Assembly (NCBI GenBank): GCA_963842885.1
Contig: CAWJIE010000001.1
Coordinates: 1 to 42,476 of the forward strand
Origin: an uncultured Nitrososphaerota archaeon
GTDB lineage: Archaea > Thermoproteota > Nitrososphaeria > Conexivisphaerales > DTJL01
DNA length: 42,476 bases
Reading direction: 5' to 3'
Shown here: positions 1-42,476 of the stretch, in pieces
Layout: every line of letters starts with the position of its first letter
Numbering within the stretch: the stretch's first letter is position 1
Notes under the pieces: generated by a model
What the model saw: the letters and a program-made list of their open reading frames with translations, nothing else
Told to the model about the DNA's origin: nothing
Databases searched by the model: none
Made by a program: the position numbers and the translations under genes

Positions 1-2
1 CC

Positions 3-605
3 GCAAAGCCAACATCGCAGCGCGCCGCGGCAAGACCCTCGTTGCTGAAACCGTCGTCTCTTAACGAGCAAGCTCCCGCCACTTTCAAGGCCAAGTTTAC
101 AACCACCAAGGGAGACTTCGTGGTGGAGGTCAAGCGCTCCTGGTCGCCGCTGGGCGCGGATCGTTTCTACAACCTCGTCAAGAACCATTTCTACGACGGC
201 GCCGCCTTCTTCCGCGTGCTGCCGGGTTTCGTGGTGCAATTCGGAATCAGCGCCAACCCCGAAATTTCCCGGGTATGGGCCTCCGCCCACGTCAAGGACG
301 ATCGCGTCACCCAGAGCAACCTGGAAGGCTACCTGACCTTCGCCACCTCCGGCCCCAACACCAGGACTACCCAGGTCTTCATCAGCCTCGCCAACAACCA
401 GAACCTCGACGGCATGGGCTTCTCGCCCTTCGGCAAAGTCATCGAAGGCATGGACGTGGTGGAAAAGTTCTACAGCGGTTATGGCGAAGGTGCACCGAGC
501 GGCAAAGGCCCTGAGCAGAGCCGAATTACAAACGAAGGCAAAGCCTATCTCGACAAAAGCTTCCCGCTGCTGGATAGCATCAAGACGGCCGTCATCGTTC
601 AGTAA
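3..605 (+). CDS. Cyclophilin-type peptidyl-prolyl cis-trans isomerase (5'-partial)
   Basis: Cyclophilin motifs FYDGAAFFRVLPGFVVQFG, TFATSGPNTRTTQVFI and FSPFGKV. The frame is open to the window start. Confidence 0.93.
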   Translation, partial: AKPTSQRAAARPSLLKPSSLNEQAPATFKAKFTTTKGDFVVEVKRSWSPLGADRFYNLVKNHFYDGAAFFRVLPGFVVQFGISANPEISRVWASAHVKDDRVTQSNLEGYLTFATSGPNTRTTQVFISLANNQNLDGMGFSPFGKVIEGMDVVEKFYSGYGEGAPSGKGPEQSRITNEGKAYLDKSFPLLDSIKTAVIVQ

Positions 606-606
606 T

Positions 607-762
607 CAGTGGTCAGTTGTCAGTTTTCAGTTAGGCGTGGCCAGCCTTCGCAGGCTAAGAGGAATTAAGAGCCTGGGCGGGGTCGCGGTCTTACCATTTT
701 CGAGTTTCGAATTTCGAGTGCCGATTTTCCAGTTTCCATTTTCTATTTTCCAGTTTCTAGTT
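607..762. repeat. Degenerate heptanucleotide tandem repeats
   Basis: Intergenic runs with 7-nt periodicity: cagtggt/cagttgt/cagtttt and tttcgag/tttccag/tttctag. Confidence 0.65.
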
Positions 763-776
763 CAACGGAGCCCCCG

Positions 777-1307
777 ATGACCGATCTAAGACCTGGCAAA
801 TACGCAATCTTCGCGACCAGCCTGGGCGAGATTACCTGCGAGCTGTTCCCGCAACACGCCCCGGAAACGGTGGCGAATTTTGTGGGTCTCGCGACAGGAA
901 CGAAGGAGTTCATTGACCCGAAGACGCGCAAGCCCGCCAAGCGCCCCTTCTACGATGGATTGATCTTCCATCGCGTCATACCCGAATTCATGATCCAGGG
1001 CGGCTGCCCGCTCGGGACCGGCACCGGTGGCCCTGGTTATGAGTTCAAAGATGAATTCGCCAAGGGCGTGGGGTTTGATAAGCCGGGCAAGCTGGCCATG
1101 GCCAATGCCGGTCCGGGCACAAATGGCAGCCAGTTCTTCATAACGCTTGTGCCCACAGCCTGGCTGAATAACCACCACACCATCTTCGGTCAAGTCGTGA
1201 AAGGCCAGGAGGTCGTCGAGAGAATCGCTGCTGTGGCGCGCGAGCGGAACGACCGGCCAAAAACGCCTGTGGTGATCAATGCAGTGAAGATCGTAGATGT
1301 GCCGTAG
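777..1307 (+). CDS. Cyclophilin-type peptidyl-prolyl cis-trans isomerase
   Basis: Motifs FYDGLIFHRVIPEFMIQGGCP, LAMANAGPGTNGSQFFIT and WLNNHHTIFGQV. Confidence 0.96.
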   Translation: MTDLRPGKYAIFATSLGEITCELFPQHAPETVANFVGLATGTKEFIDPKTRKPAKRPFYDGLIFHRVIPEFMIQGGCPLGTGTGGPGYEFKDEFAKGVGFDKPGKLAMANAGPGTNGSQFFITLVPTAWLNNHHTIFGQVVKGQEVVERIAAVARERNDRPKTPVVINAVKIVDVP

Positions 1308-1525
1308 GGGTTCGGTTCTGATGTGGGCGGGATTTCCATTTGCGCCACACATTTCGCTTTCTTGAAGTGTTCTGCGCCAGCGGCATCCTGTTGCCACGTA
1401 TTTTCAAGGGGTTAGAAGAATGCTGAGGAGATGGCGGACGAGCGTACAAGTGTGGCATTTTGACACACTGCGCGGTTCGCCCGCATAACTGTACGCTACA
1501 TAGATAGCCCAGGAAAGAGGCAACT

Positions 1526-1868
1526 GCGGAGATTCTTCGCCCCGACAAGTCGGGGCTCAGAATGACAGACGTCTGGAAAAGGGGCGGGCAAGGAATGACA
1601 GGCGTGCGGAGATTCTTCGCCCGCCAAAAAAACGGCGGGCTCTCCAGAAACTCGACGCATTACTCGTTTCCATTGAGCAGCTTGGGCCGAGCCTGTCTGA
1701 TCCGTCCTCGCCCCGCAACTAACCCCTCACTCGGCCCGCGACGGCTGGTGAAAGCGCCATCGCGGTCCACCCTCTCCCCTTGGGAGAGGGCAGACTCACT
1801 TTAGGATGTGCTCCGTTTCTGACATCACGGAGAGCGTTCTTCGGCTATACATGCCCAGAATGACAGGC
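1526..1868. repeat. Cluster of REP-like palindromic elements
   Basis: Two copies of GCGGAGATTCTTCGCCC followed by a hairpin (1526, ~1606), recurring AGAATGACAG ends, and a CCCTCTCCC-CTT-GGGAGAGGG hairpin at ~1771-1790, all between convergent genes. Confidence 0.6.
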
Positions 1869-1889
1869 GTTTGGAAGAGGAACACCCCT

Positions 1890-1942
1890 ATCTGCCTCCG
1901 CCTTTGGCCTTCTGCCTTCTGACTTCTGGCTCCTGACTTCTT
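1890..1942. repeat. Heptanucleotide tandem repeat (TTCTGNC-like)
   Basis: ttctgcc ttctgac ttctggc tcctgac, downstream of mdh. Confidence 0.6.
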
Positions 1943-1967
1943 GCTTCTTGCTCCTTTTTTGGTCCCA

Positions 1968-2906
<939 letters not shown>

Positions 2907-2915
2907 TCAAGAAAG

Positions 2916-3115
2916 ATAGTAGGCAGTAGGCGGTAGCCAGAAGACAGTATGCAGAAGGCAGTGGCTAGAAGGTAGTAGGCGGGGGACAGCGCCAATCTAA
3001 AATTTGAAATCTAAAATCTAAAATCCAAAATCGCCACAGCCCACAGCCCCAGGCACCCAGTCTCCCTTGGCACCTGACACCCGACACCTGTCTCCCCCCC
3101 CCCACATACCACCTA
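2916..3115. repeat. Mixed heptanucleotide tandem repeats
   Basis: gtaggca-type, aaatcta-type and cacctga-type runs in the icd-mdh spacer. Confidence 0.65.
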
Positions 3116-3443
3116 CTACCTACCACCTACCGTTCTTACGTTCTCAATGATGGCGCCCGCAAAAGCGCTCGTGCTGAGCCTCTGAACGCCGGTGATGCCG
3201 TCCATGACCATCAGCCGCTCCAGGTCGTATGTGACGCGGTGTTGCGCGATAGTCGCGGCCAAGGCGTCCTCGATCGACTTGCCAACCTCGGGCCAGCCGA
3301 TGAATTCGAACATTAACGCGCCGGAACGGATCACAGCGCCGTTTTTTCGATAACTCGCGGCCAAGGCGTCCTCGATCGACTTGCCAACCTCGGGCCAGCC
3401 GATGAATTCGAACATTAACGCGCCGGAACGGATCACAGCGCCG
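3116..3443 (-). pseudogene. icd: Isocitrate dehydrogenase (NADP), 3'-terminal fragment with internal duplication
   Basis: IDH C-terminal motifs PGAVIRSGALMFEFIGW and VTYDLER...LSTSAFAGAII. The 5' part of the gene is absent. Confidence 0.85.
3253..3443. repeat. Exact 89-bp direct repeat (3253-3341 and 3355-3443)
   Basis: tcgcggccaaggcg...gatcacagcgccg occurs twice, separated by ttttttcgataac (period 102). Confidence 0.93.
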
Positions 3444-3604
3444 GGATGCCCGCCCATTTGGAACCCTGAGTCGAACGTCAGGCTTCGCCGCGACCCATCT
3501 TGCGAATGGCGACCTCGACGCGGTCCCCCTTGCTTGCAAAGACTAAGGTCGGCTCAGAACTCAAAATCCAGCTCATCCCGAAGTCGCATGGCTAGAGTCT
3601 TCAT
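3444..3604 (-). pseudogene. Possible N-terminal fragment of an archaeal CBS-domain protein, broken at the junction
   Basis: Frameshifted reading EPTLVFASKGDRVEVAIRKM...LTFDS..QMAGI resembles a CBS domain. TATA-like TTATTAAG lies ~26 bp upstream of the ATG at 3604. Confidence 0.3.
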
Positions 3605-3735
3605 CGCCACTTGCCAGACCGCGGCCCTCGCTTAATAATCATATCTCAGGGGTTCGGGCGACCTGGCCATCAGCCCCGAATCCTCTAGCCGTTGATAAGC
3701 TCCTTCCTCCTGCTCATGTGGGAAGAGGGAAGATT

Positions 3736-4478
3736 ATGAAGCGCACGACTCGGTCGACCAAACTGCTCTTCCCCGCCAGGTTGTCGGAGGGGGTCATCAG
3801 GTCGCGTCCCAACAGGTTCGTCATGCTTGTGGAACTGGAAGGGAGGGTCGAGAGGTGCCACTGCCCCACGACGGGGAGGCTCCGGGACCTGCCTCTCTCT
3901 GGTCTGCGCTGCCTTGCTTCCAGGAAAGCTGGGCCGGCCGCAAGACCGCCTACACAGTCGAAGCCATTTCACCTGACCCCGCAAGAGGAGGGCAGGACTT
4001 GGATCGGAATCAACCAGACGGCCGCCAACGCCTACGTCAACTTCTTTTTGGTCTCCGGGCAGCTCTCGGAGATGGTACAGGGGAGGTGCGACGGGAGGTC
4101 AAGCTGGGACATTCTCGGATTGATTTCCAGGTCGGCGACACTTTCTTGGAGGTGAAGACCCCCCTCATAATGCTCCCGTCCGCAGGTCGTTCGAAGGTGA
4201 AGCATGCGAGGTTCGACTCCTTCGACAGGCTGATCAAGCACTTCGCCGAGCTATCTTCGTCCTTGGCCGGCGGGGGGAGGGCCATAATGGCCCTCTGCTA
4301 CCTCTACGACGCACCCCGTTCGTCGGCCGCCCGAGACAGGTTCAACGGCAAAATCATCGATGCGGCGGAATCTGCGTCGGCCCGGGGAGTCGAGAGCTGG
4401 CAGATCAACATGTGCATCGATGAGTCTGGGGTCTCGCTGACCAGACACTTCAGATTGGGCAGAGCCCCATCCGAGTGA
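3736..4478 (+). CDS. sfsA: SfsA family DNA/RNA nuclease (frameshifted in this sequence)
   Basis: RPNRFVMLVEL...RCHCPTTGRL, WIGINQTAAN and EVKLGHSRIDF...FLEVK, spread over two overlapping ORFs. Confidence 0.85.
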
Positions 4479-4571
4479 CTCGATTGGACTGCTGAATCCT
4501 ACCCTTTCATGCGACGGCATAGCCGTTATTTACTTGACTTACCTAGGTTAAGGGCTGTAAGTGGCACATCC

Positions 4572-5032
4572 ATGGTCGAGATTAGCATTGAAGCCACTCT
4601 AGAGAGGTTTAGGATGTTCCTCATTTACAGCACCTGCCGGTCCTATATTCCTGAGAGCTACTTCCACGATTCTCAGGTCTTCCCTGAACGTGACATCGGT
4701 CAGGGGGCCATCTATGTGGAGGCCACGGACAAGGCTAGCCTCAAGAAGATTAGGGACATCGATTTCGTCGACGCCAGGACGTCCTCGGAGTGATATACGA
4801 ATCCAAGAGCGGCAATACGAAGCTTCGTTGGAGGCAGATCAGGGGGTCCTCCGGAAGGGTGACCGGTGTCGCGTCGGCCAACGCTCTCACCAACTTGATC
4901 AATTCTGGCGTCGTCACCTTGGAGTATGTGGAGGAAGTGGTTTCTAGGATGAACGCTGCAAGCGAAGGAAAGGGCGCCGGAGGTTCTGCCGATGAGTCGC
5001 CCCCCGATGGCCCCCTTTCACGCAGAGACTAA
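4572..5032 (+). CDS. Hypothetical protein (one frameshift near 4780)
   Basis: ORFs 4509-4793 and 4790-5032 join into one protein-like sequence (MVEISIEATLERF...IYESKSGNTKLRWRQ). Confidence 0.6.
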
Positions 5033-5065
5033 AGGTAAAATACGCGGAACCGATAGCTCCGGTGG

Positions 5066-5142
5066 GCGAGGCTGGTCTAGCCTAGTCAGGACGTCACCCT
5101 CCCAAGGTGGCAACGCGGGTCCAAATCCCGCGCCTCGCACCA
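5066..5142 (+). tRNA. tRNA-Gly(CCC), archaeal type, CCA encoded
   Basis: Acceptor stem GCGAGGC/GCCTCGC followed by ACCA, D arm GTCTAGCCTAGTCAGGAC, anticodon arm TCACC-CTCCCAA-GGTGG, T arm GCGGG-TCCAAAT-CCCGC. Confidence 0.88.
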
Positions 5143-5399
5143 CTCATCCTGTCCAAAGCGCTGCTATCGTGATGGATGTTTTCAATCGTCTTTGACGACT
5201 GCATGGGATTATCCAAGAGGTGCTGTAGCTATTACTGACATAAAAAGGCCATGTCGTCCGCTCCTGAGAAGTTGCAGGTTGATTGGGCGTGGGACCTGTT
5301 CGTCGTCAACAGAAGGCCTCCCACGACCGGCGGGAGGTCCTAGTCCCAGGAAGAGCGACCTCCAGACGACGATAGTTAATAGCCGCAGGTGGCTGCTGG

Positions 5400-6050
5400 T
5401 TGGTAGCGTTGTCCGAGGAAAGTCGGGTTCCGCCGTACCTGCGGGAGATACTGGAGAAGTTCGAAGACGCAGGCGTCGAGCTGAATGGGCTGACACCTCT
5501 GTCGACATGGTTCTCGTACGGGAGCAACCTGTGCAGGGCGGACTTCGAGCGGAAGATGATTATGCGTCGATCAAGCCTTTCGCTCCTCCGGGCGCGCAGG
5601 GCCTCCCTGACTGGCTGGATGAGAAGGCTCGACAACGAGTCCAGCACCAGAGGGCTTGCGTACTCTATTGGCCCTGGGCCCAGCACGTCAACGCTTGAGG
5701 GCATAGTGCATGACGTTCCTGTGGACTCCCTTCTAGACTTCCTCCAATCCGAGGGGATTCTCGACAGAGAGCATCATCTGAAGGGCGAGGAGGGCCCGAA
5801 CCGGAGGCGGTATGACATAAGGAAGATCACGGTCCAAGTGTCCGCCGGCGGCGATTCGAAGGATTGCTATGTCTTGGTCGGGCGTTGCACTCTGGTTGAC
5901 GAGTTCGCGAGGGCGAATAGGGCAAGAGGGCACCGATCGGATTTGACCGATTACATCCGCGTCTCAATCAGGGGGGCCGCGGACTTCGGCATCGATAAGT
6001 CTTCGTTCGAAGACGACCTCCTGTGGGTCGAGAGCCTGCGAGCCCTGTGA
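5400..6050 (+). CDS. Gamma-glutamylcyclotransferase (GGCT/AIG2-like) family protein
   Basis: WFSYGSNL signature, followed by RRASLTGW, LEGIVHDV and LQSEG...RYDIRKITV. Confidence 0.75.
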   Translation: MVALSEESRVPPYLREILEKFEDAGVELNGLTPLSTWFSYGSNLCRADFERKMIMRRSSLSLLRARRASLTGWMRRLDNESSTRGLAYSIGPGPSTSTLEGIVHDVPVDSLLDFLQSEGILDREHHLKGEEGPNRRRYDIRKITVQVSAGGDSKDCYVLVGRCTLVDEFARANRARGHRSDLTDYIRVSIRGAADFGIDKSSFEDDLLWVESLRAL

Positions 6051-6136
6051 CGGCCTCTGCTACTTGGGACCTACCGTCGTCAACTACCGTCAGGCTCGAG
6101 CCGTGGGTCTGAAGTATAAGAAGGAGTCATCTCGGC

Positions 6137-6870
6137 ATGGTACCTGTGAGACATCCTTCCGACAACTGGGACTTGGCATGGGAAAAGGAGGCCAGTCCGC
6201 TGGAAGTGAACCCTCGGGCTTGCACGTTCATCATAAACCCCAGTTGCGATGCGGGTGATGCATTGGAAAAGCTCAGAGAGAAGCTGAAGGGAAAGAAGTT
6301 TGCCGTAGAGAACGAAAGCGGCGAAAGGTCCTGGCCAGGCTTCAAGGCGACGTACCTGAAGTCGGAGGTGTTGGCCAGCGTGTACGAGGATACGATGGTC
6401 GTGAATACCATAGGAGCAAGGGCTAAAAGGCCATCCAGGATCACATTGGCGGCGCCATCGGCGATATCGGCTTCGGCTTCCACGAGCTGCCACACAGAAC
6501 CTGGACGGTGGAGCTAGACAAGCGGCTCATCCTGTGCGGCAGGACCGGCATGCCAAGGGACGACGAGAGGACCTATCCCGAGACGGACTATGAGTTGAAG
6601 AAGGGAGCAGACTTGGCGGGGAGGGCGCGGCTCTCCTATTACGATTCGGAGATGGACGAAGAAGGCGTCCCCACGATACAGCTGCTCGAGATACGGAAGG
6701 GCCTCCGCCGCCGCGGCTACGGCAGGAGGATGCTGGAGGCCATCGAGTTTGACATGAAGGACATGTTCTTCCCCAAGATATGGGCCACCAACATGCAGGA
6801 CTATGGCTTCTGGGAGAGCATGGATACGAGTCCGACCTGGAAGAAGGGTGGAAGGAGCTGGCATAGGCCG
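6137..6870 (+). CDS. Protein with C-terminal GNAT acetyltransferase domain (frameshifted; may be two genes)
   Basis: IQLLEIRKGLRRRGYGRRMLEAIE is GNAT motif A, followed by YGFWESM. The upstream ORF 6137-6517 appears to run into it across a frameshift. Confidence 0.6.
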
Positions 6871-7131
6871 GCAGGGGATACGAAGGTGCCCCTCTCAATC
6901 CCACCGGCGAGTATGTAGTCACCAGCACTTCTGGGAACATGAAGTAGACCGGCTCGCCTAAGGGGTTGTACGAGTGCTTCGGAAGATGTCGATGACCACG
7001 ACTTTGAGCTTGAGCAGGGTGCCGTCTTCCAGTTCGTACCTATACCAGGGTTCTGCTACGATGGAGCAATCGATGGGCTCCGTGTTCGACAGGTCGAAGG
7101 GGTATGCCCCTTCGCCTGGGGCGCCGCTCAT
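6870..7131 (-). CDS. Small hypothetical protein (frameshifted; 3' end uncertain)
   Basis: Own translation: MSGAPGEGAYPFDLSNTEPIDCSIVAEPWYRYELEDGTLLKLKVVVIDIFR...YNPLGEPVYFMFPEVLV. Confidence 0.45.
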
Positions 7132-7458
7132 CGATGGACTCTAGCCTGCGTTCACACATAAGCGTGAGCCTCCTGCCACTTATCATCACCAAGTTCTGAC
7201 GACTAGCAAGGATTCTGTACCAATGGGATTCCCTGTGAGATTCGCCCAGTCCGAGGCACTCCTAAGGGGAGCGGGAGCTGGCTCGCGGCTGGTCCCCGGT
7301 TCGTTGCGGACGTCGGCGGCGCCGCCCCTGCACTCGCGACGTTTCCATGGCCGAGCGTTGCAGTGCTCCGCGTGCCGACATGAGCAGCCTTCAACGCGCG
7401 CGTTTCAGGCAACTTTTTCAACGCCGGAGTGAATCGGACTGGTCGTCCCGGAAGAGAT

Positions 7459-8588
7459 ATGACCCCTCGCCAAATGGTCCTGCTCGAGAGGCTGAAGGTC
7501 CTCTGCGACCGCGCTTCGTCGGGCGCACTCCTCCCAGCCGGCGTCGTCTCGGTATGGGGGTACGGAAGCTACTTCAGGAACAAGGAGCGCCCCAGGGACG
7601 TGGACCTCGACATCGTCATCGACAGGAGCGGCCCCGGCTTCGAACTCTGGAGGCTGCTCTACGACAAGTTCGACGAAGCAGCCCACGGCTACGAGGACCC
7701 TAAGGTTGGCGTCAAGCGCTACTTCGGCCGGCTCTACAGGGGGGAGCCCGGCGTCCGCAAGAGGGTGCAGGAAACGATGGACCTGTGGCTGGATGGCTAA
7801 CATGGTCGCATTTCGCGAAGGCCTACAACTGCCCGCCGAACGCGGAGTTCATCCTGAAGCGGGTCCTTACTAGGGGGCTTCCTGGGGTCCACATCTTCAC
7901 GGCCATGGGGTCGCTGGACGAAATCAAGGAGTGGAGCAAGGCGAAGGAGTTCGTCCTGATCTGGGACAGGGAGCACCCCGACGTCGAGGCGAACGTGAAG
8001 ACCTCCCTAGGCGAAGATGCCCTTTCGAAGAGGGTGGCGGAGGAAGCGAAGACCATGAGGGCACAGCTGGGGGGTTACCTCTTCGAGGAGGAGGTCAACA
8101 CCAAGCTGTTCAAGGAGCTGGTCGAATTACACGAGAGGCCTCCGACGCTGGACTTCGACGGTTGGGAGCAGTGGCTGCTGGCTGCAGCCGGGAAGGAATT
8201 CGGAGGCTCCCAGGGAGTGACGAGTACGGTCTCCAACATCTACGCCGGATGGCCGGTTCTGGTGACAGAAGCATCGACCGATGGCATTCCGGAGATGCCT
8301 GTGGAGGAGCTGCGGGAGGAGCTGAGGGACGCGCTTGGGAGGGTGGAAGTGGAGCGCGAAGCAGTGAAGGCGATCATCTGCTACTACAGGGAAGGGAAGG
8401 AGCCCGAGCGCCGCTGGAGGGAGTATGTGGCTGCTCTGGCAATGAAGAACAGCCCGAAAGAGGCCATTCCCGAGCGATTCATGAGGATGACGGTCGCCCG
8501 GCTTGGATTGCCTTCGGACGTCGACTGGCGCAATTACTGGACCTACACGAACAGCTGGGAAAGGACGACTAAGGAAAGAGGGTTTTGA
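7459..8588 (+). CDS. Pol-beta superfamily nucleotidyltransferase-domain protein with long C-terminal extension (frameshift near 7795)
   Basis: VSVWGYGSYFRNKERPRDVDLDI fits hG[GS]x(9)DhD. ORFs 7429-7800 and 7785-8588 overlap and appear to be one gene. Confidence 0.6.
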
Positions 8589-8860
8589 AGCCGTGGACCA
8601 CCGGATTTACGTCCAAGAGCGGCGATTCGAGCGACGACGGAACCCGCGGAACACTGGCGCAGGCCGGCGAGGCCAGGAATGTTATACCAACACAAGACGG
8701 GCAAAAAACACACATGGGACGACATGCAGCAATGTCCGCAATGGTATAACGTTCCGAGCACCAAACGTCGGCCTGGGCCAGAGTCTACCAGTACTGTGAC
8801 TCCGGACGGAGGCACCATGGTATCTGGGGAAAAGAACCAGAAGGGCCAGTTCGAGAAATG

Positions 8861-11371
8861 TTAGGACTTGACAACTATGGTACCTTCAGGAGACGACTCA
8901 AACCTGAAGAGTGCATTCACTTCCGAATCTTCGAAGATTTCGGAATCGTGTGTGATGACGATGATTTGGCTAAGGGAGACGCTTTCGGGTGATGAATTGA
9001 AGTCCGAAATGAGTTTGACCAGAGACTTTCTGCGGTCGACGTCCAGGTGCGCCGTGGGCTCATCCAGTATGATGAAGTCCACTCTGCCTTTGCTCATGAG
9101 GCTGGCCATCGCGAAGCGAAGGGCCAAGGCGACCGCGACCTTCTCACCACCGCTCATTGAGGCGACATCGATCGTACCGGAGGCACCGTAGCATTCGATA
9201 TCCACTTCCCTTCTGCCTTCCTGGAGGGTTATCATGGAGAGTCCAACTCCGAAATTCCTGATGTACTCGGACGCCTTGCTAGAGATCTGCTTCAAGGCCC
9301 AGGAGCGGAGGCTCGTGGCCAAAGCGCCGTCTCTGTTGAAAAGGTCGGCACGAATGGTTTCGAAGAGCTTGACATATCTCGAAGCCCTGCTCAGCTTAGC
9401 CTCGGCTTGCGTGAGCGTCAGCAGTTCAGCCTTAGCGGTTTCGAGTTCTTTGACCAAACTGCCTTGCTCCCTCGCTTTGTCTTGGAGCCTCCGCTCGATT
9501 TCGGTGAAGTCCGACTGCAACTCTGCGTGCCTCGACTCATTATAGCTCACGGTCTCCGTTTGCAGAGTCAGGATGTCCGAAACGATACCTTGGGAGAAGG
9601 AATCTATGGCTAGGCTTCCGACGGGAGCCCTGCTGATATCGGTAGGAATGCCCCCGATGACCTTTTGCAGCGTGTTTTTCTCCTCGCTAAGCTTCTCCAA
9701 ATCATCTTGACTGGAAATCTTGTGTTCCTCCAGCCATGATAGCGCCGTATGCAAATTCGCTTTCTCATTCTGAACCTGTTTCTGGAGTTTCTTCGTCGCC
9801 GCGAGGTCAGCGTCAGCCTTAGACAGGGAATCTTCCAGTTCCTCGCGTCTTCCGAGCCTCGAAGATACCCTTTCCTGCTTTGTGAGGAGCTCTTTCAGTT
9901 TTCCCTCATTTGATTGGACGTCCCCTTCGTGCCCCTCCTTCTTCTCCAGAAGCCCCGTGAGGCGTTCCTGAGCTTGGTCATAGCTGCGTCTGTCTTTCAG
10001 AAGGCTTTGCGTCAGCTGAAGAGACTTCGCGTATCCATCGAGTTCGCCGTCCACAACCTTGAGTTCTTCCTCCTTGGCTCCGATCTTGTTCGATATCTCT
10101 GAAGAAGAGAAGGGCCTGTCGCAGGTGGGGCAGACTCCAGCATCCCGAATCTTCACGTAGTTCTCGAATTGGACTTTGATGCTGCCTTTTCTGTCGGTGG
10201 AGTCGAGGATCGATTTGTTGAGCCTCTTTGTCTGCTCTTCCAGCGCTTCCTGCGGCTCTTCGCAGGGTTTCTGAATCGAGGCCAGCTTGGCAATCTGCGG
10301 CTCCAGGTCAGAGATCTTCCTCTTGGACGCCTCGATCTTCTTCTTCGTATCAGTGATGTCCTTTGCGTATTCCTCCAGCTGGACTTGGAGTGGCTTGAGC
10401 TCGGATAGTTCGCCGCGAATATGCTTCTGTGTTTCGCTCAGAGTGCTTTCCTTTGAGTTGTATTCGTTCTCCCTTGCTTCGATGTCGCCCTTTCGGCTGG
10501 CCTGCACGAGGTACCCACTCGCCATGCCAATGTCTTCTTCGAGTGAGAGCAGCTCAGCTTTGAGCTGCTTCCGTTGTTCTTCTACATACGTGGTCAGGTC
10601 CCGTCTGCGGGCCTCGAGTTGGCCGAGCTTTGATTTCATCAGCTCGTATGAGGTCAGGTCGTTCCTGACCGATTCCTCTCTCGACTTCAGCCCAACCAGC
10701 TCCTGAGCGAGGGAATGCAGTTTCGTATCGGCTTCGTCCTTCCTCGTCTGGCGATCGGCTTTCATATTCTCCACTTGCTCGATCTCCGTGTCGTCAAATC
10801 CGCAATCGTTTCTGAGATGCTGTCTGAAGCCTGTGATCGCATCGCTCGAGTTACTGAATGCTATGTCCAACCTGTCGATACCGATGACGCCGTTGATGAG
10901 CTCCTTGAAGTCCTTTGGACTGTACCTGATGATCTCGTCCAGTTCTCCCTGCTGGACTATTGTCGAGACCCTCATTTTGTCGTAGTCCAACCCGATTATC
11001 TCGGATGCCTTGGATGTCATCGATTCGCCGAACTGTTTCCTCTCACCCTGGACTATCACGCGAGCGCCGCCGGAAAGCTCCCTGAGCACGCCTGACTCCA
11101 AGCTGCCGGCCTTCCCGAACCTCCTCTCCGCCAGATACTCCTTGTTCCCCAGAGTAAACCTGACCGACACGCCACCAGACGAAGCACCCCGTTTGACCAA
11201 GTTCTTCGCTTGTTCTCTCGTGTGTTCGCCGTAGAGAGCGTAGGTGATGGCGTCTATGACGGAGGACTTGCCTGCCCCGTTCTTCCCTATGAATATGTTG
11301 ACGCCCTCATCAAGATCGAGAGTCGTATCACCATGCGAAATGAAGTTGACTAGCCGCACGGTTTCGATCAT
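8861..11371 (-). CDS. rad50: Rad50 SMC-like ATPase
   Basis: Walker A GKNGAGKSS, Q-loop VQQGE, coiled coil with CPTC zinc hook, signature MSGGE, Walker B IILDEPT and H-loop VITH. Confidence 0.95.
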   Translation of the reverse strand: MIETVRLVNFISHGDTTLDLDEGVNIFIGKNGAGKSSVIDAITYALYGEHTREQAKNLVKRGASSGGVSVRFTLGNKEYLAERRFGKAGSLESGVLRELSGGARVIVQGERKQFGESMTSKASEIIGLDYDKMRVSTIVQQGELDEIIRYSPKDFKELINGVIGIDRLDIAFSNSSDAITGFRQHLRNDCGFDDTEIEQVENMKADRQTRKDEADTKLHSLAQELVGLKSREESVRNDLTSYELMKSKLGQLEARRRDLTTYVEEQRKQLKAELLSLEEDIGMASGYLVQASRKGDIEARENEYNSKESTLSETQKHIRGELSELKPLQVQLEEYAKDITDTKKKIEASKRKISDLEPQIAKLASIQKPCEEPQEALEEQTKRLNKSILDSTDRKGSIKVQFENYVKIRDAGVCPTCDRPFSSSEISNKIGAKEEELKVVDGELDGYAKSLQLTQSLLKDRRSYDQAQERLTGLLEKKEGHEGDVQSNEGKLKELLTKQERVSSRLGRREELEDSLSKADADLAATKKLQKQVQNEKANLHTALSWLEEHKISSQDDLEKLSEEKNTLQKVIGGIPTDISRAPVGSLAIDSFSQGIVSDILTLQTETVSYNESRHAELQSDFTEIERRLQDKAREQGSLVKELETAKAELLTLTQAEAKLSRASRYVKLFETIRADLFNRDGALATSLRSWALKQISSKASEYIRNFGVGLSMITLQEGRREVDIECYGASGTIDVASMSGGEKVAVALALRFAMASLMSKGRVDFIILDEPTAHLDVDRRKSLVKLISDFNSSPESVSLSQIIVITHDSEIFEDSEVNALFRFESSPEGTIVVKS

Positions 11372-12526
11372 TTACTGTTCCTCGAACCTCCCTTCGACGA
11401 AGGCTGACCACAGCAGGTCCGCTAACTCTTCAGATTCGCCTGACTCGGCCAGAGGCAGGAACTCTTCAAGAGCAAAGGCTGCCTTCTTCTTCTCACCCAA
11501 GACCTTGAGCGCGATGTTCTCCATCTCTTCGTCGATGTCTGAAGGGCGCTCTTGGTAGTCCTTCGCCGAGGTTACCCTTTCTTCGACAGGTTCCCACTGG
11601 CAGTACAGGCACTTCTCTTGAAGGGCCCGAATCGCGCTGGTGACCTTCGCGCTGTCGATATCCAGCCCCTTGATCGCCAGGTTCAAGAGAGGCTTCTTCT
11701 TGAGTTCTGCGATCTCAATGAGAAGTCTGGCCACCTGTTCCTTCAGTTCCTTGTACTGAACCTCTCTGTAGAGCCGCCTCCGTGAAGACGTGAGCTCGAC
11801 CCATTCGGGCTTCGCTTCGGATCCCGTGAAGTCGACGATGTAGAATCCCTTTCTAGAGTCCTTGATCCCTTCGTTCCCGGTCGCATCGGTGGACCCGGGA
11901 TAACACAGAGGGCCTCCCAGGTCCTCAAACTTCTTTTCAAACCTATCGTGGAGGTGCCCCATGGCGTAGTAGTCGAACCTCTTCGGCAAGTCCGCAGACG
12001 TCAGTTCGCCGGCAAACTGGTGGAATTCCGTGAGCGCCTGGTGCAATACCAATACCTTCTTTCCGCTCCGCTCCTGGATTATGGCGTCTAGCGCGTTGAG
12101 CTTCTGCTGTAGTTCGGAGATCTCAGTCCTTCTTCGCTTGTGGAATCCGACGAGGGTCAGCCCGTCAACGGTCAATGGCTTCCCGTCCTCCAGGTAGGTC
12201 GCAAGTCCCGCTCGCTGGTACAGCATCGCGGAGGGTGTTTCGTAGAGCCTACTGATGTCGTGCTCCCCAAGCGTATAGTAGAACCTGATGCCCTTCTCGT
12301 TCAATTGCTTCAGGAGTCCAACGAGCTTCACGAGGGCGGTTCCACTAGGCCTCGGGACATCGAAGATGTCTCCGGCATGGATGATGATGTCTACCCTGTC
12401 TTTGATCATCACCTGCATCGATTCCTCGAAGGCTTCATAGAAGTCGTCCTCCCTCTCCCTGAGTCCATAAGGAGAGGCGCCGAGATGAGTATCAGAGAGG
12501 TGGCCTACAAGCATTGGCTCTCTCAC
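11372..12526 (-). CDS. mre11: Mre11 nuclease
   Basis: Metallophosphoesterase motifs HLSDTHLG, HAGDIFD, GEHD, LHQ and MGHLH, plus YPGS. Adjacent to rad50. Confidence 0.93.
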   Translation of the reverse strand: MREPMLVGHLSDTHLGASPYGLREREDDFYEAFEESMQVMIKDRVDIIIHAGDIFDVPRPSGTALVKLVGLLKQLNEKGIRFYYTLGEHDISRLYETPSAMLYQRAGLATYLEDGKPLTVDGLTLVGFHKRRRTEISELQQKLNALDAIIQERSGKKVLVLHQALTEFHQFAGELTSADLPKRFDYYAMGHLHDRFEKKFEDLGGPLCYPGSTDATGNEGIKDSRKGFYIVDFTGSEAKPEWVELTSSRRRLYREVQYKELKEQVARLLIEIAELKKKPLLNLAIKGLDIDSAKVTSAIRALQEKCLYCQWEPVEERVTSAKDYQERPSDIDEEMENIALKVLGEKKKAAFALEEFLPLAESGESEELADLLWSAFVEGRFEEQ

Positions 12527-14064
12527 TCTTCCCTGATCGAGTCAGAAGTGGTCCCTGCCGCTATGCTTTCCACCTTCGCTCGCTCGGACCATTCCGCCAC
12601 GGCATCTATGTCTGCCCCCATCATTTTCTCCTCAACCTTGTCAATCTTGGCCAGTGACGGAAGAGTCACCCACTGGCCGAGGAGGACCGTTTCACCCACG
12701 TTCAGGGAAGGCAGGTAACTGGCCAGCTCTTCGCTGACGAGCTCGCTCGACTCGATGATGTAGCTCTGGTCCTTCGGCTGCGTGATCCTGGACACTGCCA
12801 ATGAGCCCATCTGGCTCAGGACATCTGAGTCCAGCCTGCTGGGTCTCTGCGACACGACAATCAACGCGACCCCGAACTTGCGCCCCTCCCGCGCGACCTT
12901 TGAGGCGACGTACTTGGCATCTGTGTCTCTGTCGTTCGGAAGGAACGAATGCGCCTCTTCGATCGCGAAGACGACAGGGGCCATGAACCGTATCCTCTCG
13001 CTCTTGTCCTCTCTTCCGGACAGCCTGTATCTGCGGGCCTTCTTCCTGTCTTCAAGCACTTCATCGAGGTAATAGGATATGACGATGGAGGCCTGCATCT
13101 CGGTCAGCTCCAGCATGTTCAAGACGTTGACCTGATTCGGCTTGAGCTGATCCACAGGGTCACCTATGTCTGGGTCGAGTATCGCTCCCTTCCTCCTCCG
13201 GGCCCTCTCCACGATCTCAGTTAGCCTCTCGGCGATCCTCTTCTCCTCCGCCTTCGATGTGTCACTCGCGATCAGGTTCGTCAGGCTTTCAAGCAGGGCT
13301 CCCCAGAAGTCCTTGGCCTGCCTGACTCCTTCGGTGAAGACCCTGTTCAAGACCGACCTTTGCCTTTCGGCCTTGGCCCTCACGTCCAAGACGTCGGCGA
13401 ACATCTCCACGTCCAGAAGTCTGGGGTTTATCCTAGCCTTGAGGTGGACGATGCTGGACAACTTCAGGTCCGAATACTCGCCCTGATAGTCGAATATCAC
13501 CAGGGTGCCCTTCACATCTGATAGGCGCTTGGCGAGCAGCGCGAGAAGGTTCGACTTGCCACTGCCCGTTGCGGCCAGGATCCCCAGGTGTCTAGAAGCG
13601 AGGCGATTGACATTGACGGACACGGGGACATTTTCATTTCGCAACAGGGTACCGACCTTCGCCCATCCCTTGTCGTCCCTGCTGAACACGTCCTTGAGCT
13701 CGGAGGGCGTAGCAGCGAAGACCTCCGACCCAGGCTCGGGTGGCAACGATGGAAGGTTCGACCCCCCTTTCCTAAGGTAATCCAGAAGGCCCAGCACCCT
13801 CACCGAAGCGAGGTTCCTCTTGTCTCGCGGGTTGCTTGAGGCGACTTTCTTGGCCTCCTGGGCAGATTGAAAGTTGGTGGCCGAGCCCAGTAGGTCGCTG
13901 CTGACTCGGCTCGCTTCAACTAGCCCCAGTACGTTGCCCTCAAGTGCCTCGACTGTGACGTACTCGCCTACTCTAGAAGGTTTCTCCGCCAGGTAATCGA
14001 ACCCAGATGGGCTCGCCTCGCCCGAAACGATGCCCACAAGGTTGCGTCGGCCTTCACTCGCCAA
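12523..14064 (-). CDS. herA: HerA bipolar DNA helicase/translocase
   Basis: N-terminal HAS barrel, RHLGILAATGSGKS, FAIEEAH and VAREGRKFG...VSQRPS. Probable TTG start at 14064. Confidence 0.93.
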   Translation of the reverse strand: MASEGRRNLVGIVSGEASPSGFDYLAEKPSRVGEYVTVEALEGNVLGLVEASRVSSDLLGSATNFQSAQEAKKVASSNPRDKRNLASVRVLGLLDYLRKGGSNLPSLPPEPGSEVFAATPSELKDVFSRDDKGWAKVGTLLRNENVPVSVNVNRLASRHLGILAATGSGKSNLLALLAKRLSDVKGTLVIFDYQGEYSDLKLSSIVHLKARINPRLLDVEMFADVLDVRAKAERQRSVLNRVFTEGVRQAKDFWGALLESLTNLIASDTSKAEEKRIAERLTEIVERARRRKGAILDPDIGDPVDQLKPNQVNVLNMLELTEMQASIVISYYLDEVLEDRKKARRYRLSGREDKSERIRFMAPVVFAIEEAHSFLPNDRDTDAKYVASKVAREGRKFGVALIVVSQRPSRLDSDVLSQMGSLAVSRITQPKDQSYIIESSELVSEELASYLPSLNVGETVLLGQWVTLPSLAKIDKVEEKMMGADIDAVAEWSERAKVESIAAGTTSDSIREE

Positions 14065-14917
14065 GTACTTCTCTCCCTCCTGTCTCAATCTCGAGACCTA
14101 GCACGTTGGCCAGTCTGCCCATGTCTTCGTTTGCCACCTTACACCTTTCGTGAGCGAGCCTCAACACGTAAGGGTATCCGGAGTAGCTCTTCGCGCTCAT
14201 CAAATCAAGAAGTCGCTCAGCACGCTGATTGTCGACATCGCCGGAGACCTCGACCTTGATGCATGGAGTGAACTCCGCCAGCCGGGCATAGAACACGGAG
14301 ACGCCGATCTTATCGTAGTATGGGCTCGAGAAGCCTGGAGAGCGCGAAGCCTTGTTGAAGTAGAACAAGTCTCCCACCCCTCCTTCCAGCATCACGTTGC
14401 TCTCCGATGTCTTGGATACGAAAACGATGTTCTCCTTGGCCATGAGATCCCTAGCGAATTCATAGAACCTGATCGGCTTCTTAAGCCTGCGATCGTAGAA
14501 TCTGGCGAGGACCGAGCCATCCACCAAGACAAAGTCTATCTTCTTCGCGCTTTCGGTTGCCAATCCATATTCAAACTCCATGCCGAGGCTTTCGAGGTAG
14601 AGCCTGGGATTGAAAACAACCTGACTGCCTTCCATCGCCCCGAGAGTGCTCAGGTCTACGGTATATCGAGGTGGGACTAGGAACGAGTTGTCTGCCAACG
14701 AGGAGACGGCCTCGACGGCGTAAAGGTAGTAGCCTTGGAACATGACCAAGTTCCAGCTGCTGTCGATGCCAGCAACGGTGGAGTTGCCGTTCTGGGGAGC
14801 ATAGGCGTTCCACATGCTCCTGGCTTTGCCGAGCAGTTCGGCGTTGGCAGTGGCATCGATCTTGCTTAGGATTCTCTCTCTGTCCGCAAGGGCTTGTTCA
14901 TACGTTTGAATCAGCAT
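14054..14917 (-). CDS. nurA: NurA 5'-3' nuclease
   Basis: Motifs AGIDSS, VLVDGS, VSKTS and GYPYVLRLAHERC. First gene of the operon. Confidence 0.9.
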   Translation of the reverse strand: MLIQTYEQALADRERILSKIDATANAELLGKARSMWNAYAPQNGNSTVAGIDSSWNLVMFQGYYLYAVEAVSSLADNSFLVPPRYTVDLSTLGAMEGSQVVFNPRLYLESLGMEFEYGLATESAKKIDFVLVDGSVLARFYDRRLKKPIRFYEFARDLMAKENIVFVSKTSESNVMLEGGVGDLFYFNKASRSPGFSSPYYDKIGVSVFYARLAEFTPCIKVEVSGDVDNQRAERLLDLMSAKSYSGYPYVLRLAHERCKVANEDMGRLANVLGLEIETGGREVLGE

Positions 14918-15269
14918 GAATGAGCCCCCCGCAGTTCTCCGCGCGAAATGAATGTGGGCGACAGTCCTCACATGAAGCGGCCATATCGATCACAAAAGGC
15001 TGGCGATAGCGGTTCATCGAGCGCATGCAATGTGTCAAGATGATATCTCACCACCGCCGTGGTTATCACCTTTTCTGCTCGGCGCTCGAGTGGCAGTAGG
15101 TGGGACGCACAGATCCTTTCCCGTTGCCTTTTCAGAGTAGCTGGATGCCTGGGGCCTCGCCGTCATCGAGTAGTATTTCTGCAGGCGCACCTCGATCAGG
15201 TTGCACGGCCACGAGGAGAGTGATTATGACAAGCCTAATGCTCTGACCGGTCTTCTTCGCCTCTTGCTA

Positions 15270-15864
15270 CCTGTGATTGGCTTCATCAACAGTATCTCTC
15301 CCGCTGTTCCTGATCTTTTCATCGACCAGCCTCACGGCATAGCAGCAGGCGCAGACATTTCCCGCCCAAGCTAATGTCCGGCCGTCATTCTTTGCATACA
15401 ATCGAACTATGCATTGTCCTCCCGCACTTTTCACAGCGAAGCCTCCTCCCTCCGGGCTTTATCAAAGACAGGACTCCACCCGTGTAGTCTATCTCTCTCT
15501 TGCTCAGGACTCCCATCGACGCCAGGAAATCCAGCACGTTCCTGATTTCGTGATCGGAAGCGTTGTATCCAAGCCTTCCGAGCTTGTCGATTACGTCTTC
15601 ACCGGTCCTCTCCTCAAGGAGGAGCTCGAGCATGGCGGGAAGGTACGGGTACTTCGGCGGGCCTTTCTCTGCATCCGGCGTGTTTCCGAGCTCAGGGCTT
15701 CTTCGATAGGCGTGCCTCGATATCCTGTTCACTTTCAGGCAGCCCGTGCAGGCATAGAAGGTGGGCAGCCACCTGCGCTTCCCGTTGACGGTGACGAACG
15801 CGTACAGCGTCCTCTGCAGCGTCTGCTTCCCGCATCCAGTGCAGGTCCTGTAGATCAGAGGCAT
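15270..15864 (-). CDS. Multi-Zn-ribbon / winged-helix protein, putative regulator (frameshift near 15390)
   Basis: CTGC...CTGC, a central wHTH-like segment (EIRNVLDFLASMGVLSK), CEKC, and a further CACC in the next frame. Confidence 0.55.
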
Positions 15865-15881
15865 GTCTTACGAAAGGAAAG

Positions 15882-15893
15882 TCGCTTTTAACG
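15882..15893 (-). promoter_or_regulatory. Archaeal TATA-containing motif CGTTAAAAGCGA
   Basis: TTAAAA lies 22-27 nt upstream of the ATG at 15864. The identical 12-mer occurs at 39674 and 40441. Confidence 0.6.
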
Positions 15894-16000
15894 ACGAGAG
15901 CGGGCAAGCTCCGTAGACAAGCCAGGAACTTAGTGCGTGAGTGGGGAAGCCCACGGCTACGGTCGTTGAAGGATATCGCGTCCACCGTGAACTTGAGAGG

Positions 16001-16333
16001 AAAGGATAAGCCGCATGCTCTTCGGTGGGCTCTCTGCAAAGAATCGCACACCCCGACCGCCCCTCCACCGTCCGACACCCTCTTGCGAGGTTAGCCGGAC
16101 GGCTTCAACGGGATTCCCTTGGCTGAAGGGAACTCTCCACATCATTGTGATGCAGAGAACGGTTTCGGCCCGTCTCATCTCATCTGAGAAAGGCCAACCT
16201 CCGCGCCCCGATCGGGGAACGGAAGCACCCGTAGCCCAGTCAACGCTGGGTCGGGATCATCAGGGGGAAACGTCCCTTTCGGGACTCGTCCTCCACAAGG
16301 GAGGAAAACGGGCCTAAGCCCTCATCCCCTTTC
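16001..16333 (-). ncRNA. Putative highly structured ncRNA or ssDNA element
   Basis: Eight consecutive hairpins, GAAA and GCAA tetraloops, G-U pairs on the minus strand, and a possible closing helix. Confidence 0.45.
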
Positions 16334-16557
16334 GTTACCTCATCGTACTTTACGTAAGACTGTACGGCTCCTCCTACCTTTGTTTCTGCGAAGGTGTTCC
16401 GGGCATCTAGGCAATGCTCCTCATATGCCGTAGCCGACTACTGCCCTTCTTCGGCGTCTACCTTTCCTTTCAGAATGGCCGCCTGAGCCAGCTCAGACAA
16501 GTATGACCACCGCCTGGAAAAAGGAAGTGCCTACACCTTCTGGGGGGAGGCAGTGCC

Positions 16558-16761
16558 TTACAGCTGGGACAGCAGCTTGACCAGGTCCGGCAGCCTGTCC
16601 TTCGGCAGAGTGACTCCCTTCTTAGTCGGTCCGGCGTACTTATCACCTGAGACGAAGAGCCTGATGTCTATCCTTTCGACGTCGTCATTGCCCTTAAACT
16701 TCGACACCACCAGGCTGCTCTTGGCGCTAAGAGGGATTTCGCCCAGTTTCGTCGACTCCAT
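16558..16761 (-). CDS. PC4/YdbC-like (transcriptional coactivator p15) ssDNA-binding protein
   Basis: LVVSKFKG...RIDIRLF...GPTKKGVTL matches the PC4 pattern. GGAGGTG SD upstream of the ATG at 16761. Confidence 0.8.
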   Translation of the reverse strand: MESTKLGEIPLSAKSSLVVSKFKGNDDVERIDIRLFVSGDKYAGPTKKGVTLPKDRLPDLVKLLSQL

Positions 16762-16837
16762 GCCTCTCCATTCACCTCCCATCCTTCCATCCGTACGGAC
16801 CTAGCTGGCCCGCCCCGACATCCTTCGATCTTTTCAT

Positions 16838-17230
16838 TCACTTTCCCACTGGAAACCTGTTAAGGAACTTGCCCTTCGAGATACGATACTTGTGGTCATC
16901 CACCACGATGCCAGGATCTCCGGCCTTCCTGAGCTCCTCGATGAAGTCCTTCAGTGGCTCCAGCTCCTTCAGGAGGACATCGTTCGGGTCGGTCATGAAA
17001 GTCCATTCGCCATTGCTCTGGGAGAACTTCTTCCAGCCTTGCCCGTTGAGGAGGGCTACTGCATCGGCTTTGAGCGCCCCTTTCTTGCTCATTTCATACT
17101 CCGTCCTGACCGCCTTGATCTGGTCGACCATTCCGTTCGCATTGCTCAGTATCAGCTTCTCGAGCCTGTCAAGGGCTGAGGCAACGAGGTCGCTTTCTTC
17201 CTTGGGCTGCTCCTGTCTGCTGTCATTCAT
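16838..17230 (-). CDS. Hypothetical protein
   Basis: 130-aa ORF with SD AGGAGGTGA, within the operon. Confidence 0.7.
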   Translation of the reverse strand: MNDSRQEQPKEESDLVASALDRLEKLILSNANGMVDQIKAVRTEYEMSKKGALKADAVALLNGQGWKKFSQSNGEWTFMTDPNDVLLKELEPLKDFIEELRKAGDPGIVVDDHKYRISKGKFLNRFPVGK

Positions 17231-17260
17231 CTTCTTTCACCTCCTTCTAAGTCCGTTTCC

Positions 17261-18337
17261 TTAAAACGGGCTGACAGGGTCGATTGTCATCCGCACCCTT
17301 GAAACAAGGTGCGAATCATCGGGGGCTGTCATAGTTCCGAGCTTCTCCTCCACGAACTGGAGCACTTCGTCCTGTTGCAGGACTTCTGGCCTGAGGTAGC
17401 CGTCGTTCACCAGCCCTTCTGCGATCTTCGTGGCCGCGTATTCCTCCCGGCCGATTTTCGCCGCTCCCGCGGCCCTCGCGAGGGCCTCCACGACCCTGGA
17501 ATCCGGGAGCTCGACGATCAGTGTATTGAGGTTGGCCGTCGCGTTGTTCCTCTTGACTGCACGGACTACCTCGTCCACCGGTCCACAAGGATTCTCCCTG
17601 AGAGCCTCGACGACCTGGTTGGTCTCCCTCACGGTCAGGCGGTTCTTTTCGATGGCCCTGGCCACGGCCACCTTCTGGTCATTGGTCTCGAGGTTGGCAA
17701 GCGCCAGGCCGTGCTTGATGGTCAGCTTGCCCTCCCCCCGGCTCAGGCGTTCACCCGAGTGAACGTCCTCCGTCGCCCTCGCCAGGGCGTGCCCCTGCCC
17801 GACGCTGATCTTCGCGGCCACCCTCGCTGGGAGCCTGTTGAGCGAGAGCACGGTGCTGATCCAACCCACGCTCACGTTGTACTGCCTCGCGATATCCCTC
17901 TCGCTCATCTTCAGGTTGCTGACCAGCAGCTTCAGCGCCCTGGCCAGCTCTCCCCCGTTGTAGGCCCAGCGCCTGAGGTTGTCGTCCACCATCATCCGCA
18001 CGGCGGAACCTTCGTCCATCTCCCTCACAACGACGTCCAGGCCCACCTCGAGCTCGGTGAACCCCAGGATTTCGGTCATCGCCCTGAACCTCGTGTGGCC
18101 GCAGACTATCTCGTACCGGCCTCCCTGGGGCCTGGCGAGGATAGGGTTGAAGGGGTGCCCTCCGCTCTGCCTGATGCTCTCCGCGAGCGACTGCAGCCTG
18201 TTCATCGTCGGCGTTTCGCTGGGCTCGACCGCCTCGCCGGGCGGCGGTGGCAGCCTGTTGAATTCGAGCCGAGGGTTCAGCGGGTGAGGCCTGAACATCG
18301 ACGCCGGTATCCTCGCTCCGCTTGCGATGGTGCTCAT
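17261..18337 (-). CDS. ParB/Srx-domain protein with HTH (ParB/RepB/Spo0J-like)
   Basis: RPHPLNPR, LAESIRQSG, NPILARP, YEIVCGHTRFRA, DNLRR and HTH SERDIARQYNVSVGWIS. Confidence 0.85.
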   Translation of the reverse strand: MSTIASGARIPASMFRPHPLNPRLEFNRLPPPPGEAVEPSETPTMNRLQSLAESIRQSGGHPFNPILARPQGGRYEIVCGHTRFRAMTEILGFTELEVGLDVVVREMDEGSAVRMMVDDNLRRWAYNGGELARALKLLVSNLKMSERDIARQYNVSVGWISTVLSLNRLPARVAAKISVGQGHALARATEDVHSGERLSRGEGKLTIKHGLALANLETNDQKVAVARAIEKNRLTVRETNQVVEALRENPCGPVDEVVRAVKRNNATANLNTLIVELPDSRVVEALARAAGAAKIGREEYAATKIAEGLVNDGYLRPEVLQQDEVLQFVEEKLGTMTAPDDSHLVSRVRMTIDPVSPF

Positions 18338-18795
18338 GATTCCTCACACCTCCCTCTGCTCGGCAGGGCTTCCACTCCGATCTCCTGCCTGAGGATCGCC
18401 TCGATGATGTGCCTGTACTCTGTTCGGACGTACTGGGACGCGAGCATCGCATCGTCGACGTTGGCGCTCACCAAAGCTCTCAGCTCTTCAAGTCCTCGCC
18501 GCCTCAGCAGCTCGTTGAACTTGGCAGCCAGCGATCTAGTGTTCCTGTGCTGGCAGATTACGCAACCAGTCTGGTGCGTGTTTCCTCCGGCGTCGTGGAA
18601 TCTCCGCCCTTCATCCTTCCCATCGTCCCTGAAGAGCCTGACGCCCGACCATGTAGTTCCTCTCCCGTCCAAGCTCATAACGACGGTCGCGGCGCCGCAG
18701 CTCGGGCAGTTCGCCTGTTTGGGGGCATCTCTCTGCTGTCGGAATACCGCCCTGCAGTTCAGACAGCCTATGTCAAGGTGGCCCTGTTGTGGCAT
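18334..18795 (-). CDS. Zinc-ribbon hypothetical protein
   Basis: CLNC, CPSC and CVIC motifs. 4-bp overlap with the ParB gene. Confidence 0.6.
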   Translation of the reverse strand: MPQQGHLDIGCLNCRAVFRQQRDAPKQANCPSCGAATVVMSLDGRGTTWSGVRLFRDDGKDEGRRFHDAGGNTHQTGCVICQHRNTRSLAAKFNELLRRRGLEELRALVSANVDDAMLASQYVRTEYRHIIEAILRQEIGVEALPSRGRCEES

Positions 18796-18891
18796 TTCAT
18801 GTCGACACCTCTCCTGCTATGAGCAGATCCTCCGCTTCGCCTCGATAGGGTGAAACCGGGCATCTGCCCCAACTCAGCTCAGCTCCGACTC

Positions 18892-19881
18892 CTAGTTTAC
18901 TTGAGCCAAATCGAAGCGGTATCCGAAATCTTCCTGCGCGATGCGGTCGAGCCACTTCCCGTCTATGTCCACCGCGATGACGTGCCTGTTCATCGACAGG
19001 ACTTCTTTCACCCATCTGGCCCGGCCGCAGAAGGGATCGAACACGATCTCCCCTTCCCTCGTCAGCGCCTTCACCAGCCTGACCCAGAGCTCCGACGGCT
19101 TCTCCGCTTCGTGTTCCACGGCATTCGGAGCGCATCTCCTGTTCACCTTTTTCACCGAAAGGATGTTCGGCATGCCCAGGTCCCACAGGACGCCGTTCCT
19201 TTCTCCGGCTGTGAACAGGAGGATTTCCATGACTTGGTCGCGGCCGCAGTGGTAGCCCATGCCCATCACCCCCTTGTCCCACGTTACGCTCCCGTAGAAC
19301 ACGAAGCCGACGGATTCGGCGAGCTCGATGAGCTCCCTGATGTGTGGGTATGTGCTCCTGTTGAGGCTGGGGACGAATATCGCGCACGCGCCCCCGCCCC
19401 TTGGGAAGTCGCCTCCAGCCTTCCTCTCCTTGCTGAGCGTGTTCCATTCCTTCGACTTCTTCAGGATCCTGAACGCCTGGGCGAGCCACTCCCTGTCGAT
19501 GTCCCTCTGCTGGTACGTCCTCTCCCCTCCCATGAAAGCGTGAGGCCGCGTCGTCCCTTTGCCCACCCACTTCTTCGTCCCCATGTCGAATGGCGAGTCC
19601 GTGATGAGAGCATCGATCGAGCCCTCCTCGAGTTTTGGCATTACGTCCCAGGCGTCGCCTTCGATGAGGAGGAGCTGCGCTGGCCCGGAGCGCGCGAAGT
19701 AGACGCCCCTGGCTATGCGGATGATCCTGCCCTGCTCCATCGCTTCGTAGAGCCTTGCCCTGACGGTCTCCTCGGCGGTTTCGGGCCTGTACCTTTGCAC
19801 GAACTCGTAGATCGGCTGGAGCGGCTCGGGCGTCTTTTTACAGGCTTCGACGGCTAGGTCTTGGACGGTATGTGAACTCAA
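18892..19881 (-). CDS. Beta-class N6A/N4C DNA methyltransferase with N-terminal wHTH
   Basis: LIEGDA, IDALITDSPF (motif IV variant), HEAEKP and IVFDPFCG (motif I). The N-terminal TVRARLYEAMEQGRIIRIARGVY is wHTH-like. Confidence 0.82.
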   Translation of the reverse strand: MSSHTVQDLAVEACKKTPEPLQPIYEFVQRYRPETAEETVRARLYEAMEQGRIIRIARGVYFARSGPAQLLLIEGDAWDVMPKLEEGSIDALITDSPFDMGTKKWVGKGTTRPHAFMGGERTYQQRDIDREWLAQAFRILKKSKEWNTLSKERKAGGDFPRGGGACAIFVPSLNRSTYPHIRELIELAESVGFVFYGSVTWDKGVMGMGYHCGRDQVMEILLFTAGERNGVLWDLGMPNILSVKKVNRRCAPNAVEHEAEKPSELWVRLVKALTREGEIVFDPFCGRARWVKEVLSMNRHVIAVDIDGKWLDRIAQEDFGYRFDLAQVN

Positions 19882-19917
19882 TCCACATCACCCGGGTCCC
19901 ACCAGGGTCGCTCAGGT

Positions 19918-20337
19918 TCACGGCTTGGCGTTTGACAACTCGCCCCTGGTGAATTGGATGACGTCGTCGTCCCCGTCCCAGGCGGCGTAGATTACGGCCA
20001 TGGGCCCCCCGAACGTCCCGCGGGTGACCTCCCAGGCCGGGGTGCCGACGTATATCTTGTGGGGGTGGACGCATTCGTCGCAGTCCTCGTACCTCCCGAC
20101 CCCGTACCAGATCCTGAGGTCCGTCCCTTCGACCACGATGCAGGGGCCCTGGTAGACGTCCCACGGAGCCAGCGTGACCTCCAGTCCGGCCGCCGTCATC
20201 TTTTCGAGGAGGCCGAACATCGCCGGGTAGTTCGGCCTTATCAGGTAGGATTCGTCTCCGACTATCTGAGGGGCTATCCCCTTCCAGTAACCGACATCCC
20301 TGTCGGCGAAGGCCGGCATCAGCATCTCTCCGGTCAT
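19918..20337 (-). CDS. Hypothetical protein
   Basis: 139-aa ORF with SD GGAGGTG and overlap with the upstream gene. Confidence 0.65.
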   Translation of the reverse strand: MTGEMLMPAFADRDVGYWKGIAPQIVGDESYLIRPNYPAMFGLLEKMTAAGLEVTLAPWDVYQGPCIVVEGTDLRIWYGVGRYEDCDECVHPHKIYVGTPAWEVTRGTFGGPMAVIYAAWDGDDDVIQFTRGELSNAKP

Positions 20338-20540
20338 GTTTTCACCTCCACTTCGTAGACGCAGGAACCCGCCCAGTCGGCCATGGGGTTTGACCCTGCT
20401 TCTCTCTCTATCCCTTTCGGCGTCTTGCCCGTCGTCTCCTTGATGTAGTTGTTCGCTGACCTTGCGGTCTTGAAGACCCCGACGTCGTCGACTAATCCGC
20501 GCCAGAGCGCAACGGCCACGTAGACTCTGTCCTGGCTCAT
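20334..20540 (-). CDS. Hypothetical protein
   Basis: MSQDRVYVAV start with SD GGAGGTGA at 20551-20558. Confidence 0.6.
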   Translation of the reverse strand: MSQDRVYVAVALWRGLVDDVGVFKTARSANNYIKETTGKTPKGIEREAGSNPMADWAGSCVYEVEVKT

Positions 20541-20550
20541 TCCCGCATTC

Positions 20551-20769
20551 TCACCTCCCCTTGAGCACGCGTATGGCCTTCTCAAGCTCGGACGTCGGTA
20601 TCCTGCCCTGCAGCCAGAACTTCACGACTTCGGCGTCCGTCAGGTGCCCGGCAGTGTAATGCTCCCAGGTCCTATGCGCGGGTATGAAGTGCTCCGGGTC
20701 CATCCTGAGCTGCGGGCAGCCCGCGATTTCCGATATTGGCACTGCCCTGAATTGTACTGCCGCGGTCAA
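20551..20769 (-). CDS. Hypothetical protein
   Basis: 72-aa ORF translationally coupled to its neighbours. Confidence 0.55.
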   Translation of the reverse strand: MTAAVQFRAVPISEIAGCPQLRMDPEHFIPAHRTWEHYTAGHLTDAEVVKFWLQGRIPTSELEKAIRVLKGR

Positions 20770-21125
20770 ATGGGTGCGCTTGTCGGGTACATCATGCTGA
20801 CGGTGCTGTTGAACTCGAAGCTATCGATATCCTTGGCCCTGGCCACCCACTCGACGAACTTCTTTACGCCCTCCGCGTTTCTTTCCTCCTTGCATTGTAA
20901 CCCCCTTATGTCATGCGACATCTCTTCGAGCAGGTCGCCTTTGAACAGCGCGTCGCCTCGCTCGCACCAGCTCCGCGTTTCGCCTTCCTTGTACCGCCGG
21001 ACCTGTAGCATCGCCACGTGGGGAGAGTAGTATCCGATGCTGCCATCCACCATCGCGGCAATCACCCAATCGTCCCCCTTGTCTCTGAGGGCCTGATCTA
21101 CCAGGTCCTTGTTTGACATGGTCAA
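20766..21125 (-). CDS. Hypothetical protein
   Basis: 119-aa ORF with 4-bp overlaps at both ends. Confidence 0.65.
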   Translation of the reverse strand: MTMSNKDLVDQALRDKGDDWVIAAMVDGSIGYYSPHVAMLQVRRYKEGETRSWCERGDALFKGDLLEEMSHDIRGLQCKEERNAEGVKKFVEWVARAKDIDSFEFNSTVSMMYPTSAPI

Positions 21126-21319
21126 GCTTGAAGCTCCCCGTCGAGAGACGCCCAGATGGGATAGAGGCCGAATTGGACCCCGAATTTCTCGCTTTCGTTC
21201 CCGAATTCCTCCACCAGCTTGTCCATGCCTCTCAGCCTGGCGAGCCTCCGGGCTTCGGGGTTTTCGATCAGCGCGACCTGCGCCGAAAACTCGGCCTTCC
21301 GCTCTTCAAGGGTCGTCAT
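21122..21319 (-). CDS. Hypothetical protein
   Basis: MTTLEERKAEF start in an ATGA overlap with the upstream stop at 21316. Confidence 0.55.
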   Translation of the reverse strand: MTTLEERKAEFSAQVALIENPEARRLARLRGMDKLVEEFGNESEKFGVQFGLYPIWASLDGELQA

Positions 21320-21777
21320 GCGTGAACATCTTCGTTCGCTTTCGAGTCGAGGGCGATCCCGTGTTTCGCGAGTAGTCGTCCGGCGAGCGCCAAGTCCCTT
21401 CTTCTGGTTTCCCCTTTCAGTTTCATGTATAGCGGGACCTTGTAGCTCTCGAGGACTCTGCACATCGCCCCGTTGATGTCACCGTAGTCCCCCTTCAGCC
21501 ACCATGTGCCCCCGCATTCGGCAGATCGGAAACCATGGTCGCCGTCGAACTGGTTAAGGAACCTGATAGTGGCCTCAGGGTCTTCGAAGTAGGTATCGAA
21601 GAAGCCTTGCCGGTTGAAGTGGGCTATGAAGGATGCATGGAGGGACAAATGCTCGTAAAGCCTGCCAGTGAACCACTCGACCTTGAGGCCATTCTTGAGG
21701 AACCGCTCCCATTGTTCAAGCACGAGGGTCTTCTCCTTCGCGCTCATGAATTCGGAATCCGTCATTGCTCCGTCCAA
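21316..21777 (-). CDS. Hypothetical protein
   Basis: 153-aa aromatic-rich ORF (LYEHLSLHASFIAHFNRQGFFDTYF) with SD GGAGGCGG. Confidence 0.7.
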   Translation of the reverse strand: MDGAMTDSEFMSAKEKTLVLEQWERFLKNGLKVEWFTGRLYEHLSLHASFIAHFNRQGFFDTYFEDPEATIRFLNQFDGDHGFRSAECGGTWWLKGDYGDINGAMCRVLESYKVPLYMKLKGETRRRDLALAGRLLAKHGIALDSKANEDVHA

Positions 21778-22103
21778 ACGTACCGCCTCCTTCTCAATTG
21801 GAATCGGTAGCCGCTCAATCTGATTCTGCAGTCTCGTATGCCTTGCCGCGCGTCCTTATCCTGGTCTCTCCTGTCGTAGTCAGGGTTTCCGTCCTCTCGC
21901 AGTCGCAGCGTGAACACCCACCTTCCCTGTCCTCTTTGCTTCCTCGCTGACGGTGAGCTCATAAGGCCTGTCAGGAGACTGGAGCCACCCCTTCAGGAAA
22001 TCTAGGACATCGGCAGGCCTGCCAAAGGTATGCTCGAATGCCGTCGAACTGTTTTGGGCCAGGATGTGGATCTCGCGTGCTTTGCCGGTCGTTCGGCTCC
22101 CCC

Positions 22104-22460
22104 CTAGTACTCGCCCGGGAGCAAAATGACGCCGTCTGTGTAGTAGAGTTTCAGTTCCCGCTTGGCGTCCGTATAGTCGTAGTCCTGCGTGTAGAGCATG
22201 TTGCCGTTGCCATCATCTATGGTCATTCGCGCCTTTTTCTCGGGCAGGAGGTTGAGCTTCACTACCAGGAACGGCTGCTCGTCGAGTTCAGTCTTGATTA
22301 CGCTGATGGCGTCGGTGGCGACCCATGAATAACCGTTATCCATGACGTATTTCACGCCGTCCGTCGCTAGTACGCCCAACCAGGCCTCATGGTACTCCTC
22401 AGACCCGTGGAAGTTTTCTAATTGCTTCAGCTCCAGGTCGATATCACTCAAGCGAATCAC
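22104..22460 (-). CDS. DUF6876-like protein
   Basis: Pattern LENFHGSE..Y...TDGVKY...W..DAI...DDGNGN..Q.Y.YTD...VILLPGEY, recognised from this MGE-associated family. Confidence 0.7.
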   Translation of the reverse strand: MIRLSDIDLELKQLENFHGSEEYHEAWLGVLATDGVKYVMDNGYSWVATDAISVIKTELDEQPFLVVKLNLLPEKKARMTIDDGNGNMLYTQDYDYTDAKRELKLYYTDGVILLPGEY

Positions 22461-22679
22461 CTTCTGAGAAATCAGGCTAATCCAGCAGCCGCTTCGTTGC
22501 GGTTTACAGGTCTCCAGCAGTCTCTTCGAGGTAAGTCCGGCTTTTGACTGCGACGAAGTTGTCGTTGGCAGGGCTTCGGTTGCTCGAGCGTGGCCTACCC
22601 ATCCACAGGTTCATTGCTCTCGATGATATGGTCGACGCTGGTTAGGTACCTGAAATTCTCTTCTGTCAAGGACATCACC

Positions 22680-23153
22680 TCACCACTGCTCGCATCCGCC
22701 ACATTCGTCAAGGAACCGGGCGAAGCTCAAGACCCAGTCACGGGTCCCCTGGCTCAGCTCGACTACCTTGACTTCGTTCGGGTTGATCGTCACCCGCTCC
22801 TGGCCGAAACCGGCGGCGATGGCGTTCTCCATCTGTATGAGCTGCGCGGTTTCGCCCGTCGTCAGCTCCTCCTCGACCGTGGTCATCCCTTCGACCAGAG
22901 GGGCATTGCGATATCCGTCGGAGTATCCCCTGTCAGGGATCCTGATCTGTTTGACCCTGCTGATGTTATCACATATCAGTCTCGCCCAAGCCTTGCAGGT
23001 GGGCACGCCGATGGGTTCTCCGTCGTTAGTTCCGCTCCATTCGGAGAGGTCCGCATTCAACTGAGTGAGCAGGGTCAGCATGTAGGAGTGGCCCGTCCAG
23101 TTGAGGGTGAAATCCCCGTGCTTGCCGATGTAATGCATCACCAAGCGGTTCAC
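22680..23153 (-). CDS. Hypothetical protein
   Basis: 157-aa ORF in the co-oriented operon. Confidence 0.65.
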   Translation of the reverse strand: MNRLVMHYIGKHGDFTLNWTGHSYMLTLLTQLNADLSEWSGTNDGEPIGVPTCKAWARLICDNISRVKQIRIPDRGYSDGYRNAPLVEGMTTVEEELTTGETAQLIQMENAIAAGFGQERVTINPNEVKVVELSQGTRDWVLSFARFLDECGGCEQW

Positions 23154-23359
23154 CTCGGACGTTCGTCATGCTCAATTCTGACTTCGCATGCCCAGTTCGT
23201 CTTCGATAGGTTCTTTCTCATGTTCCCGATTCGCCTCCAAAATCCTCTTTGACGTCTCGCTTCATTTCAGGTGCTGGCCTACGAGGCCTTTCCATTCTCG
23301 TTCACCCGGGAACGGAATAGGGGGTCGTCGGCCCCCTGCCTTTCATGACATGGCTTCGA

Positions 23360-23632
23360 TCAGTCCAGCATCCTTCTCGGGATGTAGTCGTTGACGGTCC
23401 TGACTCCGTACGTTCCAGCCGGCAGCGTCAGGGCAGCGTGCTGCGGGTGCGTCATCTGGGTCGGCTCCTCCAGCACGACGTACTGCAGCCTCCCGCTCCT
23501 GTACGCCTTCCCCGGAAGGACGTGCGCGTTCCCGGTTTCACTCGCTATCCTCACTTCGTTTCCGACGTGCTCCGCCCTCCTCGGCACCTTCGCTTCGCTT
23601 ACGATTACGTCTCCCTGCCTGTACACCTTCAT
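23360..23632 (-). CDS. Small 'YRQGDV' His-rich protein
   Basis: Motif set YRQGDV...SETGNAH...THPQH..LTLPAGTY.VR. SD GGAGGTG. Confidence 0.75.
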   Translation of the reverse strand: MKVYRQGDVIVSEAKVPRRAEHVGNEVRIASETGNAHVLPGKAYRSGRLQYVVLEEPTQMTHPQHAALTLPAGTYGVRTVNDYIPRRMLD

Positions 23633-23666
23633 GTTCCTCTTTCACCTCCCTTTTGAAAACCCGTTC

Positions 23667-24293
23667 CTAGAAGATTATTTCGTCGCCAGGCTGAGCCCCG
23701 GCCAGCCACAGCTCGCACTCCGCTATGCTCCTTGAAGCATAATCGGGATGCAGGAAATGAAGCCAGACTTGGCCAGTCTCGTCCCTGCCGCCCAGCGCGA
23801 CGGCGTGCGTGCTTCCCCTGAACATCGCCCTTCCCTCCGTCTGCTCGAACAGGAACTTGGCCACCAGCGATCCGTCATGGTACCTCAGCCACTCGGCGAC
23901 CGACACTTCGACGCCCCTTGGCAGCCAGAGCTTCCCGTCCGCCCCCAGATCCACCCGGTGGCCCTCGATGACCGAAACTTGGAGAAGCGAGAGCGCGTAA
24001 TGCAGCCTCCACAGGGAGAGGAGCTTCTCCTCGTCTCCAGTTTCCTGGTGGGCGAGTATCGCTTCGGCGGCTCTGTCTCGGTCGGGGATAAATGCGATCC
24101 TGTCACCCAAGGAGAACTTGAACCCGTTCTCCACCTCTTGCAGTTCCAGTTGTCCAGTGTTGTACCTGATCGTCACCCCGCCGAAGAACTTGTGCTTCAG
24201 AAGCGTGTAAGGGCTCTTCGGTACGACTTCTACTCTTCCCTCCTCGAGAAGGATCAGAAGGTCTTTCCGTTCTTCAAGCAGCTGGCAGCTCAT
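23667..24293 (-). CDS. Hypothetical protein, C-terminus possibly a divergent DUF6745-like domain
   Basis: DETGQVWLHFLHP...SIAECELWLAG loosely resembles that family, and it lies next to the YRQGDV gene. Confidence 0.5.
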   Translation of the reverse strand: MSCQLLEERKDLLILLEEGRVEVVPKSPYTLLKHKFFGGVTIRYNTGQLELQEVENGFKFSLGDRIAFIPDRDRAAEAILAHQETGDEEKLLSLWRLHYALSLLQVSVIEGHRVDLGADGKLWLPRGVEVSVAEWLRYHDGSLVAKFLFEQTEGRAMFRGSTHAVALGGRDETGQVWLHFLHPDYASRSIAECELWLAGAQPGDEIIF

Positions 24294-26502
24294 CTTTATG
24301 CGCCTCGACGAGCCTGTTCAGGGACAGGACGTACTCCCTCATCTCACGGATCTCTTTCGGATCCTTGCTGTGCCTTGCTGCGTTGAGGAAAAGGTCCCTG
24401 AGCTTCTCTTCCTTGACTTCTTTTTCTATGTGGATGACGGAATAAAGTATCTCTGATTCTCCCGGCTTCTCGTAGTCCGCGTAGTGTATGAATTCCGAGG
24501 CATAGTATCTCCTCCCTATTTCTGCATCAAATCCCTTTCTTCCGCTCGCGTCGATTTCGTGAGCGACCCCGAGGTGCGTGAGGAATAAGTCCAGCTCGAA
24601 CACCAGGTCCTCGTCGCCGAAGACGATCATATCAGTCCCATGGTAGTGGCTCGCCAGGGACGGGTCGCTGTAGAGCCCGATCGAGATGGGCCTTGTGCTC
24701 CTTGCCACTTCTTCGAAAGTGAGGGGCCCTATGCTGGTGAATGCCTTCTTCGATGCGAAGCGCCGAACGAAATCGTCGACCGTGATCCCCGTGACCAGCC
24801 AGGGCCTGTCCAGGGTTATCCTGTAGTTCGTCCTGATGGTAGAAAGGATGGGCAGGTACTGAGACATCTTGCCCCGGGGGACCCTGACCGTCCTATCGTC
24901 TAGCGCTTCGGAATTCTCTCTTTCGGTGTGCTTCCTCACGCACTCGAACCTTCCCCAGCTGTAGGAGCCGGTCCCGGCTTCGTGGACGACGACTTCGCCG
25001 ACCGTCTTCTGTTTCTTCGGGATCTTGAGCTTCTGTTCGCTGATGAATTCGTCCGCCAGCCTCACGCCGTGCCTGAGCATGAGATCCAAGACCGTGTCCT
25101 CGTCGCTCCTCCTCCTGAGCTTGAATACCACCGCGCCCGGCAGCTTGTCCTTGACCAGGGAGACCTTGTTCTCGTTGAGCGATGGCAGGTAGAACAGGTC
25201 CGTCGATCGCTTCAGCAGGTCCGCGATCGAGAGGGTATCTCCGGAGCCCCGTGTCTTCACCCTGACGTTCACGAAGTCGCACAAGTCGATGCATTCGGCA
25301 GAAAGGTAGCGCTCGAGCTTGAGCTCCTCGTGGTCCCTCAGCACGGCCTGGTAGTCGGGTGAAAGGGCGAGGTACTCCCCCACCGACCTCGCTTCGAGGA
25401 AGGACAGCGATTCCACCACCCTGGGCTTCAGCCGCTCCATCATCAGCTCCTCCGCCTTCTCGCTCAGCCTCTCCCTGTCCGTCGTCGGCCTGTACTTCCT
25501 CTCGTCCTTTATGTTTAGAAGCCAAGCGCAGAAAGGCAGCGATATGGAGCTGGAGCCGATGGGCGTGCCGAGGAGGTAGGTCTGCGCGACGTACCTCCCC
25601 GAGCTCACCACGCCCAGGTCCTCCGTGCCGTCCTTCTTCAGGACGATGGCAGCATGGAGAGAGAATTCGTCGTCGTCGATGTCGACCGGGATGTACCTGG
25701 CGATCGCTTCATAATAGTACTTCTTCTTCTCGACGATCCCCTTGAGGTACTCTTCGTATTTCTCCGGGCCCAGCCTGTACCTCCCTGCCTTCTTCGGCGG
25801 CTCTTCGTCCCCGTAGTAGGGCCCCTCGAAGTCCTCGGAGAGGTTCAGGTGAGTTTCTATCCCTGGGAACTTCGCGCACCTCGCGATGTATGGGAGGAGC
25901 GATTCTATCCTGATGTCCTGCCGCAGCGTGATTGTTATCCTGGTGCCGTATTCATTGAGGTCCTGGGGCGCGGGGAGGAGGTTGTAACCGATCCCGTTCT
26001 TCCCCAGCACCGCATATTTCGTTCCGTCCTCCCTCGAGAACGTCTCCAGCACCATTATGTCGGACAGGGTCGAGTACGATGCTTTGCCGAGGCCCCACAT
26101 GCCGACCTCGTCGCCTTCCCAGTTGTCGGTCCTTCCGAGGTACCTGTAGAGTTCGAGGAACTTCTCCTGAGATATGCCCAGGCTGTCTATCCCGTGGATG
26201 ACCAGCTTCCTCTGAGACGGGACCAGCGTTATTTCGATCCTGGGACTCGCTCCGAACTGTTTCGCCGATATCCTGCAGGCTCGCGCTTCGTTGTTGTAGA
26301 GCTCCCTGAAGCCCGACTCTGCGTTCGCGTAAAGGTCGTGCGACACCCTCTGTATGATGACGTCCTCCTCGAGCTTGACCTTGATGAGACCGTCCTGCGA
26401 CGCCTCCAAGAGCTTGGGGGCGTAGGAAAGCTCCTCCCTCCCCAGCGCCAGCGGATTCTCTTCCGTTATGGTCGGCCTGTAGATCCTTATCTGTTCGGTC
26501 AT
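24274..26502 (-). CDS. Hsp90/HtpG-like GHKL ATPase with long C-terminal region
   Basis: DLYANAESGFRELYNN (N box), IDSLGIS (G1), VGMWGLG (G2) and GTRITI. SD AGGAGGTG before the ATG at 26502. Confidence 0.82.
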   Translation of the reverse strand: MTEQIRIYRPTITEENPLALGREELSYAPKLLEASQDGLIKVKLEEDVIIQRVSHDLYANAESGFRELYNNEARACRISAKQFGASPRIEITLVPSQRKLVIHGIDSLGISQEKFLELYRYLGRTDNWEGDEVGMWGLGKASYSTLSDIMVLETFSREDGTKYAVLGKNGIGYNLLPAPQDLNEYGTRITITLRQDIRIESLLPYIARCAKFPGIETHLNLSEDFEGPYYGDEEPPKKAGRYRLGPEKYEEYLKGIVEKKKYYYEAIARYIPVDIDDDEFSLHAAIVLKKDGTEDLGVVSSGRYVAQTYLLGTPIGSSSISLPFCAWLLNIKDERKYRPTTDRERLSEKAEELMMERLKPRVVESLSFLEARSVGEYLALSPDYQAVLRDHEELKLERYLSAECIDLCDFVNVRVKTRGSGDTLSIADLLKRSTDLFYLPSLNENKVSLVKDKLPGAVVFKLRRRSDEDTVLDLMLRHGVRLADEFISEQKLKIPKKQKTVGEVVVHEAGTGSYSWGRFECVRKHTERENSEALDDRTVRVPRGKMSQYLPILSTIRTNYRITLDRPWLVTGITVDDFVRRFASKKAFTSIGPLTFEEVARSTRPISIGLYSDPSLASHYHGTDMIVFGDEDLVFELDLFLTHLGVAHEIDASGRKGFDAEIGRRYYASEFIHYADYEKPGESEILYSVIHIEKEVKEEKLRDLFLNAARHSKDPKEIREMREYVLSLNRLVEAHKDELPAA

Positions 26503-26560
26503 GTCATCAAGCACCTCCTTGATTATGTTTCGCGGTCTGAATCCCGTTTCTTCCGGTCAG

Positions 26561-27424
26561 TCAGTCCGACCGCCAGTACACGTAGCCGCCCTTCGTGGTA
26601 TGGGAGACCCCGTCATAGCGGCAGAGCTCCGACTCCCATCCGTCTATGCTCAGGACCTCCTCGACCCAGTCGTCGAGCCCCTTCGTTGTGCTTCCCTGCT
26701 GCACCTGCATCTTCCATATCTCCCCGTCCTCCAGGCTTTCTCTCGCCTTTTCGATGCACCCGTCTTCGTTCCGCATCATCTCGTACCTCTTGTTGTAGAG
26801 GTCGACCTCCAGCGTCACCCACCGCCCTTCCTTCACGTCCTTTACGTCCTCGATGGCGAGGCCCATGTCTTCGAGGAACTCCCTGAGCATGCCAGCCTCT
26901 TCGTCGTCCAGCTCCGCCCCCGCCTTCTCCCAGGTGTAGCGCGGTTCCGGGTTCCTTTCCTGGTAGGCCCTCACGAACTCTTCCTGCTCCCTGATTGACC
27001 CGTCTTCGTCGAACAGGTAGGGCATGACGTCGATGTGCGCTCCGCTCACCCTTGAAATCGCGCGGACGGAAAGCGAACCGGCAAGGAAGAAGAGCTCCTT
27101 CTCCTCGGGGATGTTCCTGCCGAAGAGGCTCTGACGTTGTCTCATCTCCGTCTGCGTCTCCATTTCGAAGCCCTTCTTCCTCGCTTCCGCCGCGAACCGG
27201 TCTTCGAGCGAATCCTGCAGCAGGCGCATCCTCTCCCACAGGTCCGCCGGCACCGCCGCCCTGACCGCGCCGTTCTGGTAGTGCGAAAGCGCGTCCAGTA
27301 CGTTCTTCATCTCTGCCTTCTCCTTCGGCGTCCCGCCCTCCACTGCGCTGAGCGCCTCTTCGAGAGACGGCATGAGCAGCTTTCTTCCTTCGTAGCCTTC
27401 CACTTGCTGCAAATCACCTGTCAC
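26561..27424 (-). CDS. Hypothetical acidic protein
   Basis: 287-aa ORF with typical codon usage for this region. Confidence 0.7.
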   Translation of the reverse strand: MTGDLQQVEGYEGRKLLMPSLEEALSAVEGGTPKEKAEMKNVLDALSHYQNGAVRAAVPADLWERMRLLQDSLEDRFAAEARKKGFEMETQTEMRQRQSLFGRNIPEEKELFFLAGSLSVRAISRVSGAHIDVMPYLFDEDGSIREQEEFVRAYQERNPEPRYTWEKAGAELDDEEAGMLREFLEDMGLAIEDVKDVKEGRWVTLEVDLYNKRYEMMRNEDGCIEKARESLEDGEIWKMQVQQGSTTKGLDDWVEEVLSIDGWESELCRYDGVSHTTKGGYVYWRSD

Positions 27425-27432
27425 CTCCTTTC

Positions 27433-28968
27433 CTAATCTTGTGGGGCAGCCTGCGCGTCGGGGAGAAGAGGCCTCACGTCAACTCTCACCGTGTACCCTT
27501 TGACGGCGACGGCAAGAGATTTCAGGCCCCTCTTCCTCTGTTCGGACACCAGGACCGTCCCGCCTAGCTCTCCGGCCAGCTCCTCTGCGATCCGCACCGA
27601 AGCGTCGTCGAATTCTCCTTTCGTCAGGATGCGCTGGGGCATCAGTGGCCTGTTGAACACTTCGACCCGCCTCATCCCGGACCGGCTGAAAACTTGCTTT
27701 GCCGCCTTGATGAATCCGCCTTCCTTCTCGTAGAGGACGTCCGCCGGCGTCAGGTTGAACGCTTCGAAGAACTCCTTCCTCTCCTGTTCCAGGTCTGCTG
27801 GCTCTTCCTGGGTCGGCACCTGTGCTCGTGGTTGTGAGTGCGAGTCACTGGCTGCGTCGGGCTTCTGGTCCGGGGGGACGTACCTTATGCTGCTCGGGCC
27901 CTTGTAGTCCTTCCACGTGAGGCGCTTCCTATGCATGGAGCTGGACCTCCAGCGCGTCCTGTCCTTCCGTGGCGGGCGGGTCTCCACATCCGCCTCTTCC
28001 TCGGTGTCAACCCCGTAGAGCGACGCATCCTCGACGGCGTCCTGCATCGCCTGGGTGACCTCCGCGTCGGACTCCCTGTCCACTTCGGGGGCGCCCGTAT
28101 CGAGGGGGATTCCCGCCTGGATGGCTACCGCAAGTTTCTGTTGTCTCGTCAGCTCCGTTCCGTTGTAGATGATCCTCCAGTCTACGAAGGTCTGCTTTCC
28201 TGGGGCGACGCCCATTATGGGGATCTCCGGCGATGGTTTGTCCGGCCTTGCAGGTGCTGGCGCCGGCGTTCCCGTCGCTAGGGTCCTGTTCCGGATTCCA
28301 GCGGACACGGCTCGATCCTCGTGCGCGAGCGCGCGCTCGATGACGATGCCGCTGAAGAGCTTTTCGGGTTCCCTGATGTGCCTGACCAGCTCCTCCAGCG
28401 TCACCCCCTGTCCTTCTCTCAGGGCGTTTATCCGCAGGTCGACCAGCCACCCTGCTGTCCTTGGGTCCGTGTATTTCGCGAGCTCCGAGTACAGCAGCTG
28501 GGGGTTCACCCACCCCCTTGTCTGATAGAGGGGTTTCCTGCGCGCGAAGTACATGACGTAGTTGAATTCGCCGACCTTCTGGAGTGGATAGTTGTCGTCG
28601 TCGTGCCTGTGGTAGCTGCTTTCCTCGTTGAGAGCGAAGAAAGAAAGGCACTTTCTGCAGTAATAGAGATGCCTTTTCACCGCCCTCGGTCTTCCTCTCT
28701 TCTTGAGGGAAGCTGTCAGCGTCGGTATCTTTACCATCTGAGGGGTAAAGAGGCTCATCCCTGGCAGCATCATCGTGTCCGGAGCGAACAGGACAGCGAC
28801 CTCCTTGGGCTCGCCGTCGAAAGTCCAGAACACGTTGCCGGCCCTGCGGACATCCCCGAACTTCTCACAGAGGTAGGCAAGCACGTATGGGTAGTCCTCG
28901 CGAGGGATCTGCACGTAATTTGGCCTGTGCGTTCCAGGTCTATGAATCAGTTCTCCTCGCTGCATCAC
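27433..28968 (-). CDS. Hypothetical protein with CRKC/H possible zinc finger
   Basis: 511-aa ORF containing YYCRKC...HRH. SD AGGAGGT. Confidence 0.7.
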   Translation of the reverse strand: MMQRGELIHRPGTHRPNYVQIPREDYPYVLAYLCEKFGDVRRAGNVFWTFDGEPKEVAVLFAPDTMMLPGMSLFTPQMVKIPTLTASLKKRGRPRAVKRHLYYCRKCLSFFALNEESSYHRHDDDNYPLQKVGEFNYVMYFARRKPLYQTRGWVNPQLLYSELAKYTDPRTAGWLVDLRINALREGQGVTLEELVRHIREPEKLFSGIVIERALAHEDRAVSAGIRNRTLATGTPAPAPARPDKPSPEIPIMGVAPGKQTFVDWRIIYNGTELTRQQKLAVAIQAGIPLDTGAPEVDRESDAEVTQAMQDAVEDASLYGVDTEEEADVETRPPRKDRTRWRSSSMHRKRLTWKDYKGPSSIRYVPPDQKPDAASDSHSQPRAQVPTQEEPADLEQERKEFFEAFNLTPADVLYEKEGGFIKAAKQVFSRSGMRRVEVFNRPLMPQRILTKGEFDDASVRIAEELAGELGGTVLVSEQRKRGLKSLAVAVKGYTVRVDVRPLLPDAQAAPQD

Positions 28969-29003
28969 TTCTTACCTCCTTCGACGACGCGGAATTCCGA
29001 CAT

Positions 29004-29177
29004 CTATACCATCGCCTGCTGCACAACGTCTGCGGCCTCTGTCTGCGCGTCTTCGGTGCTCCCACCCTGTTGCTTGATCAGCTGCTTTAAGGCGCGGAAG
29101 CCGTCCTCGGGGTCCGATCCGAGACCGGAACCTACGTAATACGTCGACGTCGTCGTGACCGTACGGTTGCTACTCAT
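29004..29177 (-). CDS. Small hypothetical protein
   Basis: MSSNRTV start with SD GGAGGTGG at ~29183-29190. Confidence 0.4.
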   Translation of the reverse strand: MSSNRTVTTTSTYYVGSGLGSDPEDGFRALKQLIKQQGGSTEDAQTEAADVVQQAMV

Positions 29178-29922
29178 GGCAACCACCTCCGAGGCCGCAT
29201 CCTTCCTCGTTATTTGTCTGATAACGAAGCACTCCCGCTCCGTCATGCGATGACAGGATCGAATCAGACTGATGCTCCGCTTCTTCCCCGACCGTGGCTC
29301 CTTCTCAAAAAAAGAATCTATATATGAGAAAGCCGCCTTTCATCTTCGGCCTCTAATCCAGGTCGTGACTACGACGATCTGGCCGGGGCCGAGAGGGCGG
29401 GGGCGAAAGCCTCCGTCTTCTTCTTCTGCCATCAGGTGACAAGAGAAGGGTTGTTTTGCGTCGCCGGCGGAGGACACGGCTGCTTGCGTTTCCGCTGCGA
29501 CGGGTTTAAGCCGGTTTGCCCGGGAGTATTTAAGGCGTCGATGGGGAAAGGGGTCTCCTGGATTTGCTTTTAAGGCGTCTGTCGCGCAAAATTGGAGGAT
29601 TTGAGGCCCCAATCATCAACGATAGGATGGAGACCCCGCGTCTCATCCCGAGAAGCGAGGGCGGATGTCGGGCTGCCAAAGGGCAATACGTAAAGGCTTA
29701 AAGGTAAAAGACTCATACGCGGCGTGCTTTTAAGACGCTTTGCAGGCATGGCCGAGGATTCATCACCCAATTTGTCACCCAACTGCCGCCGGACGCCTGC
29801 GCCGACAGAACAGAACAAGCAACCGGCTTCCTTTTTTTCTCTTGCCTTTCTGTCTTGGCTGGCGGCGGCCTTCCGACCGACGCGATTTGCAGAACTGTCT
29901 TTGTTCCTTGACGGCAGGCCCT

Positions 29923-32900
29923 TCAAATTCGAAGGCGCCTGATTTCGTACAACGAGCCCTTCCTGACCAAGACCCCCTCGTCCACCATCTGGTCGAGGTA
30001 CTCCTGGACCTGTCTGTCGGAGACGCCGGTGATCTCTGTAAGGGTGTGGACCGGCGTCGACGGGTCGCCTTCCAGCCTCTCCAGGATGGACTCCCTGACC
30101 TTCCTCTCTGGCTCAGGGATGTCTCTTTGTTTCTCCTTCTCCTCCCCGCCGAACAGCTTCTCCATCTCCATGTCCACCTCTGACAGCTTCTCCTGAAATG
30201 GCTGCTTTGGCTTTGCGGGCTGGCTCACGGCGGCCGGTGTCTCAGCTTCACCGCTTTGCGGTTGAAGTCGAGGCTGGCGCGGCGACGGTGCTGACGTCGG
30301 TGTCGGAGCCAGGTCTTTCAGGGCGAGCCTGTCAAGCTCGCCTCTTGATTTGAGATATGCCTTCCAGGCCTCGAGGACGTATCCGTCGGGAACGCCCTTG
30401 GACATTTCTATCTCCCTGATTTGGGGGAAGTATACCCTGTCCTTTGCGCCGCGTTCCTTCATGTCGTCGAAGACCATGTTCCGGGGGAACTTCAGGTTCT
30501 GGGCGACGGGCACCCTTTCCTTCTCCTGGCCCCTTATCCCGGCGAAGTTCAGGGTCTCCTTGATCAGGTAGGCCTCCTCCATGCTCCACCCCGAGTCCCG
30601 CAGCGCGTCGAGCACCTCCTCTCCGTCCTTCCCCCCAGCCATCATGTCGGCCGCCCACTCGGTTGCCTCTCTCAGCGGCTTCGGGGGAGCCTTGACCGAG
30701 GCCGAGGCCGATTCTTCGTAGGCCTTTTTGATCGGGTTGAAGTCTATTGGGACCATCGCGGCCGCCCTCGCGGCCTCTGCAAAGGGGACGAGGGAAGGCA
30801 GCAGGATTCCGCATTTTCCTTCCCATTTCTCCTGGTTCGTCTTCAGGAACGCGGCCAGCCCGGCGGTGTACGCGTCGTCCGTGACCGGCGGCCTCTCCTT
30901 CGCCTTCTCATGGCCCCCATCTAGAGGACCGGGGGCTGTCGGAGGCGGAGGGGCCGCGCTTTCACCCTTGCCTTCACCTTTCGCCAGTTCCTCCCGGGGG
31001 TTCACCCTTACGTTGTACTTCCTGTCCTCGCCCAGTATCCTCCTGATCTCCTTTTCATTCTCTTCCGAGTCCACGACGAAGAGTATGTTCCTGCCCGCGT
31101 TCTTCTCGTAGTTCTTCAGGACCTGTTCGGCGCTCTTGCTAGGATAGGTCTCCACCTCCACCGCCGTCGGCGTGTCGCACCAATTCACGGGGTCGACGGC
31201 CCCCACGATATCCGCTTCCCTGTCGGGTATCGTTTTGTACACGAGTATGTCCGGCCTCTCGGCATTGTACTCTCCGTAGTCGACGATGGTGTACCAGCCG
31301 AGGTCCCAGTACCTCTTCAGTTCATCGCTGATCAGGCTGTGGTGTATCGCGTCTCCCGTCCTGTTGCCATGGATCTCCCGGGAGAAGTACATCCCGACGG
31401 CCTTGCCCGTTATCTCCGCGTACGTCACCCTGGACCTTACCTTCTCGTCCTCATTCTCCGGCTCCCTGCCCTGGAACAGCCCCTCCCTGACGTGGACCCG
31501 TATGAGGCCCTTGTCGTTCAGCGCGTTTATCTCCCCCTGAACGAGGTTGCTGTCCCACTTGTTCGCGCTGTACAGGGCGGCCTTGACCCACTTGACGTCC
31601 TTCGGCCCCGGCCCCTCTCGGTAGAGCATGCACAGTATGGCCCAGGCGACCGGCGTCTCCTGAGGCAGGCCCAGCATGGCCAGGTAGCTGGTCGTCTCCC
31701 TCCGGTAGGCCGGCTCCTTCTTGCTGTCGTACACGCCGGCGTACTCTGCCATCTCATTCTTCATGAATTTGAAGACGGCCTCCACGTCCCTGACGGGAGG
31801 GTGGACCAGAGGCACCTCCACCCTGTAAGTGCGCAGGATGCCGCTGCTCCCCACGGGGTTCTTTCTCATCACGCATTCCCAGTTCGCCATCCCTGCGAGG
31901 AAGCCCGGCAGCTTCTCGTCTCGGGGGGAGAGGAGCTTGGCGACCCTCTGCGCGTCCTCGGCATTCAGCCTGAACGAGATTATGTTTCCGACGTTCCCCG
32001 TCACGGCTTCGAAGAGCCTGTCGGGGATCTGCGATATGTTCTGGTGCGCCATTATTATGTAGAGCCCGAACTTCGCCGCTTCAGACACTATCGTCTGGAA
32101 TATCTCCATCTGGCTCGCGTTCTGGAACTCGTCTATCACCAGGAACACAGGGGTCCTCGCGCCGGAGGTCATCCCGGACCTCTCCAGCTCCCTCGCCCTC
32201 TCCTGTATCATGAAATAGAGCCTCAGGATGATGCTGTTCGTCACGAGGGTCCTGAAGTTGTCCGGCAGGTAGAACCTCGAAAGCCTGAAGATGGAGAGGC
32301 GGCCCGGCTTGAGCATTTCGCCGAAAGGGACCGTCGTGGCCTCCGCGCAGAAGATCCGCGGCGTCAGGGCGTCGGCGGGAAGGACGAAGTTGGATATCCT
32401 GTTTATCACGGCCATGAACGCGTCGGCCTGGAGCTTCGAGATCGCCTCGATCGTCTTGCTCATTATGTCCTCCTGCACCTTGCTGCTCCTGAGCAGGGTC
32501 CCTATCCCGCTTTCGTCTCTCTTCAGCATGTCCGTGAGCAGGAAGTGGAGGTCCTTGAACGAAGGGGAGTCGGAGAACTGGTAGAGGAAGTACAGGGCCC
32601 CCCGGAAGATCCATATGAGGCGGGGGGCCTCCTTGACGTCCGTGCCGAAGAGCTCCTTGAGCACGGTGAGCATCTCGTCCACCTGGGTCTGCACGAGCAT
32701 CGCCTTCTCCTCACGGGTCCTGTCCTTTGCGCTGGAGACGTCAGGGGGAAGCTCCAGGGGGTTGAGTCCGAACGGAGTGTAGCGCGGGTCGAAGAGGAGG
32801 ACCCTCTCCTTGTCCAAGGGGTCTATCCGCATGGCCAGTTCGAGGGCGGCGTCCCCGTGGGGGTCGATGAACACGATGGAGCACGGCATCTTCTTCTGGA

Positions 32901-33021
32901 CCTGCTCGCTGAAGAGGTAATCCATTATCACCATCAGGGCGTTCGTCTTCCCTGAGCGCGTCGCCCCGATCATGTAACAATGGGACCGCAGGTCGTCAAG
33001 GGTCATGCCTTCGAAGATCAT
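29923..33021 (-). CDS. VirD4/TraG/TrwB-like (HerA/FtsK superfamily) ATPase fused to wHTH, PD-(D/E)XK nuclease-like and C-terminal wHTH domains, 1032 aa
   Basis: SHCYMIGATRSGKT, FIDPHGD, FGLNPLE, FLVIDEFQN and SEAAKFGL..AHQ; later IHH, RPDILVY and AVEVET. The true start is the ATG at 33021, in an ATGA overlap with the upstream gene. Confidence 0.85.
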   Translation of the reverse strand: MIFEGMTLDDLRSHCYMIGATRSGKTNALMVIMDYLFSEQVQKKMPCSIVFIDPHGDAALELAMRIDPLDKERVLLFDPRYTPFGLNPLELPPDVSSAKDRTREEKAMLVQTQVDEMLTVLKELFGTDVKEAPRLIWIFRGALYFLYQFSDSPSFKDLHFLLTDMLKRDESGIGTLLRSSKVQEDIMSKTIEAISKLQADAFMAVINRISNFVLPADALTPRIFCAEATTVPFGEMLKPGRLSIFRLSRFYLPDNFRTLVTNSIILRLYFMIQERARELERSGMTSGARTPVFLVIDEFQNASQMEIFQTIVSEAAKFGLYIIMAHQNISQIPDRLFEAVTGNVGNIISFRLNAEDAQRVAKLLSPRDEKLPGFLAGMANWECVMRKNPVGSSGILRTYRVEVPLVHPPVRDVEAVFKFMKNEMAEYAGVYDSKKEPAYRRETTSYLAMLGLPQETPVAWAILCMLYREGPGPKDVKWVKAALYSANKWDSNLVQGEINALNDKGLIRVHVREGLFQGREPENEDEKVRSRVTYAEITGKAVGMYFSREIHGNRTGDAIHHSLISDELKRYWDLGWYTIVDYGEYNAERPDILVYKTIPDREADIVGAVDPVNWCDTPTAVEVETYPSKSAEQVLKNYEKNAGRNILFVVDSEENEKEIRRILGEDRKYNVRVNPREELAKGEGKGESAAPPPPTAPGPLDGGHEKAKERPPVTDDAYTAGLAAFLKTNQEKWEGKCGILLPSLVPFAEAARAAAMVPIDFNPIKKAYEESASASVKAPPKPLREATEWAADMMAGGKDGEEVLDALRDSGWSMEEAYLIKETLNFAGIRGQEKERVPVAQNLKFPRNMVFDDMKERGAKDRVYFPQIREIEMSKGVPDGYVLEAWKAYLKSRGELDRLALKDLAPTPTSAPSPRQPRLQPQSGEAETPAAVSQPAKPKQPFQEKLSEVDMEMEKLFGGEEKEKQRDIPEPERKVRESILERLEGDPSTPVHTLTEITGVSDRQVQEYLDQMVDEGVLVRKGSLYEIRRLRI

Positions 33022-34601
33022 GGAGGTGCGCCCGAAGGAGTTCCCTCCTTCAAAGGGGAGGCTCTTGGCCTGCGCTTCGCCATCAGAGCCGGAAGCTCGG
33101 CGAGGAAGCCGGGCCTGGGGTCCGCATGTTCGTACTTGATCGGGCCGTAGACGGACATGAGGAGGCTTACGTACTTCTCGAGGTCGTCTCCGTCTTCTGA
33201 TGAGAGGAGGAACTCCGTCCTCTTCGCCTTCCCGTCGTAGACCATTTCGAAGCTCCGGCAGGCCCCGCAGACGACGTGCTGGAGCCTCGCCGTCTCCTTG
33301 TCGGGGAGCCTGTCGTCGAAGAGGGGCACCGCCGTCAGCCTGGCTACGGACAGGCCGGGCTCGCCCCTCCCTTCCCCTTCCCCTCCCGCCGCCTCCTTCC
33401 AGTTGGCCATATCGGATATGAAAGAGCCCGGGAGGAGCTGAGTCGTGGGCCTCCAGATGTAATTCAACGTGGCCAGCGTCTTCGCCTGCATCCCCGTGGG
33501 GAAGTGCACGTAGTAGGGGAGGGCTTCGGGGGTGAGGATGAAGGACGGAGCTTCGGCCCTCGAAGAGCCGTACCTCTCGAGGTACTTCCCTATGTCCGTC
33601 ACCATGGTCCTTTCGACCAGGTTCACCAGCATCCTCGGGTCGCGGTAGAGGAACTCCTCCAGCCTGTCGAATTCGTCGGCGCACCTCGAGAAGGGAAGGT
33701 CCCTCACGGTCTGCGCGCAGCCCTGACCCTCGCCCACCCACATCCCCTGGATCGCTACAAGGACGTTGGATTGAGTCAGTGCCTCCTCTATCTTCTTCGC
33801 CCTGCGGTCCACCTGCCTGTACCACTCTTCGCCCAGCTCCTTCCTCTCCCTCTCCACGCCTTCGTACGTGACGTCCTTCGTTTCGGCGAAGCCTTTGAAC
33901 GAATGCAGCTCCTCCTTGATGCGGCTCATGCTCCTCGAATGGTCCTTGAAGACGAAGAGGAACTGCACCCACGCGAAGCGGGGGTCGTCCCTTTCCATAG
34001 CGTGTATGGTTTCGCCGACGAGCGTCTGAGGCGGCTCGCAGACGGGGACGCTCATGGGGTGGAAGTCCTTCAGCGCGACGTTGAAGAAGACGACGTCGGC
34101 GTCCTTCCCTCCTCCAACTTCGGCCTTTCCTCCGTCGGCCGCCGGCATCGCCGTGTACGTGTAGTTGCTCCCTCTCCTGGCGTAATGCTTCACCATCGTG
34201 CCAAGCCTCGGGTATCTGAGATGAGTGGCCCTCGGTCTGCGAGGGAGAGGGCCGAGCACGGGGACGAGGAAGACCATGAACGGAAGGGCCGCGAGGAGCT
34301 GGGAGACAGGCAGGTAGTAGAAGGGCCTCCCTTCGAACAGAAGGGGGAGGGCGAGGCTGAGCGCGGAGCTGACCAGCGCGCCCGCCAGCAGGAGGTAAAG
34401 CCTCTTGAGGCTCCGCGCGGGTTCGCTCGCCGGCTTCGGCACCAGCCCCAGGTAGGCAAGGACGGAGGCCCTGTTCTTCTCGGACGTGTCCTCACCGATC
34501 GGGTGGAGGAACCTCAGCGGGTCGTGGTAATAGAGGAAGAGGTAGAGGACTATGATGTAGGGAACGGGCGTCCGGAGGAAGAGAACGTCGAAGGAGTTCA
34601 T
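33018..34601 (-). CDS. Membrane protein translationally coupled to the VirD4-like ATPase
   Basis: About three N-terminal hydrophobic segments followed by a large soluble domain. ATGA overlap with the ATPase gene. Confidence 0.75.
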   Translation of the reverse strand: MNSFDVLFLRTPVPYIIVLYLFLYYHDPLRFLHPIGEDTSEKNRASVLAYLGLVPKPASEPARSLKRLYLLLAGALVSSALSLALPLLFEGRPFYYLPVSQLLAALPFMVFLVPVLGPLPRRPRATHLRYPRLGTMVKHYARRGSNYTYTAMPAADGGKAEVGGGKDADVVFFNVALKDFHPMSVPVCEPPQTLVGETIHAMERDDPRFAWVQFLFVFKDHSRSMSRIKEELHSFKGFAETKDVTYEGVERERKELGEEWYRQVDRRAKKIEEALTQSNVLVAIQGMWVGEGQGCAQTVRDLPFSRCADEFDRLEEFLYRDPRMLVNLVERTMVTDIGKYLERYGSSRAEAPSFILTPEALPYYVHFPTGMQAKTLATLNYIWRPTTQLLPGSFISDMANWKEAAGGEGEGRGEPGLSVARLTAVPLFDDRLPDKETARLQHVVCGACRSFEMVYDGKAKRTEFLLSSEDGDDLEKYVSLLMSVYGPIKYEHADPRPGFLAELPALMAKRRPRASPLKEGTPSGAPP

Positions 34602-34975
34602 CGAAATCGATCAAACATTTCTGTCTGTACGGTTTTTAACAGAGTCCAGTCCTCAGAAGGGCTGCATTGCGCGCTCGTTGATGTAATGTAAAGGTAGGCC
34701 TACCGACCTGTAAGTCCCCGACCGTCGGACTCCAATCCATGAGGACTATTGGTCTAGACCGAAAGGTTGGTCGAGTCCAGTCTGTCGAATTCAAAACAAG
34801 TCCGTTTCAGATTTCACATAGGCCAACGCCCTGTCAACCTTCAATCTCCGGCAGAATCTCTGAATCGTGGGGGGTAAAGGATCCCTATACTCAGAACCCT
34901 TATATGCGAAACGTTGGATAAGAGACATCGCCGCTACGAACGCTCCGCTGTCTGCTGATAAGAGGAACTTGAAAG

Positions 34976-36730
34976 ATGCAGGATGCCAGGATGGTCTCCG
35001 CCGATGGGCTTTGGGTTTCCCTGACGATGGAACACCTCGAGAGGGAAACCTATGGTCTCGATTTCGTCAGCGGAGGACTGCACGACTTCAAGAACTCCTC
35101 TCCTGAGAGATACAGGTTGACTGCCAAGGCCGACCCTACCATCGACCCCAACACCCTTATCTCCTGTCTTAGAGCTGGAATCGAGGACGTTTGCGGTGTA
35201 AAGCCATCTGTAATGCCCCCGTCGTACGCCTCTGGTCTGATGGAGTTTGAGTGGTCAGTTCAGGGTATCGATGAAGGGGAGTCATTCCGCAAGCTTGTTT
35301 CGCTTGTCCAGGCGGCTCGCATAGGAAAGGTCAGTTCCATTCCACAGGGAGGGTCGATACCCAAGGGGAAGCAGTGTGAATTCTGCGGAAGAACTAACGA
35401 TGGCGGGTGGGAATGGTCCAAGTGCAAGCAGTGTGGAAGTTCGTTTTGTCCGGAACACGCTGAACCCGCTGAACACAATTGTTCGCATAAAGTCGCGCTC
35501 GGCAAATCGGGCCGGTGGCCCAAGGGAGGCCGCAGGGAGAACACATGGGTGGACGACATCGGGGTATACAGGACTGTGTCGGGCACGCGCTTAAGGCGGT
35601 CTCACAAGAAAGGCTATGCCATCGCGATGGCCACGGTGGCTATTCTTCTGATAGCAACCTTGCCATACTACGCTCCCGATCAGCTACTGCCTTTGACATC
35701 CTACGTAAGGGGTGCCGAAAACACGGCGCGCGCATGGGTCGATCAACTCCTGCACGCGACGCCCGGTCAGACCGCCGAACTGGCGACCTTCTCCCCCGCG
35801 CAACCCGACTTCGTCGACGGCTCTGCCAACGTAGCCTTCCCGCAGGACTACCAGACACTGGCCAACTACTCTCTGACATTCATCAACAGGGACAGAGCCC
35901 TGAGCGGCCTTCAGCCAGTGACCCTCAGCCCGATAGCTTCCGGACAGCAGCATGCGGATTCGATGCTGTACTACGACTACTTCTCTCATTGGGATGTCCA
36001 GGGATACAAACCTTACATGAGGTACTCTCTCCTTGGCGGTCGGGGAGGCGTTGCCGAGAACATCGGCCAATCCTACTGCACTACGTCAACCGCCGACTCC
36101 AGTTCGTTGACTGTAGCGCCCTGCTCGCTCCAGAACCTTGAGAACGGCATTGCGGCCTCTGAATGGGGAATGATGTATAACGACGCGGCTTGGGGCAACG
36201 GCCATCGGGACAACATCCTCAACCCGACACACAATCGCGTCTCGATAGGCATTTCGTACGACCTGTCATCGGGGAAGGTGTACTTTGTGGAGGACTTCGA
36301 GGATTATCTCATCAATCCGGTCACGTTCTCGTTCGCGGCGAACTCCGTCACCCTCTCGGGCACAGTCTCGACCTACCTAGATTTCAGCCAAGGAGAGGTG
36401 ACGGTCATGTACGATACGACACCGCTGGCGATACCTCAGCCCGAACTAAACACGAACCCCTCCTACACGGGCGCGTATGGCGGCGGCACTCCGATCGGCG
36501 CGGTGTTCACGCCCTGCCCGGCAGGCTATGTCTGCTCGGGCACCACCACGGACGGGCTGATCGCTTCTTATGCCACGACGTGGCAGTCGACTGCGGGGTC
36601 GCTTCTGTTGCAGTTCTCGCTCTCCCAGTTCACATCAAAGTATGGTCCTGGGATTTACACGCTCTACCTCTGGCCTAGCCAGACGGCCTCAAGTCCTATC
36701 ACAAGCATCTCCCTTCAAGTCGGAACGTAG
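34976..36730 (+). CDS. AN1-type zinc finger - TM - CAP/SCP domain surface protein
   Basis: CEFC...CKQCGSSFCPEH..PAEHNC (AN1), TM segment YAIAMATVAILLIATL, and CAP motifs INRDR, QQHADSM, FSHW, ENIG and GHRDNIL. Confidence 0.85.
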   Translation: MQDARMVSADGLWVSLTMEHLERETYGLDFVSGGLHDFKNSSPERYRLTAKADPTIDPNTLISCLRAGIEDVCGVKPSVMPPSYASGLMEFEWSVQGIDEGESFRKLVSLVQAARIGKVSSIPQGGSIPKGKQCEFCGRTNDGGWEWSKCKQCGSSFCPEHAEPAEHNCSHKVALGKSGRWPKGGRRENTWVDDIGVYRTVSGTRLRRSHKKGYAIAMATVAILLIATLPYYAPDQLLPLTSYVRGAENTARAWVDQLLHATPGQTAELATFSPAQPDFVDGSANVAFPQDYQTLANYSLTFINRDRALSGLQPVTLSPIASGQQHADSMLYYDYFSHWDVQGYKPYMRYSLLGGRGGVAENIGQSYCTTSTADSSSLTVAPCSLQNLENGIAASEWGMMYNDAAWGNGHRDNILNPTHNRVSIGISYDLSSGKVYFVEDFEDYLINPVTFSFAANSVTLSGTVSTYLDFSQGEVTVMYDTTPLAIPQPELNTNPSYTGAYGGGTPIGAVFTPCPAGYVCSGTTTDGLIASYATTWQSTAGSLLLQFSLSQFTSKYGPGIYTLYLWPSQTASSPITSISLQVGT

Positions 36731-36941
36731 CAAACGTGCGAAGGGGGCTTTCAGGATTCATCATCCTAAAAGGGCCCGAGTCCTTTCCTAGGTGTCGTTG
36801 TCGACGACGACTATGCAGGGGCTGCTATCTGCTATCCTCGGAAGTATCGGCGCACCCCGATTCAGGCCCTGCGCCGTGAAGGTGTTCGTCAAGTCTATGG
36901 GCGTCGGTGGCACGTCAGAGAGAAGCTGTGTTGTGAGAGGA

Positions 36942-37702
36942 TCAAGCAAGAACTGATAAGGTCAGGGTGATCGCGTGGACCGTCCCGTCAATCCCCGCTG
37001 CCATGACCACGATGGTGTATGTGCCTGCCTGCGCGGAAGAGGATACGGAAACGGACATCGTCGAATTGGTGCCCGATGAAGATGGGACTACAGATGAGTC
37101 GCTGTAGCCTATCGTGACGCCCGGAGGCACATTAGACGATGAAAGCGTGACGGAGCAGTCATAGCCGTTAAGGGACGTGAGGGTGACGTTCACGGTATCC
37201 ATCACGCCGGCAGAGACCTGTTGCAGAATTAGGGCGTGTCGGCCATCTCGAAATCCGCGTTCGCTCCGCCGTCTGCGGCCGTAGGGCTCGTGGACGCCCA
37301 GTACGTGTCCCCAAGGCTCGTGACCACGCCCACCTGCGTACCTCCTTGCATGACGTAGGGAATGATAAGGGAGCCCAGCGGCGAGGTGCTTCCGCTCTCG
37401 GGCATGTAGGTGACCCGGCCCGTCGTCTCATCGAGGACCAACAACCCCACGACCTCGCTTGTAATGGACCCGTCGTTCGTCACCAGGACGCCGTTCGGCA
37501 ACGCCTGCACGCTGAGCGATTCGCTCATCCTGTCGCTCACAACCTGCTGCGCGCGGATGCCATTTTGGCTCAAAGAGACCTGCTGGGAGACGACAAGGCC
37601 CAAAAGGGAAAAGACGGCGATGGAGATGGCCACGAAGACGAGGGTCCCGACTACGGATGAGACACCCCTGTGGTGGAGCCGTCTGGGGACTCTGCCTTTC
37701 AA
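36942..37702 (-). CDS. Archaeal type IV pilin-like protein (frameshift near 37230)
   Basis: Class III signal peptide HRG|VSSVVGTLVFVAISIAVF. The Ser/Thr-rich Ig-like C-terminus (36942-37205) parallels that of the neighbouring gene. Confidence 0.7.
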
Positions 37703-37778
37703 TCGACCCTAGAGGAGCTGAGCCCTTTTAACAGAAGCGAGCGGGGAAGCCTGCGCCCTTCAGGGGTGAGAGCCTCGA

Positions 37779-38513
37779 TCAGGTTACCGTCAGGTAGAAG
37801 TTCGCAGTCTCGTGCAGGCCATCTGTCCCCACCCCGTTCACCACTATCGCATACGCCCCCGGGGCAGCCGAACAGGATACGTTCACCTCCATCACGGCAG
37901 TCCCTCCCAGAGGCGAAGGCCTGAACGATGAAGGGACGAAAGATACCGAAACGTTGCCGGGGACATTTGTGGCGTACAGCTGGACCGGGCACGAATAACC
38001 GTTGTACGATGTCAGGAGCAGGTCTGCCGCGGTGAGGTTTCCCGGCGCCGTCGAGGTCGAGCTGGGGGCCAGCGTGATCGAGTAGTACGCGTACGGGCCG
38101 GACGGGCTCACGGGGTAGACGCTCCCCACGGAAGTGAGAATCGAATAGGCCGTATCGTCGCCCTGCGACAGCGACAGAGTCAGCGCCTTTCCGGGCAGAA
38201 GGATGGAGGGGTCCGGCGTGAACTGGAGCTGGCCCGTGCCGTCGCTGACAGCCGCGATGCCCAGGACCTTTGCCGTCGTGGAGCCGTTGTTGAGTATGAG
38301 TATCGTGCCTCCCGGCAGGGTGAAGACGAGCAGCTGCTCCTCACGCATGTCGGTAAGCACCTTCTGGGCTGAGATCTCCGCCTGCTGGCCCGATATCCCG
38401 TAGAGGTTCATGGCGCTCACGGAGGCGAGGGCGAACAGCGACAAGAGGACGAACATGATCGTGGCGATCACGGTCGCAAGGGCCCTCTTCCTTCCCCTTT
38501 CCCTTCGCTTCAT
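37779..38513 (-). CDS. Archaeal type IV pilin-like protein with Ig-like domain
   Basis: RKRA|LATVIATIMFVLLSLFAL and ILNNGS. Paralogous to the flanking pilins. Confidence 0.75.
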   Translation of the reverse strand: MKRRERGRKRALATVIATIMFVLLSLFALASVSAMNLYGISGQQAEISAQKVLTDMREEQLLVFTLPGGTILILNNGSTTAKVLGIAAVSDGTGQLQFTPDPSILLPGKALTLSLSQGDDTAYSILTSVGSVYPVSPSGPYAYYSITLAPSSTSTAPGNLTAADLLLTSYNGYSCPVQLYATNVPGNVSVSFVPSSFRPSPLGGTAVMEVNVSCSAAPGAYAIVVNGVGTDGLHETANFYLTVT

Positions 38514-38847
38514 TACAGTCCAGCCACCACCAAGCCAGCTCAGATCCCATGATTTGAGTTCCGGTGCGTCTTCGGTTGTTGCCGAAGACAGACCTTCGAG
38601 GCATCTACTCTGAGGATTGCAGGCATCGTCTGGTTCCCCCTGACCTCTCCTTCTGCCATCGTAGTCGTAAGCGCATGAACCCTAGTCTTTTAACGGCGGG
38701 CCGGGCGCTCGTGGATCCGAACCGCACGGGCGTCGGGCGCGCTTGCCCTCCCTTCTCGTCTCTCCCGCCGGAGTGTCCTGCCTCCACCGTTTTTCTCTCG
38801 AGGCTCGTGGAAGGACTGCCGCACCGTGCCCAGCTTGGAACGGTATT

Positions 38848-39654
38848 CTATGCGCCCGTCGCCATCACGGAGCCTTGAACCGTAAACACGCTGCCGCCTT
38901 CAAACGTTGCTGTGATAGTGTATTGATAGCTGTAGCCTGCCACGACCACAGGCTTTGAGCTCCCGGAGCCCGAGCCGGCGCCGTAGAACGCTACAAGCGA
39001 GTCACCGCCATACAGGGTGATGGTGCCAGAGCTGGGCTCGGCGGACGGAACCGGAGGGTTCGGGAAGTCGAAGTGGTAGTAGGTGACATTCGTGAGGGAG
39101 TAGCCAGCCGGAACGTGAAACGTGTACGAATAGGATGTAGGGTATGACGAAGTATAGAACCCCTGGTTCCCGTCAGCCATGGCCTGCAACGCGTTCCAAG
39201 CATAGTCCACGCCGTCGACGGTGATGAGGACGCCGGGGACGGAGCCGTTCAGACCGCTCACCTCGAAGGTCGGTGGCATGAGAGCGAGAGGGTCGTATGT
39301 CACGACCGCCGTCATCCCAGGCGTCAGGGGATTGCCGGCGCTGATCAGCGGCGACCAGACCGGGGCCGGATTCAGCCCCGGGGTCTTGAGGTCCAGGCCC
39401 GCGAAGACCACATCCATGTTCGTAATGGGGAGCGAGCCCACGTTCTTGACGACGAGGACGAAGGTGTAGTTCGAATTGGCAGGTGCGATGAGCTGGGCGC
39501 TCTCGATGTCAACTATGGCCTTCAGCTGCTGGGTGGAGGCGGAGCTTTCAAACATGGAGAAGACAAGCAACCCCCCTGCGATCGTGATCGCTATCAGGAT
39601 GACCGTCGCCAGGATGGGCGACAGGGCACGACGCGCGCGTCTTGGGTGGAACAT
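38848..39654 (-). CDS. Archaeal type IV pilin / archaellin-like N-terminal domain protein
   Basis: RRA|LSPILATVILIAITIAGGLLV and VVKNVGS. Confidence 0.85.
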   Translation of the reverse strand: MFHPRRARRALSPILATVILIAITIAGGLLVFSMFESSASTQQLKAIVDIESAQLIAPANSNYTFVLVVKNVGSLPITNMDVVFAGLDLKTPGLNPAPVWSPLISAGNPLTPGMTAVVTYDPLALMPPTFEVSGLNGSVPGVLITVDGVDYAWNALQAMADGNQGFYTSSYPTSYSYTFHVPAGYSLTNVTYYHFDFPNPPVPSAEPSSGTITLYGGDSLVAFYGAGSGSGSSKPVVVAGYSYQYTITATFEGGSVFTVQGSVMATGA

Positions 39655-39673
39655 CGAATGGTCATGAAAAGCA

Positions 39674-39685
39674 TCGCTTTTAACG
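39674..39685 (-). promoter_or_regulatory. TATA-containing motif CGTTAAAAGCGA
   Basis: Exact 12-mer, 20 nt upstream of the pilin start at 39654. Confidence 0.6.
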
Positions 39686-39711
39686 GGCGAGCGCTTGTCA
39701 CGGCTGTCGCA

Positions 39712-40413
39712 TTACCAGAACCCTGGAAGGCCGGCTGACCCTGCCGGATCGACGAAGCCTACGTTGATGGCCTCGCCCTGGTAGGCGTAAAACACCACGG
39801 GGGAAGAAGAATTGGAGACGAACGTGGCGGCGTCGTATGTGACGTTGGGCACATAGTAGAAGTAGGGCACCGCATATGAGAGCACGACGCTTATGCTGCT
39901 GGAAGAGGACGTGTATTCCAGGCCGTTGACCACCACGAACCAGCTCGTTCCTGAAGGCAGGCCCGTCTCCTGGAAGGCGACCGCGCCGGTGGTGCTTCCC
40001 GGCGGAGGGCCAGGGCTGACCCAGAACGTGTTGCCCAGAGAAGTTATGACGCCTAGCCCTTCGCTGCTGGACACGGGGGGCTCCGTGACATCGGCGCATC
40101 CGCCCGGGCTTATCGTCTGCTGAAATGGGAAGAGGGACGACCCGCCCGTGTCGCTGTCGACGGCGATGAAATACTCGGCCTCGCTCGTAACGCTTCCGTT
40201 GTTCATGACCTCGATTACGCCTCCGGGGAGCGTGTATGCTCTAAGAAGCTCGTTCGTCCTGTCATTCACCATTTGACTTGTGGCGGCGGCGCTCTGGCTC
40301 AGACGCGCCTCATAGGCCATGACGACCCCCATCGCCGCAAGGGTGGAGAGCGACACGAAAAGGAAGAGCAGCGCGCCGATGGCCGTAGAAACGCCTCTGC
40401 GACGACGATGCAT
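39712..40413 (-). CDS. Archaeal type IV pilin-like protein with thermopsin-like C-terminal repeat
   Basis: RRG|VSTAIGALLFLFVSL and VAFQETGLPSGTSWFVVVNG. Confidence 0.78.
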   Translation of the reverse strand: MHRRRRGVSTAIGALLFLFVSLSTLAAMGVVMAYEARLSQSAAATSQMVNDRTNELLRAYTLPGGVIEVMNNGSVTSEAEYFIAVDSDTGGSSLFPFQQTISPGGCADVTEPPVSSSEGLGVITSLGNTFWVSPGPPPGSTTGAVAFQETGLPSGTSWFVVVNGLEYTSSSSSISVVLSYAVPYFYYVPNVTYDAATFVSNSSSPVVFYAYQGEAINVGFVDPAGSAGLPGFW

Positions 40414-40440
40414 TCGGTTTACCAGCTTACGGAGAAAGCC

Positions 40441-40452
40441 TCGCTTTTAACG
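40441..40452 (-). promoter_or_regulatory. TATA-containing motif CGTTAAAAGCGA
   Basis: Exact 12-mer, 28 nt upstream of the pilin start at 40413. Confidence 0.55.
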
Positions 40453-40515
40453 ATGAGATGACTCCGACTCAGTGTAAGAGGCAACCTGCTGGCATGACGA
40501 TTTCAGCCCAAGTTC

Positions 40516-41256
40516 CGTAGGAGGTACTTCACCTTCCTGGGCAGGGAGGGATGCGACATCCTGAAGGAGTATCTCGAGAGGAGGCTGCTCCAGGGGGAGG
40601 AGCTGACGCCCGACACCGGGATAATAGTGACGTCGCAGCTCCAGGCGAACAAGGCCAAGGCGGTCCGGGAGGCCCAGGAATCGTGGACGCGTCGCCGTTC
40701 CTGAGGACGATCAAGGTCGGTGACACTATCGGGAAGGCCATGCGCGCCGTGGCATCCCCTACAGGCCCTACGTCTGGAGGGCCTACTTCGACACGAACCT
40801 CATGCTCGCCGAAAGCAAGAGCCTGATCACGCACGCGTACCAGCAGTTCTTCATGGGCCACGTCGGCGACATAGAGGCCCAGTACACCACCAGCAAGAAC
40901 ACGTTGCCTGAGAGGGTCGTCGAAGACATGCGGAGGCCTACAAAAGGTCCCTGAACTCCTGCAGACCGGCAAGCCCGAAGGGAAGGAGCGAGGAGGAGCT
41001 CAAGATGTCGATCAAGAAGGAGCTGCTCCTGGTCGCGGGCTACACACAGGAGGACATGGCGAAGGTGGACCTCTCCAAGCTGGGCAGCGAGGAGGTGCAG
41101 AAGATGGTGAGGGACAAGCTCCTCGGAGGGACGACTCCCAACGGGAGAAAGCAGAAGATCGTCAAGGCGGATGAGATTGACAAGTACCTCGCAGAAGGCT
41201 GGGAGTTCGTCTTTGACCGGCCCAACGGGGACGCCATCCTGAAGGCACCAGCGTAA
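40516..41256 (+). pseudogene. Archaeal tyrosine integrase, C-terminal part (5'-truncated, frameshifted)
   Basis: Across frames: RRYFTFLGREGCDILKEYLERR...RPYVWRAYFDTNL...QFFMGHVGDIEAQYT, giving R...H...Y catalytic residues, then a C-terminal tail. Confidence 0.78.
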
Positions 41257-42476
41257 TCACGAATCTGCCTATAGGGCACTTGTCAGTTTTGGGAACCAAG
41301 TGCTTACACTCAATTATGTTTGGGATGAACCAGTTAATTGACGTTCCCGTTACGAATATATCGACACTAGATTTGGAACTTGGTTCAATGTGCTCCGACG
41401 GATTTCCGTTCAAGCATCCTTTGATGAATTCAGTTGTGTTCTTCGTGCCTAAGAAAGCGTAGTGCTTCCTTGATGGCACTCTTAGCTCTGAAGATCGTAT
41501 GCCGTAGATTTTGGGCTACGAGGAAAAAAAGAGACGCTTTCTTAGCACGAAGAACACGAACTGAATTCATCAAAGGATGCTTGAACGGAAATCCGTGCAG
41601 ACACATTGAACCAAGTTCCAATTCTCGTGTTGATATATTCGTAACGGGAACGTCAATTAACTGGTTAATAACTAACATAATTGAGTGTAAGCACTTGGTT
41701 CCCAAAACTGACAAGTGCCCTATAGGCAGATTCGTGATTACGCTGGTGCCTTCAGGATGGCGTCCCCATTAACCCGGTCAGCCTTCCACTCCAGCCTTCT
41801 GCGAGGTACTTGTCGATCTCATCCGCCTTGACGATCTTCTGCTTTCTCCCGTTAGGAGTAGTCGCTCCGAGGAGCTGTCCCTCACCATCCTCTGCACTTC
41901 TTCGCTGCCAAGCTTGGCGAGGTCCGCCTTCGCCATGTCCTCCTGCGTGTAGCCCGCGACCAGGAGGAGTTCCTTCTTGATCGACATCTTGAGCTCCTCC
42001 TCGCTCCTCCCTTTCGGGCTTGCCGGTCTAGAGGAGCTCAAAGGATCTCTTCTAGGCCTCTCGCATGTCTTGGGAGACCCTCTCAGGCAACGTGTTCTCT
42101 TCCTGGTGTGCTGGGCCCCTATGTCGCCCGACGCGGCCCATGAAGAACTGCTGGTACCGTACGTAATAGGCCCTTGCTTTCGGCGAGAGCATCATCCCAG
42201 GGTGAGAGGATACGATGTGGAGCCTGGCGGAACTTGTAGGTTGAAAATGGTCATCCCATTGGGTTCCCTCTTATGCTGAGTCGGACTCATCTCACCATTT
42301 AAGAGCATCGCTTCCCTCCGTAAGTTGGTAAGCCGGATCGTCGGTCCGTCGCAGAGGCGCCTTCTACGGCCATCGGCGCGCTGCTCTTCCTTTTCGTATC
42401 GCTCTCCCAGCCTACGGCGATGATGGCCATCCTCGCCTATGAGGCGCGTCTGAGCCAGAGCGCCGCCGCTACAAGT

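Follow-up and report, generated by a model that had tools for sequence, protein, structure and literature searches.

For about forty years, the core of the hammerhead ribozyme has been regarded as a fixed three-way junction. Discontinuous hammerheads are located in the 3' UTRs of mammalian Clec2-type genes; in archaea, self-cleaving ribozymes are, to our knowledge, rare. Large multi-hairpin non-coding RNAs of several hundred nt, among them GOLLD and ROOL, are often carried by phages or mobile DNA, and we know of no ribozyme-like core in either. Metal-ion folding of the kink-turn (k-turn) follows sequence rules that specify a G at position 3n and C:G at -1b:-1n, and such folding is predicted for the k-turns of drum and RAGATH-18 (PMC8191799, Table 1, in the accessible part of that paper).

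Here, we describe a hairpin cluster in a 42,476-nt stretch of DNA (hereafter, the window) from an uncultured Nitrososphaerota archaeon (contig CAWJIE010000001.1). The cluster had been picked out as a structured, strand-specific non-coding element of about 330 nt, on the same strand as the genes of an archaeal mobile element, and was likened to GOLLD/ROOL-type RNAs or, alternatively, to a single-stranded DNA signal. The structured element on the gene strand is borne out by the present analysis, which supports neither the GOLLD/ROOL analogy nor the single-stranded DNA role: the cluster is a conserved RNA that occurs on mobile elements in archaea of the ammonia-oxidiser type. Judged from sequence comparison, this structured RNA of Nitrososphaeria mobile or integrated elements is, on balance, probably built around a type-I hammerhead self-cleaving ribozyme of altered architecture. 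The combination of a hammerhead-like core, extra hairpins and a kink-turn appears not to have been described before.

Results

Fold, strand and extent of the element

On the minus strand, positions 16001-16333 fold with a predicted energy (RNAfold) of -163.0 kcal/mol, compared with -134.3 +/- 6.3 kcal/mol for 100 dinucleotide shuffles (z -4.55), none of which folds as well; the plus strand of the same interval folds more weakly (z -3.33), and for the entire 693-nt intergenic stretch z is -4.23 against 20 shuffles. All eight hairpins of the original prediction are recovered by RNAfold on this strand: 16290-16304, 16067-16103 (GCAA loop), and the 5' flanking hairpin, IIa, IIb, IIc and two extra stem III hairpins of Table 1. 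The predicted minus-strand polarity also holds among the relatives described below, where G-U pairs occupy 223 of 1452 paired cells, with several pairs G-U in 29-33 of the 33 sequences, and where reading the opposite strand lowers pairing from 92.6% to 78.9%.

The proposed limits fared less well. A helix thought to close the element (16321-16330 with 16001-16010) forms only if exactly 16001-16333 is folded alone, and is missing from the fold of the 693-nt stretch; the flanks that it would join have no detectable similarity in any relative, and of two strain variants within it, one (16003) keeps a pair and one (16008) breaks a pair. This helix was rejected on account of its dependence on fold context and the dissimilar flanks. 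The conserved unit is shorter than 330 nt, comprising 16051-16267 in the window plus one flanking hairpin on each side, and spans about 150-265 nt in relatives.

Table 1. Features of the RNA and its surroundings, in window coordinates.
Feature	Position	Strand	Remarks
5' flanking hairpin, 5 bp, GAAA loop	16272..16285	-	Ends 4 nt before stem I; RNAfold
Stem I, 5' strand CCCC	16264..16267	-	Pairs with 16051-16054
Core strand CUGAUGA	16257..16263	-	Hammerhead positions C3-A9; variable in the family at position 7 alone
Hairpin IIa	16228..16255	-	Single U on each side, 16256 and 16227
Hairpin IIb	16197..16226	-	Helix base GCU.../...GGU nearly invariant in the family
Hairpin IIc	16167..16195	-	Follows linker U16196; closing G-C at the place of hammerhead G10.1-C11.1
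Core strand GAA	16164..16166	-	G12, A13, A14; invariant
Stem III lower helix, 5' strand ACCG	16160..16163	-	Pairs with 16056-16059; first pair A16163-U16056 (15.1-16.1)
Two extra hairpins in stem III	16114..16159	-	16133-16159 and 16114-16132; window subclade only
Kink-turn, bulged strand	16103..16113	-	C-helix 16110-16113, loop GUU 16107-16109, G-A-A-G 16103-16106
Distal arm	16068..16102	-	7-bp NC helix (16096-16102 with 16068-16074), internal loop, apical hairpin
Distal-arm internal loop	16090-16095 and 16075-16079	-	GCUAAC opposite GGUGU; invariant (in part imposed by the search pattern)
Apical hairpin with GCAA loop	16080-16089	-	Tip of distal arm
Kink-turn, non-bulged strand	16060..16067	-	U-G-G-A 16064-16067, then C-helix GGGG 16060-16063
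Unpaired single C between stems III and I	16055	-	H17; predicted scissile bond 16055/16054
Stem I, 3' strand GGGG	16051..16054	-	Pairs with 16264-16267
Competing 3' hairpin	16024..16058	-	Unconstrained MFE; includes predicted cleavage site and stem I 3' strand
Promoter-like 12-mer, A/T-rich core	15882..15893	-	Ends 18 nt before ATG 15864
PC4-family gene, 74 aa	16558..16782	-	Upstream; Pfam PF02229, E 3.1e-9
159-aa Zn-ribbon gene, cluster c5	15385..15864	-	Downstream

Relatives and their distribution

Relatives were found on 45 metagenome contigs and at about 13 loci in Nitrososphaeria genomes. A search pattern limited to the kink-turn arm returned the 45 metagenome loci and eight genome loci, all eight labelled Nitrososphaerota, Thaumarchaeota or uncultured archaeon; further copies (in genomes G005, G006 and G048) were found by covariance models, among which was one covering 80 positions in the 3' half of the RNA. 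An earlier pattern, with 18 fixed bases and two wide gaps, proved too loose: nearly all of its matches, 120 in genomes and 120 in viral sequences, arose by chance, and these were left out. The analysed set comprises 55 loci, the window included; the sequences fall into about 11 clusters at 80% identity. Carriers are patchily distributed, with three among 36 genomes of the order and none among 150 others in a sample of the phylum. Two copies in G005 (L252 and L253) are decayed, and have lost both A9 and the kink-turn. Three specific patterns gave no match among IMG/VR viral contigs, and blastn gave none among INPHARED phages and PLSDB plasmids.

As anticipated, the element matches no family in Rfam 15: scans of the window and nine related loci, at the gathering score and at E <= 10, returned nothing relevant, the output consisting of a tRNA that reached the gathering score and of lncRNA matches no better than chance (E 1.4-7.4). 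A literature search for archaeal, Thaumarchaeota or Nitrososphaer* hammerheads, archaeal viruses, kink-turns, and stem II or four-way junction variants found no description of such an RNA; the supplements of Perreault et al. 2011 (S6-S8, alignments) may hold odd stem II forms.

Covariation

Compensatory changes among homologues, the check proposed with the original prediction, support the helices: double changes occur in 29 of 44 pairs, and across 33 distinct members 92.6% of cells are paired, compared with 41.6-50.2% when partners are slid, although such cell counts exaggerate the number of independent events, because the sequences form only about 11 clusters. None of 500 shuffles reaches the observed value in any of five pairing measures. 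RNAalifold, applied to a sequence-only MAFFT alignment of the 33 distinct members, recovers the same helices, with compensatory change in 26 of 42 pairs. The four core-proximal pairs of stem I are paired in all 33 sequences and each is compensated (e.g., CCCUC/GAGGG, ACCC/GGGU); stem III is 99.6% paired, with double changes in six of eight pairs; all five distal pairs of hairpin IIb have double changes; and in the NC helix double changes affect six pairs (in up to 22 of 33 sequences). Hairpins differ between homologues by indels of all sizes. Covariation thus supports stems I and III, hairpins IIa, IIb and IIc, the kink-turn arm and the apical hairpin. Of 37 distinct relatives, 27 also have a stable hairpin (z < -1.5) in the 45 nt before stem I, separated from it by a median of 5 nt and not conserved in sequence. 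The two extra stem III hairpins (Table 1) recur in L256, L264, L266 and L285, and are absent from the 33 standard members.

A hammerhead-like core

Reading from 5' to 3', 51 of the 55 loci parse as stem I - CUGANGA - ... - GAAA - stem III - U - H - stem I, the order of a type-I hammerhead, whose core letters formed no part of the search pattern. Three of the four remaining loci lie on contigs truncated on their upstream side; in the fourth (L279), the core is present and stem I is bulged. Among 39 distinct sequences, six of the seven columns of the CUGANGA strand are invariant and the seventh, N7, varies freely (C in 16, A in 13, U in 10), while position 17 (H17) is C in 30, A in five, U in four and never G. 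The triplet preceding the predicted cut is GUC in 30, GUA in five, GUU in three and AUU in one. The 15.1-16.1 pair opening stem III is A-U, and the IIc closing pair adjoining the GAA strand is G-C, in 33 of 33 sequences. Stem I is open and short (3-9 bp).

Between A9 and G12, all 39 distinct sequences contain three hairpins, usually joined by single-U linkers, and the base after A9 is U in 38 of them. The RNA has the core letters and covarying stems I and III of a hammerhead, without its three-way junction; the A9/G10.1 neighbourhood of known hammerheads is interrupted, since A9 is followed by a U and a hairpin in place of G10.1. The accessible part of Perreault et al. 2011 (PMC3088659) contains no natural precedent for a stem II rebuilt in this way. 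Rfam hammerhead models gave no match at E <= 10 in the window region and five relatives, and RF00163 remained under its cut-off in all four carrier genomes scanned, where weak matches sit elsewhere and no canonical type-I hammerhead was found. The absence of a match weighs little, because an insertion of 60-100 nt would defeat these models. No contact or pseudoknot between the loops of stems I and II, of the kind present in fast natural hammerheads, was identified.

Nearest-neighbour folding favours a competing structure: a fold constrained to the hammerhead arrangement lies a median of 4.4 kcal/mol above the minimum free energy (MFE) fold.

Kink-turn and distal arm

Stem III carries a kink-turn that conforms to the published definition, as given in the accessible part of PMC8191799: a 3-nt bulge followed by tandem G:A and A:G pairs. 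In the main alignment, where the invariance of the kink-turn and of the internal loop is partly imposed by the search pattern, all 33 sequences have A:G at 3b:3n and G:U at 4b:4n, with C:G at -1b:-1n in 18 of them and U:G in 15. By the portion of PMC8191799 available to us, the sequence rules for metal-ion folding are obeyed, the U:G at -1 (15 of 33) falling outside them. Four loci were found without demanding the kink-turn; three have both G:A pairs, and in the fourth (L320) the 2n G is changed to A. The internal-loop strands are kept in all four loci obtained with a pattern that did not demand them. L7Ae-family proteins are encoded by the host.

Strain variants were read from DNA contigs of four peat metagenome assemblies. 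Those at 16154 and 16171 strengthen pairs. A variant at 16098, present in all four runs, produces a G-G mismatch in the kink-turn arm; the 3n G at 16066 is changed to A in three runs, and the essential 2n G at 16065 is changed in one.

Genomic setting

The RNA is always intergenic, on the same strand as the flanking ORFs, with ParB, PC4 and STIV B116-like proteins encoded among its neighbours. In the window, where a VirD4/TraG-like ATPase is also encoded, it lies just downstream of the same-strand gene for the PC4-like single-strand-binding protein, as had been noted; the general link that this position might suggest does not follow, PC4 being the upstream neighbour at three of 55 loci (the window, L256 and L264). 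A dedicated partnership with the PC4-like protein was therefore rejected as a general rule. Zn-ribbon family c5 lies downstream of the RNA at 10 of 55 loci. The promoter-like 12-mer (repeats D4/D11) has three exact minus-strand copies, two of them about 20-28 nt before the annotated ATGs 15864 and 40413; the remaining copy precedes ATG 39654 by about 20 nt.

Other RNA classes were considered and rejected. The strand before IIa resembles a C box, but a box C/D sRNA is contradicted by the lack of a D box: what precedes the 3' strand of stem I is GGUC, CAUU, CGUA or UGUC, and never a D box. In an H/ACA RNA, the kink-turn would lie above the internal loop, not below it as here. RNase P RNA and SRP RNA gave no Rfam match. 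Docking of conserved GNRA loops in IIa-IIc onto the internal loop is not general, as many members have other loops.

Discussion

A candidate variant of the hammerhead ribozyme

Were the core active, the RNA would cut itself on the minus strand between C16055 and G16054. Hairpin IIc would act as stem II, while IIa and IIb, set off by single U's, would make a four-way junction of the A9/G10.1 link. Located 8 bp up stem III, the kink-turn would fold the distal arm back, so that the invariant internal loop could buttress the enlarged core; either Mg2+ by itself or binding of host L7Ae may bring about the kink. The RNA appears to be placed after the last gene of the upstream transcription unit, at the 3' end of a mobile-element operon. 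With the RNA in this place, and a promoter-like motif of its own before the next gene in the window, cleavage would define the 3' end of the upstream transcript, leaving it highly structured and bearing a 2',3'-cyclic phosphate, and would sever read-through RNA. The released 3' piece, or longer uncut RNA, might then refold into the hairpin that takes up the 3' strand of stem I, making the cut irreversible or limiting it to a co-transcriptional time window. Counting against the proposal are the missing three-way junction, the lack of a match to hammerhead models, the preference of nearest-neighbour folding for a competing structure, and strain variants that are mixed in their effects. A fuller version of this proposal, which we entertain as plausible though somewhat short of probable, is that this is the first natural hammerhead with a five-helix junction, that the kink-turn arm sets its activity, with L7Ae either needed or acting as a switch, and that mobile elements of Nitrososphaeria cut and cap their own transcripts with it.

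The most serious alternative is a structured RNA or RNP that is not catalytic, such as an L7Ae-bound scaffold, a protein decoy, or a cofactor of replication or partition, its junction being a non-cleaving, exapted remnant or a coincidence of letters. Much of the conserved sequence is indeed superfluous to a hammerhead (the kink-turn, the 6+5-nt internal loop, and bases of hairpins IIa and IIb that hardly vary), stem II is rebuilt unlike that of the active hammerheads in the accessible part of Perreault et al. 2011 (PMC3088659), and no hammerhead model matches. We nevertheless regard this explanation as unlikely, if far from negligible: a purely structural junction offers no reason for the exact hammerhead letters to stay invariant over about 11 clusters, with only N7 varying and position 17 avoiding G, and in decayed copies core and kink-turn were lost together. 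Distinctly less probable again is a cis-regulatory 3'-UTR or intergenic element that works without cleavage, as a terminator, an antiterminator, or a ligand- or protein-responsive switch in which pairing of the GGGG strand decides read-through. Such a role would fit the position of the RNA between transcription units, the capture of the stem I 3' strand by downstream sequence in the MFE folds of 23 of 37 relatives, and the conservation of the first 50 nt past the predicted site between loci with differing outer flanks; on the other hand, this 3' pairing is enriched only modestly over shuffles (30/36 vs 450/720), the hammerhead core letters are left unexplained, and read-through control is not obviously needed in the window, because the downstream gene has its own promoter-like motif.

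Two further explanations carry little weight. The VirD4/TraG-like ATPase and PC4-like protein encoded in the region, along with a hairpin array of the type common in such signals, are compatible with a single-strand origin or single-stranded DNA promoter used after transfer. This part of the original prediction is very improbable in view of the frequent conserved G-U pairs and of conserved unpaired motifs that belong to RNA, with 2'-hydroxyls taking part in their geometry or chemistry (for the kink-turn, see the definition in the accessible part of PMC8191799); moreover, PC4 seldom adjoins the RNA, and conjugation genes are absent from the retrieved sequence around many carrier loci. On each strand, the region is overlapped by ORFs of 73-128 aa (e.g., 16015-16317, plus strand, 100 aa), as a short coding gene or a GC-rich spacer with chance hairpins would allow; homologues at more than 55 loci, compensatory changes, hairpin-length indels and the z of -4.55 leave this next to no probability, and the antisense ORF family, to which the window's ORF does not belong, is open at only 16 of 55 loci.

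If the hammerhead reading is correct, the retention of every catalytic letter despite three hairpins in place of stem II and a kink-turn arm would reveal the extent to which the core is plastic, and the RNA would provide a natural test case for L7Ae-assisted ribozyme folding, as well as a template for finding ribozymes invisible to current covariance models. Should the rebuilt core use other catalytic contacts, it would represent a new class of self-cleaving ribozyme derived from the hammerhead. The RNA flags mobile elements of soil, peat and hot-spring Nitrososphaeria that otherwise lack annotation, and points to RNA-level insulation between their transcription units. Even if it does not cleave, it constitutes a well-supported new family of archaeal RNAs whose kink-turn is a textbook example.

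Comparison with known systems

The resemblance to GOLLD and ROOL suggested in the original prediction does not extend beyond a multi-hairpin, non-coding form on mobile DNA: the core is about 150-265 nt long, bears a hammerhead-type junction signature and a kink-turn, and has no Rfam match to either family. Like the hammerheads in the 3' UTRs of Clec2-type genes, whose cleavage removes the downstream part of the transcript, the element follows a coding region; unlike it, these are eukaryotic and have an ordinary three-way core without a kink-turn. Many of the bacterial hammerheads in the accessible part of Perreault et al. 2011 (PMC3088659) occur in a mobile-element context, and the element described here is likewise intergenic.

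Compared with standard kink-turns of the Kt-7 type, the k-turn described here sits in stem III of a hammerhead-like core, and some strains are altered at 3n or 2n; its C:G (-1), A:G (3) and G:U (4) are the values given for drum and RAGATH-18 in Table 1 of PMC8191799, in the part of the paper accessible to us. The closest counterpart is the type-I hammerhead (RF00163), with which the RNA shares the order of an open stem I, a 7-nt strand with a free position 7, GAA, a stem III beginning with A-U, and a non-G nucleotide. GUC is the commonest triplet here (30 of 39), and a G-C pair adjoins G12. Whereas the type-I hammerhead has three core helices, this RNA has five, with two U-flanked hairpins inserted between A9 and the G-C pair, and a stem III extended by a kink-turn and a long conserved arm.

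Results

The predicted element lies on the minus strand of a 693-nt intergenic gap between a Zn-ribbon gene (159 aa) and, as originally predicted, an upstream gene of the PC4 family (see table). Folding of 16001-16333 on that strand gives -163.0 kcal/mol, compared with -134.3 ± 6.3 for 100 dinucleotide shuffles, none of which is as stable (z -4.55), so that the structure exceeds chance; the plus strand folds more weakly (z -3.33). Every hairpin listed in the original prediction is present in the minus-strand fold, while the closing helix it proposed between 16321-16330 and 16001-16010 is seen only if exactly that interval is folded, and disappears once the full 693 nt are included. At gathering score, Rfam 15 recovers tRNA-Gly(CCC) alone in the window, and two lncRNA matches in the RNA region are at chance level (E ~6); no relevant family is thus represented there, in keeping with the novelty initially suggested. 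The element is single-copy in its own genome (2.03 Mb, 87% complete).

Coordinates of the RNA parts, neighboring genes and repeats in the window
Feature	Position	Strand	Comment
PC4-family gene, upstream of RNA	16558-16782	minus	Pfam PF02229, E 3.1e-9
Stem I	16267-16264 with 16054-16051	minus
Core strand	16263-16257	minus
GAA	16166-16164	minus
A-U pair	16163 with 16056	minus
Extra stem III hairpins, window's subclade	16133-16159 and 16114-16132	minus
Position 17	C16055	minus
Zn-ribbon gene, downstream of RNA	15385-15864	minus	159 aa
12-mer copies	15882-15893, 39674-39685, 40441-40452	minus	exact repeat
tRNA-Gly(CCC)	5066-5142
Rad50-Mre11-HerA-NurA operon	8861-14971
Matched start of Zn-ribbon gene	15385-15573
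1349-aa protein	29923-33972	minus
584-aa protein	34976-36730	plus

Among 61 related genomes searched, G005 and G048 gave short collinear BLAST matches in which common modules with compensating stems could be read by eye. A small covariance model of one module of the RNA (R1) matched 4 of 151 genomes of the class, the window's own among them, and an exact pattern confined to that module returned 45 metagenome contigs and eight loci in species-representative genomes (labels all Nitrososphaerota, Nitrososphaerales, Thaumarchaeota or uncultured archaeon), with none in IMG/VR. A second pattern, covering the 5' half only, yielded 19 loci, 11 archaeal (four new) and eight bacterial; the latter lack the rest of the element on inspection, and were therefore rejected as chance hits. 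With the improved model that succeeded R1, the RNA was detected in three of the order's 36 genomes, each belonging to the window's family, and in none of 150 others sampled phylum-wide; phage and plasmid collections contain no match. Such patchiness is what mobile DNA would lead one to expect. G005 harbors one intact copy (L250/L246) and two decayed copies (L252, L253) in which A9 and the kink-turn motif of the arm have both been lost by mutation, suggesting repeated acquisition and decay of carrier elements.

One common order of parts was recovered by a parser in 51/55 loci: stem I (3-9 bp), CUGANGA, a variable middle, GAAA, stem III (the helix containing the searched module), U, one nucleotide, and the return strand of stem I. 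The parser missed four loci: three are contigs that end upstream, and in L279 the core is present and stem I is bulged. In each of the 39 distinct sequences, the variable middle folds into three hairpins (IIa, IIb, IIc), usually with single U's between them, and two additional hairpins occur within stem III in the window's subclade (L256, L264, L266, L285 and the window itself).

The helices covary, as expected of the structured RNA originally proposed. Given a structure-blind MAFFT alignment of 33 distinct members of standard length, RNAalifold returns the arm and its apical hairpin as well as stems I, IIa, IIb, IIc and III, with compensatory change in 26/42 pairs. In the proposed structure, 92.6% of 1450 cells are paired (41.6-50.2% with partners slid 1-3 columns) and 29/44 pairs show double changes, values reached by none of 500 shuffles on any measure, although the sequences form ~11 clusters at 80% identity, and independent events are therefore fewer than cells.

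The junction core, all positions of which lie outside the first search pattern, is strongly constrained. Six columns of the seven-letter strand are invariant, the fifth (N7) being C16/A13/U10; the G-A-A strand is invariant, and both the first pair of stem III (A-U) and the IIc closing pair adjoining G12 (G-C) are constant in 33/33. Stems III and I are separated by one nucleotide, C30/A5/U4 with no G among them (triplets GUC 30, GUA 5, GUU 3, AUU 1). Judged from sequence, this is the order of parts of a type-I hammerhead, following the numbering and roles in the relevant part of Perreault et al. 2011 (PMC3088659), with a predicted cut between 16055 and 16054 on the minus strand.

A standard kink-turn lies 8 bp up stem III (a 3-nt bulge, then G-A-A-G opposite U-G-G-A), with -1b:-1n as C:G (18 sequences) or U:G (15), 3b:3n as A:G and 4b:4n as G:U, in accordance with the definition and folding rules in the pertinent part of Huang et al. 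2021 (PMC8191799). Beyond the kink are a 7-bp helix with strong covariation, an internal loop that is invariant and asymmetric (6 nt against 5 nt, U-A-A at the center) and a variable hairpin. The internal-loop letters, a requirement of the first search pattern, are also present in 4/4 loci from the 5'-half pattern. In strand lengths and central letters this loop is similar to an A-platform tetraloop receptor; across 39 distinct sequences, the RNA contains no conserved GNRA loop to partner it. The IIb/IIc linker, U-U-G-G, is invariant and complementary to part of the internal loop; speculatively, the kink would let the arm fold back so that loop and linker meet.

Copies 95-99% identical to the window's were compared in DNA contigs from four peat or freshwater metagenome assemblies. 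No core letter differs among them, and G-U pairs at 16154 and 16171 are changed to G-C or A-U. The arm carries an uncompensated G-G mismatch in its helix at 16098 (4/4 runs), a G to A change at kink-turn 3n (16066, three runs) and an altered 2n (16065, one run) that should break the kink-turn; it is therefore less strictly kept in the window's lineage than the family-wide picture implies.

In 27/37 distinct sequences, stem I is preceded by a stable hairpin, with a median gap of 5 nt. In a peat clade (L262, L265, L270 and relatives), the seven-letter core strand and the next U are duplicated ~25 nt upstream of stem I, partly overlapping this hairpin, which could reflect alternative pairing or a trace of duplication. 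Downstream of the predicted cut, at least three of the first four nucleotides are paired in 30/36 folds vs. 450/720 shuffles, a modest enrichment. The first 50 nt past the site are 92-98% identical among L264, L266, L260 and L275, whose outer flanks differ; the 3' hairpin therefore belongs to the RNA unit. None of the six subclade relatives compared has flanks similar to those in the window.

Genes upstream of the RNA include family c2 (130-143 aa, 13 loci), after which comes PC4 (the window, L256, L264) or an unrelated 67-aa protein (14 loci); a Zn-ribbon family lies downstream in 10 loci. Further loci encode ParB, a STIV B116-like protein, HTH regulators and many proteins without a family. 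ParB also occurs in the window, along with an N6/N4 methylase, DUF6876 and a 1349-aa VirD4/TraG-like protein; five more genes are common to L246 and the window, where neither an integrase nor an att repeat was found. In the 1349-aa protein, ATPase signatures of HerA/DUF87-like and VirD4/TraG-like type occur together with a winged helix at the C terminus, which makes it a candidate for an unusual fused coupling protein of an archaeal transfer system. At the far edge of the mobile-looking region, a 584-aa protein gives matches to CAP (cysteine-rich secretory) and to the AN1 zinc finger. In G002, another species of the genus, contig C106 carries the Rad50-Mre11-HerA-NurA operon and the first part of the Zn-ribbon gene at 97-98% identity, and ends right after the Zn-ribbon match; other family members match this stretch at just ~65%. 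The repair operon may itself lie on a mobile region adjoining the tRNA-Gly(CCC) gene.

A 12-mer whose core is A/T-rich is present in three exact copies, two ~20-28 nt before an annotated ATG (15864, 40413) and one ~20 nt before an ATG at 39654. This motif probably serves the element as a BRE/TATA promoter from which leaderless mRNAs are made, a reading under which the RNA would end the upstream unit, rather than lead the next gene. A different A/T-rich stretch (16345-16352, minus strand), ~20-25 nt upstream of the 5' boundary originally drawn, might act as the TATA box of an RNA transcribed independently; no relative is alignable there.

Discussion

We have very little doubt that this is a genuine conserved structured RNA family; an origin by chance or as coding sequence is scarcely credible. 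The RNA is always intergenic and on the same strand as its neighbors. G-U accounts for 223/1452 paired cells, and the opposite-strand reading of the same structure is just 78.9% paired; a single-stranded DNA signal, the alternative originally offered, seems very improbable. The best-supported reading, which we favor somewhat, is that of a self-cleaving RNA derived from the hammerhead, its core enlarged and a kink-turn arm added. Self-cleavage and biological role are what the sequence leads us to infer: the RNA would cleave itself at the predicted site and act in cis where the upstream transcription unit of a mobile element ends, and it may also bind L7Ae.

Once cut as predicted, the RNA could instead pair the 3' strand of stem I downstream. 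With 65 nt of downstream sequence, the minimum free energy structure pairs it downstream in 23/37 and with stem I in 7/37, and the hammerhead-constrained fold is less stable by a median of 4.4 kcal/mol. A conformational switch operating without cleavage could use such pairing; set beside the invariant core, it appears improbable. A non-cleaving ribonucleoprotein or scaffold is an unlikely reading that still deserves some weight.

Hammerheads have a single stem II. In contrast, A9 is followed here by U, IIa, U, IIb, U and IIc, placing five helices at the core rather than the three-way junction of a hammerhead, and the RNA should therefore not be filed as an ordinary one. None of the Rfam hammerhead models matches, as expected given a 60-100-nt insertion. 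In the reading we prefer, IIc would stand in for stem II, with IIa and IIb expanding the A9/G10.1 link into a four-way junction closed by two G-A pairs. Alternatively, IIa would be stem II, starting with a U-U mismatch (reported as tolerated in the part of PMC3088659 concerned), and the insertion would precede G12. Covariation gives way to near-invariance in the junction-proximal pairs of IIa and IIb, which suggests specific contacts. No description of such an RNA was found by searching full article texts, and neither a hammerhead with a multi-helix stem II nor one with a kink-turn is mentioned in the portions of article text considered from Perreault et al. 2011 and Weinberg et al. 2017 (PMC5737381). 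The kink-turn itself has known counterparts: according to the relevant part of PMC8191799, those of the drum and RAGATH-18 RNAs have the same three values (-1b:-1n C:G, 3b:3n A:G, 4b:4n G:U).
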